A stretch of 64,000 nt of DNA, taken from assembly GCA_965222615.1 (NCBI GenBank), contig CBDCUI010000009.1, positions 256,001 to 320,000 on the forward strand, read 5' to 3'. How positions within the stretch are numbered: the stretch's first letter is position 1; each line of letters opens with the position of its first letter. The position numbers and the translations under genes are program-made. The notes below the pieces were generated by a model. That model saw only the letters and a program-made list of their open reading frames with translations, searched no databases and had not been told where the DNA came from. Of the stretch, positions 1 to 64,000 are shown in pieces. The DNA comes from Gammaproteobacteria bacterium. Lineage in GTDB: Bacteria; Pseudomonadota; Gammaproteobacteria; UBA4575.

Positions 1-642
1 GGTGACTTCGTTTTGTTTGGCCTGTTGTTCAATCGTTTGATCAAGTTCTTTTACACGCGCATCTAATGTTAGTACGTCATGTTGAAGTCCCTGTAGTAAA
101 GAACGAAAGTGTGGCGTTAAGCCATTCTCTCCGTCTTCTAACCAAGTCGGTATTGCAGCGCGTAATCGATGTAACTGTTGGGGTGCGACTAAGCCATATT
201 CACTCACTAAGCCTCGAATCTGATTGGCTTTAGCGGTGCGTTGTTGCACCAAAGTATTACGCACACGATGCAGGGCCTGAATGTCTTGCTGTTCAATACT
301 TTTGATCGTGACAAAGCGCATGTTGGGGCGACTCATGGCTTCGCAAATGGCTTCGGCATCGTTGGCATCATTCTTGTTGCTCTTTACATAAGGCTTTACA
401 AACTGGGGTGCAATCAATTTCACCACATAGCCTCGTTGTTGTAATACACGAGCCCAGTGGTGTGCACCCGAACAGGCCTCCATGCCAATCTCACCACCCG
501 GTTCAACATGCTCCACTAATACCTTAAGCCACTTGCTTCGAGATAAGCGTCGTTTGAATACGCACTTTCCCGTGCGATCCACCCCGTGTAGTTGAAAAAC
601 ATGCTTTGCCAAATCCACACCCATGCGTGTAATCTTGTTCAT
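1..642 (-). CDS. IS110-family DEDD transposase, N-terminal part (runs off window)
   Basis: Same sequence as the 5' part of the 2985-4019 transposase; start codon at 642. Confidence 0.92.
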   Translation of the reverse strand, partial: MNKITRMGVDLAKHVFQLHGVDRTGKCVFKRRLSRSKWLKVLVEHVEPGGEIGMEACSGAHHWARVLQQRGYVVKLIAPQFVKPYVKSNKNDANDAEAICEAMSRPNMRFVTIKSIEQQDIQALHRVRNTLVQQRTAKANQIRGLVSEYGLVAPQQLHRLRAAIPTWLEDGENGLTPHFRSLLQGLQHDVLTLDARVKELDQTIEQQAKQNEVT

Positions 643-734
643 GTATGGTCTCCTTTATTCAAAGTAACTGGTTCTATCGCTTCCAGTATGGGCACATTAC
701 GATGCCGTTTAAAGTTGAGGGAGGCCATACCATT
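1..734 (-). mobile_element. IS110/IS1111-family element, copy 1 (truncated by window start)
   Basis: Appears identical to 3378-4111 (offset 3377), including subterminal IR GAGGGAGGCCATA at 717-729. Confidence 0.92.
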
Positions 735-756
735 GCTATTGGACGAAAGCAGACAT
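735..756. repeat. Right part of 28-bp palindromic repeat (copy A), split by IS1111
   Basis: GCTATTGGACGAAAGCAGACAT, matching GCTATTGGCCGAAAGCGGACAT at 4112-4133. Confidence 0.8.
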
Positions 757-816
757 AATTGAGGACAAATCAGGTTGGAATCAACAAACTACAAACATAA
801 AATGACTGCTTACGAC

Positions 817-2047
817 TGCCGATTCAATTGATCACCGCAACACTTTATCTTAAGTAACAAAAAAGATGGAGTGTGAAGGATGGGCTATCGAACACGCATT
901 TATTATAGCGAAGCACAAAAACAGGTGATGTGGGATCGCTGGCAGCAAGGTGATTCTCTCCACACTATTGCGCGCCTTTTTAATCGTGGGCACTCATCGA
1001 TACGACGGATACTTGCAGAAACAGGTGGCATTCGCCCTCCTCAACGAACACGATCAGGCTTCGCACTGACGTTATCGGAACGCGAAGAAATTTCTCGTGG
1101 ACTCGCACGGAATGTATCTTTGCGATCGATTGCTAAACAACTAAAGCGTTCACCTTCCACCATCAGTCGCGAGATTCAGCGCAATGGCGGCATTGCGACA
1201 TATCGCGCGAATGAAGCGGAACAAGCTGCGTGGGATCGGGCGCGCCGTCCTAAAACGTGTAAACTCGCTAGGAACAAAGACTTGTGTCATGCCGTAGCAA
1301 CCAAGTTGCAATTACATTGGTCGCCGGAGCAGATTGCGGGTTGGTTAAAACGCACCTATCCTAATGATGAGAGTAAGACCGTGTCGCATGAAACGATTTA
1401 TCGCAGTTTGTTCATTCAAGCCCGCGGAACCCTGAAAAAAGAGTTACTTGCGTATCTGCGCACGCAACGGACTTTACGTCAGTCAAAGAAAGCCAGTTTG
1501 AAAAACCAAGGCTTAGGTCAAATTAACCATGCGGTCTCCATTCGACAACGTCCGGCATCGGTGGAAGATCGTGCCGTACCGGGACATTGGGAAGGTGATC
1601 TCATTGCAGGCTCAAACAACAGTTATATTGCCACCTTGGTCGAACGACATACACGCTATGTCATGCTAGCCAAAGTAAAGAATAAAGACACGAAGAGTGT
1701 CATCAATGCACTTATCAAGCAAGCGAAGAAATTGCCGAATGAGCTCTACAAATCGTTAACCTGGGATCGCGGTAAAGAGATGGCCGATCATCAACGCTTT
1801 ACCTTAGCGACCGAAATCAAAGTCTACTTTTGCGATCCACAAAGTCCGTGGCAACGGGGTTCAAATGAAAATACAAATCTACTACTTAGACAGTACTTTC
1901 CAAAAGGAATGGACCTGTCTAACATTCATCAGAATCGATTGAATGCAGTAGCAAGACAATTAAACGAACGACCTAGGAAAACACTAGAATTTGAAACACC
2001 AGCAGAAAAATTTAACCAATGTGTTGCAGCGATCGGTTGAGATCGCA
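817..2047 (+). mobile_element. IS30-family insertion sequence (1231 bp)
   Basis: 27-bp imperfect IRs TGCCGATTCAATTGATCACCGCAACAC and (rc) TGCGATCTCAACCGATCGCTGCAACAC; 2-bp AC duplication at 815-816 and 2048-2049. Confidence 0.92.
880..2040 (+). CDS. IS30-family DDE transposase
   Basis: HTH N-terminus, WSPEQIAG, GHWEGD, TWDRGKEM, PWQRGSNENTN and LNERPRK motifs. Confidence 0.96.
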   Translation: MGYRTRIYYSEAQKQVMWDRWQQGDSLHTIARLFNRGHSSIRRILAETGGIRPPQRTRSGFALTLSEREEISRGLARNVSLRSIAKQLKRSPSTISREIQRNGGIATYRANEAEQAAWDRARRPKTCKLARNKDLCHAVATKLQLHWSPEQIAGWLKRTYPNDESKTVSHETIYRSLFIQARGTLKKELLAYLRTQRTLRQSKKASLKNQGLGQINHAVSIRQRPASVEDRAVPGHWEGDLIAGSNNSYIATLVERHTRYVMLAKVKNKDTKSVINALIKQAKKLPNELYKSLTWDRGKEMADHQRFTLATEIKVYFCDPQSPWQRGSNENTNLLLRQYFPKGMDLSNIHQNRLNAVARQLNERPRKTLEFETPAEKFNQCVAAIG

Positions 2048-2081
2048 ACCCAAAGCGGACATTTCTAACAATCATAAATAC

Positions 2082-2683
2082 ATGACTAAAACGAAAATAA
2101 TTGTATTAAGAATTTTAGCTATACTAGCTATAGTTGAAATACTAATTTTAGTATTCGCTGGATTTCAGCAAATATCGGGCACTAAAGAATTATTTGAAAG
2201 CTTTGAAGGTCCACTTCCACTAATAACAACTGTTTATCTAGTACATAAAAGTGTAGAAGAGGTTAGGCGAGATTCGCTTCGATATAAATATTGGATTCAA
2301 TTTCTGTTTGCTAAACTGGCGGTGTCCATATACTAAAACGAAAATAATTGTATTAAGAATTTTGCTATACTAGCTATAGTTGAAATACTAATTTTAATTC
2401 GCTGGATTTCAGCAAATATCGGGCACTAAAGAATTATTTGAAAGCTTTTCCACTTCCACTAATAACAACTGTTTATCTAGTCACGTATAAATATTGGATT
2501 CTACTGGCAATATTCCCTCTATTTATTTTTGTTAAATCGTTTAGGGAAAAATTTAAATCACGTAATTCATCAAGTCCATTTGTTTCGTTGCTTATTGCAT
2601 TTATTATTATTGGGATACTAATATTTGTAGGAATTATATTTGCAATGTATGCGCCTATTTGGGAATTGTCTAATAAGGCTTAA
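2082..2683 (+). pseudogene. Small membrane-protein gene disrupted by an imperfect tandem duplication (or assembly artefact)
   Basis: About 2085-2241 recurs at about 2332-2481 with small deletions. The joined protein MTKTKIIVLR...PLPLITTVYLV-TYKYW...AMYAPIWEL is hydrophobic and resembles a PilC/GspF membrane segment. Confidence 0.55.
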
Positions 2684-2719
2684 GTGATGATATTTTTATG
2701 ACCGTATATGGCCTCCCTC

Positions 2720-2984
2720 CGTTTGCAAGCAAAATATTCAATGACAAAGTAGAGTCGACTGCACACGTATATTCGGCCTCTATTGATAGCAAGCGTTGAT
2801 GCTGGGCCAGGATGGTGTATTCGCACCTAAGCACCCAATCGCTATTACGTACTCGAAGTACCTGGACATTCACGGGTTACGCTTAGGTCGGTTCGACCGG
2901 TTTGCCATCTAATAAATTACTTTGCAATCGTGGTAGATAATCCTCTTAAGTGTAAGTACATGTAATTTCGTTAATTGTTTTATT
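2720..2984 (-). ncRNA. Predicted IS1111 bridge/seek RNA region
   Basis: Non-coding end 3' of the transposase. On the minus strand it carries target-matching ATGTCC and AATAGCG around a GTAC-TTCGA-GTAC hairpin, and donor-matching ACCAT and ATATAC. Exact RNA ends unknown. Confidence 0.7.
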
Positions 2985-4019
2985 TCACATAAGCGCAAAG
3001 TTCGGATCATATTCACTTTCATCTCGCAACATTGCAAATGCCATACGCACGGTTTTATTCGCCAGTGCGACAGCGGCCACATTCGTATGTTTGGTTTTAG
3101 AAAGATGCGTGACCCACTGACTCAATCGATCCTCTTTATGTTTCGCTTGCGAGACGACAGCCCTTGCTCCGTGAATGAGTAAGGTGCGCAGATAGGCATC
3201 GCCGCGTTTACTGATTTCCAGTAAACGCTCTTTATTGCCTGAACTGTGTTGTCTGGGGGTTAAGCCTAAGGCTGCCGCCATCTGGCGACTGCTCTTGTAT
3301 TGTTTGGCATCGCCTACCGTGGCAATCAATGCTGTGGCCACCATCGGCCCGACCCCTCGTAGCTGTTGTAGACGCTTGGTGACTTCGTTTTGTTTGGCCT
3401 GTTGTTCAATCGTTTGATCAAGTTCTTTTACACGCGCATCTAATGTTAGTACGTCATGTTGAAGTCCCTGTAGTAAAGAACGAAAGTGTGGCGTTAAGCC
3501 ATTCTCTCCGTCTTCTAACCAAGTCGGTATTGCAGCGCGTAATCGATGTAACTGTTGGGGTGCGACTAAGCCATATTCACTCACTAAGCCTCGAATCTGA
3601 TTGGCTTTAGCGGTGCGTTGTTGCACCAAAGTATTACGCACACGATGCAGGGCCTGAATGTCTTGCTGTTCAATACTTTTGATCGTGACAAAGCGCATGT
3701 TGGGGCGACTCATGGCTTCGCAAATGGCTTCGGCATCGTTGGCATCATTCTTGTTGCTCTTTACATAAGGCTTTACAAACTGGGGTGCAATCAATTTCAC
3801 CACATAGCCTCGTTGTTGTAATACACGAGCCCAGTGGTGTGCACCCGAACAGGCCTCCATGCCAATCTCACCACCCGGTTCAACATGCTCCACTAATACC
3901 TTAAGCCACTTGCTTCGAGATAAGCGTCGTTTGAATACGCACTTTCCCGTGCGATCCACCCCGTGTAGTTGAAAAACATGCTTTGCCAAATCCACACCCA
4001 TGCGTGTAATCTTGTTCAT
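2985..4019 (-). CDS. IS110-family DEDD transposase/recombinase
   Basis: GVDLAK, MEACS, KNDANDAEAI, GVGP and GLTPRQHSSG motifs. Confidence 0.96.
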   Translation of the reverse strand: MNKITRMGVDLAKHVFQLHGVDRTGKCVFKRRLSRSKWLKVLVEHVEPGGEIGMEACSGAHHWARVLQQRGYVVKLIAPQFVKPYVKSNKNDANDAEAICEAMSRPNMRFVTIKSIEQQDIQALHRVRNTLVQQRTAKANQIRGLVSEYGLVAPQQLHRLRAAIPTWLEDGENGLTPHFRSLLQGLQHDVLTLDARVKELDQTIEQQAKQNEVTKRLQQLRGVGPMVATALIATVGDAKQYKSSRQMAAALGLTPRQHSSGNKERLLEISKRGDAYLRTLLIHGARAVVSQAKHKEDRLSQWVTHLSKTKHTNVAAVALANKTVRMAFAMLRDESEYDPNFALM

Positions 4020-4235
4020 GTATGGTCTCCTTTATTCAAAGTAACTGGTTCTATCGCTTCCAGTATGGGCACATTACGATGCCGTTTAAAGTTGAGGGAG
4101 GCCATACCATTGCTATTGGCCGAAAGCGGACATCAAGGTTAGCCAATGAAGAGAATAGGGCGCGTTAACTTTTTAATAATAGTTGGGGAGTCATAGATTG
4201 GCCGAGAGGGGATTTATATAGTTCTTTATTTTATA

Positions 4236-4652
4236 ATGTATGAATGGGAATTAATGCTGCTAAAAAAACGTGCCAAAGAACGTGGTCGAATTGCTAGGCA
4301 AGAGCTCTTACTGGCCGACGGTGGCTGCATTAGTGCCGCGGATGCTGCAAAGCAACTGGGAATCACGGAGGTAGAGCTTGAGAGAATCCGTAGTTCTAAT
4401 CAGTTATTGGCTGTTGATGTTGATAGCAAGTTTCAATATCCGATTTGGCAATTCGAGGGAGCAAATTTAGTTCCCGGATTACAAGAAATATTAGAAATAC
4501 TTGGCGATGATGATCCGTGGTCGAATTTCATCTTTTTGTTGGGTCACGACTATGCAGTAGATGGATGTCGTCCAATCGACAAACTTCGTGTAGGTGATAT
4601 TGATTCAGTCAAACGCGCTGCACATACGTACGGTCATCATGGTGCAGTTTAA
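4236..4652 (+). CDS. HTH + Xre/MbcA/ParS-like antitoxin-type protein (copy 1)
   Basis: HTH-like AAKQLGIT, YPIWQF and C-terminal DG.RP...LR.G pattern. The sister copy suggests the true start is ATG 4244 with an extra A in the run at 4262-4268. Confidence 0.6.
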   Translation: MYEWELMLLKKRAKERGRIARQELLLADGGCISAADAAKQLGITEVELERIRSSNQLLAVDVDSKFQYPIWQFEGANLVPGLQEILEILGDDDPWSNFIFLLGHDYAVDGCRPIDKLRVGDIDSVKRAAHTYGHHGAV

Positions 4653-4675
4653 ATAAAGCAAATAATAGGTAATTT

Positions 4676-4858
4676 ATAAACAATTCAATTCAACGCATAC
4701 CTGGAATTGCTGGAAGCAAACCATTGCTCAAGTGTGTATGCGTCCCCACAAAAATAATTGCAGAGCGATTTAAAGCCGGCGAATCAATTAGTGCGCTTGC
4801 AGTGGACTATGGTTGTAGGAACACAGAAATAGAAGAAGCGATTAGATTCGAACTTTAG
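4676..4858 (+). CDS. Small DUF433-like protein (not in ORF track; no ATG, start uncertain)
   Basis: Frame reads ...IPGIAGSKPLLKCVCVPTKIIAERFKAGESISALAVDYGCRNTEIEEAIRFEL*, a DUF433-like pattern conserved in the sister copy. Confidence 0.55.
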   Translation: MNNSIQRIPGIAGSKPLLKCVCVPTKIIAERFKAGESISALAVDYGCRNTEIEEAIRFEL

Positions 4859-4879
4859 TCACAAATCTCCCGAAATAAA

Positions 4880-4992
4880 CCTGAATTCCAGGTACTTACT
4901 TTTACTCCCGAACTTACACTCAAGTACCGAATTTTACTCCTGGGGGACTGATGTTTACTCCCGAAAAGTGCTGGGTATTACTAGGAATTACA
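4880..4992 (-). repeat. Tn7-like transposon end with about four TnsB-type binding repeats
   Basis: rc TGTAATTC followed by repeated (G/T)AGTAAAA...GTACTT-like units. Confidence 0.8.
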
Positions 4993-5037
4993 ATAGTCTC
5001 GAACCGATAAGGTGATTAACCATCTGGTTAATCGTTT

Positions 5038-5065
5038 TCTTAACATAATATATATTATGCGAAGT
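5038..5065 (-). other. dif: dif site (XerC/XerD chromosome dimer resolution site)
   Basis: rc ACTTCGCATAA-TATATA-TTATGTTAAGA, compared with E. coli GGTGCGCATAA-TGTATA-TTATGTTAAAT. Confidence 0.9.
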
Positions 5066-5109
5066 TAAATATGTGGGTGCCTAATAGAATTTGACGTCTC
5101 TTAAACATG

Positions 5110-5215
5110 TGTGATTCTTAGTAAAACCAAGCACTTTTCAGGACTAAAAGTCAGTACTTCAGGAGTAAAACTAAGTACTTGAGTAATTAATAAGACTAAA
5201 ACTAGATACCTGAAT
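5110..5215 (+). repeat. Tn7-like end (tns-distal, dif-facing) with closely spaced TnsB-type sites
   Basis: TAGTAAAACCAAGCACTT, GACTAAAAGTCAGTACTT, GAGTAAAACTAAGTACTT, GACTAAAACTAGATACCT. Confidence 0.85.
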
Positions 5216-5244
5216 TCATGATCTATTTCTAAAGATTTGTGACT

Positions 5245-5427
5245 TTAAAGTTCGAATCTGATGGCTTCTTCGATATAAGAGTCTTTACAGCCGTAATCCA
5301 TAGCCAGCTCAGTAATCGATTCGCCGGCTTTAAATCGCTCTGCAATTATTTTTGTGGGGACGCATACACACTTGAGCAATGGTTTGCTTCCAGCAATTCC
5401 AGGTATGCGTTGAATTGAATTGTTTAT
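5245..5427 (-). CDS. Small DUF433-like protein (copy 2; not in ORF track)
   Basis: C-terminus AGESITELAMDYGCKDSYIEEAIRFEL*, frame preserved despite DNA divergence from copy 1. Confidence 0.55.
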   Translation of the reverse strand: MNNSIQRIPGIAGSKPLLKCVCVPTKIIAERFKAGESITELAMDYGCKDSYIEEAIRFEL

Positions 5428-5450
5428 AAATTACCTATTATTTGCTTTAT

Positions 5451-5858
5451 TTAAACTGCACCATGATGACCGTACGTATGTGCAGCGCGTTTGACTGAAT
5501 CAATATCACCTACACGAAGTTTGTCGATTGGACGACATCCATCTACTGCATAGTCGTGACCCAACAAAAAGATGAAATTCGACCACGGATCATCATCGCC
5601 AAGTATTTCTAATATTTCTTGTAATCCGGGAACTAAATTTGCTCCCTCGAATTGCCAAATCGGATATTGAAACTTGCTATCAACATCAACAGCCAATAAC
5701 TGATTAGAACTACGGATTCTCTCAAGCTCTACCTCCGTGATTCCCAGTTGCTTTGCAGCATCTGCGGCATTAACGCAGCCACCGTCGACTAGCAAAAGTT
5801 CTTGTCTGGCTATTCGACCACGTTCTTTAACACGCTTTTCTGCAGCACTAATTCCCAT
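5451..5858 (-). CDS. HTH + Xre/MbcA/ParS-like antitoxin-type protein (copy 2)
   Basis: Same protein as 4236-4652 except for the N-terminal part. Confidence 0.65.
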   Translation of the reverse strand: MGISAAEKRVKERGRIARQELLLVDGGCVNAADAAKQLGITEVELERIRSSNQLLAVDVDSKFQYPIWQFEGANLVPGLQEILEILGDDDPWSNFIFLLGHDYAVDGCRPIDKLRVGDIDSVKRAAHTYGHHGAV

Positions 5859-6055
5859 CTCAGTATTATAAAGAATTAATCAAGTCCCCTCTTCGTTGTA
5901 TGTATCACTCCCCAACTATTGCACAAAAGATGGGGAGCGAATCATACATATTAACTATCTGTTTTATAATAATATTTTCAATTATTTTGTTGAAAAAATA
6001 ACATAACTAGAGTAAATTTCTCACCAACTTTTTGAGTAATAGATAAATAGTTGGT

Positions 6056-6706
6056 ATGTTAGAAACATCAACATCCGAAGTGAAAAACTTCAATCACCCA
6101 GCTCCTGGGTCGACCATAAAAGTCGAACCAATTCGAACTGTTCAAGCGATTCACAAAATTAAAACCATGCTTGAACCTAATCCGCGTAACTATTGTTTAT
6201 TCGTTCTTGGGATTAATACCGCATTTCGAGCTTCTGAATTACTTTCAATAAAGATTGGACAGGTTAAATATTTAAATCCAGGAGATCGGTTAGAAGTTAA
6301 ACAACCAAAAACGAAAAAGTATCGATCCGTGACAATCAATCAGTCAGCTCATGATGCGATACGTCGATTAATTATAGAAAAAGATATAGAAGCTCTCAAA
6401 AAAAGAAACTTGAATATCTCTGATGACGATGCATTTCTATTTACTGGCCAACGCGGATCGTCAGCTCTTAAGGTTTCAACTTTAAACAATATGGTTAAGG
6501 ATTGGTGTAGAAAAGTTAATCTGAAAGGTAATTTTGGTAGTCACACTCTACGAAAAACCTGGGGATTTATGCAGCGCAAGAAGCAAGACACCCCTATTCC
6601 TTTATTGATGCAAGCATTAGGTCATGCAACTCAAAGACAGACTATGGAATATTTATGCATTCAAGAAAAAGAAATTGAGAATGTTTATACAGCAATGGAA
6701 CTATAG
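6056..6706 (+). CDS. Small tyrosine recombinase/integrase (catalytic domain only)
   Basis: NTAFRASE (R), KTKK (K), HTLRK (HxxR), LGH (H) and TMEY (Y) all present. Confidence 0.9.
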   Translation: MLETSTSEVKNFNHPAPGSTIKVEPIRTVQAIHKIKTMLEPNPRNYCLFVLGINTAFRASELLSIKIGQVKYLNPGDRLEVKQPKTKKYRSVTINQSAHDAIRRLIIEKDIEALKKRNLNISDDDAFLFTGQRGSSALKVSTLNNMVKDWCRKVNLKGNFGSHTLRKTWGFMQRKKQDTPIPLLMQALGHATQRQTMEYLCIQEKEIENVYTAMEL

Positions 6707-6827
6707 TAGTGGCTAGGATTTATACAACCTTTCAAAGCTATATATTATTCTATGATGTATCCATATACTTTATATAGAATAATGTTACGTTTACTCCTAA
6801 TGGTGGTGCGCATAATGAGGGTTAAAA

Positions 6828-7832
6828 ATGGCACACGGTAGATTGCTCAGACAACTCATTCGTGCTGGTGTTAATGCGCCCGGAGAAGAATTTCGTGAGG
6901 TAGCCGAAAAGGTTATTCGCGAAGAACGTGAAAAAAAACATCATTTACTAGCTAATGATCTAGAACGGATTCTGTACGGCGAAAGTAATGATGAAGCACG
7001 TACCCTCTTACCACTATCGCTACCTGAAGTGCCAAAGGATCGAGAGCGACATATACCACTTTTAGAAATTCGCGAACCAGTTCGTTCTTTCGCAGACATT
7101 GTTCTTACCAAAGACAACCGTGAGATACTCGAACATGTTTTGCAAGAACAGGGACGGCGTGATGTGCTTGGCTCTTATGGTTTGAAACCTGCCAATCGTT
7201 TACTATTCTGCGGGCCACCTGGATGTGGAAAGACCTTAGCTGCAGAAGTATTAGCGACCGAGCTTGGTTTACCACTACTCTTAGTGCGCTTTGATGCGGT
7301 TGTGTCATCCTATCTTGGTGAAACTGCAGCAAATTTACGAAAAGTGTTTCAGTACCTTGAAACTGGACGTTATGTTGTTTTGTTTGATGAGTTTGATGCG
7401 ATAGCAAAAGATCGTGCGGACGCATCTGAGCATGGTGAATTACGAAGGGTTGTAAATGCATATCTGCAAATGATGGATAGCTATCGTGGCAATTGTTTGT
7501 TACTTGCCGCATCAAACCATGAAGGTTTACTTGATAAAGCCCTTTGGCGACGATTTGATGAAGTACTTTTCTATCGTCGCCCAACAACAGAAGAAATTAT
7601 TGATTTGGTTGCTGTAAAACTTCGAGGTATTCGCTATAACTTTGAAACAGAAAACGAACCGACTATCGCTAACTTCAATGGGATGGCGCACGCTGACATT
7701 GAGCGTGTATTGATCCGCGCAATTAAACATATGATCTTATCGGGTCGTGAATTTTTAAGCACTGACCACATCGCACTTGCCCTAGAACGAGAACGGGAAA
7801 GACGATCTGTCGCTGAACATAAGTCGATTTAA
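6828..7832 (+). CDS. AAA+ ATPase, IetA-like
   Basis: Walker A GPPGCGKT, Walker B VLFDEFD, LDKALWRRFD; directly upstream of an S8 protease. Confidence 0.85.
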   Translation: MAHGRLLRQLIRAGVNAPGEEFREVAEKVIREEREKKHHLLANDLERILYGESNDEARTLLPLSLPEVPKDRERHIPLLEIREPVRSFADIVLTKDNREILEHVLQEQGRRDVLGSYGLKPANRLLFCGPPGCGKTLAAEVLATELGLPLLLVRFDAVVSSYLGETAANLRKVFQYLETGRYVVLFDEFDAIAKDRADASEHGELRRVVNAYLQMMDSYRGNCLLLAASNHEGLLDKALWRRFDEVLFYRRPTTEEIIDLVAVKLRGIRYNFETENEPTIANFNGMAHADIERVLIRAIKHMILSGREFLSTDHIALALERERERRSVAEHKSI

Positions 7833-7837
7833 CAGTA

Positions 7838-10147
7838 ATGGTAGATCGACTACCGCATCTAAGAATGGCTCGAGCAGAGCCGATTAACGAACGACGCCGA
7901 CGACCAGGATTTGGACCTGGGCGGCCTAAAGACCCTGGTCGTCACGCCCAAGAGTTAAAAGAAAACCTTGATGAGCATAAAGACTCACCAGAAAACGAAT
8001 TAGCTGGTTTCGATCCGCGCCACTTACTCAAACTCGAAATCGAAGGCATTGCTGGTGATGAGCTTTCAAACATTCCAGAATTCAGTGTCGTTACTGAAGA
8101 AGGGAGTAACGTAACTGTGTTGTTTGCTACGGAAAGCGCATTGAAAGAATTTCGTAGTCGATTAGAACAACTTGAAGCAGGTAATCGTGCGACACGTGAG
8201 CAAATATTATTTGCAGTTAAGGGATTTGATTATATTACTGCGGATGATCGCCGAGGCCCCCGGTTAAGCACGGATGGAACGCCAAACAAAGAGCTTTTCA
8301 TACTGGATGTTGAACTTTGGGCGCTTGATCTTCGTAATGAACGAGATGCGATGATCGAATATTTCGTTGAGTTTTGTCATCAATCTAATATTGACATTCG
8401 TGATCAAGTTAATCATCCATCGCTTGTTTTGTATCGTGTAGAAACATCTTCTGATGGTCTAAACAAATTACTTAACATGCGTGATGTAAGGCGTGTTGAC
8501 TTACCCCCTCAATATGAATTTGAGATGGAGTTACTTGATGCGACGGTGAACTCATTACCAGAAATTAAACCACCACCCGACAACGCACCCACCATAGCAA
8601 TATTAGATTCAGGAATAGCCAGTGCTCACCCACTTTTAGAGCATGCTGTTGGAGACGCTCAATCATTTGTTGACGAAGATCCCATCGACCTTGTTGGCCA
8701 CGGTACTACAGTAGCAGGTCATGCTTTACTTGGTGATGTAGCAACTGTCGCTCAAAGCGCAACGCATACCGCTGAACTTCGAATACTCAGCGGTAAAATT
8801 GGTCAAGGCCGAGATGATGTAACTTTGATTGAAAATCGCATTATTGAGGCGGTGCAATATTTTAAGGAACACTATAATTGTAGAGTGTTCAACCTATCTA
8901 TCGGTGTTTATGCTCGCCCTTACCTAGGCGGACACGTTGATAGACTTGCAGCTACTATTGATTGGTTATCTCGTGAGTATCAAGTGCTGTTCATTGTCTC
9001 GACGGGTAATATCCATTCAAGTGTGCAAGGGCCAGCCAATTGGCGAGAAGGTTACCCACGCTATTTGTTGGAAGATGAATTTCGCTTGTTAGATCCTGCT
9101 CCAGCATTGAACGCAATAACAGTAGGCGCATTAGCTAATTATGAGGTCGCCCGAATGGCTGCACGTAATCCTGACGATCCTTCATATCAACCTATTGCGC
9201 ATCGTGATCAACCATCACCCTTTACGTTGTGTGGTCCAGGTCCAAATGATGCAATAAAGCCAGATTTTGCCGACTACGGTGGTAATCGTTATATTGATTC
9301 ACGCCAAGCACCGCGACCATTAGCAGGAAATGAATTAGGTGAGCTCGGATTAAGTAATAAATTTGCCACTGGAAACTTGTATAGAGTTTCAGTGGGCACA
9401 AGTTTTGCTGCACCTCGTGTTGCACACTGTGCTGCACATATATTACGTCAGTATCCCGATGCGTCACCGTCGCTTCTTAGGGCGTTGTTGGCTGCTCATT
9501 CAACTGTGCCTACTTCCACAGCGGATTTGGATCTAGACAAATCAGAGGTACTACGTCTTGTTGGATACGGTAAGCCCAACAAAGAATATTCACTGTATTC
9601 CGAAAACAATCGCGTTACAATTTTGGCCGAAGAGACACTTGCTCCTAATGAACATCACTTCTACCAACTTCCTATGCCGGATGATCTTTTTAAGTCTCCT
9701 GCTCGTCGACCTCGACGAATTACTGTTGCTCTCGCACATACGCCACGAGTTCGACGAACGCGTTTAAAATACCGGGAAAGTGAGATGTCTTTTCGAATAA
9801 TTAAAGCCGAGAGCCTTGAATCCGTGACTCAAGCTTATCGGAGGCTGCGGAAAGATGAGAAAGAAGATCTAATTCCGGAAAGTGATTTCACACCAGGCCC
9901 TACGCTGCGTGAAGGTGGTTCATTGCAGTGTGCTACACGCATACTTGGTCAAGTGGATGAGCGATACCGAAGAAAACCATACTTCTTAGTTGTAACCAAT
10001 AATGTACCAGATTGGGTTAGCTCAATTGATTCGGAGCCTTATTCGCTTGTAATCGTTATTGAAGATCAATCAGACGTTGAAGTAAATCTATATACGCAAA
10101 TCCAATTAGAGCTACAAGAGCGTGTGCGCACACAGGCTCGGAATTAA
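7838..10147 (+). CDS. Subtilisin-like S8 serine protease, IetS-like
   Basis: Catalytic triad ILDSG / GHGT / GTSFAAP; no signal peptide; 5 bp after the ATPase. Confidence 0.88.
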   Translation: MVDRLPHLRMARAEPINERRRRPGFGPGRPKDPGRHAQELKENLDEHKDSPENELAGFDPRHLLKLEIEGIAGDELSNIPEFSVVTEEGSNVTVLFATESALKEFRSRLEQLEAGNRATREQILFAVKGFDYITADDRRGPRLSTDGTPNKELFILDVELWALDLRNERDAMIEYFVEFCHQSNIDIRDQVNHPSLVLYRVETSSDGLNKLLNMRDVRRVDLPPQYEFEMELLDATVNSLPEIKPPPDNAPTIAILDSGIASAHPLLEHAVGDAQSFVDEDPIDLVGHGTTVAGHALLGDVATVAQSATHTAELRILSGKIGQGRDDVTLIENRIIEAVQYFKEHYNCRVFNLSIGVYARPYLGGHVDRLAATIDWLSREYQVLFIVSTGNIHSSVQGPANWREGYPRYLLEDEFRLLDPAPALNAITVGALANYEVARMAARNPDDPSYQPIAHRDQPSPFTLCGPGPNDAIKPDFADYGGNRYIDSRQAPRPLAGNELGELGLSNKFATGNLYRVSVGTSFAAPRVAHCAAHILRQYPDASPSLLRALLAAHSTVPTSTADLDLDKSEVLRLVGYGKPNKEYSLYSENNRVTILAEETLAPNEHHFYQLPMPDDLFKSPARRPRRITVALAHTPRVRRTRLKYRESEMSFRIIKAESLESVTQAYRRLRKDEKEDLIPESDFTPGPTLREGGSLQCATRILGQVDERYRRKPYFLVVTNNVPDWVSSIDSEPYSLVIVIEDQSDVEVNLYTQIQLELQERVRTQARN

Positions 10148-10287
10148 AGTTTCGAATTTCTGCGTGCAAACTCTATGATGAAATCGACAAGATATGCAGT
10201 ATCGTTTTTAACCATACCACACGTATTTTCACCCCCAACTTTTATTAAAAAGTTAACGCGCCCTATTCTCTTCATTGGCTAACCTTG

Positions 10288-10567
10288 ATGTCCGCTTTTG
10301 GCTGTGGTCTCAATAGGTCGATGCAACACTTTGAAATAGAGTGAAAAAAGGCTGCAAAAGCTAAGAGAAATGCAATTACATCAACATCTTAAGAGTAGAT
10401 CAATAAAAGATGGCTCGAAGCAAGTAATAATGCAGTATTTAATGTAACCGGTTCATCCAAAAACAACTCAACACTAAATGGTCATCCGTTTGAGTCAACC
10501 TCTTTATTACTAAAAGTTTAGCAAGGTGTTGCATTGACCGATTGAATCGGCAGTCGTTAGCGGACAT
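10288..10567. repeat. 28-bp palindromic repeat (copy D), split at its centre by a MITE
   Basis: ATGTCCGCTTTTG-GC (10288-10302) plus CGTTAGCGGACAT (10555-10567). Confidence 0.82.
10303..10552 (-). mobile_element. IS30-like non-autonomous element (MITE, 250 bp)
   Basis: IRs TGTGGTCTCAATAGGTCGATGCAACAC and (rc) TGCCGATTCAATCGGTCAATGCAACAC resemble the IS30 ends at 817 and 2047; no transposase; flanks GC and GT. Confidence 0.78.
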
Positions 10568-10651
10568 TATATGGGTATTAAGATCATTACCCAACAATTA
10601 GGCAAAAGTTAATAGATAATTATTCCTGAATTTCTTTGTACGACCCTCATA

Positions 10652-12238
10652 TTAGAATGAACCATGCACGTGCATAGATCTTTCGACTATTTCATCCCTG
10701 CCTTTTTGTTTTACATCGCTCAAATTAACTAGTATTGGTAGGAATGTTAAGTGTTCGTATACGATCTTATTATTAGTGATGTCAATAAAAGATAGCGTTT
10801 TTGCAAAATTGAGTTTATTTAGATCGCGCTCCAAGTTATCTGAATGCACCCATATTTGTTCACTCAAAGAAACTAACCATACAAATTGTAAATAAAGTTC
10901 TGCAAGGTATTGCCACAACCATTCTTTGGTAAACCGATAGACAAAGGGTCGATTATTAAAATGCATGCATTTACTATCTTCAGACCATAATAATTTTCCT
11001 GGACCGTTTTCTGACCAATCCATCCATACCGATGAATCCAAATAATGTGATGCGTAGTCCTCTACATTAATTATTTGCCCTTGCGGAAATACACATTTTT
11101 GCCAAAGCGAATATGCAGTACACCATAATGACGTAGCTTTAGATAATTTGACACTACAAAACTTATTACAGTGAAACATAGTCCCTGACTTACGACTTGA
11201 ATAATCAATATGCACTTTCAATTCCTGATCAAACGACTTTATGAAGGATGTTATAAATTGAGTGAGGTGGTTATAAGTCCGTAATTTGGGGAATCTTTCT
11301 ATCAAATTTTTACCGTTTAGGTATTCTTTAGTAAGAGTTCTATCACGTAGAATCTCCTTGTAATTTTTTACGTCATACTTATCGAAACAACCCACATCAC
11401 ATGAAAGTGGATAAAATTCCCTAGTAGGGATATTTATTTTTGATTTCAAGTACGTGGTTTTTGAAGTTCTAACATTTCCAACGTTAACTAAACAAGTCTT
11501 CACCCAATCCGGACCAGCTGAAAAATGATGTAAATAGGCTAAATTTGCATAGTCGACACAACCCTTCAGCCAAATCCGAACAGAATTGGAAGGGTTATTG
11601 AGTTCCTCGGCTTTGTTAATCCAATATCTATATTCTTCTATTATTTTCTTGCGTTCTAAAATATCTGTGCCGACTCTATATCTATCTATATCCCAAAAAT
11701 TTGTTCCACACTTAATGTTAGGGCAACTATATATTTGTAAGAAAGCATTCGTAACTTTATATTTATGTAAATAGCTCCCACATTTTATACAGATAGTAGT
11801 TAATGGAGCGTGATGAATTGGGCAGTGACTCCATGCGAGAATTTGATGGAAAACAAGATGTGTGCCCCGCTGGACACATTGAGGACAAATGCGTAAATGT
11901 TTTGATAAATTTAATGGATTGTTAATAGAGATTGTTGATTTATAGGCACAGATGTTTTTGATATTCGAGGAATAGTATTCTCCACACGATGCCTCTAACC
12001 AATCACTCTTCCAACCAGTCAGCTGCAGAATTCGTTTTACGTTAAAATTACGAACGTCGTCTGGATAGGTGCTTATATCGCTAATGTAATCCGACGCATA
12101 ACTTTTTCGAGTTCCAAAGTTTCTTTTAAAGTCTGACCAATCAAAATGATTTAATATTGCTAGCTTCGCTGTAATAGACCACAGAGTCTCACCTATTGGA
12201 TTCCATTCTTGAGCACCAATCAGGCTACGGCTATTCAT
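10652..12238 (-). CDS. tniQ: TniQ/TnsD-family target selector
   Basis: P.GETLWS start, Zn-finger pattern CPQC...HQ...CPIH...CIKC...CPNIKC; follows tnsC; long C-terminal extension. Confidence 0.8.
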   Translation of the reverse strand: MNSRSLIGAQEWNPIGETLWSITAKLAILNHFDWSDFKRNFGTRKSYASDYISDISTYPDDVRNFNVKRILQLTGWKSDWLEASCGEYYSSNIKNICAYKSTISINNPLNLSKHLRICPQCVQRGTHLVFHQILAWSHCPIHHAPLTTICIKCGSYLHKYKVTNAFLQIYSCPNIKCGTNFWDIDRYRVGTDILERKKIIEEYRYWINKAEELNNPSNSVRIWLKGCVDYANLAYLHHFSAGPDWVKTCLVNVGNVRTSKTTYLKSKINIPTREFYPLSCDVGCFDKYDVKNYKEILRDRTLTKEYLNGKNLIERFPKLRTYNHLTQFITSFIKSFDQELKVHIDYSSRKSGTMFHCNKFCSVKLSKATSLWCTAYSLWQKCVFPQGQIINVEDYASHYLDSSVWMDWSENGPGKLLWSEDSKCMHFNNRPFVYRFTKEWLWQYLAELYLQFVWLVSLSEQIWVHSDNLERDLNKLNFAKTLSFIDITNNKIVYEHLTFLPILVNLSDVKQKGRDEIVERSMHVHGSF

Positions 12239-12250
12239 TATTTGATAATG

Positions 12251-13240
12251 TTAATGTGCTGTACGTACAACTAGATCTTTAATCTGTTCAATTGCTACAT
12301 GGCTGATAGCATCTTCGATGAATCTCTTTTCCAATTGAAGTGACATATCATCTTGTTCTGGCAATGCTTTTAGTATCCAACGTAATAACGCTGAGATCGG
12401 TTGTAGAGGAATTTCATCAAATTTTGCAATATGTTCAGCTCTGCACATCTCCATAAGAGAATCCCAAATTAATTCTGCCGAATCTAATAAACGCCAGCCT
12501 GCGTCATAAGCTTGTGGAGCAAAATACCTTGTATAGGAGCATCCCGACCCAGGAGGATATTCTGAATGTGAATCGAGCATTTTTATTATGCGTCTAAAAT
12601 CTCTTTTGTCGGCAATGCCTTCAAATCGATGTGTCGCAGTCATGAATCGCCCAAGCAATTGTTGCTTTCCTGAACTTCTGAAATTGTTTTTTATATCTAT
12701 TAATTCTGGTTGACCGACTAGCACTGTCACTAAACGCACGTCTTTCATTTTCAATGAATTATGAAGATCCATAAGATATTCATATTGTGTTAAATCTAAC
12801 CATTCTGCTTCATCAATAAATAAAAGATAACGATGTTCACGCGTTTGAAAGGCACGCTCAACCATAAAATCAATACAACGTCTGCGCTTTATTCTTGCGG
12901 CTTTAGAATCAATTAATGAATAATTTAGTGCTTGCAGCATCTCATCAAAGAAGCGTAATTCAGTAGTACTACTTTGTGATGGTTGCCACATGCTCAACAT
13001 CGTAGTTGGAATTGGGCTTCCTAAAACTTCTTCACAATTATCAACAATGTAACGAATTGCTTGAGTCTTCCCTACCCTTTGATTTCCCCACACTAAACCG
13101 CCTGGTAAAAGTTTATCCAACCAAACTAGAATTGCATTTACGAATTCTTCTAATGGACGCGTCGGAATAATTGCTGCATCACGCAATATTGGGTGATCGT
13201 CAATAAACTCTACTCTCTCGTTATTATGCTTTCTTTCCAT
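12251..13240 (-). CDS. tnsC: TnsC/TniB-like AAA+ transposition regulator
   Basis: Walker A GNQRVGKT, Walker B LLFIDEAE, VLVGQPEL, QLLGRF. Confidence 0.85.
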   Translation of the reverse strand: MERKHNNERVEFIDDHPILRDAAIIPTRPLEEFVNAILVWLDKLLPGGLVWGNQRVGKTQAIRYIVDNCEEVLGSPIPTTMLSMWQPSQSSTTELRFFDEMLQALNYSLIDSKAARIKRRRCIDFMVERAFQTREHRYLLFIDEAEWLDLTQYEYLMDLHNSLKMKDVRLVTVLVGQPELIDIKNNFRSSGKQQLLGRFMTATHRFEGIADKRDFRRIIKMLDSHSEYPPGSGCSYTRYFAPQAYDAGWRLLDSAELIWDSLMEMCRAEHIAKFDEIPLQPISALLRWILKALPEQDDMSLQLEKRFIEDAISHVAIEQIKDLVVRTAH

Positions 13241-13252
13241 TGTGTTTATATG

Positions 13253-15148
13253 CTATCGAGTTGTATGTACTTTATTTAATGAAACCCAGTTCTCGTGTTT
13301 CGTAGGTATATTCTGTTTTTCTTGTTTTAGTTTGTTGAATTCTGTTGAGGAGTGCTGCAAATGCAGAAGTCGGTTTCTATCTTTTCTATATTTATTGGCG
13401 CGTTTATTGAGAAAGTTCATGTAGTCTGATAACGGTGTGAGCGTGTCAGAATATAAACGCTTTTGCTTTATAAGTTTTAAAATTGCACATCTTATTTTTA
13501 AGCTATGTGGATAGATCATCCAGCGTTCTTCTGCTTCAAGACGACCTATACATTTGCCATTTTCTAAAAACAGTAACCCTGTGCGTATGTCTTTAATGTT
13601 TACGCGAAATGTTGCACGTTGATTTGTATATTGAGTATTAATTCTTAAGAAGTCACTGGAATATCTCACTCCTTTGAATTTTATATAGGGTCGGTGCTGA
13701 TGCTCACGACTTGACCGTATCGTGACAAAATAATTTCTTTCAAATAAGGGAATATTATCCGGTTGTTGATTTGTTAGATATCGTGGTATATCCCCTGCTC
13801 GATCAATTCGATAACGGATGTATTCAAGTGGCGTGCGACCATTCAGACTGGTGTGAGGGCTCGCATTATAGTTTGCGATAGCGACATCTGTAACGAGTTC
13901 AAGGTTTTCATACTCGATTAAGAGTTTTTTTGCTTGCTGTGTTGCGTTTCTTCTTCTCGGATCTTGTGGATTTGAACCAGTTGTATTTGGCCATCTATGT
14001 AAAGATGCTTCTTCAAACGTCCTCATGAATCTTTCAATTATTGAATTAGATCGAGGTCGTCGAGCTTTATTGCTGATGATCTCTATTGCACCCGTTGAGA
14101 TAATTCTGTTTTGTAGCCAACTAGAAATATTTGCATATGCATTGTCTAGTTGGACAACATCAAATGATCTCCAAGCGCATTTATCAATAACACCAGATGG
14201 CAATCCCGCATTTCGCTTGTAATGAATAACGCCGTTGGTATTTTCTTTTGGTAACCACGGTGTGAATGAACTTGCTATGCATTCTAGCAAGTCTTCCATA
14301 GTGTAATTTTCCGATAAGCTTAAGCTATAACCAAGAATCGCCCTGCTCGACACATCAATTAGTACGAGCAACCAAATTCTAGAAAGCGGTAGTTCTTGTT
14401 CTTCACCAAATTGGTCTTTGATGCGGATGATTAGTTCAGCATCAAGGCGATGTGCATCAAACTGCACCTTATTATATGGTTTTAGTATTGGGACAGCGTT
14501 ATTTAAGCAGATATGATTTGTAGTGATCGATTGGATGTTATCGCCAAACTCAGCAATCGCTCCTTCAATAAAATTCTCTTTTTGAACTTTTCTGCAATAG
14601 TTACGAATTACCTCTCTACCACCGTCACGATTACTGAAGGGATAATCCAATTCGGTATCAATGCCTTTTGCTGTACAATTATCTTTAAAAGCTTCCCAAA
14701 TGATTTTAGTATTTCTACCGCGCACATAGCACTCATCTATTTTTTTCTTTCCTAATGCCCATCCTTTAAGGCTATCTTCAAGATTTGGATATTGACGTAG
14801 AAATTGACTAAATAATCCAGCATGCCCAGTTAACTTGTTGGTTGTACGCTCATACTTTTTAAATCGAAAATTTGGGATACAAGCTGTATACCCCCACGGA
14901 TCTCCATCTGGCGATACGTCAAAGGCACGTTTAAGAATTCGTATTAACTCTGATTTAGATAATCCGCATTTATAAAGTATTTTTTCTATTGACAAATCGG
15001 ATGATAAATATAGGTCAACAGCACGTTTTCTACGATTAAATTTCGCTTTTTTAGCAGCAGAAAATGAACTTACATCAACCGGAAGCCAGTTGTTTGGCTC
15101 TAAGTCTTTTGATAGATGATTATTTTCAAGACATAGTTTCCTGATCAT
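13253..15148 (-). CDS. tnsB: TnsB-like DDE transposase
   Basis: QFDAH, IDVSSRAILG, QLDNA, IIERF, YNASPH motifs. Confidence 0.87.
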   Translation of the reverse strand: MIRKLCLENNHLSKDLEPNNWLPVDVSSFSAAKKAKFNRRKRAVDLYLSSDLSIEKILYKCGLSKSELIRILKRAFDVSPDGDPWGYTACIPNFRFKKYERTTNKLTGHAGLFSQFLRQYPNLEDSLKGWALGKKKIDECYVRGRNTKIIWEAFKDNCTAKGIDTELDYPFSNRDGGREVIRNYCRKVQKENFIEGAIAEFGDNIQSITTNHICLNNAVPILKPYNKVQFDAHRLDAELIIRIKDQFGEEQELPLSRIWLLVLIDVSSRAILGYSLSLSENYTMEDLLECIASSFTPWLPKENTNGVIHYKRNAGLPSGVIDKCAWRSFDVVQLDNAYANISSWLQNRIISTGAIEIISNKARRPRSNSIIERFMRTFEEASLHRWPNTTGSNPQDPRRRNATQQAKKLLIEYENLELVTDVAIANYNASPHTSLNGRTPLEYIRYRIDRAGDIPRYLTNQQPDNIPLFERNYFVTIRSSREHQHRPYIKFKGVRYSSDFLRINTQYTNQRATFRVNIKDIRTGLLFLENGKCIGRLEAEERWMIYPHSLKIRCAILKLIKQKRLYSDTLTPLSDYMNFLNKRANKYRKDRNRLLHLQHSSTEFNKLKQEKQNIPTKHENWVSLNKVHTTR

Positions 15149-15887
15149 GAGAACTGGATTTTATTATTGTTTTTATTGTTAATGGGTATGTGTCTAAATC
15201 AGATGAAAGTACCCCTTTGTGTAAATGTTTTGCTAAACAAGCAATAATATGCTGAGATTCAGACGCGCAGAGATTGATGATTTTCTCAAGGGTTATTTCT
15301 TTGTAGTTCTTACAAAGTTCCAAAACCTCTCTTTCAAGCAAAGGATCTGGGCTCTTATAGGCGTTTCTTGCATGTGAGAGCAGCTCACGCCAATTAAAAA
15401 TTAGAATTTTGTCTTTCTCTAAATTTTTATTAGTTATAAATTCACATCTGTAGCCATTTTCACTTCCCCACCTCTCAATTAAGTTCCAATCTTTGGGTCT
15501 AGTTGTTCCAGAATTGTCCTTCCTAAGAGAGGCTTCATTGAGAACTTCATAGAATACTTCTTGTTTTGACTTAAAGGTGAAACTTAAATCAAATGTGTAG
15601 TGAGGTTTGTTTCTTAGAGGCGCTTCTATCCGCAGTGGTCGCTCGCATAATTTTGTTATTGAAGGTTCCGCTTCTGCTTTTATGATTGCATCAGCAATTA
15701 GATCTCCGGCGACACAGACTTCTCTCATACCAGCCTTGATACTAAAAATGCGATGATATCTGCAGTTAATTTGTTTTTTTAGAGGCAATAAATGCGGGCC
15801 TCTAAACATTTTAGCTTCTATAAAACGTGCTGAATTGAAGTTCTCAGTGGATAAGTTGTTCTTATTATTTGCAACTACATCAGTCAT
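15126..15887 (-). CDS. tnsA: TnsA-like endonuclease
   Basis: First gene of the operon, overlaps tnsB; ERPL...YTFD...FYEV nuclease-like pattern and C-terminal winged-helix-like segment. Confidence 0.72.
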   Translation of the reverse strand: MTDVVANNKNNLSTENFNSARFIEAKMFRGPHLLPLKKQINCRYHRIFSIKAGMREVCVAGDLIADAIIKAEAEPSITKLCERPLRIEAPLRNKPHYTFDLSFTFKSKQEVFYEVLNEASLRKDNSGTTRPKDWNLIERWGSENGYRCEFITNKNLEKDKILIFNWRELLSHARNAYKSPDPLLEREVLELCKNYKEITLEKIINLCASESQHIIACLAKHLHKGVLSSDLDTYPLTIKTIIKSSSHDQETMS

Positions 15888-16032
15888 AAATTTGTAAACT
15901 AATAAAGATGACTGTTCTAAATTAATAAATAATTACTATCTCAATCAACATAAAATTGTCTTGTAATATCAAGATTTTGATCTGTTATGTTTCTTAACTA
16001 ATTATGTTAGCCGTGTATAGCATTGTGAACAC

Positions 16033-16047
16033 ACACTATATGTAGTG
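16033..16047. promoter_or_regulatory. NrdR-box-like palindrome in the tnsA/XRE divergent promoter region
   Basis: ACACTATATGTAGTG versus NrdR consensus acaCwAtATaTwGtg; single copy only. Confidence 0.4.
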
Positions 16048-16187
16048 GGTAGCATTGTTTTACTATCGCTTTTTTCATGAATTTTAGGAAATTTTGCATA
16101 TTTTAAGAATATATGTAAAAAAATGGTTGTATAAATAATCTAATATTTCGATCGTTTTAGATCAAAATTTTGTTTAATATTTTGTAT

Positions 16188-16565
16188 ATGGGAAGAGACT
16201 TAAAAGTACTCGGCGAAAACATAACGTTACTGCGTAAACGTTTATGTTTGAAGCAAGACCAGTTGGCTGAAATTGTTGGAACTTCCCAGTCACAAATTAA
16301 TGCGCTCGAAAGCAAGAAAACTTGTAATCCTGGTTATTTCATTGTTGAAGCATTAGCAGATTTTTTTGGTGTTAATAACTGGGATCTTGTTCATAAGCGT
16401 CTGGTGAACTTGAGTCCGAAAGAGCAACTTATTAATAGAGTAAGAACAAACACATCTGACAGTGATTTTTTACAAATTAAGCATCTAGTAGATGGTCAGC
16501 ATCTTGAATACGCGAAAAGCGGTAAATTTCGCTACGAGTATCGCCAGATAAAGAAAAGTAACTAG
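16188..16565 (+). CDS. XRE-family HTH transcriptional regulator
   Basis: LRKR..LKQDQLAE.VG.SQSQI..LE...NP motif; ATG at 16188 preferred over TTG 16170. Confidence 0.85.
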   Translation: MGRDLKVLGENITLLRKRLCLKQDQLAEIVGTSQSQINALESKKTCNPGYFIVEALADFFGVNNWDLVHKRLVNLSPKEQLINRVRTNTSDSDFLQIKHLVDGQHLEYAKSGKFRYEYRQIKKSN

Positions 16566-16569
16566 AAAA

Positions 16570-16733
16570 TAGTGTCCTGTAATTCAAGCATCGACTTTTA
16601 CTACGAAGTTTCCCCAAAATCTGATTTTTAGTCCTGTTTCTTCACGTCTAAATTAGTCCTCGAATTGGACTGATTTCAATAATTACAATAATTTAGGACT
16701 GTTTCTTAGTGTTCGGTATTACTAGGAACTACA
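16570..16733 (-). repeat. Tn7-like end (tnsA-proximal) with more widely spaced TnsB-type sites
   Basis: rc TGTAGTTC-CTAGTAATACCGAACAC, then AGGACTAAT, AGGACTAAAAATCAG, GTAGTAAAAAGTCGATGCTT. Confidence 0.82.
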
Positions 16734-25087: not shown

Positions 25088-26488
25088 TTAAAAGTCACCC
25101 GTCGCTGCGCCTTCCATAATGTAGCGAAGATTCTCTCTTATTCTTACTGCATCTTCGCGTATTTCCTTAGGCAAGTGATTATTAGAGTTTTGAGCATAAT
25201 CCAACCAACTCACATCCCAATCCAAAGTCATGACCCAGAGCTTGCCATCTGCATCTTCAATTAAGGCAATTTTGCAAGGCAGGAAAACAATAAACTCTGG
25301 AACTTCATCTAGAATCTTACGTGCCACGGTTGCATCGCAAAAACGAAACATTTCCACTTTTGCTGAGGGCTGTTCTGTTTCAGCTTCTATTTGTTTCCAC
25401 AAAGGACTAGAGCCGACAAACTTAAAATTGACTTCATTGGCACGCAACTTCATGGCTTCTACCGCATCGTCCCAAGTCACATCCTCTGCCACAGGAATCT
25501 TATCGGCCATGATGCTGAGCATGTCACGCATGGATAATGGGCTCATGGCCATTGCCGTTTGGAATGCATTCTTTTTGGCCTCGCGCGAAACACCTTGAGA
25601 AACTTTGTTTTTAGGCCAGTTTTGATAGAGTTGAGTTGGAAATCCTGGAATCGTGGCAACGGGCAATTGATCCGGAACCTCGCCTTCTTTATAGCTGGTA
25701 TTTGGCTGGCCAAACATGCCAAACATAAGTTTCGGATCCATGGATCTCATCATGGCATCCATACTCTGTGGTTGGGTTAAACCCGTGATGGGGTAATTCA
25801 TCATGGTCATGGGATTCATATACATAGATGGATTCATCATGGTCCCCATCATCGCCATCATAGGTACCATCATGTTATACATGGGATTCATCCATGCACC
25901 ATGGGGATTATTTTGTACAGTAGGCATCCACATCATATTAGGGATTGCCAAATTTTGCTGGGTTGTAGTTTCTGGTTCAGAAGTGGCTGATGAATCAGAT
26001 TGAGCCGTATCACTTGGGTCTTGAGGCTGTTCGATATCTTGCGCAATTGATGAGTCAGGTTCTTCTTCATCAGTATTGGACTGAGCTGTTTCTGTCGCTT
26101 GCGTGACATCCGTTTCTTGTATTTGCTCATTACTAACTTCTGTGTCTAGTAGTTCTTCTGAGGTTTCTTCGCTTTGAGTAGTTGCTAGCACCTCTTTAAC
26201 CTCTTCTTCCGAGGAATCGATCAGGTCATCCTCTAAGGGAGCATCTTGTTCAGTAACTATATTTTGTTTTTCGTCAAAACTTTCCTCACCGAGTAGTCCA
26301 TCATCTTTTTTATTGATCGTCGCGTCATTTTCATCGACAACCATATCTGGAGTGCTTTCACTGGAACTAGTAAAAGACTCTAATTTTGAATAAACAACTT
26401 GATAGTTAGTTAGTAGTAACCAAAATCCAAGCCCAACAATAAAAAAAAGGAGGGTTTTTAATTTCATATTCTCAACACGCGATGGCAA
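25088..26488 (-). CDS. Membrane-anchored acidic/Met-rich protein with C-terminal DUF302-like domain
   Basis: TM at N-terminus (start probably 26467), acidic linker, Met-rich block, then FC.....A......F...LPC.IA..ED..GK DUF302-type motif. Confidence 0.75.
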   Translation of the reverse strand: MPSRVENMKLKTLLFFIVGLGFWLLLTNYQVVYSKLESFTSSSESTPDMVVDENDATINKKDDGLLGEESFDEKQNIVTEQDAPLEDDLIDSSEEEVKEVLATTQSEETSEELLDTEVSNEQIQETDVTQATETAQSNTDEEEPDSSIAQDIEQPQDPSDTAQSDSSATSEPETTTQQNLAIPNMMWMPTVQNNPHGAWMNPMYNMMVPMMAMMGTMMNPSMYMNPMTMMNYPITGLTQPQSMDAMMRSMDPKLMFGMFGQPNTSYKEGEVPDQLPVATIPGFPTQLYQNWPKNKVSQGVSREAKKNAFQTAMAMSPLSMRDMLSIMADKIPVAEDVTWDDAVEAMKLRANEVNFKFVGSSPLWKQIEAETEQPSAKVEMFRFCDATVARKILDEVPEFIVFLPCKIALIEDADGKLWVMTLDWDVSWLDYAQNSNNHLPKEIREDAVRIRENLRYIMEGAATGDF

Positions 26489-26930
26489 TTTGTGTGTAGT
26501 ACAGGCCTTTATTATAATATTGACAATATATTATTATATTACTATGTACTAATTCAATTTATTTATTCACGGACTAAATTTATTTAACTTGTTTATCATC
26601 AATAGGTTATTTTATTATTTTAATGTTAATCATTATAAATGATAGATATATTTTTACAGAATACCATCTACTCTGAGTGATAAAATTGGTATATAAAGAT
26701 ACTGACTGAGACTATCCTTATGTAAATAAGTCTCAATAGGTTTGTGCCTTGTAATAAAGGATATTGGCTTCTTGTTTAACTTGGTTAAGGATAAAGCATA
26801 GTGACGACAATGGATGTTATTCAAAAACTTTATTTACACTCATAGTGAACCAACTGATATTAATCAAATGCTAGTTTGATAAGTTCGACTAAACTATACG
26901 GTTTACTCATTTTGCTCTGAATAGTATTTA

Positions 26931-27470
26931 ATGAAATTGATTTCAATCATATTACTTCTACTAATTGGAGCAGCCTTTACTTTTGGTTCTTCAGTAACTT
27001 TAAAAGCAACTAATTCAACAGAATTTTGTACATCCTGCCATTCTATGCAATGGGTAAAAGAAGAATGGATGGAGAGTGCCCATTATTCTAATATTTCTGG
27101 CGTGAGGGCAAATTGTTCGGATTGTCATGTACCACATCAAACCGGACCAAAACTGTATGCCAAGCTACGTGCCGCTAAAGATGTTTGGCACGAAATACTT
27201 GGCACGATAGATAATGATGAAAAATTTGAACATCATCGTTGGCAAATGGCAAATGCGGTGTGGGATCGAATGGAGGCTACAGATTCACGTGAATGCCAGT
27301 CTTGTCACACGATTGCGGCAATGGATTTGAAGGAACAGGATCGATCTGCACGTAAAAAACATAAAAAAGCAGAAACCCGCGGTAAGACCTGTATTGACTG
27401 TCATAAGGGAGTAGCTCATGAGGTTCCTGAAGAGCCTGATGAAGAAGAAATTGCGTTACAAGACCAGTAA
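26931..27470 (+). CDS. NapC/NirT family tetraheme quinol dehydrogenase
   Basis: Four CxxCH (CTSCH, CSDCH, CQSCH, CIDCH), N-terminal TM, KGVAH. Confidence 0.92.
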   Translation: MKLISIILLLLIGAAFTFGSSVTLKATNSTEFCTSCHSMQWVKEEWMESAHYSNISGVRANCSDCHVPHQTGPKLYAKLRAAKDVWHEILGTIDNDEKFEHHRWQMANAVWDRMEATDSRECQSCHTIAAMDLKEQDRSARKKHKKAETRGKTCIDCHKGVAHEVPEEPDEEEIALQDQ

Positions 27471-27577
27471 GCGACATGATAATATTTAATTATAAGTATT
27501 TAATATCAGTAGCACAGAACTATAATAAAATTACTTCGCTCTGATAATAATAATTCCAATCATCACGGAGGAATACC

Positions 27578-28246
27578 ATGTTTTATCAACTCATCCGTCT
27601 AATCTTTCTATGTAGTGTATTTGGACTTTTTAGTTTAAACACTGCATGGGCTGGAGATACTGCGAGTCCTTCTATGCTCTCTGATACCTGTCTAGGCTGT
27701 CACGGGCCTGGCGGAGTCAGCGAAGGACCTGCCACTCCTACAATTTCTGGAATGTCTGAAATTTACATCATCGGTGCCATGTTGGCTTATAAATACGATA
27801 ACGATGAAGACAAAATTGATGAGATTATTGATGCCGATGCAGACTTCGAAGATGTAGAGTTTTTTGCAAGAACCTCTACGGTAATGAATCGTATCGCTAA
27901 GGGTTATTCTGAAGAAGAAATTAAAATACTCGCAGAGCATTTTGCGAATTTATCTTATGAACGAAAAGAACAAAGTATAGATACTGGCAAAGCCAAAACT
28001 GGTGCAAAACTCCACGAAAAACATTGTGAAAAATGCCATGAAGATGGTGGCAGTTCTGCTGAAGACGATGCCGGTGTACTGGCAGGACAGTGGATCCCCT
28101 ATCTTGAATACACCATGGCCGATTTCTCCAGTGGAGATAGGGAAATGCCTAAAAAAATGAAAAAACAAATGGAAAAAATGCATGAAGCACATGGCGATGC
28201 GGCAATAGCTGATTTAATTCAGTTTTACGCTGGCTATAAAGAATAA
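27578..28246 (+). CDS. fccA: Diheme cytochrome subunit of flavocytochrome c sulfide dehydrogenase
   Basis: Signal peptide, CLGCH and CEKCH, MNRIAKGY, LAGQW; immediately upstream of fccB. Confidence 0.85.
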   Translation: MFYQLIRLIFLCSVFGLFSLNTAWAGDTASPSMLSDTCLGCHGPGGVSEGPATPTISGMSEIYIIGAMLAYKYDNDEDKIDEIIDADADFEDVEFFARTSTVMNRIAKGYSEEEIKILAEHFANLSYERKEQSIDTGKAKTGAKLHEKHCEKCHEDGGSSAEDDAGVLAGQWIPYLEYTMADFSSGDREMPKKMKKQMEKMHEAHGDAAIADLIQFYAGYKE

Positions 28247-28273
28247 ATGCATCGGATATCAGGAGTTATAACA

Positions 28274-29551
28274 ATGTCTAAATTAACAAGAAGACAATTT
28301 TTAAAAGTTTCAGGTAGTGCTTTTGCTGCTACAGGATTAGGTTTTCCTCATATTGCCAGTGCAGCAAAACACCGCGTTGTAGTAATTGGTGGTGGAGTTG
28401 GTGGCTTGGTTGCTGCCAAATACATTGCCAAGGGTGATTCTTCTACTGAAGTGACAGTAGTAGAGCCCAAAGCCCATCACCACACCTGCTTTATGAGTAA
28501 TGAAGTAATCGGCGGTGATCGTGATATCTCGACGATTAAGTTTGGTTACGACAAACTTGCCGACCATGGCATCAAGCTTGTTCAAGATAAGGCCACTGCT
28601 ATAGATGCCGAAGCACATAAGGTAACTACTGCGGATGGTACAACTTTAGAATACGATCGCTTAGTCATGTCCCCAGGAATTGCTCTTAAGTGGGATGCCA
28701 TTGAAGGCTATGATGAAGCCGCATCAGAAATCATGCCACATTCTTGGATTGCAGGAACTCAAACCGCCCTGCTTCGTAAACAACTAGAATCGATGGACGA
28801 TGGTGGCTTAGTCGTATTAGCACCACCAGGTAATCCATTTCGTTGTCCTCCAGGACCATATGAACGTGCCGCACAAATCGCGCATTATTTAAAACACAAC
28901 AAACCAAAATCGAAAATTTTAATCCTTGATGCAAAGGATAAATTCTCTAAACAAGGTTTATTCATGCAAGGCTATAAAGATGTGTATGGCGAAATGATTG
29001 AATGGGTTGCTGGTGCGGATACGGGTGGTGGCGTGAAAAATGTAGATACCAAGGCTATGACGGTAAGTACTGATTTTGATGATCATAAGGTTGCTGTGGC
29101 TAATATCATTCCACCGCAAAAAGCTGCACAAATTGCGCATGATGCGGGCTTAACCGATGATTCCGGTTGGTGTCCTGTGAACTTGGGTACTTTTGAATCC
29201 AAGAAGCACAAAGACATTCATGTCATCGGTGATGCGAGTATTGCAACAGGCATGCCTAAATCAGGTTATGCAGCCAGTACGGAAGCCAAAGTGTGTGCCG
29301 CAGCTGTAGTCAGCTTGCTGAATGGCAAAGAACCCGGCATTGCTTCTTATGCCAATGCCTGCTATAGCTTAATTGCGCCCGACTATGGAATTTCTGTGGT
29401 AGCGGTCTACAAACTTGCTGCAGATGGTTCGGCTATTGAGAAAATTGGCGGTGGCTTGACGCCTGCCGATGCTTCTGCAGAAATGCGCAAGCGCGAAGTG
29501 CAGTATGCATATTCGTGGTTTAATAATATGACCGCCGAAATGTTCGGATAA
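28274..29551 (+). CDS. fccB: Flavocytochrome c sulfide dehydrogenase flavoprotein
   Basis: Tat signal TRRQFL, VVVIGGG.GG, CPPGPYER, MPKSG, CYS; ATG 28274 after an AGGAG RBS. Confidence 0.93.
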   Translation: MSKLTRRQFLKVSGSAFAATGLGFPHIASAAKHRVVVIGGGVGGLVAAKYIAKGDSSTEVTVVEPKAHHHTCFMSNEVIGGDRDISTIKFGYDKLADHGIKLVQDKATAIDAEAHKVTTADGTTLEYDRLVMSPGIALKWDAIEGYDEAASEIMPHSWIAGTQTALLRKQLESMDDGGLVVLAPPGNPFRCPPGPYERAAQIAHYLKHNKPKSKILILDAKDKFSKQGLFMQGYKDVYGEMIEWVAGADTGGGVKNVDTKAMTVSTDFDDHKVAVANIIPPQKAAQIAHDAGLTDDSGWCPVNLGTFESKKHKDIHVIGDASIATGMPKSGYAASTEAKVCAAAVVSLLNGKEPGIASYANACYSLIAPDYGISVVAVYKLAADGSAIEKIGGGLTPADASAEMRKREVQYAYSWFNNMTAEMFG

Positions 29552-29553
29552 TC

Positions 29554-29672
29554 GAACCACTGATTTATCAAGCTACTTTGTTAAAAAATATTCTCGGAAT
29601 ACTCATGTATTTGCATATACATTCCGTTTCCTCGAAATTTTTTGCCTCATATCTTGAGTAAATCAGCGATTC
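29554..29672. repeat. Small palindromic intergenic repeat (MITE-like), copy 1
   Basis: Terminal IR GAACCACTGATTTA / TAAATCAGCGATTC; core AATACTCATGTA..TATACA.TCCGTTT..TCGAAAT shared with 45319-45466. Confidence 0.6.
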
Positions 29673-29698
29673 TTTAAGAATATCTACAGTAACAATAG

Positions 29699-29724
29699 AA
29701 AAGGCTGCTTCGGTAGCTTTTTTT
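29699..29724 (+). terminator. Rho-independent terminator after fccB
   Basis: AAGGCTGC-TTCG-GTAGCTTT followed by T run. Confidence 0.75.
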
Positions 29725-29738
29725 ATTTCTAATTTATT

Positions 29739-30005
29739 ATGGCAAAGAATCGAAATTTAACTGAACTAAAAAACATTGGCGAAAAGCTCGCTCGACGCTT
29801 AAATGAAATTGGAATTTTTTCGGAATCTGATTTGCGTAAAGTAGGCGCAGTAAAAGCACATAAAAAAATTAAGACAAAATACCCAAATGAGACCCTTCCC
29901 GTATGTTATTACTTATACTCGTTTGAAGGTGCGCTTATTGGTAAACATTGGGGTAAATTAAGTAAAAATAAAAAGCAAGAATTGCTTAAGCAAATAGAAA
30001 GATAG
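29739..30005 (+). CDS. TfoX/Sxy C-terminal domain protein
   Basis: L.NIG.KLA..L..IGI....L..VGA and LYS.EGAL...HW pattern. Confidence 0.82.
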   Translation: MAKNRNLTELKNIGEKLARRLNEIGIFSESDLRKVGAVKAHKKIKTKYPNETLPVCYYLYSFEGALIGKHWGKLSKNKKQELLKQIER

Positions 30006-30012
30006 CCATAAT

Positions 30013-30633
30013 TTATAATTTTATTTTTACGGTAAAGGCCCCCCGTATCTCTCCTACCCTGTATCCTGTAGCTAAATCATTTGGATATAATTCTTTAAGT
30101 TTGGTTTCAATCGGTGGCGCAATGCTTTCACCGTGACAGATTAAACAAACTTCTGCTGTTGGAATAGCTTTCATATAACGAAACCATTTCCCGGTTTCAT
30201 CTTTTATTATCTGGTACGTTTGCATATCCTTAATGCTTGCGTCAGATTGTTTTTGCTGTTCAAATTCTTGAAGTATCTCTTGTTCCCAATTATCTGGTGC
30301 ATTTAATGGATTACGAGTTTTTAGAGAGGTACGCCCTATTTGCACCACATGTTTTTGTGAAATCTCGGAGGCGATTTTCGGGGCTTCTATGTTACAGACG
30401 CCTATAGCTTCAACTGGCCCACCAGATTGAAGACTATTTTTTAGTTTGCTTTTAAGTGAATTTGCAAATTCGTGTACTGCATTTTCGCTAGCATTTAGCT
30501 GCTGATCCACATCTTGTGAACATGCTACAGCACATAACACAGGGAAAAAGAGTACTAAAGTTACTTTATTCAAATAAATAAACAAATATCTGACTTTTGT
30601 GCGGCTGGTAAAAATGATGCTGCACCTACCCAA
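30013..30633 (-). CDS. DUF3365 (Tll0287-like) c-type heme protein
   Basis: GGPVEAI.VC, RTSLK.RNP.N.P..WE, CLICHG, GYRVGEIRGAF; true start probably slightly downstream. Confidence 0.85.
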   Translation of the reverse strand: MGRCSIIFTSRTKVRYLFIYLNKVTLVLFFPVLCAVACSQDVDQQLNASENAVHEFANSLKSKLKNSLQSGGPVEAIGVCNIEAPKIASEISQKHVVQIGRTSLKTRNPLNAPDNWEQEILQEFEQQKQSDASIKDMQTYQIIKDETGKWFRYMKAIPTAEVCLICHGESIAPPIETKLKELYPNDLATGYRVGEIRGAFTVKIKL

Positions 30634-31184
30634 TCCGATACACCATCAATAAAGTCCTCTTTATTATAGCCAAATAAATCTACAGTCATTTGACAAGCGA
30701 CTAGTTTTACATCAGCTTCAATCGCTAACTCGCGTAATTCTTGAATGCTCGCGACACCCTTATTTTTAAGAGTTTGCTTCATCATCGATGTTGCAAACTT
30801 TTCAAACCCCGGGATATTGCTGCTCAGTGCATTAGGAATATTCCATTCCATATTTTGAAACCAGTCTGGCCCAAATGGCATTTTCATCGGCATAGCGGGA
30901 TTTCCAAGTGGAGAAATTTCTAGATCGAGATCTTTTTTAAGTAAATTCAACCCATAAAAAGTAAAAAAGCATGATACTTCCCAGCCCAATGCTGCTGCAG
31001 TCGAGGCAAGAATAAACGGTGGATACGCCATATCCATAGTTCCCTTGGTAGCGATCAAAGATAACTGCGGTATTTTTTGTTCTTCGCGCTCGCGTAATTT
31101 TTGTTCTAGTCTCTCGTCAAACCAACGATTCAGACTTTCCATATCAAGCTGATCTGGGATTTGGGCTTCAATAGTGTCTTGCAT
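30570..31184 (-). CDS. DsrE2-like (DsrE/DsrF/DrsH family) sulfur relay protein
   Basis: TKGTMDMAYPPFILASTAAA, FFTFYGL, ACQMTVDLFG; ATG 31184 preceded by GGAGG. Confidence 0.88.
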   Translation of the reverse strand: MQDTIEAQIPDQLDMESLNRWFDERLEQKLREREEQKIPQLSLIATKGTMDMAYPPFILASTAAALGWEVSCFFTFYGLNLLKKDLDLEISPLGNPAMPMKMPFGPDWFQNMEWNIPNALSSNIPGFEKFATSMMKQTLKNKGVASIQELRELAIEADVKLVACQMTVDLFGYNKEDFIDGVSDWVGAASFLPAAQKSDICLFI

Positions 31185-31618
31185 GGCTTCCTCCAGGAAC
31201 ACCTGAATATAATCATTTGCTAATATACCATACTGTAACAAAATTAACCCATGGATATTTTCCTCAATATTGAAAATATTGGGCAATACTGTCTAACTTA
31301 TTATCATCAGATAAATTTTTATATTTTATTTAAATGAATTTATATAAAATAAATAGTTATGCTATTAGTATAAAGTTATTTATCACAGCTTTGCTGTATC
31401 CATTATAGATGGCACATCCTAGTGCTACACAGCTGCAAGTTACTTCAATTTTACTTGATTACGTTTATTAAAAATTCTCTTACCAAACATAAGCTATTTA
31501 CTACCCTTCATCAGAGGATTAGTATCCCAGCATTCAATAAAACTCTATGTTTAATGAGTGAGTTAGGGTCAAGAATTTGGGCAAAGTTACAAGGTCAAGG
31601 ACTCGATTGGAGGAGCTT

Positions 31619-31694
31619 TGGCGTCCCCAGGGGGATTCGAACCCCCGTTGCCGCCGTGAAAGGGCGATGTCCTAGGCCTCTAGACGATGGGGAC
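31619..31694 (-). tRNA. tRNA-Glu (TTC)
   Basis: GTCCCCATCGTCTAGAGGCCTAGGACATCGCCCTTTCACGGCGGCAACGGGGGTTCGAATCCCCCTGGGGACGCCA. Confidence 0.97.
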
Positions 31695-31857
31695 GATGCT
31701 TTGTGAATTCTAACCTTATCCGTAACGGTTTCTTCGTCAACAAGGCCGGCGAAACTTACGCTAAGCATGGTTTTGCTGTCAAGTAAATATGAAACTTTAT
31801 TGCTTTAAGCACAAATTTTTTGCATAACTCAATTGAAGATTATAACTAGCTAATCGC

Positions 31858-32745
31858 ATGGATACAGCTGCAACGATTACCAATTTTTGGCCAAAAATAG
31901 AAAGGAAGTTGCCGCGTTTAGTTAATATCTTGCTGCTGTTTCTTATATTGATTACCTTGGCCAAATTACTATGGAACTTTTTTGACACCGGAACTAGTTC
32001 TGCCGTGATTACTCCAACTGTCAACACCACAAAAGCCATTAAACCTCAGCCTCGACCTCAATATGACCGTCGAATTGCTCAAATGCATATAATGGGTAAA
32101 CCAGTCGTGAGTACGGCCAAAAAGATTGAAGACGCCCCAGATACAACCTTAAACCTTAAACTATTGGGCGTACTTGCAGGAGGTAAAGAGTATGGCTATG
32201 CGATTATTTCTAGTGGTACCAATAAAGTAAAGCATTATGCATTGGGCGACGATGTGCCTGGTGGAGCAACATTACATGCAGTATACCCTGACCGTGTGAT
32301 TTTAGAACGCGATATCCGTATGGAAACTTTGCGCTTACCCAAATCTCAAGCAACAAAATTTAGCAAAACTAAGTCTAAAAAGCCCAAGCAAAGCCCCCAA
32401 GCTGCCGATATAACCACACAGTCGTTTGAAACACTAGGCCAATTCCGCCAAGAAATGCTGAAAAATCCTGTCAAGCTCACTCAGTTTATCAATGCTATTC
32501 CAGAACAAGATAGCGAAACGGGAGAATTCAAAGGCTATAAACTCACTCCCAGTACTAATTCTGAAATGTTTTATCAATTGGGTTTGCAGCCAGGAGACCT
32601 TGTAACCAATATCAATGGTATACAACTTGATCAACCAAATAAGGGCCCAGAGGCACTTAATGCACTAGCGGATGCTTCGGAGATTACTTTGATTGTTCAG
32701 CGGGAAGGAACCGAGTTAACGTTGTTTCAGGATTTAAGCCAATAG
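31858..32745 (+). CDS. gspC: Type II secretion protein C
   Basis: TM, AP.T.LNL.L.GV HR domain, C-terminal PDZ; first gene of the operon. Confidence 0.9.
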   Translation: MDTAATITNFWPKIERKLPRLVNILLLFLILITLAKLLWNFFDTGTSSAVITPTVNTTKAIKPQPRPQYDRRIAQMHIMGKPVVSTAKKIEDAPDTTLNLKLLGVLAGGKEYGYAIISSGTNKVKHYALGDDVPGGATLHAVYPDRVILERDIRMETLRLPKSQATKFSKTKSKKPKQSPQAADITTQSFETLGQFRQEMLKNPVKLTQFINAIPEQDSETGEFKGYKLTPSTNSEMFYQLGLQPGDLVTNINGIQLDQPNKGPEALNALADASEITLIVQREGTELTLFQDLSQ

Positions 32746-32907
32746 TATCTTTAAACCGTTAGTCAAAGAATATTTGACACAGAGATGTAACTTTATGTGG
32801 GATAAGGAATTTTCGTGTATAAATATAAAAGTCTGCCAAACTGAGCATTGCATCTTTACCAACTTGAACCATCATGATAATTTACTCTGTATAAGCGTGA
32901 TAACTAT

Positions 32908-35031
32908 ATGAAAAATAAAAATATAATTTCTAAATTTCTTAAAAAGTTATGCGTTTTTGCAACGTGTTTATTAGTTTATTCTGTTTCAATTGCCGAAACT
33001 GGCGTTACGCTGAATCTCAAAGATGCAGATATCCGCTCGTTTATTGAAACAGTCGCTGAGGCAACTGGACGTAACTTTGTCGTCGATCCAAGAGTTAAGG
33101 CAAAAGTCACTGTCGTATCTGCGCGGCCAATGAACCGCGAAGAAGTATATCAAGTATTCCTATCTGTTTTACAAGTTCATGGCTATGCAGCCGTAAAAGT
33201 TGGTCAGATTATCAAGATTCTTCCTGATGTAAATGCCAAGCAAGGCCCGGTTGCAACCTCAGAAAAACTTCAAGGTAAGGGGGACGAGCTTGTTACTCGT
33301 GTAATACCCATTAAAAATGTCCCGGCTGCACAAATGGTTCCAATCCTGCGCCCTCTTGTTCCGCAACAAGGACATTTAGCTGCCTATCCGAACAGCAATG
33401 TACTGGTCATTTCGGATCGCGCTGCCAACATTCAACGATTGATCAACATCGTAAACCGTATCGATCGTCCTGACAGCCAAGAGATTGAAGTTGTACCTTT
33501 GCAGCATGCTTCCGCTACCGAAGTCGTGCGCATCATTAATGGACTCAACCGTAAAGATGCTCAAGGTGGACAAGTCCCTGGGCAAGCGACTTTGGCAGCT
33601 GATGAACGCTCGAATAGTATTTTATTGTCTGGTGACAGTGCTGCCCGTTTGCGAATTCGTGGGATTATTGCGCATCTTGATACACCGCTCGAAGGTGGCG
33701 GCAATTCTCAGGTTGTATTTCTGAAATATGCAAAAGCCGCAGAACTTGCACCAATTTTACTTGGTATTAGTCAATTTGAAGCCAAAGAAAGTCAACAAGG
33801 TGGAAATGCCGCAGCAACTACTACTACGGCTGGCGGCTCTCAAGAGGTAGATATTCAAGCCGACGAAACCAACAATGCCCTTATTATTACGGCATCACCT
33901 GCCAAGTTTGAAAGTTTACGTAGAATCATAAGCCAGCTAGATATTCGACGAGCTCAGGTGTTGGTAGAAGCCATTATTGCCGAAGTCTCCACAGAACTAT
34001 CCAAAGAATTGGGTGTGCAATTTGCTTACGTACCTACTGATCGTTCATCTGGAACAACACCGGCATTTGGGGCGCTGTTTCCAAATGCCAATGCAAATTT
34101 GTCTGGACTTTTTTCTGACAGTGTCGCTGATCAGATTGGAGCGGTAAGCTCTGGATTTTTTGTCGGTGCTGCAAAACTAAGTGGAAAAGACCGCTTTGCT
34201 GCACTTCTACGTGCACTGGAAGGCGATACTGCAACAAATATTCTATCTACACCTCAACTTTTGACCCTTGATAATGAAGAAGCAGAAATCATAGTAGCCC
34301 AAAATGTGCCCTTTATTACTGGACAATTTACCAATACGGGTTCTGGCACTGATTCAGCCGTAAACCCATTTCAGACAATTGAACGCCAAGATGTGGGCAT
34401 TACGCTACGAATTACTCCACAGATCAATGAGGGCGATAGTGTCAAATTAGATGTTGAGCAAGAAGCTTCTTCGCTTTCCACTTCTGCTGTTGCCAGCGAC
34501 TTAATTACGAATACTCGTTCTATTAAAACGAGTGTATTAGCTAGAGATCAGCAAACAATTGTTCTGGGCGGATTAATCGAAGACGAATTCCAAGACAATG
34601 AGCAAAAAATTCCATTACTTGGCGATATTCCATTACTTGGACATTTATTTAAGGCAACAGTAACAACGAAGGATAGGCAAAACCTAATGGTGTTTATCCA
34701 TCCAGTCATCATCCGTGATCCAGCAACTACCGATTCCGTTACCAATTCTAAATATAGTTTTTTACGTGCTAGGCAAATTGAGGCCGAAATTGATGATCGT
34801 GGTTTAATTCGAAAAGGTGCTGAATTATTACCTGACTTAGATGAATTAGTGACCCAAGTCCCTGGCGGTGGCACCTCGACTTCCCCTGTCTCAGTAGATC
34901 AGCTATTACAACAATCTCCAGGTGTAGAGACTACACCGATAGACGAGATAGAAGGCGTTGAATTAGAAGAAATAGAACCTGAAAATATCTCAATCCCTAC
35001 TGATTCTGACGATGTAATCATTGTCGAATAA
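32908..35031 (+). CDS. gspD: Type II secretion secretin D
   Basis: LNLKDADI, DIRRAQVLVEAII, KIPLLGDIP motifs. Confidence 0.95.
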   Translation: MKNKNIISKFLKKLCVFATCLLVYSVSIAETGVTLNLKDADIRSFIETVAEATGRNFVVDPRVKAKVTVVSARPMNREEVYQVFLSVLQVHGYAAVKVGQIIKILPDVNAKQGPVATSEKLQGKGDELVTRVIPIKNVPAAQMVPILRPLVPQQGHLAAYPNSNVLVISDRAANIQRLINIVNRIDRPDSQEIEVVPLQHASATEVVRIINGLNRKDAQGGQVPGQATLAADERSNSILLSGDSAARLRIRGIIAHLDTPLEGGGNSQVVFLKYAKAAELAPILLGISQFEAKESQQGGNAAATTTTAGGSQEVDIQADETNNALIITASPAKFESLRRIISQLDIRRAQVLVEAIIAEVSTELSKELGVQFAYVPTDRSSGTTPAFGALFPNANANLSGLFSDSVADQIGAVSSGFFVGAAKLSGKDRFAALLRALEGDTATNILSTPQLLTLDNEEAEIIVAQNVPFITGQFTNTGSGTDSAVNPFQTIERQDVGITLRITPQINEGDSVKLDVEQEASSLSTSAVASDLITNTRSIKTSVLARDQQTIVLGGLIEDEFQDNEQKIPLLGDIPLLGHLFKATVTTKDRQNLMVFIHPVIIRDPATTDSVTNSKYSFLRARQIEAEIDDRGLIRKGAELLPDLDELVTQVPGGGTSTSPVSVDQLLQQSPGVETTPIDEIEGVELEEIEPENISIPTDSDDVIIVE

Positions 35032-35048
35032 AGATGGAGTAAGGATCT

Positions 35049-36590
35049 ATGGAAGCTGAAAAAGCACAACAACCTTCTCTAGCCCCGCGTGAAGTACGTC
35101 GCCCTCCGTTTAGCTTTGCGAAACGTCATGGAATTTTAATCGGCAATGAAATTAATGGACGTGTGATGATTTTCCAGCGCCCCGATGTCAAGCCCCCTTC
35201 GCTTGCAGAGGTGCGACGCTTTGTTGGCAAGCCCCTTAATATTCGCACTTTATCGGATGAAGAGTTTGATGAGTTGCTAACACAGCTTTATGACGAAAGC
35301 GCCACCGGTGCATTGGCGATGATGGAAGGATTTGAGGATGATCTTGATTTAGCCAGCTTAGCGGAAGCCTTACCTGAACCACAGGACTTAATGGATGCCG
35401 ATGATGATGCTCCAATCATCCGATTGATTAATGCGTTACTTACTCAGGCAGTAAAAGAAAATGCATCGGATATTCACATTGAAACTTTTGAATCGCGCTT
35501 ATCGGTGCGCTTACGCGTAGACGGTGTTTTACGTGAAGTACTACAACCTCCACGTAACTTAGGTGCTTTGGTAGTTTCACGTATTAAAGTCATGGCGCAA
35601 CTTGACATTGCTGAAAAACGTCTGCCACAAGACGGCCGCATTTCGTTGCGTATTGCTGGTCGGCCGGTTGATGTGCGTGTGTCTACCCTACCTTCTGGGC
35701 ATGGCGAGCGCGTGGTGTTGCGTTTGTTAGATAAGCAAGCAGGACGCTTAGACCTTGCGCATTTAGGTCTACAACCCGACATCCACCGTAAAATTAAACA
35801 AGCAATTGAAAAACCTCATGGCATTGTCTTGGTTACTGGCCCTACTGGCTCTGGTAAAACTACTACTTTATATGCTGCATTAAGCGAGATTAACAATAAG
35901 AAACGCAACATTCTTACTGTTGAAGATCCCATAGAATATTTTATTGATGGCATTGGCCAAACTCAGGTTAATCAAAAAGTCGATATGACGTTTGCACGCG
36001 GATTACGTGCGATTTTGCGTCAAGACCCTGACGTAGTAATGGTGGGCGAGATTCGAGATTTAGAAACTGCACAAATTGCAGTGCAAGCAAGTTTAACTGG
36101 CCATATGGTGTTTTCTACCTTGCATACTAATACTGCCGTAGGCGCCATTACTCGGTTACGGGATATGGGCGTAGAGCCTTTTTTGCTTGCATCTAGTCTA
36201 ATAGCGGTCTTAGCACAACGTTTAGTACGTGTGCTGTGTGATGAGTGCAAAGTATCCCACACGGCAAGCTCTATCGAATATGAACAACTGAGCTTTGCCA
36301 GTGCTGGTAAAGCAATGAGCGATACTCCTATTATTTATCGCCCTGGCTCATGCTCAGCATGCAATGGCACGGGTTACTCTGGCCGTACAGGGATTTACGA
36401 GTTAGTTGTAATCGATGAAACCCTGCGTAGCATGATTCATGATATTGGATCGGAACAAGAATTAGAAAAATATGCGCACCAGCATACTGCGAGCATACGT
36501 CAAGATGGGTTGCGTTTAGTCCTTGAGGGAGTGACTACACTTGAAGAAGTGATGCGTGTGACGAAAGATGACATCGTAATTGAACAATGA
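35049..36590 (+). CDS. gspE: Type II secretion ATPase E
   Basis: GPTGSGKT, LRQDPD, CxxC pairs. Confidence 0.95.
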   Translation: MEAEKAQQPSLAPREVRRPPFSFAKRHGILIGNEINGRVMIFQRPDVKPPSLAEVRRFVGKPLNIRTLSDEEFDELLTQLYDESATGALAMMEGFEDDLDLASLAEALPEPQDLMDADDDAPIIRLINALLTQAVKENASDIHIETFESRLSVRLRVDGVLREVLQPPRNLGALVVSRIKVMAQLDIAEKRLPQDGRISLRIAGRPVDVRVSTLPSGHGERVVLRLLDKQAGRLDLAHLGLQPDIHRKIKQAIEKPHGIVLVTGPTGSGKTTTLYAALSEINNKKRNILTVEDPIEYFIDGIGQTQVNQKVDMTFARGLRAILRQDPDVVMVGEIRDLETAQIAVQASLTGHMVFSTLHTNTAVGAITRLRDMGVEPFLLASSLIAVLAQRLVRVLCDECKVSHTASSIEYEQLSFASAGKAMSDTPIIYRPGSCSACNGTGYSGRTGIYELVVIDETLRSMIHDIGSEQELEKYAHQHTASIRQDGLRLVLEGVTTLEEVMRVTKDDIVIEQ

Positions 36591-36609
36591 TTAGATCCCT
36601 CAATCACTT

Positions 36610-37827
36610 ATGCCTGCATTCGAATACACTGCTCTAGATAACCATGGCCGCGAGAAACGTGGCGTTATTGAAGGCGATAGTCCTCGCTCTGCTCGCCAAC
36701 AACTTCGCTCAAAGGGTTTTGACCCACTTGCAATCAACCAAGTAAAAGAACGTCAAGATAAAAAGTCGGTTGGTAGATTTTTTTCACGTGGAATGAGCTC
36801 CACCGATCTGGCGCTGTTTACACGGCAACTTGCAACCCTGGTTCGCTCTGGAACCCCTTTAGAAGAAGCTTTACGTACCATTGGTAAACACACCGAAAAA
36901 CCTCGTTCTAAGCGCATCATCATGGGGGTACGATCACGAGTTACAGAAGGTTACTCACTGGAAAAAGCTTTAAGTGAATTTCCTTCGGCATTTCCTGAAC
37001 TATTTCGTGCAACCATTGCTGCCGGTGAAAAATCGGGACATCTCGATGCAGTATTGGAACGCTTAGCCGATTACACAGAAACACGTCAAGAAACACAACA
37101 AAGTGTGATTGGCGCTTTATTTTACCCTCTTGTGTTATTGATTATTGCCATTTCTGTGGTAGTTCTTTTAGTCACGCTTGTCGTTCCCAAAGTGGTAAAC
37201 GTCTTTACTGATATTGGGCAAGAGTTGCCCCTACCCACAAAAATTTTAATTGCTACCAGCGATTTTTTAATTGCGTATGGAATATACATATTGATTGCCA
37301 TTATTGTTGGGATTTTTCTATTTCGACGTGCTATGCGCAGTGAAGTATTTCGCGCCAGAGTACAAAAGTTTTATCTTGGTTTGCCAGTAGTCGGTCGATT
37401 AACGCGAGGATTAAATACCGCGCGATTTGCACGTACTCTCAGTATTATGGTGGCATCAGGGGTACCGGTACTTGATTCTTTAAGAATCGCAGCAGAAGTA
37501 GTGGTTAACCGGCCGATGCGTCATGCTGTCCAAGAAGCAGCGGTAAGCGTGAGCGAAGGTGCAAATATTCATACTTCGCTGGAACGCTCGGGACATTTTC
37601 CGCCTATGACGTTGCATTTAATCGGTAGCGGTGAACAAAGCGGTAATCTTGAAGAAATGCTAGATCGCGCTGCATCTCAACAAGAACGCGAACTAAATAC
37701 CATTATTAACACGACTCTTAAATTATTGGAGCCACTAATCATTGTACTCATGGGTGTTTTTGTATTAGCGATTGTGATGGCCATTTTGATGCCGATATTT
37801 AATCTAAATCAGATGGTAGGCCAATAA
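36610..37827 (+). CDS. gspF: Type II secretion protein F
   Basis: MPAFEY.A, FTRQLATL, GEKSGHL, LEP motifs. Confidence 0.95.
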   Translation: MPAFEYTALDNHGREKRGVIEGDSPRSARQQLRSKGFDPLAINQVKERQDKKSVGRFFSRGMSSTDLALFTRQLATLVRSGTPLEEALRTIGKHTEKPRSKRIIMGVRSRVTEGYSLEKALSEFPSAFPELFRATIAAGEKSGHLDAVLERLADYTETRQETQQSVIGALFYPLVLLIIAISVVVLLVTLVVPKVVNVFTDIGQELPLPTKILIATSDFLIAYGIYILIAIIVGIFLFRRAMRSEVFRARVQKFYLGLPVVGRLTRGLNTARFARTLSIMVASGVPVLDSLRIAAEVVVNRPMRHAVQEAAVSVSEGANIHTSLERSGHFPPMTLHLIGSGEQSGNLEEMLDRAASQQERELNTIINTTLKLLEPLIIVLMGVFVLAIVMAILMPIFNLNQMVGQ

Positions 37828-38063
37828 AGGTTTTGTATTTCAGGGTGAAACTACTTTAATTATTCAATATATCTATTTGATATAGAAGAATATTATTTTT
37901 CTTAGCCCCTTCTAATTGCAACGATTCAGTACTCGCCAATCATCTACCTAAAATGACCAATAAAGACGATCGGTGGTCAGACTGCAGTGTAATTCTTGTT
38001 ACAATTTAACAATATTTATCTTTAATAATCAGCGAGTTATTAACCTTCGAAAGAGAGAATAAA

Positions 38064-38501
38064 ATGTCTACAAAAAACTTTTCTCGCCGGATGCGAGGCT
38101 TTACCCTAATAGAAATCGTTGTAGTTGTTGTCATTATTGGATTGCTGGCGGCAATGGTTGCACCCCGAGTGATGAAACGAACTGATGATGCAAAAATAGT
38201 ACGTGTAGCGAATGATATCCGCGCTATTGAGGCTTCTTTAAATCTTTATAAATTAGATAACTTTAATTATCCCTCTACAGAACAAGGCTTACAGGCACTA
38301 GTCACTCAACCTACCGGTACACCTGAAGCAAAAAATTGGAAGCAAGGCGGCTATCTGCGTAACGTACCGAAAGACCCTTGGGGAAATGATTACCAATACA
38401 CAAGTGATAGTTCATCATTCGATCTTTATTCCTTAGGTGCAGATGGAAAAACCGGTGGTGAAGATATGAATAAAGATTTATCCATTGCAGACCTTAATTG
38501 A
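38064..38501 (+). CDS. gspG: Major pseudopilin G
   Basis: GFTLIE, YKLDN..YP..EQGL.AL, PKDPWG. Confidence 0.95.
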   Translation: MSTKNFSRRMRGFTLIEIVVVVVIIGLLAAMVAPRVMKRTDDAKIVRVANDIRAIEASLNLYKLDNFNYPSTEQGLQALVTQPTGTPEAKNWKQGGYLRNVPKDPWGNDYQYTSDSSSFDLYSLGADGKTGGEDMNKDLSIADLN

Positions 38502-38510
38502 TTACTAGAC

Positions 38511-39029
38511 ATGAAAAAAGAAAACTACGGGTTTACCCTTATTGAGCTACTCGTAGTAATTTTTATTATCGCAGTCGTGATATCTGCAGCAACCATCACA
38601 CTTGGTGATAATCAAGCTAAAAGGATGGAACAAAAATCACAACAATTGGCTGCAATTGTTAATCTTGCGAAAGAACAAGCCATATTTAATTCTGAAGAAC
38701 TTGGTGTACTCTTTAGTAAAGATGCCTACTCTTTTTATCGATTAACTACACAACAAAATAAAGACGGAAAAGAAGTATCAACCTGGGTACCTATTCAGGA
38801 TAATAAATTATTGAATAAAAGAAGTCTGCCTGAAGGTCTTGAATATGAGTTATTTTTAGAAGGAATTAAAGTTGCCTACACTAAAAAAGAAAAAGTCTCA
38901 CCACAAGTATTTATTCTCTCAGATGGTTCGATTACCCCTTTTCAAATAAAAATCACAGATAAAATTGATCATAGCCATACTTTAAAAGTTGCTGAAAATG
39001 GTGAATTTGAGTTTTATGCAATCAATTAA
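38511..39029 (+). CDS. gspH: Minor pseudopilin H
   Basis: GFTLIELL prepilin motif; operon position. Confidence 0.88.
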   Translation: MKKENYGFTLIELLVVIFIIAVVISAATITLGDNQAKRMEQKSQQLAAIVNLAKEQAIFNSEELGVLFSKDAYSFYRLTTQQNKDGKEVSTWVPIQDNKLLNKRSLPEGLEYELFLEGIKVAYTKKEKVSPQVFILSDGSITPFQIKITDKIDHSHTLKVAENGEFEFYAIN

Positions 39030-39036
39030 GTAGCAA

Positions 39037-39420
39037 ATGTATTCATCATTCAATAAAACTACAGGATTTACTCTTTTGGAAGTACTTGTAGCGCTTGCGA
39101 TTATTGCGCTTGGTATGGCGGCTGTTATTAAAACGGTTGCATCCACTACTGTCAATTCATCTTACCTACGCGATAAAACCTTTGCTAATTGGGTTGCGCA
39201 AAATCAATTAGCGGAAATTGAACTGAGTCCGGTGAAGCCAAAATTTGGATTTAGAGATGGGGATGAAACACTAGGCGGCATCAAATGGTATTGGACAAGC
39301 AAGGTAGATAAAACAGAAGATCCTGATACAAACCGAATTGAAATTACAGTGCGCAGAGATAAAGATAAAAATGCCCAAAATTACGCGACACTCGCCAGTT
39401 TATTCTATGACCCTAACTAG
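39037..39420 (+). CDS. gspI: Minor pseudopilin I
   Basis: GFTLLEVLVALAI, A.WVA.N.L. Confidence 0.9.
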   Translation: MYSSFNKTTGFTLLEVLVALAIIALGMAAVIKTVASTTVNSSYLRDKTFANWVAQNQLAEIELSPVKPKFGFRDGDETLGGIKWYWTSKVDKTEDPDTNRIEITVRRDKDKNAQNYATLASLFYDPN

Positions 39421-39428
39421 TCAATGCA

Positions 39429-40037
39429 ATGATTAATCCTCGTAATATTAATATTCATGGCTTCACGCTTATCGAGATGGTGGTAGCTACTGCAATATTT
39501 GCTATAGTTGGTGCACTTGCCTATGGCGGTTTGAATCATGTACTGAATAATCAGGAACATATACAAGATTCTGCTGAACGATTAAAAGATCTACAACTTA
39601 CCTTTCGTTATTTAGAAAAGGACATTAGTCAAGTAATCGAGCGTTCTGTGCGCGACCAATATGGTGATATCCAATTTGCGTTTGCAGGCGATCAAGATAA
39701 AGTTTTCAGCTTCACGCATTCAGGATGGCGTAATCCGGCAAATTTAGTACGTAGCAGATTACAACGTGTCACCTATGAACTTTCTGACAATACTTTAAAA
39801 CGCTATAGCTGGACCCATCTCGATGGTGCAATCACAGAAGAGTTCTTCTCCACAAATTTACTAGAAGAAGTTGAATCTATAACACTTCGCTATCTTGACC
39901 AAAATAACCAATGGCAAGACACTTGGCCACCTTTGAACTCCAATCCTCAAACGATTGGTATACCCAAAGCCTTAGAGATCACGGTTAAAGCAAAACCTTG
40001 GGAAGAAATTAAACGAATTTTTGCTGGACCAACCTAG
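39429..40037 (+). CDS. gspJ: Minor pseudopilin J
   Basis: GFTLIEM, GWRNP....RS.LQRV.Y. Confidence 0.92.
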   Translation: MINPRNINIHGFTLIEMVVATAIFAIVGALAYGGLNHVLNNQEHIQDSAERLKDLQLTFRYLEKDISQVIERSVRDQYGDIQFAFAGDQDKVFSFTHSGWRNPANLVRSRLQRVTYELSDNTLKRYSWTHLDGAITEEFFSTNLLEEVESITLRYLDQNNQWQDTWPPLNSNPQTIGIPKALEITVKAKPWEEIKRIFAGPT

Positions 40038-40991
40038 ATGGATAAAACAATTACCTATACAAAACAGTCGGGTATTGCAGTGATCACCGCGGTATTAGTA
40101 CTTGCCATCGCTGCGACAGCAGCAGCTACGATTGCGGCAAATTATCAGTTAGATATGCATCGCACTGAAAATTCCATTATGAGTAGTCAGGCATGGGCGT
40201 ATGCAAAAGGTGCAGAACAATGGACGATGGCAATTTTAGCAAGAGATTTAAAAGATAGTGGTAACTATGATGGTTTTGATGAACCATGGTGGAATGATGG
40301 TCAACCCCTTACCTTTCCTCTACCTGGAGGCTACATTCAAGGTAAAATTGAAGATGCAGAAGGCAAGCTGAACTTGAATAAACTGGTTGAAGCAAATAAG
40401 CCCAATCAATTGATGAAAGAGCGTGTATCACGCTTATTATTTTTATTAGATATGAATCCAAGCCTAGTTGATGCCATTATTGACTGGATCGACGGGGATC
40501 CCAATCCTGCTGGACCGAATGGGGCTGAGCAAGATATTTATCGAGGTTTAGAAAATGCATATTTGCCAGCTGATCAGCCTATGAAAGATATATCAGAATT
40601 GAGATTGATCTATGGCTTTAGTCAAGAGATGTATGATGAACTCACCAAATATTTGACTGTTTTGCCCGCTCAGGACTCATCATTAAACTTAAATACTGCC
40701 CCTGCATTAGTATTAGCAAGCTTAGATACAAAAATAGGCTTAAATCTTGCAGAGCAGCTTGTAGCAGAAAGAGAAGATAAGCCTTATGAGAGTGCAGCCG
40801 ATTTCTTAAGGCATCCAGAGTTACAAAGGCAAGGGGTTTCAATTAACCCTGATGGGCTTAATGTAAGAAGTAGTCATTTTAATTTAATTACTACATCAGT
40901 AATAGGCAAAAGCCAAGTTAAAATTACCAGCACGATTCATCGTGGTGGAGCAAATAATTTGCAAGTAATTAAGCGAAGCCAAAATCTATAA
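40038..40991 (+). CDS. gspK: Minor pseudopilin K
   Basis: G.A.ITAVL, KLNLN, DWID.D, NLNTA motifs. Confidence 0.9.
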   Translation: MDKTITYTKQSGIAVITAVLVLAIAATAAATIAANYQLDMHRTENSIMSSQAWAYAKGAEQWTMAILARDLKDSGNYDGFDEPWWNDGQPLTFPLPGGYIQGKIEDAEGKLNLNKLVEANKPNQLMKERVSRLLFLLDMNPSLVDAIIDWIDGDPNPAGPNGAEQDIYRGLENAYLPADQPMKDISELRLIYGFSQEMYDELTKYLTVLPAQDSSLNLNTAPALVLASLDTKIGLNLAEQLVAEREDKPYESAADFLRHPELQRQGVSINPDGLNVRSSHFNLITTSVIGKSQVKITSTIHRGGANNLQVIKRSQNL

Positions 40992-41002
40992 AGAGGCATC
41001 CA

Positions 41003-42250
41003 ATGCAAGAAACTGTAATTATATATGTGCAAACAGATCTGCTCGAAACGCTTGATATTGAAGACTCACATTTTGTCAAGTGGATGAAGTTAGACGAAGA
41101 AGGCATTCCTATTACACGTGGAGCAGAAGCTCGTTTAGAACAAGTATCCTCTGTTACACAAAATGCGCACGTGATTGTGTTACTGCCCCTGCAGCAGATG
41201 CTACTTACAAAAGTAAATACACGCGCACGTAAAGTGAAGCATTTACAAAAAGCAGTGCCGTTCGCCTTAGAAGACGAGCTGGCTGATGATATAGAAGACC
41301 TGCATTTTGCGCTTGGCCAGCGTTATGGAGAAAATGATTACCCGGTTGCAGTAATTGAAAAAACTACGTTAGATACTATATTAGAAACACTAGCAAGTGT
41401 TGGTATTTATCCCGATATCTTGACTGCTGATGTTTTTGGCTTACCAATTCGAGAAGGTAGTTGGACTATTTTAATTGAAGATGACCGTGCTTTGGTACGC
41501 ACATCAAGATTTAATGGTTTCACTATTGACTTGCATAATCTCCAACAAATTTTAACCTCTTCATTACGACAGGCTGATGAATCTCCAACAGAATTAAATG
41601 TTTATCGCTGCGAAAGTAGTGAAAGCAATATTAAAAAATTTAACTTCCCAATAAATAGCAATGAGTTAGATGATTGCCCTCCTGGCTTATTCGCGGATGG
41701 CTTGGATGAAGATGAATGTATAAATTTATTACAAGCAAGTTATCAAAAGAAAGATAAAAGACATCGACAGTTTGCACCATGGAAATACGCTGCAATATTG
41801 TTTGCAATTTGGATAGGATTATCTCTTGTATCTGTATTTATTGACCATGCCCGTTTAGAAAAGGAAGAAAAACGTTTGGATACGCAAATTGAGCAAGTAC
41901 TGCGAGAAACTTTTCCAAATATACAAAATGTATCCAATCCTCGACTGCAAATGGAGCAACGCTTAAAGAATTTCATTGCAGATACAGCACCTGGCTCCCA
42001 AGCTAGCTTTATGGAATTACTCGCAGTAAGCGGTGAATCCATGAAACAAGCTGGCAAAGTCGGTATCAATACCATGAGCTACCGTGAAGGAAAATTAAAC
42101 GTCGAGGTAGAATCTCCAGATATTCAAATCCTAGATACAGTTAAACAATCATTAAAAACTAAAAACTATTTTGCTGATATAAGATCAGCAAACACTAAAG
42201 GCTCAATCGTTGCAGCTAAGCTTGAAATTAGTAAAGGAGAAGGCAAATGA
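41003..42250 (+). CDS. gspL: Type II secretion protein L
   Basis: AVPFALED.LA.D.E.LHFA, INLLQ, single TM. Confidence 0.9.
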   Translation: MQETVIIYVQTDLLETLDIEDSHFVKWMKLDEEGIPITRGAEARLEQVSSVTQNAHVIVLLPLQQMLLTKVNTRARKVKHLQKAVPFALEDELADDIEDLHFALGQRYGENDYPVAVIEKTTLDTILETLASVGIYPDILTADVFGLPIREGSWTILIEDDRALVRTSRFNGFTIDLHNLQQILTSSLRQADESPTELNVYRCESSESNIKKFNFPINSNELDDCPPGLFADGLDEDECINLLQASYQKKDKRHRQFAPWKYAAILFAIWIGLSLVSVFIDHARLEKEEKRLDTQIEQVLRETFPNIQNVSNPRLQMEQRLKNFIADTAPGSQASFMELLAVSGESMKQAGKVGINTMSYREGKLNVEVESPDIQILDTVKQSLKTKNYFADIRSANTKGSIVAAKLEISKGEGK

Positions 42251-42732
42251 AAGAATGGTGGGACTCATTACAAGCCAAAGAGCGCTTGTTAGTTACAATA
42301 GGAGCTGTAGCTGTTGCCATTGCAATTTTATATCTAATAGTGTGGTCACCAATTGTAGAAAGCCGTAATAATAAAAAAATGCGAGTTGAAAATAAGCGTG
42401 AGACACTAGTTTGGATGAGCCAAAAGCAACAAGAAGTTACACATTTAAAAAGGATGAATCCAAATTTATTCAATCAGGCTACCGATAAACGATCATTACT
42501 TGCTATTGTTGATACTGGTGCTAAGCAAATGGGAATCCGCTCTTCAATTACTAGCATTACTCCAAACGGTGAAGATAAAGTACAAATAGCACTTGAGGAC
42601 ATGATATTTGACCGTTTAATTGTTTTATTAGGGGAATTAAATCGCAGGAACCATATACTGGTAGCAAGCACATCATTAACGAAATCTGATCAAATTGGCA
42701 AAGTTACGGGGAAAATACTTCTGTCAAAATAA
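42247..42732 (+). CDS. gspM: Type II secretion protein M
   Basis: WW.SL..KER.L N-terminus plus TM; operon position. Confidence 0.88.
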   Translation: MKEWWDSLQAKERLLVTIGAVAVAIAILYLIVWSPIVESRNNKKMRVENKRETLVWMSQKQQEVTHLKRMNPNLFNQATDKRSLLAIVDTGAKQMGIRSSITSITPNGEDKVQIALEDMIFDRLIVLLGELNRRNHILVASTSLTKSDQIGKVTGKILLSK

Positions 42733-42758
42733 TTCTGCATCATGCATAAGTATGTAAA

Positions 42759-43499
42759 ATGAAATTGGCACTTAAAATAATTGCAGGGCTTGTAATATTC
42801 GCATGTGCATTTGTTTACTTTGCCCCTGCAAGTCTTATTCAAAAGTTCCTACCAAACGATATTACTGTTTCTGGCGTAAGCGGAACAGTATGGAATGGAA
42901 ATTTACAAACTATTGTCTTTGATCAGATTGGTATTCAAAATACAAAATGGTCATCAAACCCACTTAGCCTGTTAACAGGAAAGCTTAAGGCAGACGTTTC
43001 AATCAACTCCAATAATCTTAAGGGTAACTTTGAAACTAGCTATTCTGGTACGAAAGTAAGTGCTAATGATGTCCTGCTCAAGGGCGACTTATCTCTGCTG
43101 ATGCCATATTTTGAAAAATATGGGCTAACCATAAGTGGCCAATTCAATGCAGACTTTAATTCACTAGAAGTTGCTAACGGCTTGCCTAAATATGCCGATG
43201 GAGTCTTACATACTTATAACACCAATATACTTGGGATATTCCCACTTAACTTAGGCGATATTACAGGTGTATTCGAACAACAAGGACAAGACATGCTGAT
43301 TAAGGTTGATAATAGCAGCGGTGAACTAGATTTAAATGGTGCTATTACCGTTGATGAACATGGGAACTATTTTGCAGATATGACTTTTTCTAAAAATTCA
43401 AATACGTCTGATCAAATTTTACAAACTATTCAACTATTGGGAACAAAAATTGGTGAAGACACTGTTAAAATGACACAGTCAGGTCAACTTCGTATTTAA
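42759..43499 (+). CDS. gspN: Type II secretion protein N
   Basis: PAS...GVSGTVWNG motif; last gene of the operon. Confidence 0.85.
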   Translation: MKLALKIIAGLVIFACAFVYFAPASLIQKFLPNDITVSGVSGTVWNGNLQTIVFDQIGIQNTKWSSNPLSLLTGKLKADVSINSNNLKGNFETSYSGTKVSANDVLLKGDLSLLMPYFEKYGLTISGQFNADFNSLEVANGLPKYADGVLHTYNTNILGIFPLNLGDITGVFEQQGQDMLIKVDNSSGELDLNGAITVDEHGNYFADMTFSKNSNTSDQILQTIQLLGTKIGEDTVKMTQSGQLRI

Positions 43500-43515
43500 T
43501 TCAAGTAGTAGATTT

Positions 43516-43749
43516 TCAATTATTACTTTCTGGTAGAGTGTTCTGAAATAACAAATCAAAGATAGAGTCTTTAACTTTCCACTCTTTTACTTCAATACTA
43601 GAAACTCTCCTCTCTGGTGTATGGCGACGGTCACGTCTTACACAAACACCCTGAGTAGTGATAATTGGAAATTGAGCAACGATGTCACTACTGCGACGAT
43701 CAGATCGTTTGCGTCGGTTATCGTTATAGTAATTATGAACTTGTACCAT
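43516..43749 (-). CDS. Small Arg-rich hypothetical protein
   Basis: 77-aa ORF with DRR/ERR repeats. Confidence 0.5.
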   Translation of the reverse strand: MVQVHNYYNDNRRKRSDRRSSDIVAQFPIITTQGVCVRRDRRHTPERRVSSIEVKEWKVKDSIFDLLFQNTLPESNN

Positions 43750-43789
43750 GAGCCAAATCTGTGTAGTTCATATACAATTATACTATATT

Positions 43790-43865
<76 letters not shown>

Positions 43866-43886
43866 ATATTTATCCAGGTAAATAAT

Positions 43887-45317
43887 CTATACTGAAGCAT
43901 CGATATATTCAATTGCTTTATCAATACGCTCTAAGGTTTTAACAGACCCCAATAATTCCAAGGTAACATCGATGGAGGGTGATTTTGATTTGCCGGTTAC
44001 GGCTAAGCGTAACACAGGGGCAACTTCTCCAAATTTAAGGTTTAATTCTTGCACAACCGATTTAATGCATTGCTGTATATTTTCTGCATCCCATTTATCC
44101 AATGTATTTAGCTTGCTTTTTATTAACCTTAAAATATTTATGCCATCAGAAGTAAAATACTTTTTTACCGCTTTCTCTTCATAACTATTTATATCACTAT
44201 GTAAAAAAGCGCTTTCATCAATAAACTCTTTTAACGTTTTGCTTCGATCTTTTAATATGTCATAAATAACAGTTAAATCACGATTGACAAGGACATTTAT
44301 ATCATATTTAAAGGTAAAATCAGATTGAACAGAAGTAATGTATTTGTCAAGAACTGGCCTTAACTCTGAACCACTAATATTTTTCATATGCTGATGATTG
44401 ACCCACAATAATTTTTCATAATCAAACGTTGCTGCAGATTTTTGTATCGACCCTACATCGAATAATTCAATCATTTGTTTTACGGTGAATAACTCTTGGT
44501 CTCCATATGACCAACCGAGTCGAAGTAAATAATTTAATAAAGCTTGAGGCAATATCCCCTCTTTCCTATATTGGGTTACCGAAACTGCACCATGACGTTT
44601 GGATAGTCGTTTGCCGTCTTTGCCATGAATCAATGGAATATGAGCATATACTGGTGGTTGTTTGTTTAATGCATTGAAGATATTTATTTGTCTAGGTGTA
44701 TTATTTAAATGATCATCTCCTCGGATCACATGGGTTATTTTCAAATCCAGGTCATCGGCCACTACGCATAGGTGATAAGTAGGTGATCCATCTGAGCGTG
44801 CAAGAATCAAGTCATCTAGCTCACTATTTTGTATTTCTACATGTCCACGTACTTGATCTTCAATGATTACCAACCCATCCAATGGGTTTTTAAATCGAAT
44901 TACAGGTTTATTGCTTGTATTTGGCTTATTTTTTAAATCTCTACAAAAACCATCATATCTGGGTTTTTGTTTACTTTTTATTTGTTGCTCACGCAGTTTC
45001 TCTAAACGTTCTTTTGAACAATAACAATAATAGGCATCACCTTGTTCTAATAGTTGTTGTATAGCCTGCTCATACCTCTTTGTTCTTCTCGATTGGTAGA
45101 TAGGTTCTACATCCGAATTTATTCCCAACCATGCTAAACTTTTCAGAATATCTTGAGTAAATTCTTGGCTAGAACGAGCTCGATCAGTATCTTCGATACG
45201 TAAAATGTACTCACCATTTTGTTTCTTTGCGTACAGCCAATTAAATAAAGCCGTTCGAGCACCACCGATATGTAGAAAGCCTGTGGGGCTAGGAGCAAAA
45301 CGAGTTCGTGTTGTCAT
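43887..45317 (-). CDS. gltX: Glutamate--tRNA ligase
   Basis: RFAPSPTG.LHIGG, LRIEDTD, LSKR. Confidence 0.96.
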   Translation of the reverse strand: MTTRTRFAPSPTGFLHIGGARTALFNWLYAKKQNGEYILRIEDTDRARSSQEFTQDILKSLAWLGINSDVEPIYQSRRTKRYEQAIQQLLEQGDAYYCYCSKERLEKLREQQIKSKQKPRYDGFCRDLKNKPNTSNKPVIRFKNPLDGLVIIEDQVRGHVEIQNSELDDLILARSDGSPTYHLCVVADDLDLKITHVIRGDDHLNNTPRQINIFNALNKQPPVYAHIPLIHGKDGKRLSKRHGAVSVTQYRKEGILPQALLNYLLRLGWSYGDQELFTVKQMIELFDVGSIQKSAATFDYEKLLWVNHQHMKNISGSELRPVLDKYITSVQSDFTFKYDINVLVNRDLTVIYDILKDRSKTLKEFIDESAFLHSDINSYEEKAVKKYFTSDGINILRLIKSKLNTLDKWDAENIQQCIKSVVQELNLKFGEVAPVLRLAVTGKSKSPSIDVTLELLGSVKTLERIDKAIEYIDASV

Positions 45318-45318
45318 A

Positions 45319-45466
45319 AAGGAAGCTCTGATTTATTCTGATATGTCCCAAAAAGGTAAATTAGCAATGATTTCTGAAAATACTCATGTATGCTTATATA
45401 CACTCCGTTTTTTCGAAATCATTTTGCCTAACTTCAGTCATTTCATTAATAAATCAAAACTTCCTT
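45319..45466. repeat. Small palindromic intergenic repeat (MITE-like), copy 2
   Basis: Terminal IR AAGGAAGCTCTGATTTATT / AATAAATCAAAACTTCCTT; core shared with 29554-29672. Confidence 0.6.
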
Positions 45467-45537
45467 AAAGTAAGACATATTGTATTAGTCAAGGGATTTG
45501 ATCACCCTCTATTGTACATGGAAATATATGGTTATTA

Positions 45538-46431
45538 TTATAATGAACTGAAATGGATCAAGTCAGGTTCACTATCATCGACGATTGTTTTTCCTAGGCT
45601 AATCTGGCCTTCTCCCCAAAGAGGGAATTCTTCACGGCGTAGATATATACTTCTTCCATCATCAGTCAGTATATAAGTTCCATTAGTGCTTTTATCCATT
45701 AGCAAGAACTTGCCCCTACGATATTCAATCGTAGCATGTTGTCGAGAAACTAATGTGCCTTCAATGATAATGCTGCAACTTGCATCTCGCCCTAGCGTTA
45801 ATGCCGGCATATTTGCTAACAATGCTAGCTCAGTTTCTTGAAAAGAGAGCTGCAATTTTGATGATCTCATTTTTTCCAACGAAGTCGTACCAGACAAAAT
45901 TTGTGTAGATGCTTCACCCTCCCAGAGGATCTCATAAATTATGGTTTGTTCTTGACGACCCTTAATACGGGAGGTGTCATAGCGACGAGTAAAATGACTA
46001 ATCTCAGGTGGAATATGTTGAACCATCTCGTCAGTTGCAATGATTTGGCCGCCTTTAGCAATATCACGCATTGCAGCTGCAACATTCACGGCATCTCCAT
46101 ATAGATCAGTGTCTTCAATAATTGCAGATCCATAATGCATCCCTATACGCAGTGCTAACTGGACACCATTGGGGTCAACGGTTTCTTTAGCAATTTCCTG
46201 CAATTTAAAAACCGCTTGAAAAGCCATTTCAGGATCCGTCAAATAGCATAAAATTTCATCGCCAATAAATTTAACCACCGTTCCACTGTGACGCTTGATA
46301 ACTTCTGAAAGTCTGATTAGGCATCGAGCAATACTATCTTGTGCAAGGGTGTCACCATATTCTTGATATAGTCTTGTACTGCCCGCGATATCCACGAACA
46401 TAATCGTACAATCTTTAGTTTCTTTACCCAT
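45538..46431 (-). CDS. Class III adenylate/guanylate cyclase domain + FHA domain protein
   Basis: MFVDIAGST, KFIGDE, YGDAVNVA; FHA motifs LGR, VSRQHA, STNGT. Confidence 0.88.
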   Translation of the reverse strand: MGKETKDCTIMFVDIAGSTRLYQEYGDTLAQDSIARCLIRLSEVIKRHSGTVVKFIGDEILCYLTDPEMAFQAVFKLQEIAKETVDPNGVQLALRIGMHYGSAIIEDTDLYGDAVNVAAAMRDIAKGGQIIATDEMVQHIPPEISHFTRRYDTSRIKGRQEQTIIYEILWEGEASTQILSGTTSLEKMRSSKLQLSFQETELALLANMPALTLGRDASCSIIIEGTLVSRQHATIEYRRGKFLLMDKSTNGTYILTDDGRSIYLRREEFPLWGEGQISLGKTIVDDSEPDLIHFSSL

Positions 46432-46439
46432 TATCAGAT

Positions 46440-47111
46440 TTAAAACTTTTGCTCGAGCTTCATGACCCGGCCTTCATTGACTATGTTCAATCGTCCAAGA
46501 TAAGACATTCCAAGCAACGGAGTAGAAGGTTCATTGCCATCGATAACTACAGCGGCAACATTTCTCAACATTATTTCACCAACTTTTACTTCATCTAGAT
46601 TGACCGAATAGGCCATTTCAGTCCCGGAAGCCGTAGTGACATAAGTATGATCACCGTTAAGTTTATATTGCAAACCCAATCTCTTGGCTGTATTTGAATT
46701 CAATGCGATGCTACTTGCTCCTGTATCAACCAGAAAATCAACAGTATAGCCGTTGATGGACCCTGTTGTCTTGAACATACCATTGCTATCTGGGTAAACC
46801 AGGAGCTTCTTCTTATCTTGTGTTGCGTAACTAGCTTGTACACGATTACCCAGGCCAAATTTTGACTGTTTCCCATGCACTTCAAGAACAGCATATTTAC
46901 TCGTGGCTTTGATTAATTTAACCCCAGCTTTTTCTGGCTCACCAACTTTTAATAAGTGCTGTTCATTATTTATCATAACCATAGCTTTATTTTTAAATAA
47001 GGCCATAACTTCGATACTGGTATCTGCAAAAACTTCACTTATACACACTAATAATGCAAAGAAAGTTACATATACATAATGCCTTGTCTTATATGTGTAT
47101 AATGTAGTCAT
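46440..47111 (-). CDS. Clan AA (retropepsin-like, TIGR02281-type) aspartic protease
   Basis: FLVDTGAS, TASG, LLGMSYL. Confidence 0.88.
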   Translation of the reverse strand: MTTLYTYKTRHYVYVTFFALLVCISEVFADTSIEVMALFKNKAMVMINNEQHLLKVGEPEKAGVKLIKATSKYAVLEVHGKQSKFGLGNRVQASYATQDKKKLLVYPDSNGMFKTTGSINGYTVDFLVDTGASSIALNSNTAKRLGLQYKLNGDHTYVTTASGTEMAYSVNLDEVKVGEIMLRNVAAVVIDGNEPSTPLLGMSYLGRLNIVNEGRVMKLEQKF

Positions 47112-47117
47112 TTCCAG

Positions 47118-48185
47118 CTAGGCTGAAACTTTCTTTAAGTATTGAGTAAACTGCCCTTTGTCGTTAGCAGCCTCAAATGCTATTTCCGGTGATATGGCTT
47201 CATCCGTTAATAATTTCTTAATCGCTGTATCCATACTTTGCATACCAAAAGAACCACCACCTTGAATGGAATTATCGATCTGATCGGTTTTACCTTCGCG
47301 AATAATATTGCCCATCGCAGGCGTATTAACCATGATTTCTAGAGCAGCTACTCTACCCTTTCCATCTTTACGTTTTAGTAATTGCTGAGATATTACTGAA
47401 CGTAGTGAAGTCGACAGCATCGTACGAATATGATCCTGCTTATTTACTGGGAAAGCATTAATGATTCGATCAACGGTTGACGCCGCACTATTCGTATGCA
47501 AGGTTCCAAGTACTAAAATTCCTGTTTCTGCAGCTGTAACTGCAAGACTCATGGTTTCTAAATCACGCATTTCACCAACAAGGATTACATCTGGATCTTC
47601 TCTTAATGCCGAATGTAGTGCACTTGCAAAAGTTTTAGTATGCTCGCCAACTTCTCGTTGACTTATTAAGCATTTCTTTTGTTCGTGAATAAATTCGATT
47701 GGGTCTTCGATAGTTAAAATATGTCCTTTATGGGTAGAATTAATTGCATCTACCATAGCCGATAAAGTAGTGGACTTTCCTGATCCAGTTTTACCCGTTA
47801 CTAAAATCATACCTGCTTTCTGATTACAGATATTGCTTAAAGCTGCTGGTAGATTTAGATCTTCTAAGGTTGCAGTTTCCGCAGGTATCGATCTAAAAAT
47901 TGCTCCAATACCATTTAAATGTCTAAATGCATTGACTCGAAAACGACCAGTCCCCTCTATAGTGTAGGCGAAATCAGCATTATCATCCTTTTCAAAAATA
48001 GTTCGAGCACGGTTCGGCATCATATTCATAATCGGTTCTAGCATTTCTTTAGCTGGAATTGAGTCTTCTGAGATAGCTTCTAGATCACCAAATACCCTCA
48101 TTCGAGGTGGATCGCTAGATACTAAATGCAAATCTGAGCCGCCACGTGCTACAAGCATTTCTAAAAGAACATCAATATCTACCAT
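47118..48185 (-). CDS. PilT/PilU-family ATPase
   Basis: SDLHL, GKTGSGKST, IEDPIEF, LREDPD, TLHT. Confidence 0.9.
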   Translation of the reverse strand: MVDIDVLLEMLVARGGSDLHLVSSDPPRMRVFGDLEAISEDSIPAKEMLEPIMNMMPNRARTIFEKDDNADFAYTIEGTGRFRVNAFRHLNGIGAIFRSIPAETATLEDLNLPAALSNICNQKAGMILVTGKTGSGKSTTLSAMVDAINSTHKGHILTIEDPIEFIHEQKKCLISQREVGEHTKTFASALHSALREDPDVILVGEMRDLETMSLAVTAAETGILVLGTLHTNSAASTVDRIINAFPVNKQDHIRTMLSTSLRSVISQQLLKRKDGKGRVAALEIMVNTPAMGNIIREGKTDQIDNSIQGGGSFGMQSMDTAIKKLLTDEAISPEIAFEAANDKGQFTQYLKKVSA

Positions 48186-48202
48186 TGTGACTTTCTCATG
48201 AT

Positions 48203-49285
48203 CTAACTAGCTTTGGGTAACAACGCCGGATCAGTGACAAAACGTTGCAGCAATTTTTTATCACTTGCATGTAAATAAGCATCATCTGGATCAATTTGCT
48301 TCGCTTGCACTGCCTCAAGCAACGCTTGATCTTTTAATTGCATACCAATAGCGCTTCCAGTTTGAATTTGATTAGGTATCTGGAAAGTTTTATCAGACAT
48401 GATCAAATTAGAGATGGCATTGTTCATCATCATAATTTCAACAATTGCCCTTCTTCCCCTACCATCAATTGTTTTAACCAGCTCTTGTGTTACCACGGCA
48501 TGCAAGTTTTGCGATAAGAAAATTTTGCCTTGTCCTTGTTGCTCTGCTGGTAATGCATCAATGATACGGTCTAGTGATTTAGTTGCCGATGTGGTATGCA
48601 AGGTGCCAAACACTAAATGTCCTGTCTCAGCGGCAAGCATGGCCATAGATATGGTCTCTGAATCTCGCATCTCACCTACAAGTATAATATCCGGATCCTC
48701 TCTAAGAGAGGCGCGCAAACCATCAGAGAAGCTTTTCACATGCGTACCAACTTCGCGTTGTATGACTTGTGATTTTTTACTTGGATGAATAAATTCGACT
48801 GGATCCTCTAGAGTAATAATATTTTCCTTGCGGGACTTATTGATGTGATCAATTAAGGATGCAAGGGTAGTAGATTTACCTGTTCCAGTAGAACCCGTGA
48901 CTAACACCATTCCTTGTTTAAAGTCTGCAAATGTCTTAATTACTGGGGGTAAATTTAAAGTTTCAAATGAAGGGATCTCTGTTGGTATATGACGAAACGT
49001 AGCTCCTACTCCCGAAGATTTTCTAAATAAATTAATACGAAATCTCCCCACGCCTTCCGACATATATGAAAAATCTAGATCATTTCCATTGCGGAACTTT
49101 TCTTTTTGTGATTTTGTAAGAATTTCGCTCATATAGCCTTCCAGCTCGCTATCACCTAAGTCCCTAAATTTAATGGGAACTAAGTCCCCATGCATGCGAA
49201 ACATAGGAGGCACACCAACTGCTAAGTGAATATCAGAACAACTTTGTTCACGGCCAAGTTTTAAAAATGCATCTATTCTTGCCAT
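48203..49285 (-). CDS. PilT/PilU-family ATPase
   Basis: SDIHL, GSTGTGKST, EDPVEF, LREDPD, TLHT. Confidence 0.9.
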   Translation of the reverse strand: MARIDAFLKLGREQSCSDIHLAVGVPPMFRMHGDLVPIKFRDLGDSELEGYMSEILTKSQKEKFRNGNDLDFSYMSEGVGRFRINLFRKSSGVGATFRHIPTEIPSFETLNLPPVIKTFADFKQGMVLVTGSTGTGKSTTLASLIDHINKSRKENIITLEDPVEFIHPSKKSQVIQREVGTHVKSFSDGLRASLREDPDIILVGEMRDSETISMAMLAAETGHLVFGTLHTTSATKSLDRIIDALPAEQQGQGKIFLSQNLHAVVTQELVKTIDGRGRRAIVEIMMMNNAISNLIMSDKTFQIPNQIQTGSAIGMQLKDQALLEAVQAKQIDPDDAYLHASDKKLLQRFVTDPALLPKAS

Positions 49286-49295
49286 AACTAATTTC

Positions 49296-51680
49296 TTAAT
49301 TCATCGAATTTTGAATACTGTCTTTTAGCTCTGTCATAGACTGAAAACGGTGGTCAGCTTTTACACTCATACATTTTGCAACCAAATCATTTAAATCAGC
49401 AGGTACCGCTTCATTTTTTTCGCTTATTTTTTCTGCTTTCCCCTGCACGTGTTGATACATTATCGACATACTGTCTTTGCCAGAATAAGGCGGTCTTCCA
49501 GTCAGCATTTCGTACATGATTACACCTAAGCTGTAGATATCTGTTCTTTCATCTACTTCTTTACCTAATACTTGTTCTGGCGCCATATAGGTAGGTGTGC
49601 CAACAAGTAGGCCGGTTTTTGTTAATTTTGTATCTGTAGATTGTGTTGCTGCAGCTACCCCAAAATCTACAATTTTTAGCAAGCTATCCTCGTTTATAAG
49701 TATATTATTGGGCTTTAAGTCACGATGCACTACATTAGCAGCATGTGCACTCTCCATTCCACTGCACACATCAAAAGTAAGTTTCTTTGCTCTTTCAATA
49801 TCCATTGGTTTTTTATCTTTTACTTCTGCGCTTAAAGTATGACTTCTAAAGTACTCCATAGAAATAGCATGAGCCTTACCAAAAGAAACCATGTCATAAA
49901 TTCGTATCACATTGGGATGTGTAATTTTACGTGCAAACCGTAATTCATAAATAAAGCGTTTAATAATGCTTTCATCTGTTACAAATTGTGTATTCAAAAA
50001 TTTAAGAATGATTTCCTCGTTAATCATCATATCTTCAACTAAGAATACAGAGCCAAATGCGCCTTTACCGATTTTTTTAATATATCGGTAGCGATCGGCT
50101 AACATATCATCAGGCTGCAATTCATCAGGATTAATGGTTAAGGTTTCCATGGTACGGTTACCACGTACCACTTTATCTGGCATCGTAATAGGACCTTCCT
50201 CACCGGCTTCCTCTGTCTCGTCCTTGAATACCTGAATGGAAGAACCTGGAGGTTCTTGTTCAACAATACTGTTTATTGCCTTTTGTCCCAGCTCTTGGAT
50301 TTCTTGGTTTTGATCTGCGATAACGTCATCGATTGCTTTGATTGCTATTTCTACATCTTTTTCTGTAGTGATAACCTTAAGTGTTTTAATCGCCTCCTTG
50401 ATGACGTTTTCAGAATCTGTTTTTAATTGTTTGATTGTAATCCTTACCGCTTCTTCAGCTTTGAGTGTTGCAAAAGCCTTTAACAGTACCACTACCATGG
50501 CAGTATTATCTGAATTTTCAGATAACATTTTCATTAAAATAGGCACACACTTTTTATTACCTAATTCTGCGAGCCCATCTATAGCACGCTCTCGCACCCA
50601 CCAATCAGAATCATCGAGCGCTTTCACTAGTGCATCAAAGGTACTTTGATCTTTAGTAGCATTGATAATTTCAATTGCAGACCGCCGAATAAATTCATCG
50701 TCATCTTTTATTAACTGAATTACGGCATTCACTACACGTTTACCACCAATTTTACCAAGCGCATCTGCTGCCCGACTCCTCACCCACCAATCTTCATCTT
50801 TTATTGTATTGAGTAAATCTTTAACAGAATCTTTACTTGCTATTTCATTTAGCACTTCGACTGCAGCCCTGCGTGTGTATTCAGACTCGTCTTTTAAGTG
50901 AGGGATTAAGTGGAAGACCGTTTTAGGATGTTTAATTTTTACTACGGCTTCGATTGCTTTAGTCTGAACTTTATAGTCAGGATCATTGATTAATGCGCAA
51001 AGTTTTTCTATATCGATTTTGTTGCTAGAATTTGACAGGCCTTCTAATGCAGCCAACCGTACAGCCTTATTTTCATCAGATAATAATTTTTCGAGTGACT
51101 CATTGACACCTGGCTTATCAAACTTGGACATTAGCTTAGTTATATAAGTCCGTACTATTGGGTCTTTTGTGTCTGCTCTGTTAATTAACTCTGGAACCAT
51201 CGTTTCACTAGCAATGGCATCTAACAAACGAAATAAAGAGGCTTGGTCATTATGTTCAAGCTTATAGGCATAACGTAAAAGTTTTGATGAGTTAACTTTT
51301 TGTTTTTGTGTGCTTAAGAAAGTTATTAACATAGGTTTAGATGCATCTTGTTTTTCGAACAAGTCAACAAATCTATTTGGATCTATATTCTGTGATCGTG
51401 ACATTGCCTCAGCTACACCATCACGCACTAAATTACTTTGGTGAGAAAATAAAGGTCTAAAATATTCTGAATTTTCGGTGGTTGCGAGATCAGACAGGAT
51501 ATTAATAATCTGCTTAGCTTCTTCTTTATTGCTGGTTTCAAATCTTTCGGCAAGTTTAGGAATTGCAGATTTCCCGGCCTTATAAAGCTTTTTTACATTC
51601 TTGTCATAGTCAGGCTCAGATCTTTTTGTTAAGACCTGATCGATCAAACCATCAACTCGAATTGCTCCGAAAACTCCCAT
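49296..51680 (-). CDS. HEAT-repeat Ser/Thr protein kinase
   Basis: HEAT repeats (DEDWWVRSRAADALG, DSDWWVRERAIDGL) followed by GKGAFG, HRDLKP, DFG, YMAPE. Confidence 0.9.
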   Translation of the reverse strand: MGVFGAIRVDGLIDQVLTKRSEPDYDKNVKKLYKAGKSAIPKLAERFETSNKEEAKQIINILSDLATTENSEYFRPLFSHQSNLVRDGVAEAMSRSQNIDPNRFVDLFEKQDASKPMLITFLSTQKQKVNSSKLLRYAYKLEHNDQASLFRLLDAIASETMVPELINRADTKDPIVRTYITKLMSKFDKPGVNESLEKLLSDENKAVRLAALEGLSNSSNKIDIEKLCALINDPDYKVQTKAIEAVVKIKHPKTVFHLIPHLKDESEYTRRAAVEVLNEIASKDSVKDLLNTIKDEDWWVRSRAADALGKIGGKRVVNAVIQLIKDDDEFIRRSAIEIINATKDQSTFDALVKALDDSDWWVRERAIDGLAELGNKKCVPILMKMLSENSDNTAMVVVLLKAFATLKAEEAVRITIKQLKTDSENVIKEAIKTLKVITTEKDVEIAIKAIDDVIADQNQEIQELGQKAINSIVEQEPPGSSIQVFKDETEEAGEEGPITMPDKVVRGNRTMETLTINPDELQPDDMLADRYRYIKKIGKGAFGSVFLVEDMMINEEIILKFLNTQFVTDESIIKRFIYELRFARKITHPNVIRIYDMVSFGKAHAISMEYFRSHTLSAEVKDKKPMDIERAKKLTFDVCSGMESAHAANVVHRDLKPNNILINEDSLLKIVDFGVAAATQSTDTKLTKTGLLVGTPTYMAPEQVLGKEVDERTDIYSLGVIMYEMLTGRPPYSGKDSMSIMYQHVQGKAEKISEKNEAVPADLNDLVAKCMSVKADHRFQSMTELKDSIQNSMN

Positions 51681-51857
51681 ATTGCTAAGTAGTCACTACC
51701 CTTACATTGTTGCGGTAAATATTGCGAAAGTTTAGCTGTCCTTAGCTCAACAATAAGCCCCAGTATTGTAATGTGAAAATGTCCATATCTAACTGATATA
51801 TAATAGTATATTTTATTATCCGAGCAGTTTACCCTGGCCTGAGCTCAAGGTCATGAG

Positions 51858-52355
51858 TTACATAAATTGGGCCGACCAAATCACGATATGTAGGGATAAC
51901 AGGCCATAGAGGCCCGCTATGAGGTCATCCAACATAATGCCAAACCCGCCTTTGACCCGTTTGTCGATCTGGGAAATTGGCCATGGTTTCCAGATATCGA
52001 ATAGCCTAAATAATAAAAATCCGGCTACGATCCAATACCAGCTAGTGGGAACCAATGCCATGGTAAGCAAATAACCTACGATTTCGTCAATCACAATACC
52101 TGGATGGTCATGCACCCCTAAGGCCTCTGCTGTGAGCTGGGCCGCCCAACAGCCAGCAAAAAATAATGTAAAAACAGCTAACAAATAGATTATTGGTGAA
52201 AATGATGCAAGCAACAGATATACCGGAATCGCAATTAAAGTACCGAATGTCCCTGGCGCTATAGGAGCAAATCCTGCACCAAATCCAAATGAAATGATGT
52301 GTACTGGATTGCGCAACACTATCTGGTTAATACCAGATGACTTACTTTTTTTCAT
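51858..52355 (-). CDS. pgpA: Phosphatidylglycerophosphatase A
   Basis: APGTFGT, VIDE, FR.FDIWKP, MLDD. Confidence 0.94.
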   Translation of the reverse strand: MKKSKSSGINQIVLRNPVHIISFGFGAGFAPIAPGTFGTLIAIPVYLLLASFSPIIYLLAVFTLFFAGCWAAQLTAEALGVHDHPGIVIDEIVGYLLTMALVPTSWYWIVAGFLLFRLFDIWKPWPISQIDKRVKGGFGIMLDDLIAGLYGLLSLHIVIWSAQFM

Positions 52356-53317
52356 TGAAAATGATCAAAGCCCAAATTTTTAGGTAGTGCCATTTTAGTC
52401 TGACTTTTGTAAATACTTATTCCTTTACCTTGTACAATTTGTCCTATATCCGTGATAGGACATCTAATACGTTCACTAATTTGCTTTATCTGTGCACGAT
52501 ATTTTTCATCGGCAGTAAATAACAGCTCATAGTCCTCTCCACCTATTAGCGGCAGTGACCAATCTTGCGAGGTTTCGATATATGTCTGCATAGCACGTGA
52601 GATTGGTATTTTTTCAATATCTATTTCTGCCGCAACTTGACTCAGTGTTGTTAGCCGTTGCAAGTCTTGCAATAGACCATCCGAAATATCAATCGCAGCA
52701 GATGCAAAGTTTAAGATATTCAGACCTAGATTAATTCTAGAAATGGGTTTGTAGAGACTGTTGTATAGTTCATTTTTTTCTTCACTAGTTAATTCTAAAT
52801 TTAAATTTTCTTCGTGTAATTTTAATCCCAGCGAAGCGTTACCAATAATTCCTGAAACAAAAACATGATTATCAACTACTGCATTTGACCTTGTCAGTAC
52901 TTTTTCTAATGGAACATAACCTATAGCTTGTATTGAAATAGACAAAGACCCTCTTACCAAATCACCTCCAATGATTTTAATATTATTCTCATTTGCCAAC
53001 GCGAAAAGCCCGTCACTAAACGAACTAAGCCAAGTATGTCTAATTTCAGGCAAAGACAAATTTATCGTGGCCCATAGTGGTGTTGCCCCCATTGCGGCAA
53101 GATCACTTAGATTTACAGCTAACGCTTTATGTCCGATATATTCAGGCAAGCAATCAGAAAAAAAGTGCACCCCCTCATTTAATGTGTCAGTTGTAATCAC
53201 TAACCTAGTATTATCAGGGGAAGCGACCACTGCTGCGTCATCACCGATACCGATATCTACGAGATCATCAGGTTGATGACGAGAAAAATATTTTGAAATA
53301 ATTTCTTGCTCTGACAA
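52352..53317 (-). CDS. thiL: Thiamine-monophosphate kinase
   Basis: GIGDDAA, AVNLSDLAAMGA, DISDGL, GEDYEL. Confidence 0.95.
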   Translation of the reverse strand: MSEQEIISKYFSRHQPDDLVDIGIGDDAAVVASPDNTRLVITTDTLNEGVHFFSDCLPEYIGHKALAVNLSDLAAMGATPLWATINLSLPEIRHTWLSSFSDGLFALANENNIKIIGGDLVRGSLSISIQAIGYVPLEKVLTRSNAVVDNHVFVSGIIGNASLGLKLHEENLNLELTSEEKNELYNSLYKPISRINLGLNILNFASAAIDISDGLLQDLQRLTTLSQVAAEIDIEKIPISRAMQTYIETSQDWSLPLIGGEDYELLFTADEKYRAQIKQISERIRCPITDIGQIVQGKGISIYKSQTKMALPKNLGFDHFQ

Positions 53318-53350
53318 AACTAAATATTCTGTTGTAAGTATTTAGATAAG

Positions 53351-53776
53351 CTAGTTTTCGTCACGCACTTTTGCAATTTTATCTAATACACCGTTGATAA
53401 ATTTATAACCGTCTATTGATCCAAATTTTTTACAAAGCTTAACGGCTTCAGAAATGACGACATCAGTTGGAGTTTCAGTTATGTTAAGAATTTCATGGGT
53501 TGAAAATAGCAAAATAGCTTTTTCAACTGGGTCGATTACTTCACTTGATGAATCGACATAGCTCTCAAATACAGTTGAAAGTTCATTCGCATTGGTAATG
53601 GATGCACCCAACAATTCTACAAAATAATCCTTATCAACTTTATCCCAGTTTTCATCAACAGAATACTGCGCAAGCAACTCATCTATACTTTGATCAGTTA
53701 ATTGCCATTGATATAGCGCCTGTAATGCAAAACGTCTAGCCCAATGACGTTTTTGGGGGTCCACTTTATTATTCAA
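53351..53776 (-). CDS. nusB: Transcription antitermination factor NusB
   Basis: AR..ALQALYQW, FINGVLD. Confidence 0.94.
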   Translation of the reverse strand: MNNKVDPQKRHWARRFALQALYQWQLTDQSIDELLAQYSVDENWDKVDKDYFVELLGASITNANELSTVFESYVDSSSEVIDPVEKAILLFSTHEILNITETPTDVVISEAVKLCKKFGSIDGYKFINGVLDKIAKVRDEN

Positions 53777-54255
53777 GAACTGATCTTTCTCAGAGCATTT
53801 ATCATCTCAAGTACACACAAGGCAGCATCGCGTCCTTTATTGTCTTCTACTTTATCCATAGATGACCGTGACAATGCCTGTTCCACAGTATCTGTAGTTA
53901 AAACACCAAATGCAATGGGTATATTTGTTTCTAGGCTAGCTTGCTGAATTCCCATCGTACAGCCCTGACTTACATATTCAAAATGAGGTGTACCGCCTCG
54001 GATAATACATGCTAAAGCAATTATGCCATTATATTTTTCAGTAAGCGCGAGTTGCTTACAAGTAATCGGTAATTCAAAAGCACCTGGAACAGGTATATGT
54101 GTGATAGAACTTTCTTCAACACCGTTATCAAGCAATGTGCTATATGCTGCTTGATACATTGATTCAACGATCTCACCATTGAAACGGGCAGAAACAATAG
54201 CAATTCTAGCCTGTTTGCCAGAATAATCCGCTCCCGAAGTAAAGCTTTGTTCCAT
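53773..54255 (-). CDS. ribH: 6,7-dimethyl-8-ribityllumazine synthase
   Basis: VPGAFELP, IRGGTPHFEYV, FGVLT. Confidence 0.95.
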   Translation of the reverse strand: MEQSFTSGADYSGKQARIAIVSARFNGEIVESMYQAAYSTLLDNGVEESSITHIPVPGAFELPITCKQLALTEKYNGIIALACIIRGGTPHFEYVSQGCTMGIQQASLETNIPIAFGVLTTDTVEQALSRSSMDKVEDNKGRDAALCVLEMINALRKISS

Positions 54256-54265
54256 AAAAATATAA

Positions 54266-54859
54266 TTAAGTATGTTGAGTTAGTTGTTCAAGATAACGAG
54301 CTAAAAGATCTACTTCGATATTTACCAAATCACCATTACTTAAAGAATTTAAAGTCGTATGCGCTAAGGTATGCGAAATAATGGTTACACAATGTTGGTC
54401 ATCTTTTATTTTATTTACCGTCAAACTTATTCCATCAATACACACCGAACCTTTCACAGCAATATATTTAATCAGCTCAGTGGGAGCTGCAAACCAAAAA
54501 ATAGACTCGTTTTCATTATCTGTTCTTTCAGCAACTTTACCAATTCCATCTACATGACCACTTACAATATGGCCGCCCAAACGCGTTGTTGGCGTTAATG
54601 ACTTTTCTAAATTTACTTCATTATTCCTAATCTCACCACCAAAGGTCGTACATTGTTGTGTTTCTTGAGAAACATCTACAATAAAACTGTCCTTTTCAAC
54701 ATTATATGCAGTCAAACAAACACCATTGGTGCATATACTATCTCCATTCTTTACATCTTTAGCAAAAGATTCTGAAGTTTTTATTTGGTATTGATTGATA
54801 TCTTGTTGTTCAGCAATTTTGCTGATAACTCCTACCTCTTCAATTATGCCTGTAAACAT
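54266..54859 (-). CDS. ribC: Riboflavin synthase (alpha chain; ribC in E. coli, ribE in many annotations)
   Basis: MFTGII, NGVCLT, GGH.VSGHVDG, KGSV..DG.SLT. Confidence 0.95.
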   Translation of the reverse strand: MFTGIIEEVGVISKIAEQQDINQYQIKTSESFAKDVKNGDSICTNGVCLTAYNVEKDSFIVDVSQETQQCTTFGGEIRNNEVNLEKSLTPTTRLGGHIVSGHVDGIGKVAERTDNENESIFWFAAPTELIKYIAVKGSVCIDGISLTVNKIKDDQHCVTIISHTLAHTTLNSLSNGDLVNIEVDLLARYLEQLTQHT

Positions 54860-54868
54860 TGATATCGG

Positions 54869-55438
54869 TTATTGAATGTTTAGGGTATACATCGTCATGG
54901 GCATTGCAGAAGAGTTGTTGAAGGTTGCACCCGCCTCGATGCCAATTTTTGCAATATTTTCAACATCATCTTCTTGATCATATATTGCATACATTGCGCC
55001 TAACGCAATGTCTCCTCCAGAACCGAGTGCCCAAAACTTCGAGTATTCAAACACTTCTCTGAGCGAATAAACTGCAAAAATACCATGTGGATTTACAATT
55101 AAAGTATCGATACGCGAAGATTCATAGGGGTCATCCTCTTCATCCTTCGGATTTAGATAGTAATCTTCTTTTAGGATTGGATGAAGCTTACGAAAAGACT
55201 CAAAAACTTCAAAGTGACTTTTAAAACTAAGTTCCTCGCCATGGTTTTCTAAAATACTTTTTATTACCATATGATGTGCAGCACTACCAACAATTCCAAA
55301 GTAATTGTTTTTATATAAATGAATTTTTTCATGGGTAAGATCATATTCACTTGACTGCTTAATCTCACCAAAAGTGGTCAAAGTATCAGCTGCTATACAC
55401 ACCTTACTATTTTTCTTAACTGCGACTATTGTTGACAT
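54869..55438 (-). CDS. Proteasome-beta/HslV-like Ntn hydrolase (BPH-like)
   Basis: MSTIVAV...IAAD..TTFG and ALGSG...ALGAM; no hslU neighbour. Confidence 0.72.
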   Translation of the reverse strand: MSTIVAVKKNSKVCIAADTLTTFGEIKQSSEYDLTHEKIHLYKNNYFGIVGSAAHHMVIKSILENHGEELSFKSHFEVFESFRKLHPILKEDYYLNPKDEEDDPYESSRIDTLIVNPHGIFAVYSLREVFEYSKFWALGSGGDIALGAMYAIYDQEDDVENIAKIGIEAGATFNNSSAMPMTMYTLNIQ

Positions 55439-55439
55439 A

Positions 55440-56558
55440 CTATTTTAATATCGGTTTTGCTTTAATTTTTAATTCTTCACCAACGACGGTGGTTTCTAAT
55501 ATTTTCAAGTTTACACGGTTTTGCATGGCTACAACTGATGGCAAGTAAGCTATACCTTTACTAGCATCACCAAGTAAATGCGGTGCGATATAAAAAATCA
55601 ATTCATCCGTTAACTGCTGTTCCAATAAACTACCGACTAGTGTGGGGCCAGCTTCTACCAATACTTCATTTATTCCCCTTTGCGCCAAATCAGACATTAC
55701 TTCTTCCAGATTTATCTGCTTATTAGTTAAATTAGTTCTAACACATTCAACATTCTGGTTATTTAAAGAAGCCAATTTTTCTTCATCATTCGATGCAGTA
55801 TAAATAATCACCTTGCCAGGAAGATTTAAAAGCTTAGCATTGGAATTTATACGTAATTGTGTATCTACAATTGTTCTTATTGGCTGTTCAAAATGACCTT
55901 TAATATTTAAGTCTTGCTTAGATAAACGCACAGTTAACGAAGGATTATCGGCGATTACCGTATCAATACCAGTTAAAATAGCACAGCTGCGAGCACGTAA
56001 TTTTTGCACATCTAACCTTGCCTGTGGCGATGTAATCCATTTACTTTCTCCCGATGCCAATGAGGTTTTCCCATCCAAGCTGATTGCCGTTTTTACTGTT
56101 ACATAGGGTCGCTTTTGTGTGACTCTTTTAATAAAACCTTTATTCAGCTCGCGAGCTTCGGCCTCTAATATTCCATTACGTGTTGTCACTCCATGTTTCT
56201 CTAAATACGCAAACCCATTGCCATTGACTTGTGGGTTCGGGTCTTGCATTGCTGCAATTACGCAATCTACTTTGGCTTCTACAAGTGCTTCAACACAAGG
56301 GGGAGTATTGCCGTGATGGGAACAAGGCTCTAACGTCACGTATACCGTGGCACCAGTTACGTCTTCAACGACATTGTTTAGAGCCACGATTTCTGCGTGA
56401 GCTTGACCGGGATAGTCGTGGCAGCCAGTACCTATGACTTTGTTTTGTTTAACAATAACACAGCCTACTCGTGGATTAGTGCGGGTGGTAAATAAGCCCT
56501 TACTTGCTTGACGCAGCGCTTCGGCCATAAAGGCATGATCATTTAATACTTGTTGCAT
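55440..56558 (-). CDS. ribD: Riboflavin biosynthesis deaminase/reductase
   Basis: NPRVGC, HAE, TLEPCSH.G.TPPC, SLDG, SKWIT, VEAG. Confidence 0.96.
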   Translation of the reverse strand: MQQVLNDHAFMAEALRQASKGLFTTRTNPRVGCVIVKQNKVIGTGCHDYPGQAHAEIVALNNVVEDVTGATVYVTLEPCSHHGNTPPCVEALVEAKVDCVIAAMQDPNPQVNGNGFAYLEKHGVTTRNGILEAEARELNKGFIKRVTQKRPYVTVKTAISLDGKTSLASGESKWITSPQARLDVQKLRARSCAILTGIDTVIADNPSLTVRLSKQDLNIKGHFEQPIRTIVDTQLRINSNAKLLNLPGKVIIYTASNDEEKLASLNNQNVECVRTNLTNKQINLEEVMSDLAQRGINEVLVEAGPTLVGSLLEQQLTDELIFYIAPHLLGDASKGIAYLPSVVAMQNRVNLKILETTVVGEELKIKAKPILK

Positions 56559-56594
56559 ACTGACTTGGTGCCAGTGAACTTTTGTTCTAGTAAT

Positions 56595-57113
56595 CTAATG
56601 CGTGCTTTTATCGAAATCGTCAGAGATTAATGAAAGTTGGCTCTCTAGCATCTCGGGAGTTAAATCGTTCTCTACTCTATCAATGATTTCTTTAAACGCC
56701 TGCACATCTTCAAAACTTCGATACACAGATGCAAACCGAACATAAGCTACTTGGTCAAGTGCCCGTAATTCCATCATTGTCCACTCACCGATCAAGCTTG
56801 CAGGAATTTCTCGCTCACCCAGGCCTAAAGACTTATGCGAAATTCGACTAATAATTGCATCGATTTTCTCTGTTGGCACAGGTCTCTTTTCACAAGCCAA
56901 CGTAATACCTTTACGTAACTTTTCTTCACTAAATGGTTCACGTCTTTCATCGCGCTTTACTACACGTGGTAAATTTCTTTCGGCACATTCATAAGTTGTA
57001 AAACGCTCAGAACAGTTTATACATTCACGCCGACGGCGAACTTGGTCTCCCTCGCTAGCAAGGCGTGAATCTACAACTTTAGTATCTTCAGAATGACAAA
57101 AAGGGCAACGCAT
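56595..57113 (-). CDS. nrdR: Transcriptional repressor NrdR
   Basis: [29 protein letters not shown]. Confidence 0.97.
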
Positions 57114-57147
57114 TACACTACAAGTAAACTACGTTTTGAATTTTCAA

Positions 57148-58428
57148 TTAAGCGACGGCTTGTTGAGCAGAGCTAGCACCATATACAGGAAAACGTTTAC
57201 ATAAATCTAATACTTGATTTTTAACACGCTCTATTGTTTCAGTATTTTCTAAATCATCCAGAATATCGCACATCCAATTGACTAATTCTTTACACTCTTG
57301 TTCTTTAAACCCACGCGTGGTCGCGGCCGGCGTACCTATGCGCAAACCACTCGTTACAAAAGGAGATTGTGGATCATTGGGTACAGTATTCTTATTAACT
57401 GTGATGTTAGCTTTACCAAGTGCGGCATCTGCGTCTTTACCCGTAATACCCTTATCAATCAAATCGACTAAAAATAAATGATCATCGGTACCACCAGATA
57501 CGATCTTATAACCACGATTCATAAATTGCTCAGCCATAGCTTTTGCATTGCTTAGAACTTGCTGCTGATATTCTTTAAATTCAGGCTGCAGAGCTTCTAA
57601 AAATGCTACTGCTTTCGCTGCAATGACATGCATCAATGGGCCACCTTGTGTACCTGGAAAAACCGTAGAGTTTAGCTTTTTAGTAATTTCTTCATTTTCC
57701 CGAGCCAAAATAATTCCACCACGTGGGCCGCGTAAGGTTTTATGAGTAGTAGAGGTCACAACATCGGCAACAGGGACCGGATTAGGATATAAACCAGCTG
57801 CAATCAAGCCCGAAACATGCGCCATATCCACGAAGAATAATGCACCAACTGCATCACAAATGTCTCTAAATCTTTGCCAATCCCAAACACGAGAATATGC
57901 AGAAAACCCTGCAACAATCATTTTCGGTTTGTGTTCTTTGGCAAGTCGTTCTACTTCATCGTAATCCACTTCGCCGGTATCGGGATTTAAACCATACTGA
58001 ACTGCATTAAAAATTTTGCCAGAAAAATTAACCGGACAACCATGAGTCAAATGACCGCCATGTGATAAGGCAAGACCCATAATCGTGTCATGCGGTTCTA
58101 ATAAAGCCAGATAAACAGCAGCATTCGCCTGTGAACCAGAATGTGGTTGTACATTTGCATAATCGGCATCAAAAAGTTGCTTGATACGATCGATCGCTAA
58201 TTGTTCAGCAATGTCTACATACTCGCATCCGCCATAGTAACGTTTTGCCGGATAACCCTCGGCATATTTATTGGTGAGAACACTACCTTGAGCCTCCATG
58301 ACTCGTGGGCTGGTATAGTTTTCCGAAGCAATAAGCTCCACATGTTCTTCTTGACGGCGAATTTCTGATTTAATGGCGTCAGTGAGTTCCTTGTCAAAAT
58401 TGGCAATGGCCATGTCTGCTGTAAACAT
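57148..58428 (-). CDS. glyA: Serine hydroxymethyltransferase
   Basis: [32 protein letters not shown]. Confidence 0.98.
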
Positions 58429-58529
58429 TTGTGTCTCCTACCTGGAATATTCTTAAAAAACGTAGAACCGAATAATGGCTGAATTATAGCTTATTTATCA
58501 TAACTGGATGAGGAAAATATGGGTATATT

Positions 58530-59474
58530 TCAAGCATTTATCATGGTTTCTGTGACAGCAAGCCAACCCTTGGAGATATTACCCAGGTTATATCCACCGC
58601 CGCCAAGTGCCACTAAACGGCCATCACAGTGCTTGTTCGCATAGTTAATTAACTCTTGTGTCACAAAACCATGTGTTGCTTGACTGTACTGCATATCGGT
58701 GATCGGATCACCAGCCATGCTATCAACGCCACACTGTAATAGAACGAATTCCGGTGTGTATTGAGCTAAAAATTGTTTGGCCTTTTGCCACTCATTTAGG
58801 AGTTTTTCGTCATTACTTCCAGGGGGCATTTCAATATTTAATTTAGTCCCGATGGCTTGCCCATTACCAGTCTCAGTAGATCTGCCTGTTCCAGGATACA
58901 GGGTCTTACTATCTTGATGAAAATCTAAAAAAATAACCTGTTCATTATTCGCATAGGAATAAAAAACACCATCTCCATGATGCGCATCGATATCGACATA
59001 TAAAATTTGTTTTAGCTTGTAATGAGTTTGTAAATATTCAATTGCCACACCGCAGTCATTGAAAACACAAAAGCCACTTGCACCATCGCGCCGCGCATGG
59101 TGTAACCCACCAATTGGATTAAATGCATGTCGACACTTTTTTTGTATAACCGCATCGATTGCAGCAAGCGTTGTCCCCACCACTGTTGCGGCAGCTTCAT
59201 ACATGCCGGGAAATACTGGCGTATCGCCATGGTCTAGATAGCCACTCCCTAGTTCTGATAAATACTGTACTTTAGACAGGTAGTCTTTAGTGTGAAATAG
59301 CTGGATGAGATCAATATCGGCTATCTGTGGCGTACGGATACAACATTTATTAATAAGCTTCGATGCACTTAGAGCTGAATAATAGGCAGCATGTCGTTGC
59401 AGGTTGAATGGATGACCGTCTGGAAACCCATATTTAGCAAGCGCATCACCTACAAATACACATGTCTTTGCCAT
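58530..59474 (-). CDS. Histone deacetylase family protein (AcuC-like)
   Basis: GGLHHA, GFC.FND, DIDAHHGDG, GGGGY. Confidence 0.92.
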   Translation of the reverse strand: MAKTCVFVGDALAKYGFPDGHPFNLQRHAAYYSALSASKLINKCCIRTPQIADIDLIQLFHTKDYLSKVQYLSELGSGYLDHGDTPVFPGMYEAAATVVGTTLAAIDAVIQKKCRHAFNPIGGLHHARRDGASGFCVFNDCGVAIEYLQTHYKLKQILYVDIDAHHGDGVFYSYANNEQVIFLDFHQDSKTLYPGTGRSTETGNGQAIGTKLNIEMPPGSNDEKLLNEWQKAKQFLAQYTPEFVLLQCGVDSMAGDPITDMQYSQATHGFVTQELINYANKHCDGRLVALGGGGYNLGNISKGWLAVTETMINA

Positions 59475-59621
59475 TTCAGTGGAAATACCAATTTTAGATC
59501 AATAGAAGTTCATGCTAACACGCGTATCACGACGTGCTACTGGAGTTGAACATTTTGTGAAAGAAAAAAGACTTAATAAACTACATCACATAGTTTATTT
59601 TATAAGTGTTTAATAAATTAA

Positions 59622-60215
59622 TTAAAATTTGAACTTGAGTTCAGTAGATAAGTAATCTACATCAGACTCCTGCATCTGATAACGTTCCCATTCGGCACTG
59701 ATACCGAATCTTGGATTTAAATCGTAATTCGCCCCAAAGCCATAGAAAACATCCGTACCGCGCGTTTTTTCAAGTAAGTCATTGCTATTCTCTTCTAAAA
59801 ACCTAGAGTCTATTTCCCAGTTAAATACACCACCCTTCATATAAAGTGAGGCGCTATCATTGATGGAATAACTACTAATGCCAGATAAGAAAAGCGCATT
59901 TGATTCAAAGCTTGTTGATTCAGTTTCTGGAAACCATAAAGATGAACCAGCAAACATGTTATCGATCCCAAATGCCAGATCATCTTGGTATTCAAGCTGC
60001 AAAGAAAAAAACTTATTGGTACGGTAACCACCGATTAAAGAAATACCATCTTCTTCTTCAGGTCTAAATGTAGAAGAAGAGTTTTCTCTTAAACTATCTA
60101 GATAAGGAATGGCATTATTCTCAATTGCCTCTGCACCGATATACCACTCTGCTGTTGCGGTTTGTGTAAGCAACAAACTAAATGAAATCAATCCAGTTTT
60201 GATTATTATTCGCAT
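59622..60215 (-). CDS. Outer-membrane beta-barrel protein (OmpA-like TM domain)
   Basis: Signal peptide, alternating beta strands, YG.GA.Y, AEWERY, terminal Phe. Confidence 0.82.
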   Translation of the reverse strand: MRIIIKTGLISFSLLLTQTATAEWYIGAEAIENNAIPYLDSLRENSSSTFRPEEEDGISLIGGYRTNKFFSLQLEYQDDLAFGIDNMFAGSSLWFPETESTSFESNALFLSGISSYSINDSASLYMKGGVFNWEIDSRFLEENSNDLLEKTRGTDVFYGFGANYDLNPRFGISAEWERYQMQESDVDYLSTELKFKF

Positions 60216-60390
60216 ACCTAACGCCTATCCTTGAGTTCATCAATTATATTCTAATTTTCGACTATAGAATACCTATTAAACATTACAAATTAGCAAATTT
60301 AAGCAATTTTACTCGTCAAAATTATGCCGTCCATATGAAAATTAATACCGTTTATTCGACATAATTACTAAGCTTTATAGGCTATATTAG

Positions 60391-63300
60391 CTAATTTATT
60401 GCCTTGCGAGCATTATTGAACAACTGCATCCAAGGTCCATTTTCGGACCAATATTTGGGATGCCATGAATATTGCAGACTACGAAACAATCGTTCTGGGT
60501 GCGGCATCATAATAGTAAAACGCCCATCCGAAGTGCAAAATGCGGTCGCACCTTGTGACGAGCCATTTGGATTAAATGGATATCTATCAGTTATTTGCAA
60601 GTTATTATTAATGTATTGCATTGATATTAATTTATGTCTAGTCAGATAATCCAAAGACTCGCTTGAGCATTCAGCTTTGCCTTCACCGTGGGCCACAACA
60701 ATCGGTAAATTAGACCCGTGCATTCCTTCAAAAAATATTGAAGGAGACTCAGATACTTTAACCATCACCAATCTGGCCTCAAATTGTTCTGAGGTATTGC
60801 GTACAAATATGGGCCAGTGCTCTGCGCCCGGAATCAGCCCCTTAAGTTGAGAAAGCATCTGGCAACCATTACACACACCTAATACAAAGACGTCTGGTCG
60901 CGAAAAAAATTCCGCAAAACTGTGTTTTAGTTGTTCATTAAATAAGATGGACTTTGCCCAACCACCCCCTGCACCCAACACATCCCCATATGAAAAGCCG
61001 CCACAGGCCACTAAGCCTTGAAAATTATCCAGATCATGCCTTTTTGAAATCAAGTCCGTCATATGCACATCAACCGAGTCAAATCCGGCGCGATCAAATG
61101 CGACTGCCATTTCCATATGTCCATTTACGCCTTGTTCTCGTAGCACGGCGATTTTAGGTCGTATACCTGAATTAACGAATGGTGCTTGCTCGGCAAAATT
61201 AAAAGAAACCGTAGCGGATAAACCAGGATTGTTTGCATCTAAAATAGACTCCAGTTCTTGCTCTGCACATTTGGGATTGTCACGTAACGACTGAATACGA
61301 TAACTTGTTTGCATCCATAACTGCTGTAACTGAATACGCGTATTCCTATAATAATCTTCACCATGAAAATGAAATACGATTTCATCTGTGGAGCTAAGCT
61401 CACCTATCTTATAAGTGTCGTTTGCCAAATCATGTGCTGCCAATATTTCCGCTGCTTGTTCTTTATCCTGACCAGCAATTTGTATTACAGCCCCCAACTC
61501 TTCAGTAAATAAGCTTGCGATGGGATCCGAGCCTAATTCATCCAGTGAAATATTCATGCCAATGTGACTGGCAAAACACATCTCGCTTAGTGTTGCAAAC
61601 AATCCACCATCAGAGCGGTCATGATAAGCATGAATTAATTTTGCTTCTTTCAGTGCTGTTATTGCATTGAAAAAGCTTATAAGTTTCTTTGAATTGGTGA
61701 GATCGGCAGGTTCTGCTCCGATTGTTGAATACACTTGAGCAAGTGCAGAACCACCTAAACGATTTTTTTTACCACCTAAATCGATAAGTAAAATTTCACT
61801 ATTCTCAATTTCCTTATCGAGAACCGGTGTTAAAGTATTTCTTACATCACTAACTGGAGCAAAGGCAGAAATAATAAGTGATAGTGGTGCCGTTACGGAT
61901 TTTTCATGCCCATCTTCTTGCCAAACACTTTTCATGGAAAGCGAATCTTTGCCAACGGGTATGGCAATTTTTAATTCAGGGCATAATTCTTGAGCAGTCG
62001 CATATACCGTCGCATATAAATTTGCATCCTCGCCCGGATGTCCGGCTGGTGCCATCCAATTTGCAGAAAGCCTAATATCTGCAAGTTGCTTAACATCTGC
62101 AGCTACAATATTGGTTATCGCTTCCCCAATTGCCATGCGAGCGGATGCCGGACCCGAAAGCAGCGCAATTGGTGGACGTTCGCCCATCGACATGGCTTCA
62201 CCGCTATAACCTCGATAATCGCTACATGTCACTGCGACATCGGCAACCGGAACTTGCCAAGGTCCAACAAAAGGATCTCTTGCAACTAAGCCCGTTACAG
62301 TTCGATCGCCAATAGTGATTAAAAAGTTTTTCGCTGCTACCGTTGGCAATTGCAAAATTCTTTGCACAGCATCTTGAATAGAAATTTGGTTAGTTTGAAA
62401 TTCTTTTGTGGGACTATTTACACGACTGACATCACGCAACATTTTAGGTGTTTTGCCCAATAACACATTCATAGGCAAATCGATTGGCGTATTCTCAAAG
62501 AAATTATCGATAAGCTTTAATTGTTGCTTTGCAGTGCTATGGCCTAAAACAGCATATGGGCAACGTTCGCGTGCGCATATTTCCTCAAATACATGTAGCT
62601 TATCGTTCTCAATCGCTAACACATAACGCTCTTGCGCTTCATTACACCAAATCTCTTTTGGTGACATACCAGGTTCCGCATTGGGAATTTTACGCAGATC
62701 AAATGTACCGCCTTGTTCTGCGTCATTGATTAATTCAGGAATGGCATTCGATAAACCGCCTGCACCTACATCATGAATTGAAAGAATTGGGCTTTCTTCA
62801 CCATAAGCAGTACATTGTTCGATCACTTCTTGACAGCGTCGTTGCATTTCCGCATTACTTCTTTGTACTGAGGCGTAATCAAGATCAGCAGAACTTGTTC
62901 CACTAGACATTGAAGATGCAGCCCCACCACCCAAGCCGATTAACATTGCCGGTCCTCCTAACACGATAATGGGAGTGCCTTCAGGAAATTTATTCTTTTC
63001 AATGTGCTGTGAGCGGACATTGCCTAACCCGCCGGCAATCATAATGGGCTTGTGATAACCACGAACATTTGAACCACCAGTCGCAGGCGAAATATCCATT
63101 TCCAAGGTTCTAAAATATCCACAAATATTAGGCCGTCCAAATTCATTATTGAATGAAGCCGCTCCAATCGGACCCTGCAACATAATTTCTAAGGGCGTAA
63201 CAATGCGATCGGGTTTGCCATACTCAATTTCCCAGGGTTGAATCGCATTGGGCAGTCGCAGATTCGAAACTGAAAATCCACATAGCCCAGCTTTTGGTCG

Positions 63301-64000
63301 CCCGCCACAACCCACTGCACCTTCATCGCGAATTTCTCCACCGGAGCCGGTTGCCGCCCCGGGAAAAGGCGAAATTGCCGTGGGATGATTATGGGTCTCA
63401 ACTTTCATTAATATATTTACATCTTCGTTTTCGTACTCATAATGTTTAGCACTTGGGTTTACTTGAAAACGAGTTGCAGCATGCCCACGCATTACTGCAG
63501 CATTGTCACTGTATGCAGACAAAATATTTTCTGGGGAATGCTTGTAGGTATTTCTTATCATGCCAAACAAGCTAAATTCTTGTGGTTGTTGATCAATTAT
63601 CCAGTCAGCATTAAATATTTTATGCCGACAATGTTCTGAATTGGCTTGCGCAAACATCATGAGCTCAGTATCGGTAGGATTTCTGCCAAGCTTTTGATAA
63701 TTTTCAATTAAGTAATCAACTTCATCGTCCGCTAAGGCCAGTCCCATTTCTCGGTTTGCAGTCAATAATGCCTGTTTAGCATTATTTGTTATGTCTATGT
63801 ATTCGAGTTGACGTCTTTCCTCTTCAACAAACAAGGCCTTCGCATCTTGCAAAGAAAAACACACCGACTCCGTCATACGGTCATGCAATAAATTCGCTAT
63901 TTTATGTTTTTCATCTTCGTCCAAATCTGAGGCTAACGAAAATTGGTATAAAGTCCCACGTTCAATACGCTCTATGTTTTGTAAGCCGCAGTTATGTGCA
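60391..64000 (-). CDS. purL: Phosphoribosylformylglycinamidine synthase (5' end beyond window)
   Basis: [29 protein letters not shown]. Frame stays open to the window edge ([15 protein letters not shown]). Confidence 0.97.

Follow-up and report, generated by a model that had tools for sequence, protein, structure and literature searches.

A 28-bp palindromic repeat brackets gene modules and is a shared target of insertion sequences in Proteobacteria

Background

At the left of the window (the 64-kb stretch of gammaproteobacterial DNA analysed here, from genome G000), several insertion sequences (IS) are crowded around short, related palindromes, and the question is what these palindromes are. 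The original prediction, made from the letters of this stretch, saw in four of them (A to D) the recombination sites of an integron-like array, not based on attC, carried as cargo by two sister Tn7-like transposons and exploited by IS30 and IS1111 elements as landing pads. We found no published description of this repeat.

Results

Removal of the inserted elements indeed rebuilds four related sites where they had been predicted, with small corrections of coordinates (Table 1), and all four are genuine copies of a 28-bp dyad with the consensus ATGWCYGCT-N10-AGCRGACAT. The site is dyad-symmetric, with 11-bp arms flanking a 6-nt centre, and the 10-bp core, first described as variable, is in fact drawn from few fixed types (in G000, TGGCCG-like and CGACCC-like). 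Each of the four is split by an IS, as predicted, and always at a fixed position; no intact copy was found in the window at up to three mismatches. The left 7 nt of site A lie just beyond the window (G000:C9:255305-255311), and a fifth site, split by a third IS, is located at C9:253700, just left of it. The 45-bp spacer predicted between A and B was recovered, and its motif GGTTGGAA recurs in 7 doublets of G000 and is present also in G001 and in metagenome contigs. The ORFs of the module between B and C have no significant Pfam match (sub-threshold matches only, E about 0.006-0.007). Folded as single-stranded DNA, the site gives a hairpin of only moderate stability (-5 to -6 kcal/mol, z -2.4 to -4.2).

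Table 1. Features of the left part of the window (positions in the window)
Feature	Position	Strand	Remarks
IS1111-type element, copy 1	1..735	-	cut by window start; transposase ORF 1-642
Site A, right 21 nt	736..756	+	type 1, centre TGGACG
A-B spacer, 45 bp	757..801	+	of type 1 - type 2 doublet; recurrent GGTTGGAA at 773-780
Site B, left half	802..816	+	type 2; includes 2-bp duplication AC at 815-816
IS30-family element	817..2047	+	transposase 880-2040; HTH_38 and rve domains
Site B, right half	2048..2062	+	includes duplicated AC at 2048-2049
Module between sites B and C	2063..2697	+	small ORFs, internal duplication
Site C, left 7 nt	2698..2704	+	
IS1111-type element, copy 2	2705..4112	-	in site C; transposase 2985-4019; DEDD_Tnp_IS110 and Transposase_20
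Site C, right 21 nt	4113..4133	+	type 1
216-aa tyrosine recombinase (rec216)	6056..6706	+	cargo of Tn7-like element
Site D, one half	10287..10301	-	type 1-like; adjoins 70-bp flank homologous to 4119-4188
251-bp MITE, IS30-like ends	10302..10552	.	at dyad centre of site D; 2-bp flanks GC/GT
Site D, other half	10553..10567	-	type 2-like

The segment 4119-4188 is, as had been noticed, the reverse complement of 10233-10302 (70 bp, 97%), and 10553-10610 shares homology with the left half of the site at C9:253700 together with its flank (58 bp, 98%). The halves of site D are chimeric and the 2-bp flanks of its MITE unequal, the mark of a recombination between two MITE copies, so that the form of this site is better explained by MITE-mediated recombination. 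The idea of two sister transposons had to be abandoned, since the left one amounts to no more than an orphan copy of the right end, about 870 bp long, and G000 contains a single tnsABC-tniQ set. IetAS is found among the cargo.

The role of the sites as IS landing pads is well borne out. Full-length IS and MITE copies of four lineages in G000 all lie inside such sites (19/19), at fixed positions, far beyond what chance would produce, and these lineages occupy about two thirds of the repeat copies of this genome. Three lineages are of the IS1111 type: two of them, sharing 79% identity, cut sites of type 1, the third those of type 2. The IS1111-like copies cut after site position 7 (6/6), and copies of the second IS1111-type element cut the other site type after about position 18 (6/6). 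The fourth lineage, an IS30-family element and its MITE, inserts at the dyad centre with a 2-bp duplication (AC for the IS30 copy that sits in site B); in the whole of G000 the exact centre is occupied by both IS30 copies and by all five full copies of the 251-bp MITE, with matching 2-bp flanks in 4/5 of the latter.

The first IS1111-type copy of the window, whose complete extent is G000:C9:255312-256735, is 98.9% identical to the second, whose inverted repeats are subterminal, with extensions of 7 nt and 3 nt, and whose long 3' non-coding region contains 7-mers that match both target strands. In both of the 79%-identical lineages the non-coding region contains two such 7-mers, 68 nt apart, and in the third IS an 8-mer and a 9-mer matching the target flank the cut; all are short matches. 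DEDD and Transposase_20 domains, subterminal inverted repeats with 7/3-nt extensions and a long 3' non-coding region are among the criteria given for the IS1111 family in PMC11187229, and the IS1111-type elements of G000 show these domains, extensions and non-coding region. Because short stretches of this region match the two strands of the target, we infer that target choice in these lineages may be guided by an RNA transcribed from it, in which case they would be natural guide/target pairs for RNA-guided recombinases.

The sites had been taken for a feature of Tn7-like cargo, a view that does not stand, since a motif scan shows many Proteobacteria to carry tens to hundreds of copies. In G000, a weight matrix that included the sites rebuilt by hand gave 59 rows at a score of at least 12, compared with 2-4 in three shuffled genomes, and the genome holds only about 30 copies. 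Among 41 relatives, 16 bear sites (1 to 220 strand-hits each), and five other genomes gave 34 to 776 strand-hits. At least 149 stretches with GC contents of 31 to 63%, assigned by their record titles to Alpha-, Beta- and Gammaproteobacteria, were found in a collection of species-representative genomes. The repeat thus spans these three classes, each genome carrying from about 10 to several hundred copies; these are chromosomal, none being present in the 72,556 plasmids searched. Copies sit in short spacers just 3' of stop codons, either single or in doublets and triplets of fixed order: type 1 - spacer - type 2 doublets in G000, and alphaproteobacterial triplets that combine one stem with three centre types at a pitch of 45+45 nt. 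In soil metagenomes (three runs of one study), many contigs share only the site, and their loose ends begin at its borders. Sites A to D therefore belong to a large REP/BIME-like family extending over Alpha-, Beta- and Gammaproteobacteria.

The cassette-like arrays of the original prediction were also found, and they are best seen in G006, where 74 sites form four arrays with 65 sites on the same strand. The 54 inter-site segments have a median length of 782 bp and GC contents of 27.8-51.8%, and of 96 exact sites, 81% lie within 3 kb of another site, compared with 18.5% at random. The array genes are unrelated to each other and mostly without homologue in G000, and by manual count from a listing 55/81 ORFs of at least 70 aa in the four arrays are on the strand of the sites; the orientation of the sites is uniform whatever the gene strand, and GC is particular to each module. 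Many modules are separated by single sites of one type. No site is present in the syntenic core blocks beside the four arrays, and no recombinase or transposase was detected among the 59 ORFs of two of these arrays with their flanks. The sites thus bracket modules of one to a few genes of foreign composition, in co-oriented arrays between site-free core genes, and these segments vary between relatives. In high-copy Alphaproteobacteria the neighbours of the sites include ordinary transporters and regulators.

Modules and their sites occur at different loci in related genomes. In G001, where modules extend from a type-2 to a type-1 site, an RRM-gene module is bounded by sites; G000 carries this module at two further loci, where the homology stops at the site edge. 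A GNAT module, which in G001 likewise has a type-2 site on one side and a type-1 site on the other, is at a different locus in G000. At all three loci compared, the G000 site lies inside a gene-plus-site block of 1.3-4.6 kb that is absent from the syntenic G001 spacer. The empty locus of this congener is without any site in 3/3 cases, which does not fit integration site by site, and the three comparisons revealed neither a target duplication nor a constant flanking tetranucleotide. On either side of one block stand inverted copies of a second repeat. Homology end-points within 30 bp of sites are few (4/18, compared with 14% at random).

Five enzyme families were tested for co-occurrence with the sites in the 41 related genomes, which are not independent of each other. 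The integron integrase (TIGR02249) is above cut-off in six, including only two of the 16 site bearers (G000 and G002) and none of the richest carriers (G006, G019 and G007); around the six intI genes no site was seen up to a distance of about 1.5 kb, the neighbourhood of the G000 gene being likewise site-free. The tyrosine recombinase rec216, put forward earlier as the possible partner, is present in one site-bearing relative and was not found in the other 15. A serine recombinase is present in 4/16 and does not co-occur with sites, nor do IS110-type genes in these relatives. The Y1 transposase PF01797 (RAYT) is present in only 6/16 and was not found in the other 10, including G006 and G019, and no site is close to any of the six RAYT loci. 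In one complete alphaproteobacterial chromosome, which carries about 60 sites, only two tyrosine-recombinase matches were obtained. Finally, the site arms share no run with the arms of the dif site of the window's chromosome, which makes XerCD an unlikely candidate for the site enzyme.

Discussion

We incline, on balance, to the view that this is a REP/BIME-like repeat located at module junctions, rather than one on which a dedicated recombinase of the host genome acts. Our best guess is that the repeat would serve as portable homology able to form a hairpin or cruciform; if recombination takes place there, through host functions or an enzyme supplied in trans, modules would be gained, lost and shuffled. 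Four IS lineages have specialised on the repeat in G000. The original prediction opposed its array to a REP-like scatter without single-gene modules, and the truth is in between: the copies are dispersed over the genome as REPs are, yet they do delimit single-gene modules.

The likeness to REPs and BIMEs lies in short, imperfect intergenic palindromes 3' of genes, in tens to hundreds of copies, and in mosaics of two or three units in fixed order. REPs are normally genus-specific and located among core genes too, whereas the 28-mer is nearly the same in three proteobacterial classes and flanks, in the arrays examined, accessory modules and not core genes. This near-identity and avoidance of core blocks point to a specific conserved partner, against the REP-like reading; with its 11-6-11 layout, arms whose asymmetry is constant, few fixed centre types and a single orientation within arrays, the repeat also resembles the core sites of a site-specific recombinase. 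The repeat further shares with REPs, which are established IS hot spots, the fact of being a target of IS110/IS1111-type and other elements (PMC1525189, PMC11187229). It differs from them in showing no link to RAYT, although not every REP class has one (PMC3733652), and in lacking, outside its stem, the GTAG or CGTC tags described in that paper.

The 28-mers could instead be core sites, with 11-bp arms and a 6-nt overlap, on which a dimeric recombinase acts, in a true site-specific cassette system whose candidate enzyme would be supplied in trans or lost. Unlike centres would flank each module, and excision, integration or exchange would require two like sites, on the model of cassette exchange with heterospecific lox sites. 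The geometry and fixed centre types, the uniform array orientation, the type-2 to type-1 polarity of G001 modules, their individual GC, their presence at different loci and the conservation of the site across classes all argue for this. We nevertheless consider it rather unlikely, given the rarity of IntI, rec216 and the serine recombinase among site bearers, the near lack of tyrosine recombinases in a chromosome with so many sites, the two G006 arrays in which no recombinase gene was detected, the difference from dif arms and the empty loci without site. The notion of integron-like, non-attC recombination sites is thus supported as far as the arrays go, and none of the enzyme families tested supplies its recombinase. 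The more general proposal of an integrase-independent cassette system across proteobacterial classes, in which modules bounded by 28-bp sites with a small set of unlike centres would be exchanged between like sites by a candidate enzyme or by host recombination using the homology of the 28-mer, with IS parasitising the junctions, also strikes us as doubtful.

Known cassette systems illustrate both sides of this argument. The attC sites of integrons are about 55-140 bp long, with paired R and L boxes and conserved GTTRRRY / RYYYAAC. Like attC sites in integrase-less clusters (CALIN), the repeat forms co-oriented arrays of mostly single, unrelated genes of foreign GC, each followed by a palindromic site, with variable content between relatives, no adjacent integrase and IS1111-type elements targeting the sites; unlike them, its units are of 28-29 bp, lack these boxes, are conserved in sequence and not in structure only, and do not co-occur with IntI. 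In Acinetobacter plasmids, small modules are flanked by Xer sites (pdif) that are 28 bp long with an 11-6-11 layout. Our sites similarly bracket small modules without a local recombinase, but with arms unrelated to those of dif, in direct and not alternating orientation, and on chromosomes, none having been found in the 72,556 plasmids searched.

Two other repeats have to be mentioned. The dRS3/NIME repeats are short clustered dyads downstream of genes, targeted by DEDD-type recombinases and restricted to a genus. The 28-mer shares with them the clustering 3' of genes and this type of visitor; it differs in sequence, in size and in taxonomic range, and NIME units are non-coding fillers, in contrast with the gene modules seen here. 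Neisseria dRS3 is mentioned in PMC3733652 as clustered CGTC-type repeats. QMITE2 of Coxiella burnetii is likewise a small palindromic repeat serving as an IS1111 insertion target, with reported relatives of 83-100 nt in Bradyrhizobium, Rhodopseudomonas and a gammaproteobacterium (PMC5896051). Its described size of 150-190 bp, terminal repeats and 7-11 bp direct repeats were not seen here, and the sets searched contained no genome resembling that of C. burnetii.

It is quite improbable, in our opinion, that each module is a non-autonomous transposable unit with a type-2 left end and a type-1 right end forming different hairpins, mobilised in trans by a transposase of the single-strand (HUH) type in the manner of passenger-carrying IS200/IS605 derivatives or of a MITE, doublets being two units inserted head to tail. 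The fixed polarity of modules and the type 1 - type 2 order of doublets would be explained, as would the insertion of blocks where the congener has no site and the inverted copies of the second repeat around one block. Against this, RAYT was not found in most site bearers and its six loci have no site nearby, the filled/empty comparisons show no target duplication or constant tetranucleotide, and single sites of one type separate many G006 modules. Lastly, that the palindromes are mere by-products of IS (footprints or duplicated ends), as the joining of all copies in the window to an IS might suggest, is practically untenable and refuted by IS-free, site-rich genomes: no IS110-family transposase was found in G002, G006, G007, G009, G014, G019 and G022, intact sites exist in G000, and site arms share no sequence with IS ends.

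The combination of cassette-like arrays and IS targeting in many soil Proteobacteria is supported. Even as a REP-like junction only, the repeat would be a marker of horizontally acquired single-gene modules in these bacteria. It also accounts for the accumulation of three kinds of IS at identical points, where they interrupt assemblies and cause deletions or inversions. Were the repeat a true recombination site, it would provide a second, integrase-independent route to gene-cassette arrays, and the origin of integrase-less cassette clusters, a long-standing question, would become testable.

As a minor observation, the chromosomal dif lies in the window at 5038-5065, at the switch in GC skew, and is flanked on both sides by Tn7-like right ends.

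Split sites and the elements that occupy them

The four split copies (A-D) of a 28-bp dyad repeat, with 11-bp arms and a 6-nt centre, were found where the original prediction had placed them when the sequence of 1-11000 was read. Sites A and B are separated by a spacer of 45 bp, and no intact 28-bp site was found in the window (G000:C9:256001-320000). The GroEL of this genome shares no more than 80% identity with those of gammaproteobacterial MAGs, so that the source would be a soil-type gammaproteobacterium and not a listed pathogen.

Sites, inserted elements and neighbouring features (window positions unless a contig is named; sites A-D from sequence reading of 1-11000)
Feature	Position	Remarks
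Type 2 site split by the further IS1111-type element	C9:253700	just left of the window
Site A	736-756 (right part); G000:C9:255305-255311 (left 7 nt)	
Site B	802-816 + 2048-2062	
Site C	2698-2704 + 4113-4133	
Site D	10287-10301 + 10553-10567	
IS1111-type element	1-735 and 2705-4112	transposase with DEDD_Tnp_IS110 and Transposase_20 domains
IS30-family element	817-2047	HTH_38 and rve domains; 2-bp duplication AC
MITE, 251 bp	10302-10552	IS30-like ends
Orphan copy of Tn7-like right end	4119-4992	terminus 4974-4992
Chromosome dif	5038-5065	GC-skew switch of the contig
Tn7-like element	5110-16733	tnsA, tnsB, tnsC, tniQ; right end 5110-5128
Tyrosine recombinase, 216 aa	6056-6706	
AAA ATPase and S8 peptidase	6828-10147	IetA and IetS models, E 2.6e-93 and 1.1e-197

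In the whole source genome (G000; 3.10 Mb, 39% GC), the full-length copies of these IS and MITE lineages lie within sites in 19 of 19 cases, each at a fixed position. The six IS1111-like copies, which fall into two lineages with 79% identity between them, all cut after site position 7 of type 1 sites (TGGCCG-like centre). The dyad centre (13 + 2 + 13) is where both IS30 copies and all five full MITE copies are inserted. One further IS1111-type element, ~1.38 kb long and present as five full copies plus another at a contig end, splits type 2 sites (CGACCC-like centre) after about position 18. The association is beyond chance, and the proposal that insertion sequences use the sites as landing pads is borne out in this genome. 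As about nine good intact sites are left beside the 19 full-length copies, roughly two thirds of the sites are occupied.

In the IS1111-type elements, the 3' non-coding region contains short matches to both target strands beside the cut. Both IS1111-like lineages have a pair of 7-mers spaced 68 nt apart; the third element has one 8-mer and one 9-mer. Short as they are, these matches would fit the seekRNA/bridge-RNA mode of the family, as set out in the available part of PMC11187229.

Downstream of groEL, at G000:C7:813-823 kb and C8:0-4.7 kb, lies an array that is dense in IS1111-type, IS30 and MITE copies and stops at contig ends; the assembly probably breaks here due to the repeats and insertion sequences. 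In a Maricaulaceae MAG, an alphaproteobacterium, an IS30-family transposase gene (L011 2425-3642) lies ~400 bp from an intact site, and IS30-type elements may use the repeat in other classes too. Within the window, the segment between sites B and C (2086-2700) carries an imperfect internal duplication of ~250 bp that disrupts a small membrane-protein-like ORF.

Spread and organisation of the repeat family

At least 149 stretches with a site came from a scan in which each prokaryotic species was represented by a single genome. The record titles among the matches listed include Pseudolabrys, Xanthobacteraceae, Hyphomicrobiales, Sphingomonas, Rhizobium and beta-proteobacteria, as well as a Coxiellaceae MAG, Lysobacter soli, Pseudomonadales and one Udaeobacter MAG; among these same matches the GC content of site-bearing loci runs from 31 to 63%, and perfect 11-bp arms with a TGACCC centre are the commonest form. 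The site is present in 16 of 41 relatives. Counted with at most one mismatch, near-perfect palindromes being counted twice, strand-hits number 9 in G000, 10 in its congener G001, and 147, 220 and 173 in the relatives G002, G006 and G019; among the 41, many of the small genomes in the same family gave no hit, and counts of 34 to 776 were obtained in five other genomes (again with near-perfect palindromes counted twice). The doublet of G000 had no match in the plasmid or phage collections, the alphaproteobacterial triplet gave two weak partial plasmid matches, and a search of 68 kb of arrays yielded no Rfam family that fits the sites.

The cassette-like organisation of the original prediction is real and extends far beyond the window. 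In the complete genome of G006, the next site lies no more than 3 kb away for 81% of the 96 exact sites, versus 18.5% at random. Four arrays sampled there (100 kb in all) hold 74 sites, 65 of them on one strand, and their 54 inter-site segments have a median of 782 bp and a GC content of 27.8 to 51.8% against a background of ~39%. Site orientation is constant within these arrays and independent of gene strand. Checked for a link with replication, it flips along the genome near 0.29 and 2.1 Mb, and the sampled GC skew near 0.7-0.9 and 1.85 Mb. The genes are unrelated (SDR, adenosine deaminase, methyltransferase, ferritin, aldehyde dehydrogenase, SnoaL, sulfatase and ligand-gated channel among them) and the majority have no homologue in G000; the flanking blocks are site-free and syntenic with G000 at 65-87% amino-acid identity. 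Doublets keep one order in G000, G001 and G006, namely type 1, a spacer of 31-55 nt (often with GGTTGGAA) and type 2; the alphaproteobacterial triplets have one stem, three centre types and 17-nt spacers. One high-GC module of G006, between two reversed sites, contains a c-di-GMP-I-GGC riboswitch match (L155 11825-11939; 57.1 bits, just below the 59-bit gathering score).

Modules, together with their sites, also differ in place between relatives. G001 shares ~77% nucleotide identity with G000 in syntenic genes, and carries an array of six modules whose counterpart locus in G000 is occupied by other genes. The RRM-protein gene module of this array is also present in G000, at two different loci, where homology stops at the outer site edge; a relative of the gene lies between sites in G006. 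A GNAT gene between a type 2 and a type 1 site in G001 is found at a different locus in G000, and a SnoaL gene followed by a site is common to G000 and G006. Homology ended within 30 bp of a site in 4 of 18 cases, versus 14% at random, which is too few to count. Metagenome contigs leave the flanks of the RRM module uncovered because they break at the repeat, and this gap is uninformative; the apparent joints are contigs jumping between similar sites.

Nature of the repeat

We somewhat favour the view that the 28-bp repeat is a REP/BIME-like element at module junctions. In the parts of the literature available to us, REPs are established IS targets (PMC1525189), IS1111-type elements are described as targeting REPs and attC sites (PMC11187229), and QMITE2 of C. 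burnetii is reported as a palindrome targeted by IS1111, related repeats being present in Bradyrhizobium and Rhodopseudomonas (PMC5896051). Unlike the GTAG and CGTC REP classes, which in the available text of PMC3733652 have a tag outside the stem, the 28-bp sites have no such tag, and the consensus sequences of Bradyrhizobium Br-REP1/2, as given in the part of PMC5082802 seen, are unlike them. A literature text search with the site-arm 11-mers matched unrelated primer lists only. As to a link with QMITE2, neither the 41 relatives nor the 36 genomes from the family of a Coxiellaceae MAG included one rich in IS110-type copies.

The main rival is a true site-specific cassette system, which we consider unlikely; a third reading, in which the modules are hairpin-ended non-autonomous transposable units, seems to us improbable. 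The sites would then be substrates of a dedicated recombinase in the rival reading, but no partner enzyme was found among five families in related genomes. Over the 16 site-bearing relatives, an integron integrase above cut-off occurs in two, a Y1 transposase/RAYT in six, an IS110-type transposase in five, a serine recombinase in four, and a homologue of the 216-aa recombinase in G000 alone, so that none of the five co-occurs with the sites; most are missing from the richest carriers. A complete alphaproteobacterial chromosome with ~60 sites gave only two tyrosine-recombinase matches, no recombinase or transposase is among the 59 ORFs scanned in and beside two G006 arrays, and in 17 loci no site lies near intI, RAYT or genes like that of the 216-aa recombinase, apart from one weak match. 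Small tyrosine recombinases beside sites in two alphaproteobacterial loci (L014, L063) were rejected as partners and taken as coincidence, because their likeness to one another and to the 216-aa enzyme is just 22-27%. Nor does site D, an apparent recombinant of two sites, prove a site-specific crossover: its 2-bp flanks are unequal (GC/GT), and recombination of one MITE copy with another is the better explanation. Outside the window, G000 carries a full integron integrase gene (C9:397324-398262; TIGR02249, 490 bits) with no 28-bp site near, and self-BLAST revealed no repeated attC-like family around it.

At all three loci compared, a G000 site lies within a gene-plus-site block of 1.3-4.6 kb where G001 has a spacer of 38-67 bp; G001 carries the gene of the block at another position, next to degenerate sites, and the empty spacers of these loci show neither site nor target duplication.

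A second repeat family of ~50 bp, beginning ..GCACATGGATGTGC.., is found at the edges of gene-plus-site blocks (L332 2930-3000, L333 2879-2930) and in at least 14 places in G000. Inverted copies flank one such block, and in three places the repeat precedes a type 2 site at a fixed distance.

The dif site and the Tn7-like element

The chromosome dif is the strongest dif-like 28-mer in the genome and has no resemblance to the 28-bp sites. The right ends of the Tn7-like element and of the orphan copy point inward at it, one on either side, at a distance of 44-45 bp. This arrangement is suggestive of dif selection by the TniQ of a Tn7-like element. To our knowledge no such case has been described, and a peptide-pattern search returned no relatives of this TniQ. 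The two ends belong to an inverted duplication of ~0.87 kb (4119-4992 versus 5110-5920; 89% over 821 bp), which holds ORFs of 138 and 135 aa without assigned family as well as the Tn7-like end repeats. The IetAS defence pair is cargo of the Tn7-like element and adjoins the 216-aa recombinase.

Follow-up and report, generated by a model that had tools for sequence, protein, structure and literature searches.

A candidate recombinase-encoding cassette with an IetAS-type gene pair in the cargo of a Tn7-like transposon

The transposon, its remnant and the cargo genes

The locus described here lies in a stretch of 64,000 nucleotides from Gammaproteobacteria bacterium (GCA_965222615.1 CBDCUI010000009.1:256001-320000), which we will call the window and from whose first letter all positions are counted. 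It holds an element on the reverse strand at 5110..16733, with termini TGTGATTCTTAGTAAAACC (at 5110) and TGTAGTTCCTAGTAATACC (reverse complement from 16733), four repeats of roughly 20 nt at 5119-5213 and a 5-bp duplication, ACATG, at 5105-5109 and 16734-16738. Its genes comprise a tniQ (10652-12238; TniQ 2.5e-5, 25.4 bits vs 27), a tnsC-like gene (12251-13240; AAA_22 1e-11 with TniB 1e-4, the latter at 22.1 bits vs 22.4), a tnsB-like gene (13253-15148; rve_3 6.4e-5), a 253-aa ORF in the tnsA position that matches no family (15126-15887) and an HTH gene (16170-16565). Judged by its TnsB-TnsC-TniQ set, for which the Pfam matches are weak but concordant, and by its TGT termini, repeats and 5-bp duplication, the host is a Tn7-like transposon.

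A related right end is found next to it, on the reverse strand at 4119..4992, with the terminus TGTAATTCC (reverse complement, ending at 4992). It forms inverted repeats of 94-97% identity with the right element (594 nt at 94% for 4264-4857 / 5246-5839, and 70 nt at 97% for 4119-4188 / 10233-10302), carries a 138-aa ORF (4236-4652) and is cut on its far side by an IS110-family insertion, whose transposase gene (2985-4019) was recognised by a Pfam match. The original prediction spoke of a sister transposon, but since the genome has a single TnsB, this second copy is only a right-end remnant (about 4119-4992) and not a second whole element. Between the right end of the transposon and the first recombination site lies a 135-aa ORF (5451..5858, reverse strand), which is present in both copies at 95% identity and matches no family at E<=0.001, with noise-level matches only (E about 0.1). 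A MITE at 10288..10573 has inverted ends that match those flanking an IS30-family gene at 880-2040. It shows multi-copy depth in contigs, and its first bases are also found in the remnant, where they are cut by the IS110 insertion.

The cargo of interest is a pair of adjacent genes, 5 bp apart on the forward strand, for an IetA-type AAA+ ATPase (6828..7832; PADLOC IetA 2.6e-93) and an IetS-type S8 protease (7838..10147; PADLOC IetS 1.1e-197, Peptidase_S8 5.8e-34). As the NCBIfam equivalog scores fall under their cut-offs (IteA 230 bits vs 510, the other 147 vs 900), we classify the pair, by its sequence, as a divergent member of the IetAS anti-phage system. Its G+C content is 43-46%, against 33-38% for the transposon core.

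The recombinase and its family of sites

Upstream of this pair, at 6056..6706 on the forward strand, is a gene for a 216-aa tyrosine recombinase, present as a single copy in the genome. The protein belongs to the tyrosine recombinase superfamily (PF00589 1.3e-18; 67.8 bits vs a cut-off of 27.1), and its residues R58, K85, H163, R166, H190 and Y199 align to the catalytic residues of XerA and are invariant in 36 homologs. As described in the part of PMC8138268 drawn on here, a 'simple' tyrosine recombinase consists of a core-binding and a catalytic domain. The N-terminal core-binding domain of simple recombinases of the Xer, Cre and IntI type is absent from this protein by three measures: the Pfam match spans residues 42-203 of 216, the matches to XerH, XerA and XerC/D begin at residue 100-190 of those proteins, and the structure model (pLDDT 81; nearest solved folds XerH, XerA, IntI and Cre) has about 28 residues without predicted secondary structure before the first helix, the first 20 being of low confidence. 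It is thus a recombinase reduced to its catalytic domain, and it belongs to a large unnamed family of 2467 homologs. It scores well below the equivalog models for XerC/XerD/XerS/XerA (best XerA, 60.9 bits vs 220; XerC 48 vs 335; XerD 41.5 vs 330), for the integron integrase (TIGR02249, 21.9 bits vs 265) and for FimB/FimE-type invertases (23.4 bits vs 222).

Site 1, hereafter site A in the window, lies at 5908..5937 on the forward strand and reads CTCCCCAACTATT-GCAC-AAAAGATGGGGAG; it shares the GAT variant of the right arm with L008 and L011. It is followed by a promoter-like TTGAAA-17-TAAATT (5990..6018, forward strand), purely a consensus match in a region where 13 such matches were found vs 10.1 expected; relatives have TTGCTT-17-TATAAT at the corresponding position. 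Site 2 (6020..6058, forward strand) reads CTCACCAACTTTT-(13 nt)-AATAGTTGGTATG, with a right arm that overlaps the start codon (ATG) of the recombinase gene. The position of site 2 is conserved and its arms vary in step with the recombinase clade, so that the arm type recognised by the enzyme of each clade can be read from it. We infer that site 2 is an autoregulatory operator.

This arrangement extends far beyond the window. In 70 of 105 loci, the recombinase gene is preceded at a distance of 140-200 bp by a 30-bp palindromic site of 13-4-13 layout; of 441 control windows, 7 have such a site. This site-1 statistic is partly circular because the half-site matrix was trained on gene-adjacent sites (36 recombinase-proximal sites, site A included); the results for distal, hybrid and genome-wide sites are free of this circularity. 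The related loci come from MAGs and metagenomes, and some duplicate one another. The outer arm bases of site 1 co-vary with the recombinase clade. Among 185 pairs of loci below 97% identity, 46 have an alignment that begins no more than 12 bp from site 1, 134 one that begins inside the unit and 5 one that extends further left; by these alignments, homology between loci has its left edge at site 1. Site 1, the promoter-like stretch, the start-codon site 2 and the gene make up a conserved unit of ~0.8 kb in this large family.

What follows the gene varies between loci and is often defence-related (Gabija, Thoeris ThsB, Shedu, HEPN and others), which bears out the expectation that homologous recombinases would have like flanks and different cargo. 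GajA lies directly 3' of the recombinase gene in L026 and L029, PDC-S06 is found in L017 and L069, ThsB in L010, SduA in L071 and a HEPN gene in L022/L027, while L034 has a SIR2-STAND gene between two full sites. The recombinase was found beside IetA homologs in none of 29 loci elsewhere.

In some loci (L046, L057), members of the family adjoin plasmid RepA and ParA genes, and a role in dimer resolution would suffice there. This suggests another reading of the window, in which the primary role of the recombinase and site 1 is in resolution or maintenance, comparable to Cre/loxP in P1 or to plasmid dimer resolution, and both arrived with captured plasmid DNA; the short form in the remnant would then be one accidental deletion at a pseudo-site B, and the segment would not be regularly mobile. 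From locus to locus, the left arm of site 1 hardly varies, as this reading would have it, and could be a property of the unit rather than of the target. Two or more sites within 10 kb were found in 11 of 78 non-duplicate loci and fewer than two clear sites in the other 67; since most loci have one clear site, an integrated state with two junctions is documented for a minority of family members. We nevertheless consider the resolution reading unlikely, given the distal, hybrid and empty sites described below.

Occupied, empty and hybrid sites

The right junction, site B, lies at 10231..10260 on the forward strand and reads ACCCCCAACTTTT-ATTA-AAAAGTTAACGCG. The sequence readout agrees exactly with the junctions first quoted, which lie at 5908-5937 and 10231-10260, and the non-identical central spacers noted there, GCAC and ATTA, have their parallel in a sister clade, in which an ACAC-type spacer is invariably found at the gene-proximal junction and CCGT, TCGT, GATT or GCAT at the distal ones. 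The remnant carries an unoccupied (or excised) site at 4161..4190, whose reverse complement is CTCCCCAACTATT-ATTA-AAAAGTTAACGCG (matrix scores 18.1 / 10.4), that is, an A-type left arm, the ATTA spacer and a B-type right arm. The claim that this site joins the left arm of A to the rest of B is matched by a three-way alignment, in which the remnant tracks the left flank of site A until ...CCCCAACTATT and, from ATTA on, site B and the right flank to ...GTCCGCTTT. The DNA present here and missing from the remnant amounts to 4323 bp (5921..10243, forward strand). The position of the crossover depends on one base, A at 5918 vs T at 10241, and the copies differ by 3-6% anyway. Between the junctions lie, as predicted, the 216-aa recombinase with its catalytic residues and the ATPase-protease pair, on the evidence of Pfam, PADLOC and the XerA alignment. 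A third site, B' (10587..10616, forward strand), reads TTACCCAACAATT-AGGC-AAAAGTTAATAGA; it lies beyond the MITE, 36 bp from the tniQ stop codon, and the cassette is part of a small array formed by the sites A, B and B'.

These sites stand out from the background. The motif of the original prediction, allowing <=2 mismatches, has 6 matches in the window vs 0.25 expected, and none of 100 shuffles reaches 6. The half-site matrix, for which B, B' and the remnant site were not used in training, gives exactly 4 matches in the 64-kb window (4161, 5908, 10231 and 10587) and 0, 0, 0, 0 and 1 in five window shuffles. Across the genome of 3,097,016 bp, the matrix from sites beside related recombinases gives 7 matches, of which 4 fall in this 6.4-kb locus, and the same scan of three shuffled genomes gives 2, 2 and 3. 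Within the genome, cassette-type sites are confined to this locus. The resolution reading is weakened by the family-site scores of B and B', against background numbers of matches elsewhere in the genome.

The two junctions share an 8-bp identity, and one could imagine that short direct repeats (CCCCAACT) led by chance to a deletion or insertion in which the recombinase took no part. However, slippage on CCCCAACT predicts ...CCCCAACTTTTATTA, while the remnant reads ...CCCCAACTATTATTA; by their scores, the two junctions, the remnant site and B' belong to a family of sites found independently beside homologous genes, and a like architecture recurs at other loci. We regard such a chance event as the least probable of the explanations considered here, to the point of being hardly credible.

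The recurrence is clearest in a clade of recombinases at 62-66% identity, in which site 2 has the arms CTTAAG/GTTAA. Site 1 is there the hybrid CTCCCCAACTATT-ACAC-AAAAGTTAAGAAT in L018, L019, L021, L022, L024 and L025, while L017 is of the non-hybrid type. A hybrid of the reciprocal kind, AATCTTAACTTTT-NNNN-...GTTGGCG, was found downstream of the recombinase and its cargo in 3 of the 4 hybrid-site elements whose downstream DNA exceeds 1 kb, at distances of 1.3-7.6 kb overall (1.6 kb in L019, 4.5 and 7.6 kb in L025, ~1.3 kb in L022/L027); L018 is the one of these four in which none was found. Further, L005 has a site at 8757 on the reverse strand, CTCCCCGACTTTT-CCGT-AAATCTTGACGTT, which combines the arm type of the left junction of L019 with the spacer and arm of its right junction, and which adjoins the same 3.35-kb neighbour as L019, at 97.9% identity. 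By sequence comparison, L019 and L005 form a second, independent occupied/empty pair, and the empty site of L005 carries the spacer of the distal junction, as does the remnant site of the window. An empty site made of the outer halves of two junctions is thus found in two cases, 4161-4190 and L005 vs L019. The three further elements bracketed by reciprocal hybrid sites, the second empty/occupied pair and a recombinase-free 3.35-kb block shared by two contexts and site-ended in both all weigh against the resolution reading.

An enzyme that has the size of FimB/FimE and matches the invertase models NF007371 and NF007370 weakly might also be a DNA invertase. It would then flip either the ~84 bp of promoter sequence that separate site 1 from site 2 or everything from A to B, switching IetAS or the 135-aa gene on and off, and the presence/absence difference would be unrelated to its usual function. 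L028 and L029 do have a second full site with a reverse-complementary spacer, 92-93 bp off and enclosing a promoter-like stretch. In the clade of the window, however, the centre of site 2 has 13 nt instead of 4 and is not the reverse complement of that of site 1. Of 65 inter-site segments compared, none aligned better in reverse above noise (top reverse score 19, forward up to 84; the one locus with reverse 12 vs forward 11 is at noise level), and the remnant site is the product of a deletion or insertion, not of an inversion. We therefore hold inversion to be very improbable.

We favour, with a probability of about three in four, the reading that the 4.3-kb segment with the recombinase, IetA and IetS is a self-encoded site-specific recombination cassette that has moved into, or out of, a short target site among the cargo of the Tn7-like transposon. 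The integrating or excising element first proposed is upheld by the fixed place of the site in homologs and the recurring spacer rule. The recombinase would bind 13-bp arms with the core YYAACTWTT and exchange strands at the edge of a central TT-NNNN-AA region. Matching centres would be unneeded, either because one strand pair is exchanged and replication follows or because a heteroduplex is tolerated, so that the gene-side junction would keep the spacer of the element (GCAC here, ACAC-like in relatives) and the far junction that of the target (ATTA, both here and in the empty site). Excision would yield a circle with the site ACCCCCAACTTTT-GCAC-AAAAGATGGGGAG; neither a circle junction nor an excised allele or inversion was seen, contigs of the three public runs that hold the stretch having no joint across 5921-10243, and contigs drop rare forms. 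Site 2 would probably permit the enzyme to repress its own gene and the co-oriented IetAS along with it, and the Tn7-like transposon would then ferry the cassette between genomes.

Comparison with known recombination systems

As in integrons, a tyrosine recombinase gene adjoins a primary site, and cassettes bounded by short sites form arrays. Integrons recombine non-identical sites by single-strand exchange plus replication, and their attC sites are imperfect hairpins in which RYYYAAC and GTTRRRY stand tens of nt apart. In contrast to attC hairpins of 60-140 nt, the sites here are 30-bp duplex-type palindromes with 12 nt between AAC and GTT, and are not attC sites; unlike in integrons, the recombinase gene sits inside the mobile cassette and its protein lacks the N-terminal domain. 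Integron cassettes often carry defence genes, as stated in the part of bioRxiv 10.1101/2024.07.02.601686 drawn on here. The pdif/dif modules of Acinetobacter plasmids, as portrayed in the excerpts of PMC12907356 and PMC11705084 used here, are likewise discrete modules bounded by short two-arm sites in varied contexts, but they rely on host XerC/XerD and 11-6-11 sites, whereas a dedicated 216-aa enzyme and 13-4-13 sites with a YYAACTWTT core are found here. A tyrosine-recombinase/site pair within Tn7-like elements has been proposed, for Tn6022, to diversify cargo (PMC11014353, in the part consulted); that system uses a full-length XerC homolog with host XerD at a hybrid dif-like site, and ours a catalytic-domain-only enzyme at its own palindrome.

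FimB/FimE share with our enzyme their size and the lack of a separate core-binding domain, and some clades of the family have a true inverted site pair, but the documented event here is an insertion or deletion and no inversion was seen in this clade. The loxP layout is that of a palindromic site with 13-bp arms a short distance upstream of the recombinase gene. The same holds here, with no accessory arm sites evident and Cre among the nearest folds; Cre, however, has a further DNA-binding domain at its N terminus and needs matching spacers of 8 bp, whereas the sites here have a variable 4-nt centre in TT-NNNN-AA, in which heterology is apparently tolerated. Junctions with different central sequences are known from Tn916/CTnDOT. 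Brujita is reported to integrate by a simple, arm-less tyrosine recombinase (PMC8138268). Integrases of the Brujita and Tn916/CTnDOT types have core-binding (and arm-binding) domains and about 300-400 aa, against 216 aa here, and no sequence relationship to them was found beyond the superfamily.

As a tentative proposal, on which we would put somewhat less than even odds, catalytic-domain-only recombinases of ~200-217 aa with 30-bp lox-like sites may constitute a third general bacterial cassette system beside integrons and Xer/dif modules. If so, cassettes may carry their own enzyme, insert into half-matching sites whose centres need not match, and form arrays in which the sites differ in their spacers and the contents are exchanged between replicons. 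Anti-phage genes would in this way move among transposons, plasmids and chromosomes across several bacterial phyla, and the 0.8-kb enzyme-plus-site unit would be among the smallest self-contained site-specific recombination systems known.

The cassette and its empty counterpart

The 4.3-kb cassette is bounded by two 30-bp sites, each made of two 13-bp arms around a 4-nt spacer. Site A, the left junction (5908-5937, forward strand), reads CTCCCCAACTATT-GCAC-AAAAGATGGGGAG, and site B, the right junction (10231-10260, forward strand), reads ACCCCCAACTTTT-ATTA-AAAAGTTAACGCG. An unoccupied site at 4161-4190 on the reverse strand has the reverse complement CTCCCCAACTATT-ATTA-AAAAGTTAACGCG; the original prediction took it for the recombinant of A and B, and all three sequences read as it had quoted them. 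In a three-way alignment, the DNA around the unoccupied site follows the left flank of A up to ...CCCCAACTATT and then, from ATTA on, B and the right flank of B, and the 4323 bp at 5921-10243 are exclusive to the right copy. The flanks of the two copies are mutually inverted repeats (94% identity over 594 nt, 97% over 70 nt). The cassette may have been gained by the right copy or lost from the other.

The three genes expected between the junctions were found, and only these, all on the forward strand at 6056-10147: a 216-aa tyrosine recombinase (PF00589, 6056-6706), whose catalytic residues had been called intact and which indeed has the R-K-H-R-H-Y set, an AAA+ ATPase (6828-7832, PADLOC IetA at 2.6e-93) and an S8 protease (7838-10147, PADLOC IetS at 1.1e-197). 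The ATPase and the protease form a divergent IetAS pair, since the NCBIfam equivalog models score under their own cut-offs. IetAS is an anti-phage system, and such a role is predicted for this pair. Their G+C content is 43-46%, against 33-38% in the transposon core.

The cassette is carried by a complete Tn7-like element (5110-16733, termini TGTGATTCTTAGTAAAACC and TGTAGTTCCTAGTAATACC), which is flanked by the 5-bp duplication ACATG (5105-5109 and 16734-16738), contains four repeats of about 20 nt in its right end and has genes at 10652-15148 that match TniQ, AAA_22/TniB and rve-type proteins, with a 253-aa ORF that matches no family in the position of tnsA. The unoccupied site had been attributed to a sister transposon, a second element, and this part did not hold: the genome has one TnsB, and an unannotated ORF listing of 20 kb beyond the left edge of the window contains nothing transposon-like. 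The "sister" (about 4119-4992) is the remnant of a related right end, which an IS110-family insertion has truncated. Both copies hold the first bases of a MITE resembling an IS30 end just past B, so the insertion of this MITE is older than their divergence. A third site, B' (10587-10616, forward strand, TTACCCAACAATT-AGGC-AAAAGTTAATAGA), is on the far side of the MITE (10288-10573), 36 bp from the tniQ stop. From tniQ to the right end, the cargo region is ordered B', MITE, B, IetS, IetA, recombinase, A, a 135-aa ORF and the transposon end. The 135-aa ORF, which separates the cassette site from the transposon end, is kept in both right-end copies (5451-5858, and 138 aa at 4236-4652; 95% identical). 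It has no family match in profile searches, and its relatives in 56 genomes of the order are the two copies of its own genome. By eye, its C-terminal part is like antitoxin-type domains.

The surroundings call for a few separate observations. The right ends of the Tn7-like element and of the remnant face each other across 117 bp (4993-5109), and a perfect 16-bp palindrome, CATAATATATATTATG, is centred between their termini (5044-5059, 59 and 58 bp away); it would fit a symmetric attachment site usable from both sides. No tRNA was found in 1-20000. The palindrome is contained in the string CTTAACATAATATA(T/C)ATTATGCG (5039-5061), of which 22 of the 23 bases recur at 9989-10011 of L004, a locus from a Woeseiaceae MAG, exactly where a recombinase homolog is truncated (its match starts at residue 70), and this string may be the end or the target of a different element. 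An IS110-family element is present twice (1-642 and 2985-4019; 300 nt are identical, 1-300 against 3378-3677), and one copy interrupts the remnant at its MITE end. An IS30-family element lies at 880-2040, directly followed by a direct duplication of about 245 bp (2085-2500, several blocks 97-100% identical), and MITE-like derivatives of IS30 ends are also present, of which the MITE at 10288-10573 is multi-copy as judged by contig depth.

A conserved unit of site and recombinase gene

The recombinase lacks a core-binding domain, and its family matches start at residue 27-42. The structure model (pLDDT 81) has a catalytic domain preceded by about 28 residues for which no secondary structure is predicted; confidence is low over the first 20 of these (block pLDDT 44 and 60). 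The closest solved folds are XerH, XerA, IntI and Cre. Six residues of the N-terminal stretch (N13, P15, G18, I21, V23 and E24, within residues 13-27) are invariant across 36 homologs, and this stretch might stand in for the absent domain. Family models for IntI, Xer and FimB/E do not accept the protein as a member. The family is large: of 2595 candidates, 2467 are homologs at E<=1e-10. Among the 120 homologs listed, nearly all are of 194-244 aa (two are of 172 and 178 aa), and those that bear a name are just called "integrase" or "tyrosine-type recombinase/integrase"; a limited search of the open-access literature, main texts only, returned no description of the family or of its 30-bp site. 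The gene is single-copy in its own genome, and it is present in 2 of 56 genomes of the bacterial family, this one included, the other copy (L007) having an internal stop.

The original prediction had proposed looking for homologous recombinases with the same flanks, and homologs with a site of this kind do exist. We fetched 5 reference-genome loci, 80 metagenome loci (the best 80 of 465) and 49 viral-contig loci, and found upstream of the recombinase gene a 30-bp 13-4-13 palindrome, hereafter site 1 (A in the window), whose outer arm bases switch together between clades (CTCCCCAAC, CTCATTAAC, CCCACTAAC, CTGACTAAC, CTCATCAAC and AATCCCAAC). A site matching our matrix lies within 330 bp of the match start, typically at 140-200 bp, in 70 of the 105 loci with enough upstream DNA, some of which are duplicates, against 7 of 441 control windows taken 2-4 kb off. 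The 35 loci without a site are mainly distant viral-contig relatives or variants with a centre of 5-6 nt. This half-site matrix, of 13 positions, was built from the arms of 36 sites beside homologous genes, with A included and B, B' and the remnant site left out. In the 64-kb window, A, B, B' and the remnant site are its only four matches, for 0, 0, 0, 0 and 1 in five shuffles; in the whole genome it has seven, four of them in the cassette locus, for 2, 2 and 3 in shuffled genomes. The motif as originally predicted occurs 6 times in the window with at most 2 mismatches, for 0.25 expected.

About 112 bp downstream of site 1 is a second element, site 2 (6020-6058 in the window), with two 13-bp arms 13 nt apart, the right one lying over the start codon of the recombinase. 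Site 2 is probably an operator. The stretch between the two sites is promoter-like (TTGCTT-17-TATAAT in L002, one of the fetched loci), a call that is based on position and relatives, a promoter scan of 5800-10400 having given 13 matches for 10.1 expected.

In an all-against-all blastn, most pairs of loci have in common about 0.8 kb, from site 1 to the stop codon. Of the 185 pairs below 97% identity, 46 have an alignment that starts no more than 12 bp from site 1 in both loci, another 134 align from a point inside the unit onward, and 5 align from further left. These start positions make site 1 the left edge of the conserved unit, and the DNA to its left is context. A conserved site just past the recombinase stop codon, which could have accounted for the change of cargo at that point, was not found in 21 loci.

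Hybrid junctions, arrays and cargo

As the arms of site 2 track the clade, they reveal the arm type recognised by the enzyme of each clade. In the clade of L017-L025, whose enzymes are 62-66% identical to that of the window, the site 2 arms are CTTAAG/GTTAA, and site 1 is a hybrid, CTCCCCAACTATT-ACAC-AAAAGTTAAGAAT, which combines a gene-side arm of the clade's own type with a CCCCAAC-type far arm; in L017 itself, both arms are of the own type. The reciprocal hybrid, AATCTTAACTTTT-NNNN-...GTTGGCG, is found downstream of the recombinase and its cargo in three elements: in L019 (at 1829, enclosing the recombinase and a 166-aa ORF), in L025 (at 5745 and 8856) and in L027, which continues L022/L023 (at 1301, enclosing the recombinase and a 212-aa HEPN protein). 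The 5 kb of downstream DNA in L018 contain none. These three elements thus display the layout first proposed for the window, and it is visible in this clade because the arms of the element are unlike those of the target. The non-identical spacers claimed for the window recur as well: gene-proximal centres are always ACAC-like (ACAC, ATAC, ACGC or ACAT, and GCAC in the window), and far-junction centres are CCGT, TCGT, GATT or GCAT. The far arm of site 1 is near-constant across loci, as would be expected if the target is conserved or if this arm is part of the unit.

A second empty site is found in L005, where CTCCCCGACTTTT-CCGT-AAATCTTGACGTT, on the reverse strand, has the near-junction arm type of L019 on one side and, for the rest, the far-junction spacer and arm of L019. 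The 3.35-kb block adjoining this site and the block behind the far junction of L019 are 97.9% identical. Judged from these sequences, L005 is an independent empty site for L019, the two not being a simple isogenic pair, since the DNA past the site is unlike in the two loci. The block itself contains an amine oxidase gene and a metallo-beta-lactamase-fold gene but lacks a recombinase, and in L005 as in L019 it stops at family sites. L002, L019 and L005 share the order of the spacer alleles CCGT, GCCG and GACA but not what is enclosed between them, which suggests that arrays may swap contents at sites with like spacers.

Of 78 non-duplicate loci, 11 have at least two anchored sites; shuffled sequence gave 1 match in 834 kb. 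Two facts weigh against the cassette reading: most family loci have one site only, and some units are on plasmids, where resolution would suffice as a role. Plasmid RepA/ParA genes stand beside the unit in L046 and L057.

That homologous recombinases would have different cargo was borne out when genes beside them were scanned with Pfam and PADLOC (117 ORFs from 12 loci and 136 ORFs from 49 loci). GajA stands directly behind the recombinase in L026 (4.5e-212) and L029 (1.5e-274, with Dsr2 further on), and other neighbours are PDC-S06 (L017, L069), ThsB (L010), SduA (L071), PDC-S02 (L030, L043, L044), a type I restriction subunit (L050) and a NucC-like nuclease (L011), while a SIR2-STAND gene (L034) and RelE/HTH and M78 genes (L054) are enclosed between two full sites. 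As a raw tally rather than a measure of enrichment, the cargo varies and is often defence-related. Neither the recombinase (tblastn, E<=1e-3) nor a matrix site lies within 1.5 kb of the IetA homolog in any of 29 loci. These come from 28 other genomes among a sample of 400 from the class; one locus (L149), from a genome flagged unpublished, enters this count alone.

Two candidates were set aside. A 223/234-aa gene shared by L054 and L057 lies on different sides of the recombinase gene, but no sites were found around the L054 copy; the two identical sites of L014, with 237 bp between them, arose by a tandem duplication in which 15 bp of flank were copied as well, and do not mark a cassette. L035 has two outward-pointing family recombinase genes (4632-5397 and 9815-10582) around a 4.4-kb segment bounded by their sites, which contains a XerC-like integrase, XisI, GNAT and other genes.

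A recombinase with such sites could also be a flip switch. We reject this for the clade of the window, the inter-site segments of 65 loci having been compared both ways with none reversed above noise, but we keep it for the type of L028 and L029, in which two full sites in true inverted orientation enclose 92-93 bp of promoter-like sequence. In L028 (6362-6514, spacers TCTT/AAGA), about 130 bp including a site-2-like element precede the gene; in L029 (5082-5233, spacers GCTT/AAGC), the near site is directly upstream of the recombinase and GajA genes. From sequence, each pair looks like an invertible promoter able to switch a defence operon, and the family therefore probably has switches too.

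Proposed strand exchange and known systems

The system of the window probably works like an integrative cassette. Its architecture, the recombinant site, the family-wide site and the hybrid junctions are established, and the natural hybrid junctions point to the place of strand exchange. This would occur at the edge of the central TT-NNNN-AA, the switch in the window falling between the base A at 5918 and the spacer, a position that depends on a single base in copies that differ by 3-6%. The central 4 nt would not need to match, and the spacer of the element would remain at the gene-proximal junction, that of the target ending up at the far one. Either a full exchange would leave a heteroduplex centre to be resolved by replication, or one strand pair would be exchanged and replication would follow. 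Tn916/CTnDOT and integrons/CTX phage, respectively, are precedents for the two routes. Contigs of three public runs from one study, which as contigs miss rare forms, show neither a cassette-spanning joint nor a circle junction over 5250-11200.

The locus, with an empty site as internal control, illustrates how the cargo of a Tn7-like element can take up a defence system as a nested 4.3-kb element with its own enzyme, and comparison turns one locus into a testable family, with a 30-bp site, a predicted operator and a clade-specific arm code. If the enzyme acts as proposed, it would account in part for the fast turnover of the defence genes that mobile elements carry, and a very small recombinase (216 aa, 30-bp site) would be on offer.

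The closest analogues are integrons, Xer/dif modules, the XerC-like/dif-like pair of Tn6022 and Cre/loxP. The Tn6022 study describes a XerC-like recombinase paired with a dif-like site (PMC11014353). The window recombinase is without the two-domain build by which "simple" tyrosine recombinases are defined in PMC8138268, and it differs from TnsF and Tsy, which are described in PMC10293859. Compared to Cre, the 216-aa enzyme and its 30-bp site would, provided that the enzyme works in this way, tolerate unlike spacers.
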